Source of the DNA: a virus | IMG/VR virus record: IMGVR_UViG_3300047551_000990 | Length of the DNA stretch: 34,103 nucleotides | Reading direction: 5' to 3' (one strand) | In this document: piece after piece, positions 1 to 34,103 of the stretch | Layout: each line of letters opens with the position of its first letter | How positions within the stretch are numbered: position 1 is the first letter of the stretch | Notes under the pieces: generated by a model | Seen by the model: the letters and a program-made list of their open reading frames with translations, nothing else | What the model was told of the DNA's origin: nothing | The model's database searches: none | Translations under genes and position numbers: made by a program

Positions 1-127
1 TCCAACAGGGTCAGCAGTAGCGCCATAGTGAATCATTACCGAACCAGAAATTGCAGGCAAGATATGCCCATAGACAGTGCCAAGGTATTTGAAATACATT
101 GAAGTTGTAGAACCATCTAAAGTTACG
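1..127. repeat. Left copy of an exact 127-bp terminal overlap, identical to 33977-34103. This is the signature of a circular or circularly permuted assembled genome.
   Basis: Compared base by base: tccaacagggtcagcagtag...gaaccatctaaagttacg is present at both window ends. Confidence 0.95.
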
Positions 128-972
128 GCGGTGGTGCCAGATGAAGTTTGAATCTTTCCACCTGTGATTGCGCCACTACCTACACCTGTCAATCCTGTTG
201 CACTGATGCTGAAGCCATTTGAAGCGCTGCCAAAATATCCAGCAGTAGCATTTATAGTGCCTGTGATAGTTGCATCAGTTGCTGTCATTACACCTGTTGT
301 GCCATTGACAATAAATTTTCCAGCGATATTCAATGCCGAACCAGTAATTGTTGCACCAGTAACATCACCAGAAAATACTGCTGCGCCAGTTGATGCAGTC
401 AATGAGAAAGTTGCAATGTTGCTTGAATTAAATGCTGCAAGACCAGCAGAGTTGAGAACAACACGCGCACCGCTAGTTGCTGATGCGCCTGAATAAACGG
501 TGATGCCATTACCATTGATTGCAGTTATTTGATTGCTTGCATTAACAATAGTGTTTGCGCTTGGCTGAAGCGATGCAATAGCAGCATTGTATGCAACCAG
601 TGCATCAGCCAAAGCCTCTGTTGCATCGGCTTGTGCGGTGGCAGCGGCAGCAGCGGCAGCATTAGCAGTTGATTGAGCAGTTCCAATTGCAGCATCTTGA
701 GCAGATACCCAAGCGCCTGATGTCCTTACATAAAGTTTGTTGCCATTAGCAATATCAATCCATAAGTCGCCGTCATTGATACCAGCACCAGTCGGCTCTG
801 TTGCAGAGCGATAAACCTTGGTCTTGCCATCTGCCAAGATTTCAATTGATTCAAAATTACTTGCCAAACCATCAGATGAATCAGCAATCAATGGCACAAC
901 AGAGGTCACAGTAAAATCAGCGGTCTGTGTCACCGTGATTGGCGTGTTAGTAATCTGTGGACATAATGGCAT
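1..972 (-). CDS. Tail fibre / receptor-binding protein, N-terminal part. The gene crosses the circular junction and continues at 33976->33164 (594 aa in total).
   Basis: The minus-strand frame ending at base 1 is open from the ATG at 972-970; I checked every plus-strand triplet and found no tta/cta/tca in frame. The start lies 9 nt after the stop of the upstream gene. The product contains GDLWIDIANGNKLYVRTSGAWV (a fibre-type motif), an Ala-rich coiled coil and G/T/S/A-rich beta repeats. The ORF track misses it because it runs off the window edge. Confidence 0.8.
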   Translation of the reverse strand, partial: MPLCPQITNTPITVTQTADFTVTSVVPLIADSSDGLASNFESIEILADGKTKVYRSATEPTGAGINDGDLWIDIANGNKLYVRTSGAWVSAQDAAIGTAQSTANAAAAAAATAQADATEALADALVAYNAAIASLQPSANTIVNASNQITAINGNGITVYSGASATSGARVVLNSAGLAAFNSSNIATFSLTASTGAAVFSGDVTGATITGSALNIAGKFIVNGTTGVMTATDATITGTINATAGYFGSASNGFSISATGLTGVGSGAITGGKIQTSSGTTAVTLDGSTTSMYFKYLGTVYGHILPAISGSVMIHYGATADPVG

Positions 973-981
973 TGCCTACCC

Positions 982-2097
982 CTAAATTGTTATTGAGTAA
1001 GGATTGATGGGCGAAGTGTGGAATGAAACCTTCCAATCATCATTGGTAATTTTGTGGTTCATTCCTTCAATCACAAGATTATATTGCAGGCTTCGTGAAT
1101 CAACAGTCAAACGCTTAACACTTACCTGGTCGCCAATTTCGCAGGCTAGAAAATCAGGATATAAGGTATTGAGATTCAAAGCACTGAAATCAACTTGCTT
1201 AGCAAAAGTAGTAGGCGTTGCTTGCTGGCGTGATTGATATAAAGCCAAATTAGTGCCACTAGTTTCGCTCAAGATAGGCGCATCAAATACTTTAGATGTT
1301 AAGCCATATGAATTTTTGCTTGGATTATAGGTTGATGTCACCTTTGCGCTGGCGCCACGGTCCACAATTGCTTGATTGACAACATAATAAGTGCCTGGGT
1401 CAACAACTAATCCTTGATAGAGAACCGAGTTGGCATCGCCTTGGTCTGAGAAAAGCAATTGAGTCGGACGTGAGAACTTGTCAGATAATGGCACCAGCGT
1501 GGCGACGCCGCTGCGAGAGATATAAAAACGACCCGCAATGGCATTCACAGCCTGGTTAATCATAGTCAGGCAAGATTTACCTTGGATTGTACTTTGCATC
1601 GTCACAGTGCCTGTTAGAGAGCGAGAAGCGCCACCTGGCCAACCAGCATAATCAAGCATTCGTCCTACGCGAGTTGCCGCTGTCTCTGAGTTTGCAAGTG
1701 CAGCCAAGACAGGGGCTTCGACTTCAGCAATGAAGGCAAGACCATCGTGGAAGGTCATCGTTACAGTTGGATAATGACCTTGGTTGACAATGCTTGATTC
1801 TAAATAGCCTTGATAGATTGTGTAAGCGGTAGATGCCCAAGTTGCCTGTATGCGCATCTGCAAGCCAGCCTTTAGATTTGGCGAGTAGGTGCCTGATGTA
1901 TTATCTGGGTCATAATTGCCTGAATAATTATTGAACACAATGCTGGCAATTCCTGATTGATTCAAAACATCATATTGTTTCAATCCACGGCGGATATTAG
2001 TTTCAAGAACATCTGTTGCAGTAACTGATGTCCAAGTAGAACTGATATAAAATTGAACTGCGATTGACGGCGCAGTTACCCCATCATAATTTGCCAC
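982..2097 (-). CDS. Minor tail protein, called distal tail protein (Dit)-like from position only.
   Basis: 371-aa ORF whose start overlaps the tape-measure stop by 1 nt (2097). It sits between the tape measure and the tail fibre. I recognised no specific motif. Confidence 0.45.
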   Translation of the reverse strand: MANYDGVTAPSIAVQFYISSTWTSVTATDVLETNIRRGLKQYDVLNQSGIASIVFNNYSGNYDPDNTSGTYSPNLKAGLQMRIQATWASTAYTIYQGYLESSIVNQGHYPTVTMTFHDGLAFIAEVEAPVLAALANSETAATRVGRMLDYAGWPGGASRSLTGTVTMQSTIQGKSCLTMINQAVNAIAGRFYISRSGVATLVPLSDKFSRPTQLLFSDQGDANSVLYQGLVVDPGTYYVVNQAIVDRGASAKVTSTYNPSKNSYGLTSKVFDAPILSETSGTNLALYQSRQQATPTTFAKQVDFSALNLNTLYPDFLACEIGDQVSVKRLTVDSRSLQYNLVIEGMNHKITNDDWKVSFHTSPINPYSITI

Positions 2098-3740
2098 TAT
2101 CTTGTCCTATGTAAAATGTTTAATGCGCCTGCGCGTTTAGCAAGTTGATTTTGTCTATTCGTAATGTCCACAACATAATCATCGGCAGTTCCGTGTGGCG
2201 TGGTTATGTTGACCGATACTTGTGGTGCATTTTTGTCAAACATTATATTGCCACCAGCAGAGCCATCGCCTTGGGCTGCAAGTGAGACGGTTGGTGATTT
2301 TGCAATTGTAGCCTGACGGTCAAGATTTGCTTTGATTGAAGCAGCAGTTGCCTTGGCTTCAATTTCGGAAGTCATCAAACCTAAATTATATTTTTTAAGC
2401 ATTGCATTGATAATTTTCTGCTCAATGCTAAGTTCTTTTTTCTTTGAACCATTGAGTTTATCTTGCGCATCTTTAAGTTTCTTTAAGATTGCTGCAAGAC
2501 CCCCATCGGCTGCTGCATCTTCGGGCGTTTTAAGAATGGTTCCCGTTGACATCTGAAAATTACCCAATGGCTTTTCAGCAGCCTTCATCAATTTATTTTT
2601 CTTGGCATTTTGAGCGCCTACGGTGCCTGCTGGATAACCACCTTCACCTGTGGCAGAACTGCCTGACAAACTTAGAACCGCCAAAACGCCGACGGCAAGT
2701 TTTGCAAATTTCAGCAAACCGCCTGCAACCTTATAGAAGCGAGCAGTTGCAGTGGCTGCGCCATTGGCTCCAATAGTGATTAGACCAAAGGCAACAGCAA
2801 CTCCTTGCAGTCCTATTATGAATGCTGCTATTTTAGAAGTTATGAACAAGGCAGCAATGGCAATTGCTAATACCTTAATTAGTCCAAGATTTTCACTTAT
2901 CCATTGAGAGAATGACAATAAGATGCCTATGAATTTGATTGCTATTTCAGCGGCTTTTTGTAAACCTTTGACGAGGCCTTCCTTGTTTTCTTTGATAAAT
3001 TTCTCAATTTGTGGCAATACTTTTTTCTGAATAGTATCTGCAAACTTTTCAATGACAGGCAAAAGGGCATAGCCCAAAGTCTCAAGGATTTCACCAAAGC
3101 GAATGCGCATTATTTGCAAACGATATTCTAATGTTCCAGCCCTAGAAGCAGCAGAACCTTGCGTTGCTTTTGCTACTTCAGCAAGGATTGCTCCAAAATC
3201 CTTAGATTTAATTGTTGCAGCATCAAGGCTTGGAACAAGTTTCTGCAAACTCTTAAAGTTGCCTTGCATTGCGCGAGTGATTGCATTTGTTGCAGTGCCT
3301 AAGTCAACGCCTGCAAACGCTGATACATCAAGGGCAGTTCCAAGTAATTCTTGAGCAGCACTGACTGAGCCAGTTACCGCCGCAAGTTTCGCCAAACTTG
3401 GCCTTAATTCATCATCGGCAACCCCAACTTGTAATTGTAGTTTTGAAATATAATCTTCAACAGTAGAAATTGCTGCATTAGTTGCGCCTGTAGTATTGCG
3501 AAGGCTATTAGCAAGAAGGACTTGGCTCTTTTGGTCTGCCATTGCAGCCTGCACTGCATCTTTACCAATTTTGATAGCAAAAGCAGCCGCAGCAGCGCCA
3601 GCAATGGCAAATGCTTTTCCAACCTTTTTAGCAAAGGCATCAAAGTTCTTGCCCATCTTGGCAATATCTTTTTGAGCGGCTTTAGAACCTTTGTCAGAAT
3701 ACTGCGTCAGGATTCGCGCTACTACTGCGCCAACTGCCAT
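2097..3740 (-). CDS. Tail tape measure protein.
   Basis: 547 aa. The N-terminal half is Ala/Lys-rich and helical. A central block of hydrophobic helices follows (LLSFSQWISENLGLIKVLAIAIAALFITSKIAAFIIGLQGVAVAFGLITIG). It lies downstream of the tail chaperone. Confidence 0.8.
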   Translation of the reverse strand: MAVGAVVARILTQYSDKGSKAAQKDIAKMGKNFDAFAKKVGKAFAIAGAAAAAFAIKIGKDAVQAAMADQKSQVLLANSLRNTTGATNAAISTVEDYISKLQLQVGVADDELRPSLAKLAAVTGSVSAAQELLGTALDVSAFAGVDLGTATNAITRAMQGNFKSLQKLVPSLDAATIKSKDFGAILAEVAKATQGSAASRAGTLEYRLQIMRIRFGEILETLGYALLPVIEKFADTIQKKVLPQIEKFIKENKEGLVKGLQKAAEIAIKFIGILLSFSQWISENLGLIKVLAIAIAALFITSKIAAFIIGLQGVAVAFGLITIGANGAATATARFYKVAGGLLKFAKLAVGVLAVLSLSGSSATGEGGYPAGTVGAQNAKKNKLMKAAEKPLGNFQMSTGTILKTPEDAAADGGLAAILKKLKDAQDKLNGSKKKELSIEQKIINAMLKKYNLGLMTSEIEAKATAASIKANLDRQATIAKSPTVSLAAQGDGSAGGNIMFDKNAPQVSVNITTPHGTADDYVVDITNRQNQLAKRAGALNILHRTR

Positions 3741-3741
3741 C

Positions 3742-4323
3742 TTATGCCTGCTCTCTGTTCAAATGTTTCTGTAATTCTGCTTTGGCTTCATCAAGAGCCT
3801 TTTTCACATTGGCTTCAATTTTAGCGCGGTCTTTATCAACAACACGCCATATCAAACGCGAAGCAGGTTTGAATCTGGCTGACAATGTGCGCATAAATTG
3901 TTCGCCTTGGCTGCGACCTGTTGCCTCTTTACCACTAAGCCGACCAGCAATTTCAAAGATAGCACCAGCGGCTGATTTATTTATCAAAGCACCAGCACTG
4001 GTTGTGTAATCGCGTCTGACTTTGCCTTGTGCCTTGGTTTTGCGAATGCCTGCAACAACTGTTCCAGTATTCCAGGCAGGCCAGCCAGCGCCACCACGCG
4101 AACTCCTTTGCGGGTTGGCGGCATCATACGTCCGCCAACCGCTCATTGGAGTATCTGTTTTGCCATTGCTAATGTTGCGCACAATGCCGTGAGCATCGCG
4201 TTCGGCGTTGGCAAGTTCGGTGTTAATTACTTTATTGAATCTACGAACAGCAGATTTATCAAATTCTTTTAAGGCATCAACAGTTTCTTTGATACCTGTT
4301 AGAACTATGACTTCATCCGCCAT
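3742..4323 (-). CDS. Virion-associated protein, possibly HK97 gp10-like neck/tail completion protein. It sits in an unusual position between the chaperone and the tape measure.
   Basis: 193-aa ORF. The N-terminus VIVLTGIKETVDALKEFDKSAVRRFNKVINTELANAERDA resembles the start of the gp10 family. The assignment is weak. Confidence 0.35.
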   Translation of the reverse strand: MADEVIVLTGIKETVDALKEFDKSAVRRFNKVINTELANAERDAHGIVRNISNGKTDTPMSGWRTYDAANPQRSSRGGAGWPAWNTGTVVAGIRKTKAQGKVRRDYTTSAGALINKSAAGAIFEIAGRLSGKEATGRSQGEQFMRTLSARFKPASRLIWRVVDKDRAKIEANVKKALDEAKAELQKHLNREQA

Positions 4324-4719
4324 TTTTCTTTGCCCGCTCTTTCAAATAGATTCCAATTGCTTCAATGATACCTTCAGGGGCATCAAGTAAATCAATCGGT
4401 GAAATGCCTGTCTCCACCGCAATTGCCGCAACTGTGTAAGTTAGGCTTTCGCGGTGGATTCGAAATTTGGGTCTGCATCCAATTCGGCGCTCAAAATTGT
4501 ATCCAGATATTCAGGACCAAAAGGTTTGACCACTACTCCATTAACCTGTTGCGCTTTCCAACATAACCAATAGATGTGTTCAATTCTTTGTTCCTCCCCT
4601 ATCAACTTAGGCAGTCCTTTGCCAAAGTTCTGTTCAAAAGCGACGATGATGCGTGGAGTCAGTTTATAGACCGACTCATTGCCATCAACGGTTTTTACTT
4701 TTATTGCTAATCCATCCAT
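4313..4719 (-). CDS. Candidate GT-like frameshift product of the tail assembly chaperone: 85 aa in frame 0 plus 50 aa in frame -1.
   Basis: The -1 frame is open from 4465 to the TGA at 4315-4313 (checked triplet by triplet). It ends just inside the next gene. Confidence 0.45.
4441..4719 (-). CDS. Tail assembly chaperone (G-like product).
   Basis: 92-aa ORF between the tail-tube genes and the tape measure. RBS AAGGGGGA precedes the ATG at 4719. A slippery heptamer lies near its 3' end. Confidence 0.6.
   Translation of the reverse strand: MDGLAIKVKTVDGNESVYKLTPRIIVAFEQNFGKGLPKLIGEEQRIEHIYWLCWKAQQVNGVVVKPFGPEYLDTILSAELDADPNFESTAKA
4465..4471 (-). promoter_or_regulatory. Candidate -1 programmed ribosomal frameshift site C_CCA_AAT (X_XXY_YYZ in the zero frame).
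   Basis: The minus strand reads GAC CCA AAT TTC in the chaperone frame. The site is 8 codons before the stop, the canonical place for G/GT slippage. Confidence 0.45.
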
Positions 4720-4739
4720 CTTAGTTCCCCCTTATATTA

Positions 4740-5162
4740 TTAGGATGTTGCTTTTGTAATTGCACCTGAGATTGGCCAGGATACCGAGACAGTGGCTAGT
4801 TCGCCAACGCTGCCTGATACTGATTGCCATTCTGTAATCAACGCGCTGAAACTGTATTTTGGATTTGTTGCGGACGCTGCTGCGCTGGTCGGACGAACCT
4901 CCATCGCAACTGCTGTACCAATTTTGGTAGTTGCATCGCTTGGATAAATCAAAGTCTCAAGAGCGCCAGAAGCAAAGTCCTGGTTGAATTCAAGAACCAC
5001 TTGATTATCACGGAGGCCAGCCACACGCGTTCTGCTGGTGCTGCCCATACTTGTGGTTTCCACCACATCTAGTGTTGAAGATAATGTCACTGACGTGACA
5101 TATTGTGAGATGTCGGTGCTTGCAAGCACGACATATGCATCAGTTAAAACAAGGCGGGCCAT
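4740..5162 (-). CDS. Major tail (tube) protein, paralogue 2.
   Basis: 140 aa beginning MARLVLTDAYVV... and ending VSWPISGAITKATS. It is clearly homologous along its whole length to the upstream 137-aa ORF. It lies immediately upstream of the chaperone and has a GGAG RBS. Confidence 0.6.
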   Translation of the reverse strand: MARLVLTDAYVVLASTDISQYVTSVTLSSTLDVVETTSMGSTSRTRVAGLRDNQVVLEFNQDFASGALETLIYPSDATTKIGTAVAMEVRPTSAAASATNPKYSFSALITEWQSVSGSVGELATVSVSWPISGAITKATS

Positions 5163-5165
5163 TAG

Positions 5166-5579
5166 TTATACTCCTTTTGTAATTGCGCCTGAAATTGGCC
5201 AGGTCACGGATGCCGTGGCTAATTCTCCCACACTGCCTGATAACTCTTGCCATTCTGAGACAAGCGCTGAAAAAGTCAGAGAGGGATTTGTTGCAGATAC
5301 TGCATCACTTGTTGGCTTCACAACCACTGTGGTTAGTGTGCCAAGTAGTGGGTAAATTGTTTGCTCAACCGAGGATGTTGCAAAGTCCTGGTGGAACTCT
5401 AGTGTCACCGAATTATCGGCAAGGCCCGCAACGCGGGTACGGCCAGCAGCAATTGTTGAACTAAATGCACTGGTGTCAATCACATCTTCAGACGTCGAAA
5501 TTGTGACGCTCGCAATATGGTCAGATAAATTTACTGAATTTATCACGACTGACACATCTGTTAAGACTATGCGTGCCAT
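5166..5579 (-). CDS. Major tail (tube) protein, paralogue 1.
   Basis: Preferred start is the ATG at 5579 (MARIVLTDVSVV...) with AAGGAGA 8 nt upstream. The 30-codon extension in the ORF track (to 5669) overlaps a tightly coupled small gene. Confidence 0.6.
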   Translation of the reverse strand: MARIVLTDVSVVINSVNLSDHIASVTISTSEDVIDTSAFSSTIAAGRTRVAGLADNSVTLEFHQDFATSSVEQTIYPLLGTLTTVVVKPTSDAVSATNPSLTFSALVSEWQELSGSVGELATASVTWPISGAITKGV

Positions 5580-5752
5580 TATTTGGTTTCTCCTTCTTGT
5601 GTCGGTACTGCTTTTGCGGTTTGTGCTGACACAAGATGACCACCTGCGACTAACGCCGCAACATTGCATCCTGCTTCAAGCAGTTCTTTTTCTGTCATTG
5701 CTTCGCCTTTTTTCTTCAAAGCAAAACTGTCAGAATTTACTATGTATCCCAT
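5579..5752 (-). CDS. Small hypothetical protein (57 aa), absent from the ORF track.
   Basis: MGYIVNSDSFALKKKGEAMTEKELLEAGCNVAALVAGGHLVSAQTAKAVPTQEGETK. The ATG directly abuts the upstream stop (5753-5755). Its TAA shares one base with the downstream ATG (TAATG). Confidence 0.5.
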   Translation of the reverse strand: MGYIVNSDSFALKKKGEAMTEKELLEAGCNVAALVAGGHLVSAQTAKAVPTQEGETK

Positions 5753-6160
5753 TTATTCTCCTTGGCCCCATACGGTGATTCGATAGCGATAAGATATGAA
5801 TTCCACATCTCCAGCCATAAATGTTCCAGATTCGGCTGAAGTAACACGCAAGGTGTTGCAGGCGCCACCAAGAGTCAAATCTGACTCAATGGCTGCCTTA
5901 ATGGAATAGTCTCCAGAGCCTTGCAGGTATTTATCTAGGTTATCCTGCGCCGAACGCTCTGAGTGGCGTTGAACAATGACATAAACATCAACATTGGCTT
6001 GGTCTAGCCCGCGTGAGTTGTTCAAGTCGAAGGTAAAATCTAATTGGCCAACAACTGCTGCTGGCGGTTGTGGCAGGTCTGGAATCAGGTCATAACAACG
6101 CAGACCTTTGATGGTTTGAAGATTCTTTTTAAGACCATCACGGACGGAACTGGGTTTCAT
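5753..6160 (-). CDS. Neck protein (tail terminator / head-tail joining type), called from position.
   Basis: 135 aa with an ATGA overlap to the upstream connector gene. It lies between the head-tail connector and the tail tube. Confidence 0.4.
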   Translation of the reverse strand: MKPSSVRDGLKKNLQTIKGLRCYDLIPDLPQPPAAVVGQLDFTFDLNNSRGLDQANVDVYVIVQRHSERSAQDNLDKYLQGSGDYSIKAAIESDLTLGGACNTLRVTSAESGTFMAGDVEFISYRYRITVWGQGE

Positions 6161-6765
6161 TTTGCCATCCAGGAAACTTTACGGAATGGACGAAGCAGAA
6201 CTTCAACATCTGGGTCTAGTCGAGAACCTAGACGAACAGTTCCAATCTCTGGACTGCCAGCAATACCAAAAGGTGATTGACGGCGCACAAAGAGTCTTGA
6301 TGCTTGAATCTTGGTTGCCATTTGAACTTCATTTGGAATTGCAGACCAACCCCAAACTGCTTTGACTCTTACTGATTGTGGCAAGTTGTAAGGAAAGATG
6401 TATGAGCCGATGGCAAGCAATCTAGTCCAAGGCCATCCACGGCGAGGGTTATTCACAGGCTCAACCATATAATCAGAAGTTGCCCACACGGTTGTGTATA
6501 ACTGGTCAAAGTTATCATCTGTGGCAATTTCACTGATGTAATAGGTGTCATCAATGTTAGTTGTCCACCAATCTTGGGCAGTGTAATAACGTGTTACTGG
6601 AGCAGCGGTAGTTCCGTCTTTGTAAAAGAATCTGCCTGTGTAGTCATCAACCATTCTGCTTGCAGCCATAATTGCTGCTTCCAGTGAAGTATCATCTTGG
6701 ATGTCATCAATCCCTAGAGATGTTTTCAGGTCTGACAATGTGCAGTAGGCGTTTGTTAGTGCCAC
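6157..6765 (-). CDS. Head-tail connector (gp6-like adaptor).
   Basis: YCTLSDLKTSLGIDDIQDDTSLEAAIMAASRMVDDYTGRFF matches the typical N-terminus of the gp6-like connector family. I prefer the GTG at 6765 with a GAGGA RBS. The ORF track extends to a TTG at 6795. Confidence 0.6.
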   Translation of the reverse strand: MALTNAYCTLSDLKTSLGIDDIQDDTSLEAAIMAASRMVDDYTGRFFYKDGTTAAPVTRYYTAQDWWTTNIDDTYYISEIATDDNFDQLYTTVWATSDYMVEPVNNPRRGWPWTRLLAIGSYIFPYNLPQSVRVKAVWGWSAIPNEVQMATKIQASRLFVRRQSPFGIAGSPEIGTVRLGSRLDPDVEVLLRPFRKVSWMAK

Positions 6766-6846
6766 GCTTTTTCCTCTTCTCTGCCTTTGGTGCAATTGCC
6801 CGTTCTAAATCGGGCGTTGCGGTTGCGGTTTCTTTCCGCCAAAACT

Positions 6847-7530
6847 TTATTCTTTCCACGATAAGTGGTGTCTTTCATCCAGCCAATACGATTTCTGATG
6901 TGGCAAAATGGCTCCTGTGTGAACGTGTATCGGGAAGCCTAATTGTCTTACACGGCGTGAAAACAGCAAATCTTCGCTAATCCAGTTACCATCAATCGGG
7001 CCATCCCAGAACCAACACCAATCTTTGCCTTGATTTGGGTCGGCTTCTTCACGCATCTTTTCAAGCACACTTCGGTGAATCAAGAGGCATCCAGTTCCGC
7101 AAGCATCAATTTGAAATACTGAATTGCGGTCATATTTGAACAAAGGCAAAAAGCCTTCTGGCACATCTTGAAAAATTGCTGGCACTGGCTTTGGGTATAA
7201 ATGTTTGTGTGCATCAAATGCTGCAAAGACTAGCGCCGAAACAACTGGTCGCTCTTTATCGTGAGCGGTTTGGATAAGTAAATCAAATACTTCTGTGGAA
7301 AGTTGTTCATCCACATCAATCATCAAAAGCCAATCAGAATCGGTATTCTCTAAGAATGCCTTCACTATGCGATTGCGCATTTTAGAAAGTAATCCAGAGC
7401 CTTTGATTCTGACAAATGGCCCTAATTTGTCACGGCGGTCTTGGCAGAGTTGAAACATTCTATATGCCCACGCCGCGTTGACAGTGCCTGGGTCACAGGC
7501 GCCAATTGAAACTTTGTGTCCTGTTTTCAT
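6847..7530 (-). CDS. GT-A fold glycosyltransferase (family 2-like).
   Basis: DxD motif in LLMIDVDEQ, then GTGCLLIHRSVL and SEDLLFSRRVRQLGFPIHV. Preferred start is the ATG at 7530 (MKTGHKV). The track start at 7599 would run into the post-capsid hairpin. Confidence 0.65.
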   Translation of the reverse strand: MKTGHKVSIGACDPGTVNAAWAYRMFQLCQDRRDKLGPFVRIKGSGLLSKMRNRIVKAFLENTDSDWLLMIDVDEQLSTEVFDLLIQTAHDKERPVVSALVFAAFDAHKHLYPKPVPAIFQDVPEGFLPLFKYDRNSVFQIDACGTGCLLIHRSVLEKMREEADPNQGKDWCWFWDGPIDGNWISEDLLFSRRVRQLGFPIHVHTGAILPHQKSYWLDERHHLSWKE

Positions 7531-7555
7531 TGATTCCCCCGAATCATTATGAAGC

Positions 7556-7595
7556 GTAGGAGCAGGCAAGTCGGGGGATTCCCACCTGCTCCTAC
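7556..7595 (-). other. Perfect 11-bp stem-loop directly downstream of the major capsid gene.
   Basis: gtaggagcagg (7556-7566) pairs with cctgctcctac (7585-7595) across an 18-nt loop. No clear U-tract follows on the minus strand. Confidence 0.4.
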
Positions 7596-7620
7596 ACAAC
7601 TATTTAGTTATTCCTTCAGA

Positions 7621-8961
7621 TTAGAAGGATGGTGCAACTAGACCAGTTCCTGAAATGATGGAAGCGGCTGCTGCATATCTCTGAGCAGTGAAGGCAGAGA
7701 AGCCATAAACAACAGTCTTGATGGTTAGGCTACCTGGGGTAGTTGCATCAAAACGTAGTGAGAATGGTGAACCTGGTTGCTCCCATAGGTGCATTTCGCG
7801 AGCATCAACAAGATAGATTTCATCTTGGTTGGTTGCTGCGCCGTAAGTTGTTCCTACGTTTGCATCTGTGATGATTGGCAAACCAAGTAGTTGATAACCT
7901 GAGTTTGCATACTGAGCAACGCCTGCGCCAGTTGATACTGCATTCTGTGGAACTCCAGCGGCTGGAACAACCAATGGACGACCAGCAGTATCAGTGGATG
8001 CTAGCAAAAATGCTAGGCGGCGTGGGTGCATAATCCAGTGAGTTGGTGTTGTGAACACATTGCTCTGAATTTTTTGCAGTGCATCTGCCAACTTTGGATA
8101 AAGTAACGCAGTCGTTGGAGCAGTTGAAGTGAAAGTAACTGAATTTCCACCAGCATTGCGAATACCTGTGAACTGACCATTGCTACCAGAGCCATTTAGG
8201 ACCTGATTATCAAGAGTTGTGTGCCAAGAACGGATAAGGTCAGCAACAACGAATGTGTCAATGCCTGTTCCGCGCTCAATTGCTTGGCGTGATAGGTCTT
8301 GCTGTCCAGCGATTGTGCGTACTGGAACTGAGAGCAGAGTGTCATCAGCATCAGTTTCGGAAACAGCAGTGTTCTGTGTCTCCTGAATTGCTGTTGATGT
8401 ACCTGTGGTCATACGGCTGATTTCTAGCGACATACCAGCGGCAGGAAGTGCCATCTTGTTTGTTGCGAAGTCAGCAGTTGGGCGACCTGCGCGAGCAAGA
8501 GGTGCTGCAAGGTCAACTAGATATTGTGGAACAACAAGTCCAGCGAAGTTTGATGTATCAACATCGCGACGCTCAACTGATTCTTCCTTCATATGACGTG
8601 CTAGGCGCTCTTGTGCGCTGTAATCGCCACGGACCTGTGCATTGAATGCATCACGGACGAATGAAGTTCCGTTGTCTGGGCGGTAGGTACGCTCTTCGCG
8701 TACGATTGAAGTTGTTGCCTTTGGTAGTGCTTCTGCAACAACAGAACGTGCCTCTGCTGCCTTTGCATCTGCAACTGCCTGAGCAGTTAACTTCTCAATT
8801 TTTGCATCGAGCGAGCGTGATTCTTCAACGAGGGCATCAACCTTTTCGGTTTCCTCTGCTGTGAGGTCGGTGCGGTTCTCGGCGGCTACTGCCTCAAGAA
8901 CTGCATCCATTTCAGCCTTCACTGCATCACGGCGCTCAATTACTTTGTCAACATATGACAT
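7621..8961 (-). CDS. Major capsid protein, HK97 fold, with an N-terminal delta (scaffolding) coiled coil.
   Basis: Starts MSYVDKVIERRDAVKAEMDAVLEAVAAENRTDLTAEETEKVDALVEESRSLDAKIEKLTAQ, followed by a body of about 330 aa. It follows the prohead protease. AAGGAGA lies 9 nt upstream of the ATG at 8961. Confidence 0.85.
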   Translation of the reverse strand: MSYVDKVIERRDAVKAEMDAVLEAVAAENRTDLTAEETEKVDALVEESRSLDAKIEKLTAQAVADAKAAEARSVVAEALPKATTSIVREERTYRPDNGTSFVRDAFNAQVRGDYSAQERLARHMKEESVERRDVDTSNFAGLVVPQYLVDLAAPLARAGRPTADFATNKMALPAAGMSLEISRMTTGTSTAIQETQNTAVSETDADDTLLSVPVRTIAGQQDLSRQAIERGTGIDTFVVADLIRSWHTTLDNQVLNGSGSNGQFTGIRNAGGNSVTFTSTAPTTALLYPKLADALQKIQSNVFTTPTHWIMHPRRLAFLLASTDTAGRPLVVPAAGVPQNAVSTGAGVAQYANSGYQLLGLPIITDANVGTTYGAATNQDEIYLVDAREMHLWEQPGSPFSLRFDATTPGSLTIKTVVYGFSAFTAQRYAAAASIISGTGLVAPSF

Positions 8962-9079
8962 TGTTTGAGTTCTCCTTGTGAGTGTTTGTAAGGTTCCGAG
9001 GTGGTGGCGATGATAATTCACGGCGCTTGCGGGTGTGAGTCTCGCTCCGACTTCGTAATCTGCTCGAATGAGCAGAAAT

Positions 9080-10579
9080 CTATTTTGTGTTTTGGATTAT
9101 TGCTTTTGCCAAACGAAGTGAGATTTTACGGCTCTGTTCTTCAGTTGGCGCTGGTAGTGGGTCAATGGCACGAAGTTCTGATGACTTGTGACCAACCAAT
9201 GTTTCAGTAGCGACCCATCCATCACGAAGTTCGCGATACACGCGGATGAGGATTGCAGGGTCTCCTTCTTCGGCAGTGATAGAGAAGTCAGAATCAGGAA
9301 TCCCAAGGACTCCTTCACGCATAACGTGTTCGATGCGACCACGGGCAGTTCCGCCAGATGAATCCCATTCTACGAAATCTCCAACAACATCAACGGCGCG
9401 AACAGATTCAGTTTCAATCTCTTCTTCTTCATCTTCCATATCGTCATCATCTTCATCTTGCATATCTAATAATTCAGATAGATAGTCACGAAGGGCTTTG
9501 ATGGAATCCTCATCCAACTTGCGACCTTCCTTAATTGCGTCCAAAGCGTGAGCAATCTTCTGTCTGGCTTCAACTGTGGTAGTTGGATAGGCAGGATAGG
9601 TGACAACTGAGACATCGCCATCGGCGAGCGATACTTCAGTCAATGTGCGCTCGCTCTTATCTTTGTTCCAATTTTGACGGATGACGCGGAAAGCAAAACT
9701 CATCTGGTCAACATCGCCGCGCTCAACAAGGGTATAAATGTCACGGGCTTCTTGGGTATCTGCAAGTTCTGCATCAAAGCGAAGGCCACGGTCATCTTCA
9801 ATTAAATTCAATGTGCCATTCTTAGTGCGAGCCAAAGGCAAACCTTCGTGATTGATAAGAAGTCTGACATCAGGCATTTCAGTTAAAGTCTTACGAAACG
9901 CGCCTGGTGCGATTCTCTCTTTGAATGGTAGTGGCACGCTAGCGTCATTGAACACTGCTGCATACCCCGACAAACGCATCACGCCATCTTCTGTTTGACG
10001 TGCTTCGACATCTTGCACCACATATGTGCGGCGTTCTATCTTTTTCATTTTGCTCCTTGAATCGGCTTCAGCATCGAGTGCATCAATTTTGCGTTGCGCC
10101 CAATTTTGCGCTCTATCACTGAAGTTGGAATCGCCGCCCCATAAAAGCCAGGCAACTAATCCTGCTCCTGGATATTCAGCGTGCGAAGGGTCACTGTTTT
10201 TTGGTGCTTGCCCATCAACTTTATGGCGGGCAAACCAAGGTGCCATTTTGCGAACCTTGTTTTCTGTAATTCTTCCTGATGCCATCTCGCGTGCTTCACG
10301 CTTTGTGCCATCAGTTAAACCATCTCCCCCAAAGCCTTCTTCTAAATACTTCAAACCACGCGCAGCATTCTCGCGAATAAATGAAGGAGCAGATAAATCA
10401 ACTGCTCTTATTTCTCCACCTGGTTCCATATCTTCTGAAATCGAAATTGCAACCATCTGGTCAATTGCATCTTGCTTTGTGCTATGACAACCAATGGTTG
10501 TATATGAACCATCTGCTTCTTGTTTTACTGCTGCCCATCCATCACAATCACTTTGATTCTCTGAGATGTAATAAGGCAT
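9080..10579 (-). CDS. Capsid maturation (prohead) protease, HK97/S78 family, fused to extra N- and C-terminal domains.
   Basis: Central region: GYAAVFNDASVPLPFKERIAPGAFRKTL...LLINHEGLPLARTKNGTLNLIEDDRGLRFDAEL...DVDQMSFAFRV...VSVVTYPAYP. Around it sit about 175 aa of N-terminal domain, an acidic linker DEDDDDMEDEEEE and a C-terminal GDFVEWDSSGGTARGRIEHV domain. Confidence 0.8.
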   Translation of the reverse strand: MPYYISENQSDCDGWAAVKQEADGSYTTIGCHSTKQDAIDQMVAISISEDMEPGGEIRAVDLSAPSFIRENAARGLKYLEEGFGGDGLTDGTKREAREMASGRITENKVRKMAPWFARHKVDGQAPKNSDPSHAEYPGAGLVAWLLWGGDSNFSDRAQNWAQRKIDALDAEADSRSKMKKIERRTYVVQDVEARQTEDGVMRLSGYAAVFNDASVPLPFKERIAPGAFRKTLTEMPDVRLLINHEGLPLARTKNGTLNLIEDDRGLRFDAELADTQEARDIYTLVERGDVDQMSFAFRVIRQNWNKDKSERTLTEVSLADGDVSVVTYPAYPTTTVEARQKIAHALDAIKEGRKLDEDSIKALRDYLSELLDMQDEDDDDMEDEEEEIETESVRAVDVVGDFVEWDSSGGTARGRIEHVMREGVLGIPDSDFSITAEEGDPAILIRVYRELRDGWVATETLVGHKSSELRAIDPLPAPTEEQSRKISLRLAKAIIQNTK

Positions 10580-11967
10580 TACTCAACCTCATAAACTGCT
10601 TCAGGAGATGCAGGGTCAATTGTTGAAACTGCTTGCAATTGAGTTGATGGAACACCAGTGTGTTTGATTGATGGCATATCAAGTGCCTTTAGAACCGCTT
10701 GTGGGTCAAAGCCAACTTGAACAAGTTGAGCAATGATTTCAGAGCGGAGTTTCATACCAACTTCAGGAGCATCAGCAGCATCAATGTTCTGCAATGGCAC
10801 ACGGTGTTGGTCGCCTGCTTCGCCTAGTGGTGATAAATCTTCAACAGCGCGAACATCATTTAGTGAAAGGAAACCTTCACGAAGGCCCTTTGTGTAGGCA
10901 TCGTAGCGCTCAATTGTTGTGCCACGAAGTAGCGCATCAAGATTAAACTTGATGAAACCATCTGATTCTGGAAGTAATGGTGAGAGTGCTTGTTCAATGC
11001 GCTCCAAGAGTGGGCGAAGTGAATGTTGCACGAAAGATAAGTTCTGCGCTTCAACTGATGCAAATGACATCGCACCAGCAACAGGATGGCCCAGTAGCGA
11101 GACAGGCACGCGGAAAAGGCGGGCTATTTCCTCAACCCCGAAGCGTCTGACTTCAAGCAACTGGGCATCGGCGGCGTTTAGTGTGAGCGGCTTGAAAGAC
11201 GCTCCACCAGTTAACACGCCGATTTTGCCCGCTCTATATGGGCCAGTGTGCGTGATATTCCAATCGCGAGCAAGGTCTGAAACCTGCTCTTCTGTCATAT
11301 CACCTGGCGCTTCAATAACGCCACCAGGATTGGCAGCGTTGCCGAAATATGAAGCAGCATAAACTTCAGCAGCCATTGCAGAACCAAGAGTTACGCGGGC
11401 TGCACCGATTGGGCCAAGACCTAGAAGTTGTCCAGGAAGTCTAAAGAGCGGGATGTGAACAATTTGGTTTGCATCAAGATTAAATGAGAAGTTGCCTACA
11501 GCATCGCGAACACGATAACGAACAGGCTCCCCTGGTATTGGGCGTTCAACTAGAACATCGCGTGGATTCAAACAATACAGTTCAACAACATCGCCCAATT
11601 CATCCATAACTTTAAGGATAAAGGCGTTGCCTTCTAAATTAAGTGAAGCAATGATTTGCTCATAGAACTCAAGGCGTGTTGTCTCTGGGTTTGGATTATT
11701 TACCCAAGTTGGAACTTCGCCATAAACAGCAGCATATGAAATACGGTTGCGACCACGACGAACATAAGCGCCTAGCGGTAATGAAGAGATTGTATCGCCA
11801 AGCAAACGAACGCAGGCATATACGGTTGACATACGAATTGCAGTTTCAGAATTAACATCAACGCCTGCTGGCGATGCGTATGCTGGTCTGCCTGGAATCA
11901 GCGGTTCAACAAACTGATTCTGCGCACGCTTTTCACCTGCTGCGCGAAGTCTTTTAGATAGACTCAT
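10579..11967 (-). CDS. Portal protein (HK97 family).
   Basis: 462 aa. STVYACVRLLGDTISSLPLGAYV is a typical portal motif. It lies directly upstream of the protease with a 1-nt overlap. Confidence 0.85.
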   Translation of the reverse strand: MSLSKRLRAAGEKRAQNQFVEPLIPGRPAYASPAGVDVNSETAIRMSTVYACVRLLGDTISSLPLGAYVRRGRNRISYAAVYGEVPTWVNNPNPETTRLEFYEQIIASLNLEGNAFILKVMDELGDVVELYCLNPRDVLVERPIPGEPVRYRVRDAVGNFSFNLDANQIVHIPLFRLPGQLLGLGPIGAARVTLGSAMAAEVYAASYFGNAANPGGVIEAPGDMTEEQVSDLARDWNITHTGPYRAGKIGVLTGGASFKPLTLNAADAQLLEVRRFGVEEIARLFRVPVSLLGHPVAGAMSFASVEAQNLSFVQHSLRPLLERIEQALSPLLPESDGFIKFNLDALLRGTTIERYDAYTKGLREGFLSLNDVRAVEDLSPLGEAGDQHRVPLQNIDAADAPEVGMKLRSEIIAQLVQVGFDPQAVLKALDMPSIKHTGVPSTQLQAVSTIDPASPEAVYEVE

Positions 11968-13036
11968 TGCCTGCCTTTTCTGTTCTTAATTGATACCAAC
12001 CGCCATCCCAAAGGGTTAGCAGTTTGCGGAAGTAATCTTCGTACTCTTTGGCGATAACATCTAGCGCATATCGGCCAACAGAATGTTCTCTGATTTTCTT
12101 TCGGTCTAGTGTTTTAACGTTTTCGGCTGCATCTATAAACTCTTGCAGCGTTCTGCAACGGTAGCCTGTCAGACCGTTGATGTTGTTTTCTGTAAATGCG
12201 CCCCAGTCGGTTGTGATAGTAGGCGTGCCACAGGCTTGGGCTTCAATAACTACATTTCCAAATGGTTCGATGTAGAGCGTTGGAGCAAAGGTTGCGATGG
12301 CATTTCCCATCAACTCTGCTCTTTGCTCTGGACCTACTGAGCCTACAAACTCGCCATAGCCAGTGGCCTGCCCTGGACCTGCCAAGATAAGTCTCTTGCC
12401 AAGGCGCTGGCAGACTTCTTGCGCTATTTGATAGCCCTTGCGTTCAATCAGGCGGCCAATGAAGAGGTAGTAATCGCCTTTGCCTTCACCAAGTGGAAAC
12501 ATCTCTGGTTCTAAATAACCTGGAATCACAGTATCAAAGAATTGACCATCAACTGTTGTCGGGTTCTTGTGACCTGCATAGATTGAGTGCATCCAGGCAT
12601 ATGATTCAAAAACTCTAAACTTACTAAATACTCCGCCATAACCAACGCCAAATTCAACGCTAGTGTGATTCGGGTAGGCATCGGCAATTGGCTTATGTGC
12701 GTATCCACCGATGAGGCAGATGAAATCTTGCGGTTGCAAATGGCTCTGCATCAGCCTAATCACATTGGCATTGAAGATTTGCCAGTGCAGAGCGCTGGTG
12801 TCGAAACTTGCCTGCGTGTAGTGGCTGTTGCCAACTGCCTCGGCGCGGCGCTCTTCTGAGATGCAGGTGATGAGTTTGGTAACTGGCGCTTCTACCTGCT
12901 CGCCAGCGTATAAATAAACTTCGTGACCAAGACCTGTCATCATTATGCAAAAGCGCCTGACCTTTTCGGTGAAGGCGCATCCTGCGAATTCTTTAGTTAC
13001 TTGTGTATGTGGCAATGCCACAACGTGAAATCTCAT
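11954..13036 (-). CDS. GT-B fold glycosyltransferase (GT4-like).
   Basis: YYLFIGRLIERKGYQIA...LILAGPG...EPFGNVVIEAQACGTP (E-x7-E motif). Its 3' end overlaps the portal start by 14 nt. Confidence 0.75.
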   Translation of the reverse strand: MRFHVVALPHTQVTKEFAGCAFTEKVRRFCIMMTGLGHEVYLYAGEQVEAPVTKLITCISEERRAEAVGNSHYTQASFDTSALHWQIFNANVIRLMQSHLQPQDFICLIGGYAHKPIADAYPNHTSVEFGVGYGGVFSKFRVFESYAWMHSIYAGHKNPTTVDGQFFDTVIPGYLEPEMFPLGEGKGDYYLFIGRLIERKGYQIAQEVCQRLGKRLILAGPGQATGYGEFVGSVGPEQRAELMGNAIATFAPTLYIEPFGNVVIEAQACGTPTITTDWGAFTENNINGLTGYRCRTLQEFIDAAENVKTLDRKKIREHSVGRYALDVIAKEYEDYFRKLLTLWDGGWYQLRTEKAGNESI

Positions 13037-13055
13037 TACATCCCCCGATGTTAGA

Positions 13056-13280
13056 TTACTTATTTAGTGCTGCGATTTCTTCTGCGGTCAATCCGAGTGC
13101 TGCAAGTTTAGCCTCGGCACTAGCCTTAGCCTCTGCCTTAGCCTGTGCCTCTGCTTCCTCTGCTGCCTTGATTGCAGCAAAGGCAACTGCATCTGCCTCG
13201 CGCTGAGCGATTTCTTCAGCCGTTAGTTCTACCTCTGCGACTACTCCTGTTGAGCAGTCCACTACGAGTTTGTGTGTCAT
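13056..13280 (-). CDS. Small Ala/Glu/Lys-rich coiled-coil protein, possibly a fibre-associated or assembly factor.
   Basis: 74 aa: GVVAEVELTAEEIAQREADAVAF...AKAEAKASAEAKLAALGLTAEEIAALNK. Confidence 0.5.
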   Translation of the reverse strand: MTHKLVVDCSTGVVAEVELTAEEIAQREADAVAFAAIKAAEEAEAQAKAEAKASAEAKLAALGLTAEEIAALNK

Positions 13281-13292
13281 TGTTTTCCTTTC

Positions 13293-13799
13293 TTAGGAGT
13301 TTTTAATGCCGTATAAGGTGGCGGTTGAGTATTGGGATAATGTGCCTGAACTTGGCGTAATTGTAATAGAAGTAATTGCACTTGTAAGGGTTGCTAGACC
13401 TGCAATTAAATCTAAACTGTTACTTGATGATGCGTTGTGTTCAACTGCTACATCGGAAGAAATACTTTTATTATTACTACTTGTATAATTTGGAATATAC
13501 ATTTCACAATTACTAAAAGTATTACTTGTAGAAATACTGGTATTTCCATATAGCCAATTTGTCGTTGCAGTTGTGCTGCCTACAGTGCTGCCATCTGCAT
13601 AAAGTATGCGCCCAGAATAAGTAGGGCTACCATTAAAAGTAACATCTAAAGAACCATATTGATTACTTGTTCGGGAATCTCTTGTTGATACTTTTACAAC
13701 TAAATCAGTATAAGTAGCAGGTATAGAACTAAAAGTAATATTAGCCGCCCCACCGCTACCAACAGTCACAGTTGCTATTGCTTTATATGTTGTAGGCAT
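13293..13799 (-). CDS. Fibre-module paralogue C (beta-rich, ends LYGIKNS).
   Basis: 168 aa. MPTTYKAIATVTVGSGGAANITFSSIPATYTDLVV aligns with the two upstream genes. Confidence 0.6.
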   Translation of the reverse strand: MPTTYKAIATVTVGSGGAANITFSSIPATYTDLVVKVSTRDSRTSNQYGSLDVTFNGSPTYSGRILYADGSTVGSTTATTNWLYGNTSISTSNTFSNCEMYIPNYTSSNNKSISSDVAVEHNASSSNSLDLIAGLATLTSAITSITITPSSGTLSQYSTATLYGIKNS

Positions 13800-14284
13800 T
13801 ATGCCGCCTTAATTCCGTAGAGGGTGAAGGTTGAGCCTGAAGTAAAAGTGTTAGGGCTTTTTACATCTACCTGAGTAATTGCGGCTGTGCTACGCCATAA
13901 ACCAACTGTTGCAGTTGCTGATATAGCAGCAGCAGATGAACGACCAATAGCAGTTTTATATGTAGTGCTGTTAGAATAATTCATAATGTGAATTATATTT
14001 GGGTAAAAGTCTGCGGTGCTTTGATTGTAAAATCTCATCTCGCTTACGCTAGAAAACCTGCCTGATGCGGCGGCTGACCCATCGCCTTGTAGATAAGTTG
14101 CTGAGTAGTTTGTTCCAGTATCGCCATTAAATTGTAGGAAAAGTCTGTCAGTATTACTAGAAGTTAATTTGACTGTTGCTACTAAAACAAGGTCAGTATA
14201 GGAACCGCTAATTGAAGTAAAGGAAACTGTCGCTTGTGCGCTGCCTAGCGTTGTCGTTGCTATCGGCTCATAAGTAATTGCCAT
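13799..14284 (-). CDS. Fibre-module paralogue B (ends LYGIKAA).
   Basis: 161 aa. MAITYEPIATTTLGSAQATVSFTSISGSYTDLVL, NGDTGTNYS, and LWRSTAAITQV shared with paralogue A. Confidence 0.6.
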   Translation of the reverse strand: MAITYEPIATTTLGSAQATVSFTSISGSYTDLVLVATVKLTSSNTDRLFLQFNGDTGTNYSATYLQGDGSAAASGRFSSVSEMRFYNQSTADFYPNIIHIMNYSNSTTYKTAIGRSSAAAISATATVGLWRSTAAITQVDVKSPNTFTSGSTFTLYGIKAA

Positions 14285-14287
14285 TGG

Positions 14288-14896
14288 CTATGCCCCCTTT
14301 ATGCCGTATAGGGCGAAGTGTGAGTATTGTGCAAAGTCATTTGCGGATGGGTCAAATGAAACTGAAGTTATGGCAGATGTGCTACGCCATAAACCTGAAG
14401 CCAAAACAATAGTTCCAGAATATGGACTACCTCCGCCGTTCAAGTCATTACCACTAAGAACTCTAAAAGTCTTAAATTTATTAGTATTGGCATAATCTAA
14501 AATGTCTATAACTACACCGCCAAAAGCGCTTGTAACTGAAGATGTAGAAGCAGTAGCAAACCAACCTAAGTTCATACTTGTCGCGCTAGTTCCAGCATCA
14601 GTATTGGCGCTTGTTCCATTTCCATAAAGCCAATGCCAAGCATAATTAGAACCAGTATCACTATTAACTCTTGTATAAAGTTGGTCAATAGAAAAATCTG
14701 TTCTAGTTCCGCGAGCAATACCTCTAATTTGTAAATGTGTATAGGTAGCAGGAATAGAAGTAAACTCTACAGTAGCAGCACCGCCACTACCAACAGATAC
14801 AGTAGCGATGGATTCAAAGTCAGTAGGAATATACGGGTCATTACCTACCAACAGATTACCTCTGCGTAGTTTATTCTTTATGCTGACTACAGCCAT
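14288..14896 (-). CDS. Fibre-module paralogue A, carrying the extra N-terminal LLVGN module (ends LYGIKGA).
   Basis: 202 aa. MAVVSIKNKLRRGNLLVGNDPYIP, then FESIATVSVGSGGAATVEFTSIPATYTHLQI, NSDTGSNYA and LWRSTSAITSV. Confidence 0.6.
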   Translation of the reverse strand: MAVVSIKNKLRRGNLLVGNDPYIPTDFESIATVSVGSGGAATVEFTSIPATYTHLQIRGIARGTRTDFSIDQLYTRVNSDTGSNYAWHWLYGNGTSANTDAGTSATSMNLGWFATASTSSVTSAFGGVVIDILDYANTNKFKTFRVLSGNDLNGGGSPYSGTIVLASGLWRSTSAITSVSFDPSANDFAQYSHFALYGIKGA

Positions 14897-15258
14897 TAAA
14901 TTACTACCTCATCCCAAGACAGGGTTGCTTCATTCCAGGTGTACATCTTGTCATCAGTCGGATAGGCGACAGGAGGCTGCCATCTAGCATCAGCATCTAG
15001 TGTCCAAGAAGGATATGGCTGAGGGGCATAGAAGTAATCATTAGCAGCATCATAAGTATAACCAATGCCTGCATAGTTTTTACGGAAGTTGCCGTTGTAT
15101 GAAGTCTGCTTCCACTTGGTATCTTCACCAAAGAGTGACTTGCAGAATAAAATACCCTTGACTTCGCTTTCAACTCCGTCAAGTAGTAGTTCATCGTTGG
15201 CTACAACGATTACCTGTGTGACTATGTTGTTGTCATCTAGTTGTGCAAAGTGTGCCAT
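14896..15258 (-). CDS. Conserved phage hypothetical protein, often seen next to fibre genes.
   Basis: 120 aa. MAHFAQLDDNNIVTQVIVV...WKQTSYNGNFRKNYAGIGYTYD...PQPYPSW. I recognise the family pattern but know no function for it. Confidence 0.55.
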   Translation of the reverse strand: MAHFAQLDDNNIVTQVIVVANDELLLDGVESEVKGILFCKSLFGEDTKWKQTSYNGNFRKNYAGIGYTYDAANDYFYAPQPYPSWTLDADARWQPPVAYPTDDKMYTWNEATLSWDEVVI

Positions 15259-15267
15259 TGTATTCCC

Positions 15268-16173
15268 TTAATAAGTAATTGACCCTGAAGCATTAAACTG
15301 ATAAATATGATATGAACCTGAAGTAGTATATGTAGGCGAACCTGTTGTAGATGCTGCTGCTTGGAGTGCGCGAACAATAACTACGCCTGAACCGCCAGCA
15401 CCGCCATCTCGACTTCCGCCTCCTGTTTGACGACCAGCGGCACCACCACCGCCACCTGTATTAGCAGTACCAGCAGAACCATTTCCATTTGTTCCATTAA
15501 AAGCATTACCGCCACCACCAGAGCCACCAGTTCCACCAGTTGTTCCAGTGAAATTGTGACCACCGCCACCACCACCTGCGTAAGTAACTGACGAACCTGT
15601 AATAGAAACTGCTACTCCATTACCGCCATTACCGCCTGCTCCAGAATTACCTGCTCCACCTTGTGAACCTGCTGCACCAGCACCTCCGCCACCACCTGCT
15701 GCGCCATTTCCAGAATTACCAGCACCACCAGCATAACCTTGATTAGCGGTGCCTGCGCCACCAGCAGAAGATGATTCACCACCAGTACCACCACCAGAGC
15801 CACCAGTTCCACCAGCACCTTGTCCTGCTAATCCACCACCAGTTGAAGTGATAGTAGAAAATACAGAATTGTTTCCAGCAGAACTATTAGCATCACCAAT
15901 ACCACCAGCGCCTCCAGCGCCAATGGTTACAGTATAAGAAGTTCCAACAAGCAAACTTAATGAAGATTCAACGGAGCCTCCGCCACCCGTAGCGGTAACA
16001 GTTGAGCGCAAACCACCTGCGCCGCCACCACCTGCAGAGTTTGAAGCAGAACCACCGCCTCCGCCCCCGCCTGCAACAACAAGATAATCAACAGTTACGG
16101 GAGGAATATAGTAAGCATTACCAACAAGCAGGCTACGGCTAAAGGTTCCGTTCTTAAGACTTCTGATTGCCAT
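15268..16173 (-). CDS. Glycine-rich (PGRS-like composition) fibre-like protein 2.
   Basis: Preferred start is the ATG at 16173 (TAATG overlap with the upstream stop): MAIRSLKNGTFSRSLLVGNAYYIPPVTVDYLVVAGGGGGGG. It is colinear with the upstream paralogue. Confidence 0.6.
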   Translation of the reverse strand: MAIRSLKNGTFSRSLLVGNAYYIPPVTVDYLVVAGGGGGGGSASNSAGGGGAGGLRSTVTATGGGGSVESSLSLLVGTSYTVTIGAGGAGGIGDANSSAGNNSVFSTITSTGGGLAGQGAGGTGGSGGGTGGESSSAGGAGTANQGYAGGAGNSGNGAAGGGGGAGAAGSQGGAGNSGAGGNGGNGVAVSITGSSVTYAGGGGGGHNFTGTTGGTGGSGGGGNAFNGTNGNGSAGTANTGGGGGAAGRQTGGGSRDGGAGGSGVVIVRALQAAASTTGSPTYTTSGSYHIYQFNASGSITY

Positions 16174-17057
16174 TAGAAGGTTATGCTCCCGCTTCCGTTC
16201 CATTGATAAATTGTGTATCCACCTGATTCAGTTCTAGTCGGAGAACCAGTTGTTGAGGCTGCAGTAATAGAACCAGGAATTCTGATAATTACTATACCGC
16301 TTCCGCCAGCGCCACCATTGCCGCCATTTTGTTCAGAAGCACCGCCGCCTCCGCCTGTGTTTGCTGTCCCAGCGTTACCAGTATTACCACCAGCACCACC
16401 ACCACCAGTTCCGCCTGCGCCATTCGTTCCACTCGTTCCAGCACCACCACCTCCACCACCGCCTCTGGTTACTGATGAACCAGTAATAGATGAAGCAACG
16501 CCATTACCACCAGCCATACCGTTATTTGAATTTCCTGAGTTAGTTGCACCGACAGCACCAGCACCGCCACCTCCGCCGCCGCCACTAGATGAATTAACAT
16601 TAAAATTACCGCCATTTCCACCAGCGTAACCTTGATTAGCAGTTCCAGCGCCACCAGTTTGTCCACTTAATGCAGCCGAACCACCGCCACCTGAACCACC
16701 GCTTGCACCATTACCAAATAGACGACCGCCTAAACCACCGCCAGTTGAAGTGATAGTAGAAAATACAGAATTAGAACCATTTGCGGAAAATGTGCCACCT
16801 GCGCCAACTGTTACTGTATAGGAAACTCCATAAGATAAAGATAATCTTGACTCAGCAGATGCTCCCCCGCCAGATGTTTCACCTACAACAGAACAACGAT
16901 AACCTCCTGCACCTCCGCCACCGCCTCTATTGTCACCACCGCTTCCACCACCTGCAACAACTAAATATTCAACAGTAGATAATGGACTATAGGCAGCATT
17001 ACCAACAAGCAAACTAGACGGTGATGTGTTACCTGTCTTGTAACTTGTGATTGACAT
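16173..17057 (-). CDS. Glycine-rich (PGRS-like composition) fibre-like protein 1.
   Basis: 294 aa. MSITSYKTGNTSPSSLLVGNAAYSPLSTVEYLVVAGGGSGG...SYTVTVGAGG...NSVFSTITSTGGG...GTANQGYAGG...GSGIVIIRIPG...YTIYQWNGSGSITF. Confidence 0.6.
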   Translation of the reverse strand: MSITSYKTGNTSPSSLLVGNAAYSPLSTVEYLVVAGGGSGGDNRGGGGGAGGYRCSVVGETSGGGASAESRLSLSYGVSYTVTVGAGGTFSANGSNSVFSTITSTGGGLGGRLFGNGASGGSGGGGSAALSGQTGGAGTANQGYAGGNGGNFNVNSSSGGGGGGGAGAVGATNSGNSNNGMAGGNGVASSITGSSVTRGGGGGGGAGTSGTNGAGGTGGGGAGGNTGNAGTANTGGGGGASEQNGGNGGAGGSGIVIIRIPGSITAASTTGSPTRTESGGYTIYQWNGSGSITF

Positions 17058-17383
17058 TAGACCGAAGCCTCATCTCCAAACGCCTGGAATACTAGGTTTG
17101 CCGTTGAAGCGTATACTGAAATCACATCCGTTGCTGCAAGAGTTAAGCCAACGGTAATCAGTGTTGAGTCAGATGCACCTACTGTAATGTCATAGCCAAT
17201 GTAGTGAGCATTGGTAATTGACGCACCAGCAGGACGTACTGCAAGACGAAATGTTGCAGCAGTAGCAGTTAGGTTAGCAACAGAGATTGTTGATACTACT
17301 GCTTCCTTTGCTGAAGGTACTGTGTACAGGGTTGTTAGTGTTGTCGCAGATGGGTTTGATTGCCCAAGAACTTTTTTTGCCAT
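17057..17383 (-). CDS. Small beta-rich structural-module protein.
   Basis: 108 aa. TLTTLYTVPSAKEAVVSTISVANLTATAATFRLAVRP...DVISVYASTANLVFQAFGDE. Its stop overlaps the next start by 1 nt. Confidence 0.5.
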   Translation of the reverse strand: MAKKVLGQSNPSATTLTTLYTVPSAKEAVVSTISVANLTATAATFRLAVRPAGASITNAHYIGYDITVGASDSTLITVGLTLAATDVISVYASTANLVFQAFGDEASV

Positions 17384-17402
17384 TATTTATTTCTCCTTTG
17401 GG

Positions 17403-19478
17403 TTATGCGCCCATCAACATAAAACTTGCTGGATAAACATTGAGTTCTGAACCAGATGGACCTGTTGCACCTGTTGGCCCAGTAGAACCTGTTGAACCAA
17501 CTGGACCTGTTGCGCCTGTTGCACCTACTGGACCAGTTGCACCAACGGGACCAGTTGCACCAACAGGACCAGTTGCACCAACGGGTCCTGTAGCACCTAC
17601 TGGACCAGTTGCACCAACGGGACCAGTTGCACCAGTATCACCTTGAACGCCTTGTGGTCCAGTCGCGCCAACTGGACCTGTTGCCCCAACTGCTCCAGTT
17701 GCACCAACTGCGCCAGTTGCACCTACTGGTCCTGTTGCACCTGTTGGTCCAACAAGATTGACACCAGCAGGCCATACACCAGCGGCCTTTGGTCCAAAAA
17801 TTTGATTACTTGAAGTGTTGATATAGAAGTCGCCATTAACGCCTTCAGTAGTAGGGTCAACAGTGCCATTAAGAACTGAAAATCCTTGTGGTCCTGTTAC
17901 ACCTGTTGGACCTGTTGCACCGACTGGTCCTGTGGCACCTATTGGTCCTGTAGCACCAACTGGTCCTGTTGCACCGACATCACCTTGAATTCCTTGAACA
18001 CCTTGTGGTCCTGTTGCACCAGTTGCGCCAACTGCGCCTTGTGGTCCTGTTGGTCCTGTTGGTCCTTCAGCGCCAGCAGGTCCTGTTACACCTGTTGGTC
18101 CTGTTGCTCCAACATCACCTTGAATTCCTTGTGGTCCTGTGGCACCTACTGGTCCTGTTGCACCTACTGGTCCTGTTGCGCCAACTGGTCCTGTCGCTCC
18201 GACTGGTCCTGTTGCTCCAACATCGCCCTGAACGCCTTGTGGTCCAGTTGCGCCAATAGGTCCTGTTGGACCTGTGGCGCCTGTCGCACCTGTCGCACCA
18301 ACTGGTCCTGTAGCACCAACTGGTCCTGTTGCACCTGTCGGACCAACTACGCCTGCTGAAACAATTGCAACAATCAACTGATGATTGCTTGCAAAGTTTG
18401 TTGTGCCTGTACCACCTGATGCTGTAAGAGTTACTGGGACTTCAACATAGCCTGTTTGAAGTGTTGGTGTTGCCGATACTGTCCATTTTTGGTAGTTATC
18501 GGATAAAGATTTATCTTGAACAATAATTACATCGTTTGTTTTGATAAGCGCTAAAAATATGTCAATGTCAACGCCATCATCATTTATGTGACTGATATTG
18601 ATTTGAGTAGCAGAAATTTGTGTAGCATTATTCCAAAGAATGTCACCAGTGCTAGGGTCGCCCGTTGTGCTAGTTGTATTTGCTCTGTAGTCATAATAGT
18701 TAGCAGAACCACCGTCAGCACCAGTTGCTCCCGTTGCGCCTGTTGCACCTGTAGCACCTGTCGGTCCTGTAGCGCCTGTGGCTCCAATAGGTCCAGTAGG
18801 ACCTGTTGAGCCTGTTGGTCCTTGAATGTTTCCTACATTTTCCCATTGACTATTGCCAACGCTCCATACATAAAGGTCACCAGCGCCGACAATGTAAGCA
18901 TCGCCCTGGTTGCCAGTTGGATGTGCTGCTTGCAGCGCTGCAAGAGTTGCATAAGAACCAAGAATTTGAATTCCAGCACCAGTAGCGCCAGTTGCACCTG
19001 TCGGTCCAGTCGCACCAGTAATACCTGTAGGACCAGTAGCACCTGTTGCACCTACTGGGCCAGTTGAACCTTGAGGACCTGTTGCGCCAATTGAACCTGT
19101 AGCACCTGTTGCACCTACTGGACCAGTTGAACCAGTATCGCCTTGAGGACCTGTTGCACCGACATTACCTTGAATTCCAGTTGCACCAGTTGCGCCAACA
19201 TTTCCTTGAATGCCTTGAATTCCTTGAATACCTTGTGGGCCTGTTGCACCTGTTGGTCCAATATCGCCAGTTGCACCGACAGGACCTGTGACACCTGTTG
19301 GTCCTGTTAAACCTTGAACACCAGTTGGACCTGTTACACCTGTAGCACCAGTAGCACCTACTGGACCAGTTGCACCAGCAGGACCTGTTGCACCTGTTGG
19401 ACCGACGGGGCCTGCAACGCCAACATCGCTTACAACAACGGTGTTTGTATCTTCAATTATCTCGACTGTATTAGACAC
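17403..19478 (-). CDS. Collagen-like triple-helix repeat fibre protein.
   Basis: 691 aa with four long uninterrupted G-x-y tracts, mostly [12 protein letters not shown] triplets, separated by three non-collagen domains. Confidence 0.85.
17521..17628. repeat. Six tandem 18-bp units inside the collagen-like gene. 17521-17556 is exactly repeated at 17593-17628.
   Basis: Units read directly: gcacctactggaccagtt, gcaccaacgggaccagtt, gcaccaacaggaccagtt, gcaccaacgggtcctgta, gcacctactggaccagtt, gcaccaacgggaccagtt. Confidence 0.85.
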
Positions 19479-19821
19479 GCGTTACCTCGCCTGCAACTGT
19501 GATTTGACCTTGGATAAGTCTTGTGACAACTCCCCCTGATGAAATCTCTAAATCATAAACATAAAAACCTGCATCAAGAGCAGCAGTCTGCACTGCTGTC
19601 GCTGACAAAACTAATTTACCTTGTGCGCCAGTGATAACGATGCCACCGTTAGATGTGTTCAATGTTAAGGCAGCAGTATCAGAATTATAGTTCTGACGCA
19701 ATTGCATCGCTGCTGTGTAGCCAGTTAGGTTTATGACGGTTCCAGCGGAATCTTTATAGATAACATTTAGATTCCAATTAGAACCTTGGTCCATTGTAAA
19801 ATTGTAAATACCAGCAGTCAT
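19471..19821 (-). CDS. Small beta-sandwich-like structural protein.
   Basis: 116 aa. [27 protein letters not shown]...[45 protein letters not shown]. This pattern is common in small Ig-like phage structural proteins. Confidence 0.45.
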
Positions 19822-19955
19822 TACTTCTCCGTTGCCCAGACTAGGAATCCGCCAATTGCCATTAACGCCAGCGGAAGTGAAATCATTGCAACCCCGATTG
19901 TAAAGAGCGCAACACCAAAAACTTCAGCGGCAATTGCCCAATCTATTTTCTTCAT
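19821..19955 (-). CDS. Small membrane protein (44 aa, two hydrophobic helices), absent from the ORF track.
   Basis: MKKIDWAIAAEVFGVALFTIGVAMISLPLALMAIGGFLVWATEK. AAGGAG lies 5 nt upstream and overlaps the terL stop. Its TAA shares one base with the downstream ATG (TAATG). Confidence 0.5.
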   Translation of the reverse strand: MKKIDWAIAAEVFGVALFTIGVAMISLPLALMAIGGFLVWATEK

Positions 19956-19964
19956 TGTTACTCC

Positions 19965-21485
19965 TTACAGGTTTAGTGAAAAGAATTTTGGAACTGGCGC
20001 CTTTGCTTCAGGGGCGCTAGTGGCGCGGTCATAGCCAAAGATGCTGGCAACGGCTGCGTCAATCTTACGTTTGCTATTTGATTTGCTAACCATCACACCG
20101 CGTGAAGATTGCTTTGTCACACAGTTATTCATATGACGTGCTAAGCGTTCATCGCCATCGTGCGTGAAAGAACCATTAACAACTGCTTCATAAAACTTCT
20201 GCGTTGCTGGCACCATACGCTCGGCGCTGTTTGGATATGAGACTACTGGCAGTCCTTCTTCGTCGAGGACCATAAATGTTCGCTGCCATCTGGCAGGGTC
20301 GAAAACAATCTCTCGCACACTAAAGCGACTATCGCGTGCAGTGTTGATAATGGTTTGTTCGACTTCTGCGACTGGAACGTGCCAAGTGTTGTCTGCATCG
20401 TTTGGCCTTTCCCATAATCCAACAACCATCAAGTGTGGTTTTTCTCCACCAAGTAACCAAGCAACCAAAGCAGTTGAGTCATTAGAGAACGCACCATCAA
20501 ATGCCAAGATAACTTCTTCGCCTACTTCTGGTTCACGTTCTTTATCAATCAATGCTTCCCAAGTTCCAGAAGGAAGCCAGGCAGTCTGAGTAGATGTCCA
20601 GATGTTCAATCGTTTAGTTTTGAATTCTGCTTCTGGCGTCCTCAACACTGCGCTGGCAAAATCATCAGCGGCGCAAATATCTCCATAACCTGGGTTTGCA
20701 ATCAGCCAGGCTTCTTCAGTTCTGTAATCAATCAAATCATTGCCTTCATACCAAGCAAAGAAAAATGATGGGTCATTTACTTCACCGCTTACAATTCGTT
20801 TTCCGTAATTGTAAAGGTCATAGCAAAGTGAATCTTTACCGCTTGAATCTACTTTAACACCAGCAGTTGTAATCGCTACCAACATCGGGTCTTGTCTTGC
20901 GCCCATCGCCAGCGACATTACATCGAAGAGTTCACGATTTGGTTGTGCGTGTAATTCGTCAAAGGCTACAAAGGTTGGCGATAGACCTTCTTTGGTAAAT
21001 GCTTCAGCCGATAGCGCTCGATAACTTGTGCCATTCTTTGGATTGTAAATGGCATCGCGATAAACCTGCAAGAATTGCAATTCAGGTTCTAATCGAATCA
21101 TCTCTTTGACAGTTCCAAAAACAATTCTGGCTTGGTCACGGTCAGCAGCACAAGAATAAATCTCGCCACCTTGTGGTCCAAGAACTAGATGCTCCAATGC
21201 CACAGATGATAGCCACGCTGATTTACCTTGCTTGCGGGGAAGGCCAATCAAGGCAATCTTATGTTTTAACTTACCATTGTCTTTGACAGCAAATAGATTG
21301 CGAGTTAATTCCTTTTGCCAATCGCGGAATATCAATGGTTCGCCAGAACTACCTGCAACTGAATCTTTAGTTATCTTGCAAAGCGCCTCGGCGAAGTCAA
21401 TGACATCATCACCGCGAGAGCGTTGATATTCGTCGGGTGACACTGCCGAGATGTATTTCGGTGGCCATCCCCCAATGGCTGTCAT
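19965..21485 (-). CDS. terL: Terminase large subunit.
   Basis: 506 aa. Walker A-like GLPRKQGKS, Walker B-like TFVAFDELH, and a C-terminal nuclease region (AFDGAFSNDSTALV, KIDAAVA). A 1-nt overlap links it to terS. Confidence 0.9.
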   Translation of the reverse strand: MTAIGGWPPKYISAVSPDEYQRSRGDDVIDFAEALCKITKDSVAGSSGEPLIFRDWQKELTRNLFAVKDNGKLKHKIALIGLPRKQGKSAWLSSVALEHLVLGPQGGEIYSCAADRDQARIVFGTVKEMIRLEPELQFLQVYRDAIYNPKNGTSYRALSAEAFTKEGLSPTFVAFDELHAQPNRELFDVMSLAMGARQDPMLVAITTAGVKVDSSGKDSLCYDLYNYGKRIVSGEVNDPSFFFAWYEGNDLIDYRTEEAWLIANPGYGDICAADDFASAVLRTPEAEFKTKRLNIWTSTQTAWLPSGTWEALIDKEREPEVGEEVILAFDGAFSNDSTALVAWLLGGEKPHLMVVGLWERPNDADNTWHVPVAEVEQTIINTARDSRFSVREIVFDPARWQRTFMVLDEEGLPVVSYPNSAERMVPATQKFYEAVVNGSFTHDGDERLARHMNNCVTKQSSRGVMVSKSNSKRKIDAAVASIFGYDRATSAPEAKAPVPKFFSLNL

Positions 21486-21937
21486 TAGTTATCCCGTTTA
21501 TTTCTTCGCGCTAGCAATTCATCTAAGGCTGATGCCTTTTGAACTTCAGCAACACCAAGGCGTGAACGTGATGTTGGGTCAAAACCTAAAGCCGCTAATG
21601 ATTCACGAAAGGCTTTATTGACTGCTGTGAATGCGCGTGCATCTGCTGCTTCAAGTGTTGCCATAAATTTATTTTGCGCAGCGACGTTTGCATCAGCCAA
21701 TCTGCACGCAGTTTCCACCGCTTGCATATCTGAATCAGGAGAGAGCCAAGTGATTGCAGTTGCCCAAGCGCGTTCCCATAATCTTGCGCCTTCTGCTTGA
21801 AGGTACGCAGGTGTTTGTGGGATTTCGCGTGCCATCGCAAGTGGCGTCACACTGGCCAACGCAGGCAAAGGCCGTTGGCCTGGATTGCCTGTTGCCCTTT
21901 TTACTTCGATTGGTTTTGGTGGTCTGCCCGCTGTCAT
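21485..21937 (-). CDS. terS: Terminase small subunit, P27 family.
   Basis: MTAGRPPKPIEVKRATGNPGQRPLP...GFDPTSRSRLGV is the typical P27-type N- and C-terminal signature. Confidence 0.85.
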   Translation of the reverse strand: MTAGRPPKPIEVKRATGNPGQRPLPALASVTPLAMAREIPQTPAYLQAEGARLWERAWATAITWLSPDSDMQAVETACRLADANVAAQNKFMATLEAADARAFTAVNKAFRESLAALGFDPTSRSRLGVAEVQKASALDELLARRNKRDN

Positions 21938-22078
21938 TTTTTCCTTTTCAAATAAAAAACAAAATAAAACTGAGTTTCATAATTTCGCAGAGATGTACGA
22001 AGCCAGGGCGTCGGGGTGGATAGCCGTTCGCGTGTATGAGGATTTTAGGCGTACGGGAAGATGCCACGGGGGGGTGTT
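21938..22078. other. Intergenic region between HNH and terS. This is the likely location of the cos site and possibly a late promoter.
   Basis: 141-bp non-coding gap, the largest in the late region. It has an A/T-rich half and a G/C-rich half (cacgggggggtg, cgtcggggtgg). Placement follows the HNH-terS(P27)-terL arrangement. The exact ends cannot be read from the sequence. Confidence 0.3.
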
Positions 22079-22384
22079 CTATCTATCGCCTTTTTCGCTA
22101 TTGCATTTTCTGCACAACACTTGCAAGTTCGAGATTTCATAACGCAACGATGGGTCAAGGTCAACCAATGGAATGATGTGGTCAACTGTTAAATCTTTTG
22201 TTGCTCCACATTGTTTGCACCAAGGATGAATGGCACGCAATTGTTTAGATAACTTGCGCCACTTGTAATCGTAACCTCGGTCTAGCCTAGAGGGTCTGCC
22301 CCTCTCTTTGATTCGTTTGCATTGCAAACATCTAACATCACGAACAATAGTTCCGCAATCAACGCAAGGTCTAGGAAGCATCAT
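22079..22384 (-). CDS. HNH endonuclease, terminase-associated type.
   Basis: CVDCG...C..C, then WCKQCGATKDLTVDHIIPLV...NLQVLCRKCNSEKGD. It lies immediately upstream of terS. I prefer the start at MMLPRPC (22384). Confidence 0.8.
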   Translation of the reverse strand: MMLPRPCVDCGTIVRDVRCLQCKRIKERGRPSRLDRGYDYKWRKLSKQLRAIHPWCKQCGATKDLTVDHIIPLVDLDPSLRYEISNLQVLCRKCNSEKGDR

Positions 22385-22769
22385 CGTGTTTAACAAGATA
22401 TTCAATCGCCATTGCAAGATGTGATTGGCTATCCTTAAAGAATCCTAAACCTGAATTACATCTCCAACATAACAATCCACGAATTTTTAATGTTTCGTGA
22501 TTATGGTCAATGATTAACTTCTTACCAATCTCTTGAGCAGTGATGCCACATATTGCGCACGCATTGTTCTGTTCATCGAGCAATGTTTCATAATCTTCAC
22601 GATTGCCATTGCGAACAACCTTCCGATGAATCTGCCGACACGTTCTGCATATGTTGTGTCTTTTGTTTTCAATTACATTAACAAATCTGAAATTATCTAA
22701 TGATAGAACTCTAAGACATTTACGGCATTGCTTAGCGTCCTCATTCGATGTCCTCATCTTCTTCATCAT
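22371..22769 (-). CDS. Recombination endonuclease VII family protein.
   Basis: NNACAICGITAQEIGKKLIIDHNHETLKIRGLLCWRCNSGLGFFKD matches the T4 endo VII signature. Confidence 0.75.
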   Translation of the reverse strand: MMKKMRTSNEDAKQCRKCLRVLSLDNFRFVNVIENKRHNICRTCRQIHRKVVRNGNREDYETLLDEQNNACAICGITAQEIGKKLIIDHNHETLKIRGLLCWRCNSGLGFFKDSQSHLAMAIEYLVKHDDAS

Positions 22770-22941
22770 CCATTTCTAAACCGAGTGAAGCCATTCGGTC
22801 ACTGATAGGTAATGACATATACATCGTCAATGTGGATTGCACTGCCCTTGTGAGCAGAGTTTCGATTGCATCAAAAGGCAATGATTCGTCTGTTGATAAT
22901 TCTGTCTCAACTTCCCCGATACTAATTTGAATGTTTAGCAT
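22741..22941 (-). CDS. Small acidic hypothetical protein.
   Basis: 66-aa ORF ending LGLEMDDEEDEDIE, in an operon context with overlaps on both sides. Confidence 0.5.
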   Translation of the reverse strand: MLNIQISIGEVETELSTDESLPFDAIETLLTRAVQSTLTMYMSLPISDRMASLGLEMDDEEDEDIE

Positions 22942-23135
22942 CCTTTGATTTCCAATCGTGTGTCTAGTAGTTCGTCAATGAACTGTTCAACAATCTCACG
23001 TTGTTCGCTGGAGAAGTCTGACTTGTTGCGAGTAACCGCTGCGTGGAACAGGGCCTCATCTATCTCTTCAATTTGACTAGAGATAGCAGAATCTGATAAC
23101 GATAGTGTACCAGGTTCTTTTGACAACATTGTCAA
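22935..23135 (-). CDS. Small hypothetical protein.
   Basis: 66-aa ORF with 4-nt and 7-nt overlaps to its neighbours. Confidence 0.5.
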   Translation of the reverse strand: MTMLSKEPGTLSLSDSAISSQIEEIDEALFHAAVTRNKSDFSSEQREIVEQFIDELLDTRLEIKGC

Positions 23136-23872
23136 ATCTTCTTAGCATCAATGATGGCCGAAAGGTCATACATCTTGCCACGTCGTTCGATGTTGAATTT
23201 CTTAATGATTCGATAGATTTCTCTTTGGGTCATCTGTAACCAAAGGGCAATTGCTTCTACATCTAGGAAGAACTTCCTATTTGGGTTACTCATTGCCAGC
23301 GCCACCAATCTCAAGACAGTCCAACTTTGTTTGCATCCAAAGCAAGTTACATCAGTGTTTAAGTTCTCCACATCAATGACTACAAACTTTTTGCAATCAT
23401 CAGTCGGACAAGGTATTCGCCTGACTTGTTCTTTGAATTGTTTTGCGGCTGCTCGACCCTTTGCGTGCAACCCCAAAACCTCTCCTACGAATTCTAAGGC
23501 CCAAACCTGCGACATTGACCATTCCAGGTGGGTCAGATGAAAGTCACAGGTTGCCTGGACTTCAGCCTCAATAGTTGGCTCGCGTGGCACCAGCGCGGGC
23601 GGGGTCAACTGTCTATCCTCACGGATGACCTTCTCCCAGGAATGAAGGATGCTTAGTAAGTCATTTGCCATCACAAAGTCCAAGGCATTGACATTTATCC
23701 CAATCGAGCGTTCGGCGCTGACAATGCCACTGCCCGTGCGACCTGGTTGCAGGAAGAAGCCTGCCTGCCAGTGAAGGTCAGGCAACTCTGCTAGTGCAGC
23801 CCTAACCCGCGCCAGACATCTGATGCAGGCTGTCTTATCCTTAGAGTGACGATTACAGATGACGCATTGCAT
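23132..23872 (-). CDS. Zn-ribbon protein with a C-terminal helix-turn-helix; putative DNA-binding regulator.
   Basis: CVICN...CIRC at the N-terminus, CPTDDC...CFGC internally, and C-terminal LDVEAIALWLQMTQREIYRIIKKFNIERRG (HTH-like). I prefer the ATG at 23872 (TAATG coupling). The track start is 23923. Confidence 0.45.
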   Translation of the reverse strand: MQCVICNRHSKDKTACIRCLARVRAALAELPDLHWQAGFFLQPGRTGSGIVSAERSIGINVNALDFVMANDLLSILHSWEKVIREDRQLTPPALVPREPTIEAEVQATCDFHLTHLEWSMSQVWALEFVGEVLGLHAKGRAAAKQFKEQVRRIPCPTDDCKKFVVIDVENLNTDVTCFGCKQSWTVLRLVALAMSNPNRKFFLDVEAIALWLQMTQREIYRIIKKFNIERRGKMYDLSAIIDAKKI

Positions 23873-24228
23873 TAGAACGGAACTCCTTCTGATTCGCTTT
23901 TGGCTTTGACTGGTGCTGCCCAATAATTCGGGGCGCTCTCTATCGTTTCAAACAAACTCATATTGGAACAATGATGCTCTGCCAGAATCACACGGTCCTT
24001 ACTTGGGGCAGCCCATCTGATTCTATTGACCGACCTTTCAACCGCCTCAAATGAGACCCTGGTTCTATGTGCCTCAAATGTCTGTAACCCTGAAATCTTC
24101 TTGATGATTTCTTCCTCAATGGTCAACCGCTCTTTACCCAAGACTTTGGCAAAGCCTGCCCAAGAGATACCTGACCAAACGACGGCGGCGCAACGATTAC
24201 ATATGATGGGTTTGAAATCTCCAGTCAT
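23872..24228 (-). CDS. Hypothetical protein.
   Basis: 118-aa ORF with GAAAAGG upstream of the ATG at 24228. Confidence 0.5.
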   Translation of the reverse strand: MTGDFKPIICNRCAAVVWSGISWAGFAKVLGKERLTIEEEIIKKISGLQTFEAHRTRVSFEAVERSVNRIRWAAPSKDRVILAEHHCSNMSLFETIESAPNYWAAPVKAKSESEGVPF

Positions 24229-24249
24229 ATTACGAACCTTTTCGCCGCT

Positions 24250-24355
24250 GAACCGAACCGAACCTGAACCCCTCTAAAGAGGGGGTTCAGAGGTTCGGTT
24301 ATTCGGTGCTTTTGCCAGTTTTTACAGGTTCGGTTAGGTTCGGTTAGGTTCGGTT
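24250..24355. repeat. Iteron-like cluster of GGTTCGGTT / GGTTC motifs with a central imperfect palindrome; candidate origin of replication or protein-binding array.
   Basis: gaaccgaaccgaacc (24250-24264, inverted copies). Palindrome tgaacccctct-aa-agagggggttca (24265-24289). aggttcggtt at 24291-24300. Three perfect tandem aggttcggtt units at 24326-24355. A T-rich spacer gcttttgccagttttta lies between them. Confidence 0.5.
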
Positions 24356-24357
24356 GG

Positions 24358-26427
24358 TTATTCATCAGGACTCCAAGCATTTACATCATTTGCAAGAAAA
24401 ACAGATTTATGACAAAACAGATTCTTTTGTCCAACCTGACGAATACCAACACTTCCTTTGGCAACAAGATAATCAAGAGCGGTCTTTACCATATCGCTAC
24501 CCATCCCATTACCTTCCTCACGAAGTTTGCGTTTGATGTCATTGAAGTTCATCTCATATCCGTGGCGTTCTAAGAACTGACTGACCTGCTCCATCCTCTG
24601 TTCGTTACTTGATAACACAACAGTCCCACCTGAAATGGAAACTGTAATGCCACCGTCGGCGACAGAGCGCAGATTTACAATGCCAAGGGTCTTGGCGTCG
24701 GGGCAGATGGCACGGACAAAGCCAGGTCTATCTTTAGTGACGGTCAGAGACAGGGCGCCGTCAATGCCACGGCCAAATGGCTGCTCAACCGCCACACTGA
24801 CAGCGACCCCATCAATATCTGCTCTCTTGGCTTGCGCTCCGATGGCGTAATTGCCGCGAGTATCTTTGCTCTTAGTAACGTGGTCAATGGTCAAGATGCC
24901 AGAGCCAAAGGTTCTAAGTGGTCTAAGGATTGTCTGACTGAAATGAGTTGCATCCTTATTCTTCTCTAAATCCAGTCCCATTAGATTCATCGCTGCATTG
25001 ACTCCATCAACTACGACTAGAGATGGCTTAAATTCAGCCAAAGATGCCATTAGCGCTTCTGATACCGCTGGTGTGTGGGGAGAATCTGGGTTTGCATAAA
25101 GGAATGCCTTAAATCGCTCCATAGGCGTTTTCAGGGTCTTTAATCGGTTGAGGATGCCGCGAGCGCTATCTTCAAAGTCAATATAAAAGACAGTGTTGCC
25201 AGCAATTAGTTCTTGGCGCACTGCTTCAAGTGCAACCCAAGTCTTTCCCGATTCTGATTCACCAAAGATGGCGTTGATTTTGCCAGGATATAAAATGAAG
25301 TTGCCATCTTCTCTTTTGAGCATCGTTGGCTGGACATCGGCTTCAAGTTCATAATCACCGATTTCTTTCGGTATCCAAGATGAATCGGCTATTACATTGC
25401 CTTCTTCATCGTGCATCTGCACACCTGATGGGTTGTAATCAGGCAGATTCAAGGCTTGCAATTCTCTGGATTCACCATAACCCAATTGACGAAGGGCTTT
25501 GGCTGCTACTTTGAAATCACCTTGATGTTCAATCAAAGCGTAGGCAGCGAACTTTGAATATGAAGTCTCTGATTCAAAGACTGATGAAGTGGTGAAGCAA
25601 TAGAACTTATCGGTGCCAGCGTGATTGGTGGTGGCGCTGACCCCTTCGCTCTTTCCTGGTCTGCGCCAAGCCGTGACACCATCGCGGGTGGTATAAACCT
25701 TTGTCCAACCTAGTGGTTCCAAGATTTGTGGCCAAGAGACTTTGCGATTGTAGTCATCACCTGGCGTCAATGGTCCTTCTGGCTTTGTCTTGATTTCCTC
25801 TGCGATGTATTCGGCTTTTGGAATCTCATCAAACATTGAGAACAGGTGGTGCAGTGCGTCGCGTTCTTCTCTGGTGATGGTGGGGATGGACGCAGGCCCG
25901 CCGATAAGCATTGTCCACGCTCCGCCTGACGGATGGCAGGAGCCATTGGTCGGTGCCACAATCACAAAGCCGCCTTCGCCTCTGGTTTCGGCTAAGACAT
26001 CTATGTTGCCATTTTCTCCAGGGCGCCTGGCAAGTTTGGTATTGCCTGGAACTTCGCCATCAATGCGATAGAGCCAGTGGATGCCTCCAGATGGTGTTGT
26101 CTCCACATAGCCTGAATTTAGTTTCTGCCATAAAGGTTCAAGACCAGAGTTCTTCGCAATCTCTGCGATGTCTAAATGCATCTTGGCTGCTACTGCTCTG
26201 CCTTCAAGTTCTAGCATCTCTAAGTTGCCAGAGACTTTTCCGCAAATGACACCGACACCTTGAGCATCTGAAAACCAACGCATCAACTCATCGGTTGTTG
26301 GTCTGCGTTCTTGATATTGCTTCCAGGTATCAAGTCCTGGCCTCTTGCTTCCATCCGTTGCAACTGGCACTACTGAAATGCCAGTGTTGGCAAGTTGTAG
26401 CGCTCTAAGCAAGATGTCAGATTTCAT
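24358..26427 (-). CDS. Bifunctional primase-polymerase (PrimPol) fused to a RecA/DnaB-like (AAA_25-type) helicase.
   Basis: N-terminus: GISVVPVATDGSKRPGLDTWKQYQERRPTTDEL...GGIHWLY...GGFVIVAP. C-terminus: Walker A GESESGKT and Walker B LVVVDGV. I prefer the ATG at 26427 (ATGA overlap with the upstream gene). Confidence 0.8.
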   Translation of the reverse strand: MKSDILLRALQLANTGISVVPVATDGSKRPGLDTWKQYQERRPTTDELMRWFSDAQGVGVICGKVSGNLEMLELEGRAVAAKMHLDIAEIAKNSGLEPLWQKLNSGYVETTPSGGIHWLYRIDGEVPGNTKLARRPGENGNIDVLAETRGEGGFVIVAPTNGSCHPSGGAWTMLIGGPASIPTITREERDALHHLFSMFDEIPKAEYIAEEIKTKPEGPLTPGDDYNRKVSWPQILEPLGWTKVYTTRDGVTAWRRPGKSEGVSATTNHAGTDKFYCFTTSSVFESETSYSKFAAYALIEHQGDFKVAAKALRQLGYGESRELQALNLPDYNPSGVQMHDEEGNVIADSSWIPKEIGDYELEADVQPTMLKREDGNFILYPGKINAIFGESESGKTWVALEAVRQELIAGNTVFYIDFEDSARGILNRLKTLKTPMERFKAFLYANPDSPHTPAVSEALMASLAEFKPSLVVVDGVNAAMNLMGLDLEKNKDATHFSQTILRPLRTFGSGILTIDHVTKSKDTRGNYAIGAQAKRADIDGVAVSVAVEQPFGRGIDGALSLTVTKDRPGFVRAICPDAKTLGIVNLRSVADGGITVSISGGTVVLSSNEQRMEQVSQFLERHGYEMNFNDIKRKLREEGNGMGSDMVKTALDYLVAKGSVGIRQVGQKNLFCHKSVFLANDVNAWSPDE

Positions 26428-26606
26428 ATTGACCACCATCCCCGAATCGTTCCCCCTAGTGGGCAGATATTCCAATCTGCCTTTCCGTCTCTAATCCATT
26501 GCTGATGTAATTCTCTTTGAAACTCAAAATCCGTTTCGTGGGTATCTCTCCCGCAATCAGGACATATTGGAACTCCAATCACTTCAAAGATGTGACGACA
26601 ACTCAT
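26424..26606 (-). CDS. Small Cys-containing hypothetical protein.
   Basis: 60 aa with a CPDC motif. AAGGAGA RBS lies upstream of the ATG at 26606. Confidence 0.5.
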   Translation of the reverse strand: MSCRHIFEVIGVPICPDCGRDTHETDFEFQRELHQQWIRDGKADWNICPLGGTIRGWWSI

Positions 26607-26629
26607 CTCATCTCCTTAAATTAGTTCTT

Positions 26630-26694
26630 GTGGAACTGGTGGAATCGAACCACCACACATCTTTGACCCCGATGACGTGTCCCCCAGGCGTTCC
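26630..26694 (-). other. tRNA-like element: perfect T-arm plus a 5-bp acceptor-like stem. It is not a canonical tRNA.
   Basis: The minus strand reads GGAAC...GGTGG-TTCGATT-CCACC-A-GTTCC-AC. GGTTCGATTCC is the T-loop consensus. There is no D-arm, and only a weak anticodon-like stem with a CAT loop. Confidence 0.3.
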
Positions 26695-26695
26695 G

Positions 26696-26729
26696 TCTTG
26701 GTTGGAAACGGAAGGGAAACCAACCAAGA
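26696..26729 (-). other. Perfect 10-bp hairpin just downstream of the 26736 stop codon.
   Basis: tcttggttgg (26696-26705) pairs with ccaaccaaga (26720-26729) across a 14-nt loop. No U-tract follows. Confidence 0.4.
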
Positions 26730-26735
26730 TTCTAT

Positions 26736-27194
26736 TTATACTGGCTTTGCTCCTAGTTGGCCAAGCAGTGCCAGAACTTCTGGCGATAGATTGTTTGGGT
26801 CAACAGGCGCAGGCGCAGGCGTTGCCTCTGGCTTTGCTCCCGCACTGCCAAGATAGGCATTTGCCTTTGCTAGTGCTGCTGCGTCCCCTGTGGCATCAAT
26901 GAGAATCCACGGTGCCGATTTACCAGGCTTTGCAGTCCCCTGTCCGATACGGGCAAGAACCTTCTGACCTGTTTTGCTCTTTAGAGCATTGCGTAGAGCG
27001 ACATTGAACCAAAGAAGCGATGAATGCTCCTTGTTGGTATCAAGGTCAATGACGTTCACTTCGATTGCTTCTGCTTCTCCGTGAACGGTTGGAATACCTA
27101 TCTTGTATTCGATAGGTGAGATGATGAGCAAGTGATTCGCTAGGTCAGCGACTTTCACTGTCTCGCTTGCATTACTTGGTGCGACGAAGGCCAT
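26736..27194 (-). CDS. Hypothetical protein with a globular core and an Ala/Pro-rich flexible tail; SSB-like layout is speculative.
   Basis: 152-aa ORF in the replication/recombination module. C-terminal tail: AGAKPEATPAPAPVDPNNLSPEVLALLGQLGAKPV. Confidence 0.5.
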   Translation of the reverse strand: MAFVAPSNASETVKVADLANHLLIISPIEYKIGIPTVHGEAEAIEVNVIDLDTNKEHSSLLWFNVALRNALKSKTGQKVLARIGQGTAKPGKSAPWILIDATGDAAALAKANAYLGSAGAKPEATPAPAPVDPNNLSPEVLALLGQLGAKPV

Positions 27195-27213
27195 TCCCCC
27201 GACTCCATTTCTG

Positions 27214-27447
27214 TTAGTTGTTTTCTCTAACTCTATTCATTGCATCTTCGTCATTGTTTTTAGCAATGTCGTTGATTGTAGGTTCATTATCAAATACTGC
27301 GATGTAATCTTCTGGCAATTCATCTTCTGTCACTAATAGACAGATGTAAGCATCACCGCGAATGCCAAGGCATCTGGCAACTAGGCGCAAAACTAAGGCT
27401 TGAAATCTATTCATCGAAGAGATTATCAATTTAGGCCTGGGTGTCAC
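27214..27447 (-). CDS. Hypothetical protein.
   Basis: 77-aa ORF with a GTG start at 27447 preceded by AAAGGA. Confidence 0.45.
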   Translation of the reverse strand: MTPRPKLIISSMNRFQALVLRLVARCLGIRGDAYICLLVTEDELPEDYIAVFDNEPTINDIAKNNDEDAMNRVRENN

Positions 27448-28168
27448 CGTTGCATCCTTTCGCTAAATCATTACTAAATGGGATGAAATATGGACACCAA
27501 TTACAGTTCCGCGATGGCGCTGCTGGTATCACATTGAGCATTGTTGGATTGGCTTCTACATCTACTGTTGAAAGTAGCGTGTAAAGGTCATCAATGCGTG
27601 ACAGGGCTTTAAGTGCAACGCTCTCATCGTAGTCAAAGAGTTCGCAGTGCATATCTTCTAAAGCCCCTGATGTTGGCAGATAGACAAGACCAACCTTGTT
27701 CACAGTGGCGCCTGATTGGGCTTTACCGTAACCATAAAGTTGAATCTGGACCTGCTGTTGAATCGTCGCACCTTCACTGCGACGTTCTTTCAACTGATTG
27801 AATCCGACAGTTTTCCAATCCAGGACAATGCCACGGATGCTGTCAAACAGGTCAACGGTTCCCGATAGGTTCGCACGAATCACAACGCGCTGCTCAACTT
27901 CATAGCCTTCGATTTTGCCAAAGACTTCAGCCAAGTATGCGTGAATTGCAATGCCAACCTGGGCTGCCCAAGAGGAAGAGCCGCTTTCATTTGGCTTCTC
28001 CCAATCAAGCAGTTTGTAAGCCAACCTGCGTGAACATTCGTGTCCAATCTCTGAAGGACCGATAGCAATTTGCTTGCTTCTCGGCGACCAAGTGCCAGCC
28101 TGCACAATCAATTCTTTTAATTGTTGCGCAACTTGTTGACCTGGCGAAGATATTGATGCAAAGGTCAT
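27431..28168 (-). CDS. Cas4/RecB-like PD-(D/E)xK exonuclease with a four-Cys cluster.
   Basis: GPSEIGHECSRRLAY, GTVDLFD, VLDWKT, QIQLYGY, and C-terminal CNWCPYF...GC. Confidence 0.75.
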   Translation of the reverse strand: MTFASISSPGQQVAQQLKELIVQAGTWSPRSKQIAIGPSEIGHECSRRLAYKLLDWEKPNESGSSSWAAQVGIAIHAYLAEVFGKIEGYEVEQRVVIRANLSGTVDLFDSIRGIVLDWKTVGFNQLKERRSEGATIQQQVQIQLYGYGKAQSGATVNKVGLVYLPTSGALEDMHCELFDYDESVALKALSRIDDLYTLLSTVDVEANPTMLNVIPAAPSRNCNWCPYFIPFSNDLAKGCNGDTQA

Positions 28169-28251
28169 TCGTCATCCTCATCTTCTTCCCAGATTTCTTC
28201 ATCTGGGATTGACGGTGTGATTGGAGTTATCCAAGGATTGTTAATACTCAT
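28165..28251 (-). CDS. Acidic micro-ORF (28 aa), absent from the ORF track.
   Basis: MSINNPWITPITPSIPDEEIWEEDEDDE. ATGA start/stop overlaps occur at both ends. The frame was checked triplet by triplet. Confidence 0.35.
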   Translation of the reverse strand: MSINNPWITPITPSIPDEEIWEEDEDDE

Positions 28252-28562
28252 TGATTATCAACCAAGGAGAATCTTCGAGTCTGCTGAATTACTTCAAGCA
28301 TCTCGATTACTTGTGGTGGCAAGATTTCTCTAGCGCGTTTGGTATCAAAGCGCTTAGATTGAATCTGGGTCCATCGGATGACGGTTTGCCCATTATGAAC
28401 CGCTTCCTCGCAATCGCCCAGAGCAGTCTCCAGGCGAGAGCGAGCAATGTCGGCAACTTCTTGCCATTCTTTAATCTTGGCCAAGGCTTCTCGGTATTGC
28501 TTTAGCCATTGAGCAGTGTTGTCATCTAAAACAACAACACCTTTTTCTATTTGCATTGACAT
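28248..28562 (-). CDS. Hypothetical protein (coiled-coil N-terminus).
   Basis: 104-aa ORF in the recombination module. Confidence 0.5.
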   Translation of the reverse strand: MSMQIEKGVVVLDDNTAQWLKQYREALAKIKEWQEVADIARSRLETALGDCEEAVHNGQTVIRWTQIQSKRFDTKRAREILPPQVIEMLEVIQQTRRFSLVDNQ

Positions 28563-28582
28563 AGTTACCCCCTAGTCATTTT

Positions 28583-28960
28583 TTAGTACCAAAGATTGCG
28601 TTTGAAGTGGGTCCAGGCAGCGCAGGGGCCGCCAGAACCATATTTTCTACCGATATATGCAAGCGTTGCTACTGTTTGAGCGACACCAGAATCAGAATGT
28701 TTCATTCCTAGATTCTTGTATGTTCCATCAAGCAACTGCCCAATTCCTTTGGCGCTGCTCTTAGGATTCTTGGCCTTTGGATTCCAAGCGGATTCCTTAC
28801 CGACCAATTTTGTGAAGCAGGCGAACTGCTTCTTTGTTAGCAATTCCCGCGCTATCTGCTTTGGATTGACCTGCATTAGTGCTGGTCTTTCCTTGTAGAT
28901 GACGGTGGCAGGTATTGCTGGCTGTGGTGCAAAGGCAGCGTTGACTAATAATGATGTCAT
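28583..28960 (-). CDS. Lytic transglycosylase-like (SLT-type) domain protein.
   Basis: VGKESAWNPKAKNPKSSAKGIGQLLDGTY matches the E-S...N-P...S-A-x-G-x-x-Q SLT catalytic motif. ATGA overlap with whiB. Confidence 0.6.
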   Translation of the reverse strand: MTSLLVNAAFAPQPAIPATVIYKERPALMQVNPKQIARELLTKKQFACFTKLVGKESAWNPKAKNPKSSAKGIGQLLDGTYKNLGMKHSDSGVAQTVATLAYIGRKYGSGGPCAAWTHFKRNLWY

Positions 28961-29430
28961 TGCTGAAACCCCGATGATAATGGCGATTCCCCGCCACGTT
29001 TTTCGTCTGTTAGTTGTGATTGGATTTCTCCTTCCAATTTCACACCAGCACGCTTGAGAACAGTCGTTACATACGAATGCTCAAGATGAAGTGCTGCTGC
29101 GATTTCTTTTGGTGTGCAACCCGACCCGAACATCACGCGGACCTTTTCCGCATAGTTGGCGCGTGGAGCATTCGCATAACGTGCATTAAGCATTCGTTTG
29201 CGTTGCTCTGGCGTGAAACCCGCCCATATTCCATAGGGGATTTCGTTGTCGAGTGCATAGTCCAAGCACTCCTTTCGTTCGATACAGCCATCACACATCT
29301 TGCGGATGGCAGGGAGCGACGTTCGCTCTTGTGCGCGTGATTCTGGAAAGAAGATATTTGCATCTTCAATCTCTTTGCATTTGGCTCTTGGCAGGTTGGG
29401 GATGATGGGAATGAATTCAAAAAAATTCAC
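28957..29430 (-). CDS. whiB: WhiB-like Fe-S transcription factor fused to a C-terminal helix-turn-helix.
   Basis: Four Cys in C-x29-C-x2-C-x5-C (AKCKE...KMCDGCIERKEC), followed by the GIWAG turn (WhiB G[V/I]WGG motif). C-terminal CTPKEIAAALHLEHSYVTTVLKRAG is HTH-like. Confidence 0.75.
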   Translation of the reverse strand: MNFFEFIPIIPNLPRAKCKEIEDANIFFPESRAQERTSLPAIRKMCDGCIERKECLDYALDNEIPYGIWAGFTPEQRKRMLNARYANAPRANYAEKVRVMFGSGCTPKEIAAALHLEHSYVTTVLKRAGVKLEGEIQSQLTDEKRGGESPLSSGFQQ

Positions 29431-29777
29431 AACCTCTCCTTCAGCCAGGAATCCAAATCCTGAACCACGAAAGCCTTCTCGATGGAAGAATTCCTGCGCT
29501 TGATGATTACAAACGCAGGTGGCGTCTCATCTAAACCACGCGCTTTGGCGTAGTTCTTAGATTCAACAACCGCTTCTTCCCAGAAGGCAGGTAAAGAAAT
29601 GGATTTGCGGTTCTTCAACTCAAGGATATGAGTCTTGCCCGCGATGATGGCAACGATGTCGCCTTCATCCTTCTGACCCGAAAGTCGCAAACGTTCTGCT
29701 GATATTCCGTGAGAACGCAACCACTTGAGAACTCCCAGTTCAAAAGCAGCACCTTTGCGACCATTCGGGTTGGCCAT
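29427..29777 (-). CDS. PD-(D/E)xK nuclease, Holliday-junction-resolvase (Hjc)-like.
   Basis: RKGAAFELGVLKWLRSHG...SGQKDEGDIVAI...ILELKNRK (E...D...ExK arrangement). Confidence 0.55.
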   Translation of the reverse strand: MANPNGRKGAAFELGVLKWLRSHGISAERLRLSGQKDEGDIVAIIAGKTHILELKNRKSISLPAFWEEAVVESKNYAKARGLDETPPAFVIIKRRNSSIEKAFVVQDLDSWLKERL

Positions 29778-30124
29778 TACTTTACCAACTCTAGTTTTGC
29801 AGGCTTCTTATTCATTGCCCGATATTCTTTCACAATCATAATCAACTGCTCCGCCAGGGTCAGCGCCTCTGCCTCTGTCAATTTTGCAATCTTGCAAATG
29901 ACATCGGGCATTCCAGCACGGACTTTATCTAGGCGACTTGCAGCATCTAAATGCTTGAGAGCATCAACACTTGCAAATTCTTTAAGTCCTGCAAGGTCAA
30001 TCAGATTTACCTGGTCGGTGACATCTTCTAGCAGGTCTAGGTTGGCATCACGTTCTTCAAGGTAAATGGCAAATTCCCCATCGCCTGTGGCGTGGACGCT
30101 AAAGAGCGGCTCTCTGTGTCTCAT
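29777..30124 (-). CDS. Hypothetical acidic protein.
   Basis: 115-aa ORF with a 1-nt overlap downstream and an ATGA overlap upstream. Confidence 0.5.
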   Translation of the reverse strand: MRHREPLFSVHATGDGEFAIYLEERDANLDLLEDVTDQVNLIDLAGLKEFASVDALKHLDAASRLDKVRAGMPDVICKIAKLTEAEALTLAEQLIMIVKEYRAMNKKPAKLELVK

Positions 30125-30279
30125 TTGCGCTCCAATGCCTGTTGCATCTTCTTCTGGCTAGAATCCCATTCCTGGGCCTGCCTGATGGCCTCATCGAGCG
30201 GGCTGGCGTCGTAGCGCAGAACGGCCACGATGACCCCTAGAATCCCCGCTAAAGCCCCAATAATGACTATCTGGTCCAT
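30121..30279 (-). CDS. Small membrane protein (52 aa); first gene of the leftward early operon and absent from the ORF track.
   Basis: MDQIVIIGALAGILGVIVAVLRYDASPLDEAIRQAQEWDSSQKKMQQALERK. AAAGGGGG RBS upstream. TGA overlaps the next ATG. The frame was checked triplet by triplet. Confidence 0.5.
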   Translation of the reverse strand: MDQIVIIGALAGILGVIVAVLRYDASPLDEAIRQAQEWDSSQKKMQQALERK

Positions 30280-30324
30280 ATGGACCCCCTTTCGTTTGGC
30301 GTAAGTATGGCCTACACCCCTGAC

Positions 30325-30354
30325 AGCCTATGGGCGACACGCCGAAAGGGTCAA
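30325..30354 (-). promoter_or_regulatory. Candidate leftward early promoter (TTGACC-18-TAGGCT).
   Basis: On the minus strand, TTGACC is at 30354-30349 and TAGGCT (TAnnnT-type -10) is at 30330-30325. This is upstream of the 30279 start. Confidence 0.3.
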
Positions 30355-30366
30355 TCTTGGGTTGTA

Positions 30367-30395
30367 TTGACACTGTATGGACAAACTGTTTTAAT
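30367..30395 (+). promoter_or_regulatory. Candidate rightward promoter (TTGACA-17-TTTAAT).
   Basis: ttgaca at 30367-30372, a 17-nt spacer, and tttaat at 30390-30395. This is about 48 nt upstream of the ATG at 30443. Confidence 0.45.
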
Positions 30396-30442
30396 TGTCT
30401 TATTGGGCGAAGCGCAGTAGCCCAGAGAAACGGAAGAAGAAA

Positions 30443-30703
30443 ATGGTCAGCACAACACGAATCACAAGCAATGTAAAAATTTCAGAGTTTCCTGAAATGG
30501 CAGATGCTTTACTTGATGCTTACAACAACAACAGTCAAAATCGTTGGGCAATTCTTGAGTTACTTGCAAAGCAAACAGAAGCAAAGCAAAACAAATTTTG
30601 GAAGTTTTACGATGCGTTTGTAGCCGAAAAAAACAGTGAAGTTATTGCTCAAGACAGCCGCATTGGTCTTATCAACCGATTCTCTGCAAAGGCAGGTGCA
30701 TAA
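30443..30703 (+). CDS. Hypothetical protein (86 aa).
   Basis: ATG at 30443 with GGAAGAAG upstream. The TTG start at 30395 in the ORF track would lie inside the -10 box. Confidence 0.5.
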   Translation: MVSTTRITSNVKISEFPEMADALLDAYNNNSQNRWAILELLAKQTEAKQNKFWKFYDAFVAEKNSEVIAQDSRIGLINRFSAKAGA

Positions 30704-30705
30704 CA

Positions 30706-30969
30706 ATGACAACACAACAAGATTGCGGTTTGTTTGACCACACGCAACGCGCACACGATTTCAAAGTAAGCAAACAACAGGCTGGCATTTATATCACTTG
30801 CTGTGGCGATGAGATTAAGTTCTACACATCAACAGAATTCGGATTGTCAGATTCGGTTGGTTGGTATATTACGCAAGCCAATGGCAGTTTTAACGGTGAC
30901 CGCTTTCATACTCTTGCAGAAGCAAAAACATTTCTTATCCGCTATCACACTGTAAAGGTAGGTGCATAA
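30706..30969 (+). CDS. Hypothetical protein (87 aa).
   Basis: The ORF starts 2 nt after the upstream stop. The RBS AAGGCAGG is embedded in the upstream C-terminal codons. Confidence 0.5.
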   Translation: MTTQQDCGLFDHTQRAHDFKVSKQQAGIYITCCGDEIKFYTSTEFGLSDSVGWYITQANGSFNGDRFHTLAEAKTFLIRYHTVKVGA

Positions 30970-31088
30970 TGCTAGAGATACTCTTTGGAATGCACCTTGG
31001 CGGTTGGAAGGCATATGTCCAGTTTTGGTTCTGGACAGGTCTTGCTTTGATTATCGTTCTACGCTGGATGAAAAGGAATATGCGATGA
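30969..31088 (+). CDS. Small hydrophobic protein (39 aa), absent from the ORF track.
   Basis: MLEILFGMHLGGWKAYVQFWFWTGLALIIVLRWMKRNMR. TAATG overlap upstream and ATGA overlap downstream. Confidence 0.4.
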   Translation: MLEILFGMHLGGWKAYVQFWFWTGLALIIVLRWMKRNMR

Positions 31089-31282
31089 GCGCGATGGGCA
31101 ATTACTACTTAACACTGCAAACCGATGCAATTGATTATCTTGCCGAGCAAGGCATTGATAAAGAATCACTTTGGGATGTTTCAGAAGATAGTTATCACTT
31201 TGTTGTGGCTCTTGCTGAGATGCACCGCAATGATGTCAGCATTGACACCATCAAGCGCATTATGAGCGAGGCGCATCTATGA
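31085..31282 (+). CDS. Hypothetical protein (65 aa).
   Basis: I prefer the ATG at 31085 (MSAMGNYYLTLQ...) with an AAAGGAA RBS. The track start at 30962 is an in-frame extension. Confidence 0.45.
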   Translation: MSAMGNYYLTLQTDAIDYLAEQGIDKESLWDVSEDSYHFVVALAEMHRNDVSIDTIKRIMSEAHL

Positions 31283-31470
31283 GCGCGATGAGCAACTTGC
31301 ACCTGCAACTGACAATCGCAATGGAACACACCGCTGACAAACTGCGCGAAGCCACCAAGGATGGCAGTGGCGAAATTATGGAAGCCACCTGCCATACTGC
31401 AATTGAACTTCTTCAAATCTGCGCTAATGCTTTTGCCGAGGTTCGCGAAGGGTCCAGCAATGGAAATTAG
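31279..31470 (+). CDS. Hypothetical protein (63 aa).
   Basis: ATGA overlap with the upstream gene. Confidence 0.45.
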   Translation: MSAMSNLHLQLTIAMEHTADKLREATKDGSGEIMEATCHTAIELLQICANAFAEVREGSSNGN

Positions 31471-31552
31471 ACGATGCCCTAAATGCCATCAGATTGATTG
31501 GCAGCAAGGTTTTCATATCCCGTGCAACTGTAATCGAAAGGAGAAGAAATGA
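31460..31552 (+). CDS. Tiny four-Cys (Zn-ribbon-like) protein (30 aa).
   Basis: MEIRRCPKCHQIDWQQGFHIPCNCNRKEKK with GAAGGG upstream. It is the 3' part of track ORF 31361..31552. Confidence 0.35.
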   Translation: MEIRRCPKCHQIDWQQGFHIPCNCNRKEKK

Positions 31553-31677
31553 AGAAGATTCGCTCCGTCCGTGTTAGTGATTTGCTCTGGCAGAAGGTAA
31601 AAGCCAAGGCCAAGGCAGAGGATAAAACTGTCAGCGAAGTAATTACTAACGCGCTGCGTGATTATGTAAAACCTTAG
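31549..31677 (+). CDS. Ribbon-helix-helix (CopG/Arc/MetJ-like) DNA-binding protein (42 aa), absent from the ORF track.
   Basis: MKKIRSVRVSDLLWQKVKAKAKAEDKTVSEVITNALRDYVKP shows a beta-strand, helix, helix pattern. AAAGGAGAAG RBS upstream. ATGA overlap with the upstream gene. Confidence 0.55.
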   Translation: MKKIRSVRVSDLLWQKVKAKAKAEDKTVSEVITNALRDYVKP

Positions 31678-31691
31678 AAATAAAAGAAAAT

Positions 31692-31727
31692 CCCCTACAC
31701 AGGAAAGGTGTCTGTGTAGGGGTTTTT
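31692..31727 (+). terminator. Rho-independent terminator, probably bidirectional, between convergent units.
   Basis: cccctacacag (31692-31702) pairs with ctgtgtagggg (31712-31722) across a 9-nt loop, followed by ttttt. The A-rich run aaaagaaaa on the other side would give a U-tract for the minus strand. Confidence 0.8.
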
Positions 31728-31747
31728 CCTATCGCTAGGGGTAAAGA

Positions 31748-32038
31748 TTATTGTTTATCTTGATTGCGTTTTATTTCAGACAGTTCGGCGGCAATACTTG
31801 CATATGCTGCCAAGTCCACAAAAGTGTCATCTTTTGAGTATTCGAAGTTTTGTTGCAGTCTGGCAATCTTCACCAGTGCCATACAGATTGCAACCTGCAT
31901 CGGCGATACTTCTGTCCCAAGGTATGCAGACCACAAGACTGCAATTCTTCTATGGTTCTCATAAGGTGCGCCGTAATCTTCTTGGCGGTCACCATACAAC
32001 AGCCTTTCGGCTTCTTTAAGAACTTCCCCCCGTTTCAT
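31748..32038 (-). CDS. Conserved phage hypothetical protein.
   Basis: MKRGEVLKEAERLLYGDRQEDYG...RRIAVLWSAYLG...ALVKIARL...DTFVDLAAYA is a widespread phage family pattern of unknown function. ATG at 32038 with an AAGGGAAAG RBS. Confidence 0.5.
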   Translation of the reverse strand: MKRGEVLKEAERLLYGDRQEDYGAPYENHRRIAVLWSAYLGTEVSPMQVAICMALVKIARLQQNFEYSKDDTFVDLAAYASIAAELSEIKRNQDKQ

Positions 32039-32042
32039 AGAA

Positions 32043-32240
32043 CTACTTTCCCTTGCGTCCGAATTCAGTTGCCTTTGGGTCAATCGCCTTTAATATAGGA
32101 CCGATAACTGCTGCTAAAAAGCAGGCTGCATAATCTTTCAAAGGGCGTGACGGGTCGGCGAGATAAAGGGCTGCAACTGCTGCTGCTCCTGCTCTTGCAT
32201 AGGTACTGGCGATTGCAATGATTTTTGTTTGGTCAAACAT
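32043..32240 (-). CDS. Holin-like small membrane protein (65 aa, two hydrophobic segments).
   Basis: MFDQTKIIAIASTYARAGAAAVAALYL...YAACFLAAVIGPILKAI. A perfect AAGGAG lies 5 nt upstream of the ATG at 32240. It is next to the endolysin gene and partly inside it. Confidence 0.5.
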   Translation of the reverse strand: MFDQTKIIAIASTYARAGAAAVAALYLADPSRPLKDYAACFLAAVIGPILKAIDPKATEFGRKGK

Positions 32241-32743
32241 TTGCACTCCTTGAACTTAGGTCTGCCAAATCCTACAATAAAAACTGGCAGAGATGGTTTG
32301 AGTTTCCCCCGATTTTTTACCTTGTAAGCACGAACCTTACGACATACTTGGCCACCATTGCGTTGGTCGCCTTTATTATCTGGTGCCGTGTTGCCTTCAA
32401 TTGTAATGACAGTTCCATTATCTTTGACGCTTTCAACGATTCCAATATGTGAGATGCGGTCAAGCGAATCGTTTGGGAAATCAAAGAAAGCCAAATCCCC
32501 TGGCATTGGCTCGGCGGTGGCGACATCTTGCCAGCGCTTTGCCTCGGCAAATGCCTTCGCCCCTGCTGGCGTGTAGGTACAGTCAGGTATTTTGACACCT
32601 GCCTGCTTTGCGCACCAATTGACGAATGCGCCACACCACGGCTGATTTGTCTTTTGATATTTCGTTTCATTATCGGCAGGGCCTTCAATGTAGTCAACTT
32701 CACCTGCTGCAACTTCTAAAAATCTATTTAATTGACCGCACAT
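32138..32743 (-). CDS. Endolysin, CHAP-domain peptidoglycan hydrolase.
   Basis: NQPWCGAFVNWCAKQAG (catalytic Cys), ISHIGIV (His), ITIEGNT. Confidence 0.8.
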   Translation of the reverse strand: MCGQLNRFLEVAAGEVDYIEGPADNETKYQKTNQPWCGAFVNWCAKQAGVKIPDCTYTPAGAKAFAEAKRWQDVATAEPMPGDLAFFDFPNDSLDRISHIGIVESVKDNGTVITIEGNTAPDNKGDQRNGGQVCRKVRAYKVKNRGKLKPSLPVFIVGFGRPKFKECKCLTKQKSLQSPVPMQEQEQQQLQPFISPTRHAL

Positions 32744-32957
32744 TTTTTGAGCCCCTTTTTGTTTTATTACTTACCAACAAACTATAAATTTCATCAACGC
32801 GTTCTTCTAGCCGATTAACTTGGTCCTTTAGGCTGGTGCCAGAGTTCGGCTTTAGTTCTGCTAGGTAATGTTGAACTAACCATTTAACACCAATGGCAAA
32901 TGAGCCAATAAGTGTGCTAACGGCAACGGCGATAGTTGCTATGTCTGCTGGTGTCAT
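32724..32957 (-). CDS. Lysis-associated membrane protein (N-terminal TM helix plus coiled coil), holin-like.
   Basis: MTPADIATIAVAVSTLIGSFAIGVKWLV, then KPNSGTSLKDQVNRLEERVDEIY. GAAGGAGA RBS upstream. A 20-nt overlap with the endolysin start. Confidence 0.5.
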   Translation of the reverse strand: MTPADIATIAVAVSTLIGSFAIGVKWLVQHYLAELKPNSGTSLKDQVNRLEERVDEIYSLLVSNKTKRGSKNVRSIK

Positions 32958-33010
32958 CGGTGCTTTTCTCCTTCAGCAAGACCTGCATTTCAAACAAGTC
33001 TATATGGTCA

Positions 33011-33163
33011 TCAATTGTTCGGTGTATCGGAAAGATTTGCGTTACTAAGTCCATTTTCTAACTTCTTTATTCTGGCCGCCAAGATTGCATTCTCTTGCGC
33101 CATTACCCCGATTTGTTGCCTCATTGCTGCCAATATCTCATTGACATCTATTTCTTCATTCAT
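33011..33163 (-). CDS. Small coiled-coil protein (50 aa), absent from the ORF track.
   Basis: MNEEIDVNEILAAMRQQIGVMAQENAILAARIKKLENGLSNANLSDTPNN. The ATG directly abuts the tail-fibre TAA. The frame was checked triplet by triplet. Confidence 0.45.
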   Translation of the reverse strand: MNEEIDVNEILAAMRQQIGVMAQENAILAARIKKLENGLSNANLSDTPNN

Positions 33164-34103
33164 TTATTCCCCCTTGAGTAGTGTGATTTCTTTGTGCAAT
33201 TTCTGTATTGCACCAACAAGATAGGGAATCATATTCCCATACCCCAATTTTTGATACACAGGCTGACCATTTTCATCAACAGCATCTTTTTGACCAGATA
33301 CGAAATTTGGGAAAACTTCAGCAAATTCGTGTGCAACAAAGCCAACAATGTCATTCTTGGTTTCATCTTCTATTTCATTGAATACGCGAACTCTGGCGCT
33401 AAGAACTTTATTGAGCGCATCATCATAGTCGCGGATATTTTCTTTCAATCTGTAGTCTGATGAACCTACAAGAACTGGAGCAACAGTATTTCCATAGACT
33501 TCTAATGTGCCTCTTGCTGTAGCATTTCTATAAAATTGCATAATAGGCACACTGGTGCCAGTTGTGGCAGTAACACCGTAAATATGTAAAATTAATGGTG
33601 TATCATTATTGCGACGTCCAATGATTGTGCCGCCCTGTGTCAACGCAGTGCCTTCTGTTGAATTTGTCGGACTGCTCGTTGCGGTTCCAGTGTAAATCGG
33701 CGCACCAGTTACTGTGACACCATTTTGAGCAGTAACAACACCGCTAGCAGTCATTGCACCAGTAGTCGTAATCAGGCCAGTAGCAGAAATGCTTGCTACT
33801 GCTGTTATTGCACCAGATGAATTGACCGTGAAACTTCCATCAACTGTTGCAATACTACCTGTTGCAGTAATAGTTCCACCGACATCAAGACCACTGCCAT
33901 CAACGATTGCATATCTACTAGCACTTTGAGCAATAGTTACTGCGCTTGCACCAACATAAAATTGAGGATATGAATTTCCAACAGGGTCAGCAGTAGCGCC
34001 ATAGTGAATCATTACCGAACCAGAAATTGCAGGCAAGATATGCCCATAGACAGTGCCAAGGTATTTGAAATACATTGAAGTTGTAGAACCATCTAAAGTT
34101 ACG
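33164..34103 (-). CDS. Tail fibre, C-terminal part, including a Peptidase_S74-type intramolecular chaperone domain (about 33164-33463). It is the same gene as 1..972.
   Basis: The frame is continuous with 1..972 through the 127-bp overlap. GSSDYRLKENIRDYDDALNKVLSARVRVFN...GFVAHEFAEVFP...MIPYLVGAIQKLHKEITLLK matches the S-D-x-R-x-K autoprocessing motif and the helical tail. The Met at 34075 in the ORF track is internal. Confidence 0.85.
   Translation of the reverse strand, partial: VTLDGSTTSMYFKYLGTVYGHILPAISGSVMIHYGATADPVGNSYPQFYVGASAVTIAQSASRYAIVDGSGLDVGGTITATGSIATVDGSFTVNSSGAITAVASISATGLITTTGAMTASGVVTAQNGVTVTGAPIYTGTATSSPTNSTEGTALTQGGTIIGRRNNDTPLILHIYGVTATTGTSVPIMQFYRNATARGTLEVYGNTVAPVLVGSSDYRLKENIRDYDDALNKVLSARVRVFNEIEDETKNDIVGFVAHEFAEVFPNFVSGQKDAVDENGQPVYQKLGYGNMIPYLVGAIQKLHKEITLLKGE
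33977..34103. repeat. Right copy of the exact 127-bp terminal overlap (identical to 1-127).
   Basis: Base-by-base identity with the window start. Confidence 0.95.

What the first reader, a model, noticed from the sequence alone, without database searches (positions are those of the whole stretch)
6847..13036. Two glycosyltransferases embedded in the head-gene operon suggest virion or fibre glycosylation
A GT-B/GT4-like enzyme (11954..13036; EPFGNVVIEAQACGTP) overlaps the portal start. A GT-A/GT2-like enzyme (6847..7530; DVD and ED motifs) lies between the major capsid gene and the head-tail connector.

Phage glycosyltransferases usually sit in early or moron regions, where they modify DNA or host O-antigen. 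Placement inside the late structural operon argues for a protein substrate made at the same time.

Virion protein glycosylation has been reported for some mycobacteriophages, and Thr-rich collagen repeats are glycosylated in Bacillus BclA. The Thr-rich collagen-like protein, the Ser/Thr-rich paralogues and the capsid protein are all plausible substrates. No sugar-nucleotide biosynthesis genes are present, so host UDP/GDP-sugars would be used.
Basis: inference. Interest (0 to 1): 0.7.

Follow-up and report, generated by a model that had tools for sequence, protein, structure and literature searches.

The report
Phage glycosyltransferases tied to collagen-like fibres
A freshwater actinobacterial phage carries two real sugar-transferring enzymes inside its virion-gene block, and comparison with hundreds of relatives suggests that at least one of them decorates a threonine-rich collagen-like fibre protein rather than DNA or the host surface.

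Summary
Window 11954-13036 (-) encodes a soluble GT-B/GT4 enzyme whose stop overlaps the portal start by 14 nt. Window 6847-7530 (-) encodes a soluble GT-A enzyme with DxD, ED and His motifs, between the major capsid gene and the head-tail connector.

The window is a WhiB-encoding, 45% GC freshwater actinophage. It shares cassette genes at 77-92% identity with a cultured 'Ca. Planktophila' phage.

Comparative genomics refines the interpretation. GT4 is not a head gene. It is the terminal gene of a hypervariable fibre cassette: collagen-like fibre, Gly-rich proteins and S/T-rich paralogues.
- The cassette sits at three different genome positions in three phage lineages, and it ends with a glycosyltransferase wherever it carries the collagen/accessory genes.
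- GT4 is absent where the cassette is absent.
- In sister phages GT4 is replaced by a GT-A+TPR enzyme with the domain architecture of C. difficile SgtA, which O-GlcNAcylates Thr in the collagen-like repeats of BclA3.
- In 24 of 44 non-Nocardia bacterial genome loci, GT4 homologues lie within 3 kb of a Thr-rich collagen-like gene.

GT2 follows the capsid gene across lineages and assorts independently of GT4. Its substrate is unresolved.

Nothing supports DNA or membrane-linked envelope glycosylation. This is a probable new variant of known virion and collagen-like O-glycosylation, without biochemical proof.

The parts
11954..13036 (-). GT4-family (GT-B, EX7E) soluble glycosyltransferase; terminal gene of the fibre cassette; its stop overlaps the portal start by 14 nt
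   Evidence: Pfam and PHROG hits; GT-B model and Foldseek matches; no transmembrane segment; occupies the slot upstream of portal in 68 of 81 scorable related loci
6847..7530 (-). GT-A-fold glycosyltransferase (DxD at 72-74, E186-D187, H211) between the major capsid gene and the head-tail connector
   Evidence: PHROG 34859 E=2.2e-27; invariant catalytic residues; profile hit to STIV A197 at 9e-8; GT-A-only Foldseek matches; no transmembrane segment
17403..19478 (-). 691-aa collagen-like fibre protein: 148 Gly-X-Y triplets in four blocks, with Thr at Y in 85 of them; best candidate substrate of GT4
   Evidence: Pfam Collagen E=4.2e-64; triplet count; tail-fibre PHROGs
19471..19821 (-). 116-aa protein that opens the cassette and overlaps the collagen gene start by 8 nt; conserved with the collagen gene in all relatives that have the cassette
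   Evidence: PHROG 1084, and PHROG 3304 'tail fibre assembly'; synteny
17057..17383 (-). 108-aa cassette protein (25% Ser+Thr), 92% identical to a protein of cultured Planktophila phage E7
16173..17057 (-). Glycine-rich cassette protein (33% Gly, 24% Ser+Thr)
   Evidence: Pfam Gly_rich_2 E=2.4e-10; PHROG 2295
15268..16203 (-). Second glycine-rich cassette protein, a paralogue of the previous one
   Evidence: PHROG 2295 E=8.9e-43
14896..15258 (-). 120-aa conserved cassette protein (PHROG 7759); in many relatives it is the gene just before the terminal GT
13293..14896 (-). Three tandem Ser/Thr-rich paralogues (202, 161 and 168 aa; 23-35% Ser+Thr); variable in number and sequence among relatives, and fused to Gly-rich domains in L057
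13056..13280 (-). 74-aa Ala/Glu-rich cassette protein immediately upstream of GT4
10579..11967 (-). Portal protein; marks the downstream boundary of the cassette
   Evidence: Pfam Phage_portal E=5.9e-85
7621..9021 (-). HK97-type major capsid protein, 35-38% identical to cluster J/Y mycobacteriophage capsids; candidate substrate of GT2
4740..5669 (-). Two tandem major tail protein paralogues (29% Ser+Thr each); candidate substrates by analogy with mycobacteriophage tail-tube glycosylation
   Evidence: PHROG 4574; composition

Best explanation
Both genes encode soluble, cytoplasmic glycosyltransferases that use nucleotide sugars. They are expressed with the late virion genes and O-glycosylate phage structural proteins before or during assembly, using host nucleotide sugars.

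GT4 (11954-13036) is the dedicated modifying enzyme of the hypervariable fibre cassette upstream of it. Its most likely acceptor is the Thr-rich collagen-like fibre protein (17403-19478). It may also act on the Ser/Thr- and Gly-rich cassette proteins, or on a sugar already attached to them. This would be analogous to glycosylation of Bacillus BclA and C. difficile BclA3.

The GT-A enzyme (6847-7530) is an independent second glycosylation function that travels with the capsid gene. It modifies either the capsid or tail-tube subunits, as in mycobacteriophages, or fibre proteins. The glycan coat would alter fibre surface chemistry: adsorption or host range, stability, or masking.

Shown here: enzyme identities, folds and motifs, solubility, gene order, presence/absence patterns, and adjacency to collagen-like genes across phyla. 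Inferred: late co-expression, the acceptor proteins, the sugar, and the biological role.
For: 1. Enzyme identity is established.

2. The operon is tight. Gene gaps run from -31 to +19 nt between g116 and the protease, and GT4 overlaps portal by 14 nt. No terminator or promoter signal exceeds chance.

3. A glycosyltransferase ends the cassette wherever the collagen/accessory genes are present.
- Lineage 1: TerL-[cassette]-GT-portal.
- Lineage 2 (capsid 35% identical): MCP-GT2-[cassette]-GT4 or GT-A+TPR-connector.
- Cultured Planktophila phage E7: tail fibre-[cassette, g108 92% and g120 77% identical]-GT-A.

4. Covariation.
- Six lineage-1 loci have TerL abutting portal, with neither cassette nor GT4. 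Where the sequence extends that far, GT2 is retained (L186, L187).
- Lineage-2 loci with only a plain fibre have no terminal GT.

5. Non-orthologous replacement in the same slot.
- Five loci carry a 353-aa GT-A+TPR enzyme (PHROG 13126, 2.9e-111).
- Two loci carry an unknown protein, a TPR protein and an FkbM methyltransferase.
- GT-A plus a C-terminal TPR at about 355 aa is the architecture of C. difficile SgtA, whose gene lies immediately upstream of bclA3. SgtA adds beta-O-GlcNAc to Thr of GPT collagen repeats in vitro (PMC7157674).

6. Adjacency to collagen-like genes beyond these phages.
- In 24 of 44 non-Nocardia bacterial genome loci from several phyla, homologues of 39-75% identity lie within 3 kb, on the same strand, of a Thr-rich Gly-X-Y gene.
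- One is a two-gene (GPT)n-collagen + GT4 unit in a non-phage neighbourhood.
- Cyanomyovirus S-CAM7 has its 41%-identical homologue among collagen-like genes, a 2OG-Fe(II) oxygenase and a tail-fibre gene.

7. The window collagen protein has Thr at the Y position in 85 of 148 triplets.

8. There is precedent for GTs inside actinophage structural operons with reported virion glycosylation: Corndog gp35-38. A GT cluster sits in the capsid-connector interval of Courthouse, whose capsid is 38% identical.

9. Neither GT has a transmembrane segment. No base-hydroxymethylation or deazaguanine genes are in the window.
Against: - No biochemical data exist for any member of either family.
- The closest solved relatives of GT4 act on sugars or small molecules, not proteins: Tll1591, BH4 glucosyltransferase, MshA, PimA, BshA, AviGT4. 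No protein O-GT appears in the top 50 structural matches.
- GT4 homologues in 35 Nocardia loci have no Thr-rich collagen-like neighbour.
- Only 24 of 80 cyanomyovirus-type loci have a collagen-like run within 8 kb.
- Cassette-GT4 covariation within each phage lineage rests on few independent events. The first 80 loci were selected through GT4 itself.
- The cassette-less loci do not cover whole genomes, so a cassette elsewhere cannot be excluded.
- GT2 presence or absence leaves the capsid C-terminus essentially unchanged.
- Neither GT shows detectable homology to the Corndog or Courthouse GTs.
- The GT2 structural model is of moderate quality. Its resemblance to collagen galactosyltransferases (TM about 0.4) is not discriminating.
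- It is not shown that the cassette proteins are virion components.
Confidence: 0.6

Rival explanations
1. Host-envelope remodelling. The GTs modify host cell-wall polysaccharide, teichoic-acid-like polymers or their cytoplasmic precursors. This would block superinfection or adsorption of progeny to lysing cells. It is the usual interpretation of GTs in aquatic phage genomes.
For: - Authors of the Planktophila phage and pelagimyophage papers proposed cell-surface or DNA roles for their GTs.
- The nearest solved relatives of GT4 make cell-envelope or low-molecular-weight glycoconjugates: PimA, MshA, BshA and the Tll1591 glucan enzyme.
- JGI labels homologues 'glycosyltransferase involved in cell wall biosynthesis'.
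Against: - Neither enzyme has a membrane anchor, and no flippase or polyprenol-linked partner is present.
- The gene is locked to the end of a fibre cassette in three genome positions and is lost with it.
- Homologues sit next to collagen-like genes even in non-phage cellular loci.
- The replacement enzyme has SgtA architecture.
- Expression from the late operon of an apparently lytic phage leaves little time for surface remodelling to matter.
Confidence: 0.15
2. A two-step pathway on one substrate. The GT-A enzyme initiates O-glycosylation on Ser/Thr of a virion protein, and GT4 elongates the glycan, so that the two genes form a single system.
For: - The closest structural relatives of GT4 use sugar acceptors, for example Tll1591.
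- In lineage 2 the two GTs flank the fibre cassette.
- In phage E7 a GT-A of the same PHROG as the window's GT2 ends the cassette.
- SgtA-type initiation followed by unidentified extension is the model for BclA3.
Against: - All combinations occur among relatives. GT4 is present without GT2 in 5 scorable loci. GT2 is present without GT4 or cassette. GT-A+TPR occurs with or without GT2. An obligatory partnership is therefore unlikely.
Confidence: 0.15
3. DNA glycosylation. One or both GTs add sugars to phage DNA to evade host restriction.
For: - This is the classical role of phage GTs (T4 alpha- and beta-glucosyltransferases), and it was suggested for the Planktophila phages.
Against: - The window has no gene for a hydroxymethylated or otherwise modified base, and no phage DNA polymerase. 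It encodes only a primase-helicase, nucleases and recombination functions.
- The GT4 and GT-A families found here are not the DNA-glucosyltransferase families.
- The genes sit in the virion block and follow fibre genes.
Confidence: 0.04

Closest known systems
Mycobacteriophage virion glycosylation (Che8, Corndog, Myrna; Freeman et al. 2023, as summarised in PMC11256854, PMC11600133 and PMC12363180)
   Same: - Actinobacterial phages with phage-encoded GTs.
- In Corndog the GTs lie inside the head-gene block. In cluster J Courthouse they lie in the capsid-to-connector interval, the slot occupied by the window's GT2.
- The window capsid is 35-38% identical to cluster J/Y capsids.
- A methyltransferase partner appears in some sister loci (FkbM).
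   Different: - There is no detectable sequence homology between the window GTs and the Corndog or Courthouse GTs.
- The reported substrates there are capsid and tail-tube subunits. Here the strongest link is to a collagen-like fibre cassette.
- The window itself has no methyltransferase.
Clostridioides difficile SgtA-BclA3 (exosporium collagen-like glycoprotein and its adjacent O-GlcNAc transferase; PMC7157674)
   Same: - A GT gene lies next to a collagen-like gene with Thr at the Y position.
- Cytoplasmic O-glycosylation of Thr in Gly-X-Thr repeats.
- The GT-A+TPR enzyme of about 355 aa that replaces GT4 in sister phages has the same domain architecture.
   Different: - The window's own enzyme is a GT-B/GT4 protein without TPR repeats.
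- The context is a spore surface, not a virion.
Bacillus anthracis BclA (GPT-repeat exosporium collagen-like glycoprotein; from general knowledge)
   Same: Thr-rich collagen-like repeats carry O-linked oligosaccharides on a filamentous surface nap.
   Different: The glycosyltransferases were not compared here. The setting is cellular, not viral.
Giant-virus and archaeal-virus structural glycosylation (PBCV-1 A64R, Mimivirus collagen/fibril glycosylation, STIV A197)
   Same: - Virus-encoded GT-A enzymes are implicated in glycosylating virion proteins.
- The GT2-family profile hits STIV A197 at E=9e-8.
- Weak, non-significant matches: PBCV-1 A64R (E=0.32) and Mimivirus R699.
   Different: - The hosts and virion architectures are very different.
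- Only the A197 match is significant, and the substrate of A197 is itself not proven.
Cyanomyovirus tail-fibre-region GT (S-CAM7 gp016, ACG-2014f)
   Same: - Same PHROG (3408), 40% identity over the full length.
- Located in the baseplate/tail-fibre module.
- In S-CAM7 it lies next to Thr-rich collagen-like genes and a 2OG-Fe(II) oxygenase.
   Different: - T4-like myoviruses of cyanobacteria.
- Only 24 of 80 related loci have a collagen-like run within 8 kb.
- The function is equally untested.

Membership tests
CAZy GT4 / Pfam Glycos_transf_1 (retaining GT-B enzymes) | Significant match to the family model above the curated threshold | tested here: met
   PF00534 53 bits against a cutoff of 26.4; PF13692 47.7 against 27
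CAZy GT4 / Pfam Glycos_transf_1 (retaining GT-B enzymes) | GT-B two-Rossmann-domain fold | tested here: met
   AlphaFold model pLDDT 76.8, pTM 0.74; 179 PDB matches at E<=1e-3, and the 50 best listed are all GT-B enzymes, mostly GT4
CAZy GT4 / Pfam Glycos_transf_1 (retaining GT-B enzymes) | EX7E motif in the C-terminal domain | tested here: met
   E-PFGNVVI-E read directly from the sequence; both Glu and the PFG residues are invariant in 28 homologues
CAZy GT4 / Pfam Glycos_transf_1 (retaining GT-B enzymes) | Retaining transfer from a nucleotide sugar | not testable with these tools
   Requires an enzyme assay
GT-A fold, GT2-like glycosyltransferases | Match to Pfam Glycos_transf_2 above the gathering score | tested here: not met
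   18.1-18.4 bits against a cutoff of 23.3; 20 of 47 family members give sub-threshold or weak GT2 hits
GT-A fold, GT2-like glycosyltransferases | Conserved DxD metal/nucleotide-sugar motif, with a downstream acidic residue and His | tested here: met
   D72, D74, D187 and H211 are invariant, and E186 is at least 90% conserved, in 47 homologues of 26-49% identity
GT-A fold, GT2-like glycosyltransferases | GT-A fold | tested here: met
   The model (pLDDT 66.6) matches mainly GT-A enzymes, and the only matches at E<=1e-3 are GT-A glycosyltransferases; TM is only 0.4-0.48. The profile hits GT-A enzyme STIV A197 at E=9e-8
Mycobacteriophage virion-glycosylation system (Che8/Corndog type) | Phage GT genes within the virion structural gene block | tested here: met
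   Window gene order; Corndog and Courthouse gene tables
Mycobacteriophage virion-glycosylation system (Che8/Corndog type) | Homology to the GTs of that system | tested here: not met
   BLASTP and profile comparisons of the window GT2 family to Corndog gp36-38 and Courthouse gp16, gp17 and gp21 are non-significant beyond the DxD region. GT4 has no mycobacteriophage hit by tblastn. Che8 gp110 was not compared
Mycobacteriophage virion-glycosylation system (Che8/Corndog type) | O-glycans on capsid and tail-tube subunits | not testable with these tools
   Needs virion mass spectrometry. The capsid C-terminus does not covary with GT2
SgtA/BclA3-type collagen-like protein O-glycosylation | GT gene genetically linked to a collagen-like gene with Thr at the Y position | tested here: met
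   Same cassette in the window, with 85 of 148 triplets carrying Thr. In 24 of 44 non-Nocardia genome loci a homologue lies within 3 kb of such a gene
SgtA/BclA3-type collagen-like protein O-glycosylation | GT-A catalytic domain plus C-terminal TPR repeats | tested here: not met
   The window enzyme is GT-B without TPR. The feature is met only by the 353-aa enzyme that replaces it in L191, L205, L206, L214 and L222
SgtA/BclA3-type collagen-like protein O-glycosylation | Transfer of GlcNAc to Thr of Gly-Pro-Thr peptides | not testable with these tools
   Requires an enzyme assay
Phage DNA glucosyltransferases (T4 alpha-/beta-GT type) | Co-occurrence with synthesis of a hydroxymethylated or otherwise modifiable base | tested here: not met
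   No such gene was found among the window ORFs scanned
GtrABC-type serotype-converting glucosylation | Membrane-anchored bactoprenol GT with flippase and membrane GT partners | tested here: not met
   Maximum 19-residue hydropathy is 1.23 (GT4) and 1.13 (GT2). No membrane partners are adjacent

The most novel reading that the evidence does not exclude
'Hypervariable fibre cassette plus terminal glycosyltransferase' is a mobile glyco-fibre module. It is shared by very abundant freshwater actinophages (including cultured Planktophila phages), by cyanomyoviruses, and by cellular BclA-like loci.

Its interchangeable terminal enzymes are GT4, SgtA-like GT-A+TPR, plain GT-A, or a methyltransferase set. 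These would diversify the glycan coat of collagen-like virion fibres in step with the fibre proteins themselves.

Phage-encoded glycans would then be a second layer of host-range or anti-recognition variation. The many 'host-surface' or 'DNA' GTs annotated in the tail-fibre regions of aquatic phages would in fact be virion-modifying enzymes.
Probability: 0.35. Interest if true: 0.75.

Novelty: new variant of a known kind. Interest (0 to 1): 0.62.

Why it matters
Glycosylation of phage particles was demonstrated only recently and only for mycobacteriophages. In aquatic phage genomics, glycosyltransferases are routinely assigned to DNA protection or host-surface remodelling.

If the reading here is right, several things follow.
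- Some of the most abundant freshwater phages, and many cyanomyoviruses, decorate collagen-like fibres with sugars.
- The modifying enzyme is swapped together with the fibre genes.
- A widespread GT4 subfamily would be a collagen-like-protein glycosyltransferase in both bacteria and phages.
- That would change how hypervariable 'host-recognition' regions are annotated.
- It would add glycans to the determinants of adsorption and host range.

The idea is directly testable, because phages carrying the same cassette (Planktophila phages E7 and F5) are in culture.

Tried and rejected
- Megablast of 6000-14000 against isolated phages found nothing. The group is known only from metagenomes and distant isolates.
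- Capsid C-terminus versus GT2. I tested whether the presence or absence of GT2 covaries with the capsid C-terminus, which is the glycosylation site in mycobacteriophages. It does not: the last 14 residues vary only conservatively with or without GT2.
- Homology to mycobacteriophage GTs was tested by BLASTP and hhalign. There is none beyond the DxD region.
- The promoter and terminator scan of 5500-22500 gave counts at or below shuffled expectation, so there is no evidence that either GT is a separately transcribed moron.
- Foldseek of the GT2 model placed human collagen galactosyltransferase and LH3 near the top. With E about 5e-4, TM about 0.4 and a model of pLDDT 66.6, this does not discriminate among GT-A families, and I do not use it as evidence.
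- Foldseek of GT4 gave no protein O-GT among the top 50 matches.
- A universal collagen partner for the cyanophage homologues is rejected: only 24 of 80 loci have one.
- The Freeman et al. 2023 paper itself is not held. Its content is cited only through papers that summarise it.
- NCBIfam gave no equivalog for any of the proteins.
- The repeat search around the cassette found only the collagen and Gly-rich coding repeats.
- The PDB sequence search with the GT-A+TPR enzyme gave only a non-significant match to Listeria GmaR (E=0.07).

Full report
**What the window is**

Almost all genes lie on the minus strand. In transcription order they are:
- small and large terminase (21485-21937, 19965-21485);
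- a block of eleven non-head genes (19821 down to 13056);
- GT4 (11954-13036);
- portal (10579-11967);
- S78 prohead protease (9080-10579);
- HK97-type major capsid protein (7621-9021);
- the GT2-like gene (6847-7530);
- a gp6-like head-tail connector (6157-6795);
- two tandem major tail proteins, the tape measure and a distal tail protein.

Upstream lie WhiB (28957-29430), a primase-polymerase/helicase, a PD-(D/E)XK nuclease, RusA, endonuclease VII, a CHAP lysin and a tail fibre with an endosialidase-chaperone domain. GC content is about 45%.

The capsid protein is 35-38% identical to those of cluster J and Y mycobacteriophages. Two cassette proteins are 92% and 77% identical to proteins of the cultured 'Ca. 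Planktophila' phage LanE43AprE7 (PMC10202952). The window is therefore a freshwater low-GC actinophage, most likely of 'Ca. Nanopelagicales'. IMG/VR holds at least 597 loci with a close GT4 relative, with no match to isolated phages at the nucleotide level.

**Checking the observation**

GT4 is unambiguous.
- Pfam Glycos_transf_1 scores well above threshold, and there is a full-length PHROG match (7e-78).
- The EX7E motif is present, and its flanking Glu, P, F and G residues are invariant among homologues.
- The AlphaFold model is a GT-B fold. Its best PDB matches are compact retaining GT4 enzymes: Tll1591 alpha-1,2-glucosyltransferase at 5e-17, tetrahydrobiopterin glucosyltransferase, AviGT4, PimA, MshA and BshA.

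The GT2-like protein fails the Pfam gathering score (18 bits against 23.3). Other evidence establishes it as a GT-A enzyme.
- It matches PHROG 34859 (2.2e-27).
- It belongs to a family of about 2,400 cluster representatives.
- D72, D74, D187 and H211 are invariant across 47 members of 26-49% identity.
- A profile of these members hits the GT-A enzyme A197 of the archaeal virus STIV at 9e-8.
- The structural model matches mainly GT-A enzymes, and its only matches at E<=1e-3 are GT-A glycosyltransferases.

Neither protein has a hydrophobic stretch compatible with a membrane helix. The 14-nt GT4/portal overlap is real. Gene spacing from the first cassette gene to the protease is -31 to +19 nt. 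No promoter or terminator signal exceeds chance.

**GT4 belongs to a fibre cassette, not to the head genes**

The eleven genes between TerL and GT4 encode:
- a 116-aa protein;
- a 691-aa collagen-like protein with 148 Gly-X-Y triplets, 85 of them with Thr at Y;
- a 108-aa protein;
- two glycine-rich proteins;
- a 120-aa protein;
- three Ser/Thr-rich paralogues;
- a 74-aa protein.

Across IMG/VR relatives the frame TerL-g116-collagen ... GT4-portal is constant. The middle of the cassette varies in content and sequence.

Among 81 distinct loci where the slot just upstream of portal can be scored:
- 68 hold GT4;
- 5 hold a 353-aa GT-A+TPR protein (PHROG 13126 'glycosyltransferase', 2.9e-111);
- 2 hold an unknown protein, a TPR protein and an FkbM methyltransferase;
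- 6 have TerL abutting portal, with no cassette and no GT.

The first 80 loci were chosen through GT4, so the 68 is inflated. The qualitative pattern is what matters.

A second lineage shares TerL at about 63%, capsid at about 35% and portal at about 31% identity. There the order is TerL-portal-protease-capsid-GT2-[collagen fibre and cassette]-(GT4 or GT-A+TPR)-connector. Where only a plain fibre follows GT2, there is no terminal GT.

In the cultured Planktophila phage E7 the cassette follows the tail-fibre gene: g108, two Gly-rich proteins, three S/T paralogues, g74 and g120. It ends with a 240-aa GT-A of the same PHROG as the window's GT2.

The cassette thus occupies three genome positions in three lineages. 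It ends with a sugar-modifying enzyme wherever the collagen/accessory genes are present, and that enzyme is exchangeable.

**Evidence that the partner is the collagen-like protein**

A scan of one genome per prokaryotic species found GT4 homologues of 39-75% identity in 79 loci.
- In 24 of the 44 non-Nocardia loci, a Thr-rich Gly-X-Y run of at least 10 triplets lies on the same strand within 3 kb. These loci come from Saccharibacteria, Kaistiaceae, Chloroflexota, Chloracidobacterium, Solirubrobacterales, a betaproteobacterium and many Clostridia.
- Four more have such a run at 3-6.4 kb, and only 4 loci have one in the more distant flanks.
- None of the 35 Nocardia loci has one.
- In an Oscillospiraceae genome, a 397-aa (GPT)n collagen protein and the GT4 homologue form a two-gene unit among metal-transport and pilus genes, so the link is not merely 'phage context'.

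In cyanomyovirus S-CAM7 the 41%-identical homologue sits between two Thr-rich collagen-like genes and a 2OG-Fe(II) oxygenase, next to a tail-fibre gene. Only 24 of 80 related cyanophage-type loci have a collagen-like run within 8 kb.

There is a characterised precedent. C. difficile SgtA is 358 aa, with a GT-A domain and four TPR repeats, and its gene lies immediately upstream of bclA3. SgtA transfers beta-O-GlcNAc to Thr of GPT repeats in vitro (PMC7157674). The enzyme that replaces GT4 in sister phages has the same architecture and size. I could not obtain the SgtA sequence to test homology.

**GT2**

The GT-A gene follows the capsid gene in both lineages despite only 35% capsid identity.
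- It is absent from 12 of 39 scorable lineage-1 loci, where the connector directly follows the capsid gene.
- It persists in the cassette-less clade.
- It occurs in every combination with the terminal enzymes.

It is therefore an accessory function independent of GT4.

Its position has a close parallel. Mycobacteriophage Courthouse, with a 38%-identical capsid, has a methyltransferase and three annotated GTs in the capsid-to-connector interval. Corndog, whose capsid and tail-tube proteins are reported to be modified by such enzymes, has a methyltransferase and three GTs inside the head block.

There is no sequence homology to those GTs. The capsid C-terminus is the same with and without GT2. 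In lineage 2 and in phage E7, members of this family lie next to fibre genes. Whether GT2 acts on capsid or tail tube, or on fibres, is unresolved.

**Rivals**

- *DNA glycosylation.* This is unlikely. There is no modified-base pathway and no phage polymerase, the GT families are the wrong ones, and the linkage is to structural genes.
- *Envelope remodelling.* This is the interpretation usual in the aquatic literature. It fits the nearest solved relatives of GT4, which use sugar or small-molecule acceptors. It does not explain four findings: linkage to and co-loss with fibre cassettes, replacement by an SgtA-like enzyme, adjacency to collagen-like genes in cellular genomes, and the absence of any membrane component.
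- *A single two-step pathway using both GTs.* This is possible, but the independent assortment of the two genes argues against it.

**Verdict**

The two glycosyltransferases are real. GT4 is the modifying enzyme of a mobile collagen-like fibre cassette, and GT2 is a separate, capsid-linked accessory enzyme.

I put about 0.6 on virion-protein glycosylation overall, somewhat less on the collagen-like protein as the specific GT4 acceptor, and low confidence on any specific GT2 acceptor.

Relative to known systems this is a new variant. It works like mycobacteriophage virion glycosylation and like BclA/BclA3 collagen-like O-glycosylation, but with unrelated enzymes, a different substrate class for a phage, and a modular cassette-plus-enzyme organisation that has not, to my knowledge, been described. 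All functional statements remain inference until virion glycoproteomics or enzyme assays are done. Cultured phages carrying the cassette make that feasible.

Noticed in passing
window 4740-5669 (-): There are two tandem paralogous major tail protein genes (167 and 140 aa, both PHROG 4574, about 29% Ser+Thr). Both end in ...WPISGAITK. The capsid protein ends in ...SIISGTGLVAPSF, so all three carry an I-S-G-[AT] motif near the C-terminus. This may be chance.
   Followed up: partly
window 9080-10579 (-): The prohead protease is unusually long at 499 aa. It has an extra N-terminal domain of about 170 aa (PHROG 2859), an acidic run (DEDDDDMEDEEEE), and a C-terminal region with a weak Hva1_TUDOR match (2.6e-4). 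In relatives the middle and C-terminal parts vary.
   Followed up: no
L052:5386-6189, L047:3895-4698, L037:615-1415: In the second phage lineage a tyrosine recombinase (Pfam Phage_integrase 1.2e-14) sits inside the fibre cassette, directly upstream of GT4. Two tandem fibre genes before it share a 28-nt, 93%-identical 3' end (L047 2471-2498 and 3676-3703) and the C-terminal peptide YLGFSAEL. This may be a cassette-exchange mechanism.
   Followed up: partly
L336 (Planktophila phage E7, OX376640) 23261-28271; window 13056-17383: The cultured Planktophila phage E7 carries the same accessory cassette as the window, with g108 92% and g120 77% identical, although the rest of the genome is unrelated by tblastn. 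This points to recent module exchange and a shared host group.
   Followed up: yes
L057:5526-6911 and 6921-8303: In some relatives the S/T-rich N-terminal module (...FTSIP.TYTDL...) and the glycine-rich module (...GGSGVVIVRY) are fused into single 460-aa proteins. The separate window genes are therefore domains of one modular protein family.
   Followed up: no
L205:4235-5023, L222:4379-5209: Some cassettes contain a protein with the N-terminal domain of the Bordetella phage major tropism determinant (Pfam Mtd_N, 3.4e-15). That protein is the target of diversity-generating retroelements. No reverse transcriptase was looked for.
   Followed up: no
L293:6033-9080 and 34 other Nocardia loci: Nocardia species have a GT4 homologue (47-56% identity) with no Thr-rich collagen-like neighbour. 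In L293 the upstream gene encodes a 643-aa protein with a Gly/Pro/Gln-rich C-terminal part, and a paralogue lies 3 kb downstream.
   Followed up: partly
window 16213-16629 (+) and 164-496 (+): Long proline-rich plus-strand ORFs are antisense artefacts of the Gly-rich and collagen-type coding repeats on the minus strand. They are not genes.
   Followed up: no
window 31748-32083 (-): A 111-aa protein next to the CHAP lysin matches PHROGs labelled 'phosphofructokinase' (4e-30). At this size and position the label is probably a database misnomer for a lysis-associated domain.
   Followed up: no
L211:2204-4389, L221:1773-3958: An alternative content of the GT slot is a 329-aa protein with no family match in Pfam, PHROGs or NCBIfam, a 172-177-aa TPR protein that resembles the C-terminal half of the GT-A+TPR enzyme, and an FkbM-type methyltransferase. 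The 329-aa protein may be a novel glycosyltransferase or sugar-modifying enzyme.
   Followed up: partly

Follow-up and report, generated by a model that had tools for sequence, protein, structure and literature searches.

The lateral, L-shaped tail fibres of phages T5 and DT57C depend for their attachment on LtfC, which forms a dodecameric collar (PMC10713586, PMC10038345). A different arrangement is found in Pam3, whose gp24/gp25 make up a glycine-rich and TNF-like tail-fibre tip with a dedicated chaperone (entry 7YPX; PMC9608196). A tail-fibre or host-recognition island has also been published for the cultured Ca. Planktophila phage E7, where it is described by gene labels, without joints or partner rules; for actinophage glycosyltransferases, modification of DNA or of the host surface or cell wall is suggested by the authors of that work (PMC10202952). 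Planktophila is an abundant lake bacterium, and E7 is unrelated to the phage studied here. Among cellular structures, Bacillus BclA is a glycosylated collagen-like filament.

The window analysed in this work is a 34-kb circular contig with a 127-bp terminal repeat, from a freshwater actinobacterial phage. It encodes WhiB, and its closest TerL is that of the Pontimonas phage phiPsal1 (50.6% identity); on these two sequence criteria the window phage is an actinophage. Between its terL and portal genes lies a block of fibre-type genes, parts of which recall each of the systems above.

Gene organization of the terL/portal junction

Twelve ORFs occupy positions 19955-11954 of the minus strand, flanked on the same strand by terL (19965..21485; PF03354 and PF20441; phrog_9, E = 1.5e-112) and by the portal gene (10579..11967; PF04860, E = 6e-85). 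The preliminary description had placed 12 genes over about 8 kb in this interval, and every one was recovered with the same coordinates and length. It had also named a collagen-like protein, two glycine-rich proteins, a GT4 glycosyltransferase and three paralogues, assignments that are backed by PF01391, PF21722, PF00534 and a paralogy test, respectively. The break in synteny is real, the closest cultured phage, phiPsal1, having the order terL, 42-aa ORF, portal.

The genes of the block are joined by TAATG overlaps or by gaps of at most 19 nt, as had been proposed; the TAATG junctions were verified at 19821, 16173 (gly294/gly311) and 13799 (par161/par168). The start of the collagen-like gene overlaps the end of the preceding gene, p116, by 8 nt, and the 3' end of the GT4 gene overlaps the portal start by 14 nt. 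Neither promoter-like sites (9 versus 17.6 expected) nor terminator-like sites (9 versus 11.8 expected) are enriched in the block, which, together with the coupled junctions, upholds the view that it is embedded in the packaging/head operon. Such a neighbourhood is unusual for tail-fibre genes and could hint at a neck or head location. The separate tail-tip fibre reported elsewhere in the genome was found as well: it is a conventional tail fibre of 594 aa with an S74-type C-terminus, and its gene spans both ends of the window.

An optional block with a hypervariable core

The junction was compared with that of 52 related metagenome loci from IMG/VR. The site is occupied by a block of 1.2-9.0 kb in 29 loci and is empty in the other 23, the pattern of presence and absence for which the preliminary description had suggested looking as a sign of a mobile cassette. 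The first of the 12 ORFs, tm44 (19821..19955, minus strand), which codes for a 44-aa membrane protein with two helices, is present in all 52 loci, with or without the block, and is weakly similar to phiPsal1_003. Its stop codon overlaps the portal ATG in the 23 block-less loci; in the window it overlaps the ATG of p116 instead. Since tm44 is kept in block-less relatives and in phiPsal1, it is a resident of the junction, and the optional block comprises 11 genes (19821-11954). The 12-gene block first described is thus complete in its gene content, but its 44-aa member is not inserted. Misassembly across the block is ruled out by the recurrence of the same junctions in dozens of independent IMG/VR contigs.

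Relatives with portals that are 98-100% identical differ in the gene content of the segment at 13.06-17.45 kb. Close relatives are colinear through the collagen-like gene and again from about 13058-13340 onwards, and diverge between these points. Read from this comparison, the block consists of a conserved frame, made up of p116, the collagen-like shaft gene and the GT4 gene, and of a hypervariable, swappable tip cassette that extends from p108 to cc74 (13058..17423, minus strand). Strain-level gene replacement between conserved flanks, with fibre-type genes inside, is the pattern of a hypervariable host-recognition island (compare the 'metaviromic islands' of Mizuno et al. 2014, PMC3909814, as cited in PMC10202952). 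The major capsid protein is conserved irrespective of the presence of the block, and a test for linkage showed that the tandem tail-tube paralogues of the window phage do not strictly go with the block.

The conserved frame: p116, collagen-like shaft and GT4

The block always begins with the p116 gene (19471..19821, minus strand; 116 aa). A fibre-like gene follows it directly in all 23 cassettes in which p116 was called, out of 25 complete cassettes, and the minimal, two-gene cassette (L171) consists of p116 and a fibre gene, free of collagen and without GT4. The primary family match of p116 is phrog_1084 (E = 6e-28), which has no assigned function; residues 5-114 also match phrog_3304, 'L-shaped tail fiber protein assembly' (E = 1e-13), and a weak head-tail joining PHROG label is found too. 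The AF2 model (pLDDT 93) is all-beta, with a single compact Ig-like domain. Foldseek matches it in the PDB most closely to 8hqz_T (E = 2e-7, TMq 0.72), a chain of 137 residues in the DT57C baseplate entry that we take, on the strength of its length, to be LtfC. Ig-like folds are common. Homologues of p116 in cultured phages (HTVC008M, cyanomyophages and Streptomyces phages) lie amid baseplate and tail-fibre genes. Fold and gene neighbourhood point to a tail location for p116, which we propose to be an LtfC/p132-like collar or anchor.

The next gene (17403..19478, minus strand) encodes a predicted collagen-like shaft of 691 aa. It matches PF01391 in nine stretches (E = 4e-64; 212.6 bits versus a cutoff of 27.2), and its collagen repeats also match a 'virion structural protein' PHROG. 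Long G-X-Y runs, with G-[AP]-T repeats and with Thr at position Y in 57 per cent, account for 450 of the 691 residues; there are three non-collagen interruptions, and the protein ends in ...SFMLMGA.

The last gene of the frame (11954..13036, minus strand) codes for a 360-aa GT4 glycosyltransferase (PF00534, E = 4e-14, 53 bits versus a cutoff of 26.4; phrog_3408, E = 7e-78), in which the E-x7-E motif EPFGNVVIE is readable in the translation. All collagen-containing cassettes end in GT4 or in an unclassified 353-aa ORF, and GT4 is missing from the collagen-free cassette L171 and from the block-less genomes. In another locus, L131, p116, the collagen gene and GT4 travel together, directly upstream of the tail-fibre genes, and a cyanophage GT4 homologue (40% identity) lies between baseplate and tail-fibre genes. 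By its distribution, GT4 appears to track the collagen gene.

The tip cassette and its sharing with phage E7

Within the 34-kb window, DNA similarity to phage E7 is confined to the tip cassette. The order of the cassette genes in E7, where they follow the tail-fibre gene, is almost that of the window, p120 alone having moved. Likewise, all 80 p108 loci that were fetched lie on E7-like backbones, downstream of a fibre gene.

The p108 gene (17057..17383, minus strand; 108 aa) encodes a protein with 92% amino acid identity to the homologue that follows the E7 tail-fibre gene and 47% identity to phiPsal1_021, a neighbour of the phiPsal1 tail fibre. It matches internal or N-terminal parts of the PHROG tail-fibre families 11338 and 693; neither a PDB match nor a recognisable fold or family was found. 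We propose that p108 links the tip proteins to the shaft, as an adaptor or joint.

It is followed by the two glycine-rich putative tip proteins, both of family PF21722 (cutoff 24.3 bits): gly294 (16173..17057, minus strand; 294 aa; 41.2 bits), which also matches phrog_2295 (E = 1e-47), and gly311 (58.6 bits), which runs on the minus strand either from 15268 to 16203 (311 aa) or, from a second ATG, to 16173 (301 aa). They carry the same N-terminal tag (MSITSYKTGNTSPSSLLVGNAAYSP in gly294 and MAIRSLKNGTFSRSLLVGNAYYIPP in gly311). Searches of all PDB sequences, by phmmer and with a six-sequence profile, gave no match to Pam3 gp24, S16 gp38 or ALK. Because they have no detectable match to solved members, the polyglycine-II adhesin fold stays putative for both proteins. 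The adjacent p120 (14896..15258, minus strand; 120 aa; phrog_7759, E = 1e-44) is 77% identical to its E7 homologue and has no Pfam or PDB match. It occurs strictly with the glycine-rich genes: both are present in 16 cassettes and neither in 13, with no discordant case. On this co-occurrence we propose that p120 is an assembly factor or chaperone for the glycine-rich proteins.

The three genes that come next, par202 (14288..14896; 202 aa), par161 (13799..14284; 161 aa) and par168 (13293..13799; 168 aa), all on the minus strand, are genuine paralogues by sequence comparison. Their order and their position-specific best matches are kept between the window and E7: par202 is 52% identical to the first E7 trio gene and 36-39% to the other two, and par168 is 45% identical to the third and 34-37% to the other two. 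The AF2 model of par161 (pLDDT 89.5) is a 12-strand beta-sandwich, a predicted tip domain. Its matches in the PDB are weak and galectin-like (TM at most 0.46); those in BFVD are close (TM 0.80-0.92) and include the same domain fused to collagen repeats, to lambda Stf repeats, to FN3 or to a glycine-rich domain, others being annotated as tail fibre. There are more than 7800 environmental homologues of par161 and no Pfam family. The models and fusions indicate that the par fold is a fibre-end domain. Directly adjoining the trio is cc74 (13056..13280, minus strand), an Ala/Glu/Lys-rich helical protein of 74 aa without a recognisable fold or family. Its gene comes after the trio not only in the window but also in E7 and in relatives; both are present in nine cases, neither in 16 and the trio only in four. 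It is proposed to be the assembly factor of the trio.

Conserved joint motifs

Two short motifs recur at the ends of these proteins. Of the 82 proteins whose genes precede p108, 80 end in an FMLMGA-type C-terminus, irrespective of shaft type; the motif is common to the window shaft and to the unrelated 559-aa tail fibre of E7. The second is an N-terminal tag of about 24 aa with the pattern S-x-K-N/T ... SLLVGN-x-Y-x-P. It is carried by 84 of 126 glycine-rich proteins, by 14 other tip proteins and, within the trio, by the first member only; this restriction holds in 14 loci, and in the window par202 alone of the three has the tag (MAVVSIKNKLRRGNLLVGNDPYIP). The two motifs suggest plug-in assembly from conserved joints, the FMLMGA tail on the shaft and the SLLVGN tag on the tips. 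The FMLMGA codons lie inside the DNA shared with E7, so their conservation could partly reflect a recombination joint and not protein docking.

Functional interpretation

The explanation that we favour, and consider probable, is that the block encodes lateral tail fibres, accessory and glycosylated, whose adhesins can be swapped. In this model, p116 would form a collar or anchor on the tail and hold the short, beta-prone N-terminus of a collagen-like trimer, the shaft, to which it is translationally coupled. The most likely task of GT4 is O-glycosylation of the shaft at its G-X-Thr repeats, as in Bacillus BclA, although the target of the enzyme may be a different virion protein. p108 would cap the ...FMLMGA tail of the shaft and offer a docking site for the tagged tip proteins gly294, gly311 and par202; par161 and par168 probably assemble with par202, and p120 and cc74 would be the assembly partners of the glycine-rich proteins and of the trio, respectively. 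Working alongside the conventional tail-tip fibre of 594 aa, the side fibre would give a first, probably glycan-directed and reversible contact with Ca. Nanopelagicales cells. If this is true, swaps of the tip cassette within and between phage families would change host range.

Most of the small proteins, for which no function could be named at the outset, are now given at least a structural role. The preliminary description had offered head fibres, a decoration system or auxiliary adhesion, of which the last was right in general. In its head-borne form, p116 would be a collar at the head-tail junction or on the capsid, and the collagen-like proteins would be whiskers or head fibres serving first contact or environmental sensing, as do T4 fibritin whiskers, phi29 head fibres and the phiCbK head filament. 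Ig-like proteins often decorate capsids, the genes sit within the head/packaging module, translationally coupled, between terL and portal, and the tail tip is already served by a conventional fibre whose C-terminus is of the S74 type. However, p116 matches the T5-family tail collar protein best, both by structure and by profile, all its homologues in cultured phages are in baseplate or tail-fibre clusters, the L131 set lies directly upstream of tail-fibre genes, and in E7 and some 80 E7-like contigs the tip cassette, which makes up the distal half of the block, comes after the tail-fibre gene. None of the 12 proteins matches head-fibre or decoration families, and we regard this location as unlikely. 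The genes might instead share a locus without forming one fibre: the tip proteins would bind the baseplate or Dit independently, as alternative receptor-binding proteins, the collagen protein would be separate, and the terminal motifs would be recombination joints or baseplate-docking peptides. The tip proteins of E7 do work with a non-collagen fibre, the FMLMGA codons fall within DNA common to both phages, and L131 has two proteins with an LMLMGG-type or LFLGGM-type tail for a single p108 gene. Against this, shafts that are wholly different upstream still end in the C-terminal motif, conserved as protein sequence, a par-type domain is apparently fused to the collagen shaft in some relatives (in L032, judged from the C-terminal motif of the shaft), and relatives that lack the block but resemble the window phage in Dit and tail have none of these proteins; we think such independence quite unlikely.

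That the products are not virion parts at all, GT4 and its partners modifying the host envelope or phage DNA in a moron or host-takeover block (for example, for superinfection exclusion or anti-restriction), is very improbable. PHROG does file glycosyltransferase families under 'moron, auxiliary metabolic gene and host takeover', and DNA or cell-wall glycosylation is what the authors of the E7 work suggest (PMC10202952). Yet ten of the 11 genes are not enzymes: five, for the shaft, p108 and the trio, have products of fibre-type architecture, and three more, for p116 and the glycine-rich pair, likewise appear to code for structural proteins. Moreover, the block lies in a late structural operon without promoter or terminator signal, and GT4 goes with the collagen gene, not with the rest of the genome. 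The objection named in the preliminary description, that the genes of the block are routinely annotated in close relatives as common minor tail proteins, holds by half: relatives carry the block routinely, and E7 has its distal half in a published island (PMC10202952), but the proteins themselves are uncharacterised.

Comparison with known systems

The island of E7/F5 (PMC10202952) has members of the same gene families as the window cassette (p108, a pair of glycine-rich proteins, the beta-sandwich trio, cc74 and p120), and it shares with the window block strain-level hypervariability between conserved flanks. It differs in that its cassette comes after a tail fibre that is not collagen-like, among the tail genes, and has a GT2-like gene as neighbour, whereas the window cassette is set behind p116 and the collagen gene, is accompanied by GT4 and occupies the terL/portal junction in a backbone unrelated to that of E7.

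With the L-shaped fibres of T5 and DT57C (PMC10038345, PMC10713586, PMC4728585), the block has in common a small Ig-like gene beside a long fibre gene, and the lateral fibres there are accessory to a central receptor-binding device. p116 resembles LtfC in its best PDB match and its phrog_3304 match, and the branched DT57C fibre, in which a second fibre protein docks on the first, may be likened to the block. The T5 collar is a dodecameric ring that sits on a special ring of a tube-protein paralogue and clamps the fibre N-termini; p116 is known from its gene and a monomer model. The shaft is collagen-like in the window and a coiled coil or beta-helix in T5/DT57C, and the locus lies between terL and portal in the former and among tail genes in the latter. 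The window also differs in having tips that are separate proteins with short tags, a glycosyltransferase in the unit and a Gram-positive, actinobacterial host.

The Pam3 gp24/gp25 and S16 gp38 adhesins (PMC9608196) share with the glycine-rich proteins GGGGxGG-type motifs interleaved with beta-strands, a position at the fibre tip (predicted for the window) and a small dedicated partner gene downstream, putatively p120 in the window. No sequence similarity was detected between these adhesins and the window proteins, and p120 is unlike Tfa or gp25.

For the putative glycosylation of the shaft, parallels are offered by BclA-type filaments, as glycosylated collagen-like proteins, and by virion glycosylation in mycobacteriophages, with glycosyltransferase genes near structural genes. 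Like the window shaft, BclA has G-P-T and G-A-T repeats with Thr at position Y, and in all these cases a glycosyltransferase is encoded alongside structural genes. The window GT4 is likened to the BclA and Che8 enzymes by this context and not by relatedness.

Genome organization

The window ends in a 127-bp terminal direct repeat (1-127 and 33977-34103) and is therefore a circularly closed contig, corresponding to a genome of 33,976 bp. Nearly all of its genes lie on the minus strand. The packaging and head genes, all on this strand, follow each other in the order terS (21485-21937), terL (19965-21485), a series of twelve ORFs, the portal gene (10579-11967), a gene for a 499-aa S78 prohead protease (9080-10579) and an HK97-type capsid protein gene. 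An HNH endonuclease (22079-22417) and an endonuclease VII (22371-22769) are encoded just upstream of terS. The protease is unusually long: its S78 domain occupies residues 190-344, and its C-terminal part has a weak match to Hva1_TUDOR. In several close relatives, the tblastn match to the protease starts about 370 nt past the portal gene; its N-terminal third is therefore variable.

The minus-strand genes continue with a GT2-like glycosyltransferase (6847-7599, phrog_34859), situated between the capsid gene and the head-tail adaptor, followed by the adaptor and tail terminator genes, two tandem tail-tube (major tail protein) paralogues (5166-5669 and 4740-5162), a probable tape-measure protein without a family match, and a Dit-like protein. 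A 594-aa tail fibre with an S74 intramolecular-chaperone-type C-terminus is encoded across the contig ends, from about 972 down to 1 and then from 33976 down to 33164 (minus strand). Other recognizable genes code for an SLT-domain protein (28583-28960), a WhiB-like regulator, which is an actinophage marker (28957-29430), and a CHAP/NlpC-P60 lysin (32138-32743). The GT2-like enzyme, which may glycosylate capsid or tail proteins, is also present in relatives that have no block between terL and portal. The GT2-like genes of the window and of the Pontimonas phage phiPsal1 were tested and are not orthologous.

The closest TerL is that of phiPsal1 (51% identity), in which only a 42-aa ORF lies between terL and the portal gene. 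A portal 82% identical to that of the window is encoded at 777-2156 of a 7.4-kb contig (L194, JBMTBW010000032.1) binned in a Ca. Nanopelagicaceae MAG; this agrees, as weak evidence, with a host among Ca. Nanopelagicales (acI).

An optional block between terL and portal

The terL/portal junction is normally regarded as invariant in HK97-like phages. The twelve ORFs that separate the two genes in the window have the lengths reported in the preliminary description, and its account of the gene junctions holds: TAATG overlaps are found at 19821, 16173 and 13799, and elsewhere neighbouring genes either overlap or lie no more than 19 nt apart. The block shows no enrichment of promoter-like or terminator-like sites, so that a separate transcription unit was rejected, as that description had also proposed. 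It is very improbable that such a block is a moron whose products stay out of the virion.

Searches with the portal protein yielded more than 100 related IMG/VR loci, of which 52 hold both the portal gene and tm44, the gene for a 44-aa two-helix membrane protein (19821-19955, minus strand, in the window). The block is absent from 23 of these loci, in which the stop codon of tm44 and the start codon of portal overlap (TAATG or TGATG); the other 29 carry a block of 1.2-9.0 kb between tm44 and portal. Independent contigs have the same junctions, which excludes the misassembly considered earlier. In every family member, with or without a block, tm44 is conserved between terL and portal and is always translationally coupled to the following gene; phiPsal1 probably has a counterpart too. 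Since tm44 is kept in both situations, it is a resident of the junction, and the optional unit consists of 11 genes, from p116 to the GT4 glycosyltransferase gene.

Every block starts with p116, which codes for a 116-aa protein; in two loci the gene was missed as an ORF and recovered by tblastn. In all blocks but one, the next gene codes for a collagen-like protein of 560-1368 aa (691 aa in the window, hereafter the shaft), split by a frameshift in one locus. Blocks that carry the collagen gene end with GT4 or, in two loci, with an unclassified 353-aa ORF. Relatives with 98-100% identical portals are colinear with the window from terS through the shaft gene and again from about 13058-13340 onwards; their gene content differs between these two points. 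The smallest block (L171, 1322-2547) has neither collagen gene nor GT4, and consists of p116 and a gene for one 292-aa non-collagen fibre-like protein. The N-terminus of this protein is repetitive, and its C-terminal domain is globular and rich in beta structure.

A putative tip cassette shared with a cultured phage

The cultured Ca. Planktophila phage LanE43-AprE7 (E7; OX376640) has DNA similarity to the window only at 13058-17423, the segment from p108 to cc74. The TerL, portal and major capsid proteins of the two phages are unrelated. DNA nearly identical to the window was looked for in cultured phages, and none was found. In E7, a 559-aa tail fibre, with no detected identity to any window protein, is followed by p108 (92% identity to its window counterpart), two glycine-rich proteins (50-56%), three beta-sandwich paralogues (par), the predicted coiled coil cc74 (64%), p120 (77%) and a GT2-like gene (25%). 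Each E7 par protein is 45-52% identical to the window gene in the same position (par202, par161 or par168) and 34-39% identical to the other two. The E7 homologue of the window GT2-like gene thus lies at the end of the E7 fibre island.

The best 80 p108 loci in IMG/VR all have an E7-type backbone; in these, the gene next after the fibre gene is p108, and the same sub-modules follow it in shuffled combinations. One E7-type contig (L131) has an HNH-type homing endonuclease gene (8125-8697) inserted into its par trio, after the second member; this enzyme may drive the mobility of the cassette.

The model of par161 is a 12-strand beta-sandwich (pLDDT 89.5). Many predicted structures of viral proteins resemble it (TM 0.80-0.92); these proteins either join the domain to collagen repeats, lambda Stf repeats, FN3 or a glycine-rich domain, or carry a tail-fibre annotation. 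More than 7,800 environmental sequences belong to the family, for which Pfam has no entry. A lectin assignment was rejected, the match of par161 to solved structures being only a weak galectin/ConA-like one (TM <=0.46). The glycine-rich proteins, gly294 and gly311, belong to PF21722, the only NCBIfam or Pfam match among the small proteins of the block. PDB searches with the glycine-rich proteins (single sequence and 6-sequence profile), the par and p120 family profiles and p108 were negative or insignificant.

The frame: p116, shaft and GT4

The p116 protein is modelled as an Ig-like sandwich (pLDDT 93). In the PDB, the model is closest to a 137-residue chain of the DT57C baseplate entry (E 2e-7, TMq 0.72), which is taken from its length to be LtfC. 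The LtfC of T5 and DT57C assembles into a dodecameric collar, which clamps the lateral fibres at their N-termini (PMC10038345, PMC10713586). Further matches of p116 are to the PHROG 'L-shaped tail fiber protein assembly' and, among PDB sequences, to 26dk_M ('Structural protein', E 6e-4). Homologues in HTVC008M, cyanomyophages, Melnitz and Streptomyces phages are encoded among baseplate and tail-fibre genes.

In the shaft, 65% of residues are in G-X-Y repeats, with Thr at 57% of Y positions. Two relatives have longer collagen proteins, one of 1368 aa with an S74-chaperone-like C-terminus (L019, 1007-5113) and one of 986 aa with a C-terminus (...YIIYGVK) like that of the par-type beta-sandwich (L032, 2528-5488). 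The C-terminal motif suggests that a par-type domain is fused to the shaft in L032, and these two sequences together suggest that shaft and tip are a single protein in some relatives.

GT4 is a Glycos_transf_1 enzyme with an intact E-x7-E motif, and the shaft is its candidate substrate. A 40%-identical cyanophage homologue is encoded between baseplate-hub and tail-fibre genes. In the Synechococcus phage S-CAM7 (L084, record 10837-25907), the GT4 homologue lies two genes upstream of a 2OG-Fe(II) oxygenase gene and near a very large tail-fibre gene; this neighbourhood hints that cyanomyophages also modify fibre proteins post-translationally. Orthology of GT4 with the group-1 glycosyltransferase encoded after the phiPsal1 capsid gene was rejected, the match being a family-level one of only 47 residues. 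In the E7-type contig L131, p116, a collagen gene and GT4 form a compact group immediately ahead of the fibre genes; the frame therefore also moves as a unit.

Putative connector motifs and partner genes

The protein encoded immediately upstream of p108 ends in [FL]M[LM]MGA or LMLGGM in 80 of 82 loci. This motif is common to the window shaft (...SFMLMGA) and the unrelated E7 fibre (...SVFMLMGA). Downstream of p108, an N-terminal tag of about 24 aa, M-x-x-x-S-[IVLY]-K-[NT]...SLLVGN-x-[YF]-x-P, is present on 84 of 126 glycine-rich proteins, on the first par protein of the trio but not on the other two (14 loci), and on 14 other tip proteins. There is also a strict association within the window family between the glycine-rich genes and p120 (both in 16 loci, neither in 13, no discordant case). 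The par trio and cc74 occur together in nine loci and are both absent from 16, and the trio occurs alone in four. These regularities are as expected of a modular fibre, which would comprise a shaft, a joint, tagged tips and, after each tip type, a small dedicated assembly factor; p120 and cc74 would be such chaperones.

Discussion

The block probably encodes an accessory lateral tail-fibre system, which would work like the L-shaped fibres of T5 and DT57C or the side fibres of lambda. The resemblance of p116 to a lateral-fibre collar, and the baseplate and tail-fibre surroundings of its homologues, suggest a position on the tail; the receptor may be a glycan. Gene position is the main argument for head or neck fibres, which we judge unlikely. 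A looser model, in which the same locus encodes separate fibres, appears quite unlikely; the connectors and partner genes are consistent with parts of one accessory tail fibre.

The tandem tail-tube paralogues recall the T5-style p140/p132 arrangement. They are 56% identical to each other; one is 140 aa long, and the other, of 167 aa, has an N-terminal extension of about 28 aa. Two copies are present in each of the 25 block-carrying loci whose sequence extends to the tail genes, and the block-less L039 and phiPsal1 have one. However, the block-less L174, L176 and L184 also have two, so the link is not strict and was dropped as evidence.

We tentatively consider a more far-reaching interpretation of the accessory tail fibre, as a tag-based, plug-and-play device providing a common 'socket standard' for host range across acI phages. 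Three connectors (the FMLMGA tail of the shaft, the p108 joint and the SLLVGN tag) would mount several unrelated adhesins together on one glycosylated collagen shaft, including a heterotrimeric tip of three paralogues in fixed order. Whole tip sets would be traded between unrelated phage families infecting the dominant freshwater actinobacteria.

The individual elements have precedents: acI phages are known to have variable fibre islands, and collagen-like fibres, LtfC-type collars and glycine-rich tips have each been described in phages. Their combination is new, and so are the division into frame and cassette, the conserved connectors, and the position between terL and portal, where the locus is cleanly present or absent. 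The terL/portal junction can take what appears to be a complete fibre operon seamlessly.

The acI bacteria are the most abundant bacteria in many lakes and, to our knowledge, their phages are almost unstudied. The locus would provide a concrete map of host-range determinants common to the only acI phages in culture and a siphovirus-like family that is uncultured, and the tip cassette could serve to predict hosts and to follow the phage-host arms race in metagenomes. Several very large unnamed families (par, p108 and p120) would gain a structural role. If the connector motifs mediate docking, they could be used to retarget fibres.

The glycine-rich proteins are similar in motif pattern to the glycine-rich, TNF-like fibre tips of Pam3 and S16 (PMC9608196), with no detected sequence link. 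In contrast to the side fibres of T5/DT57C and lambda, the window has a collagen-like shaft, which is probably glycosylated, and exchangeable tips, which would dock through their tags; the cassette is shared between phage families, and the locus lies at the terL/portal junction.
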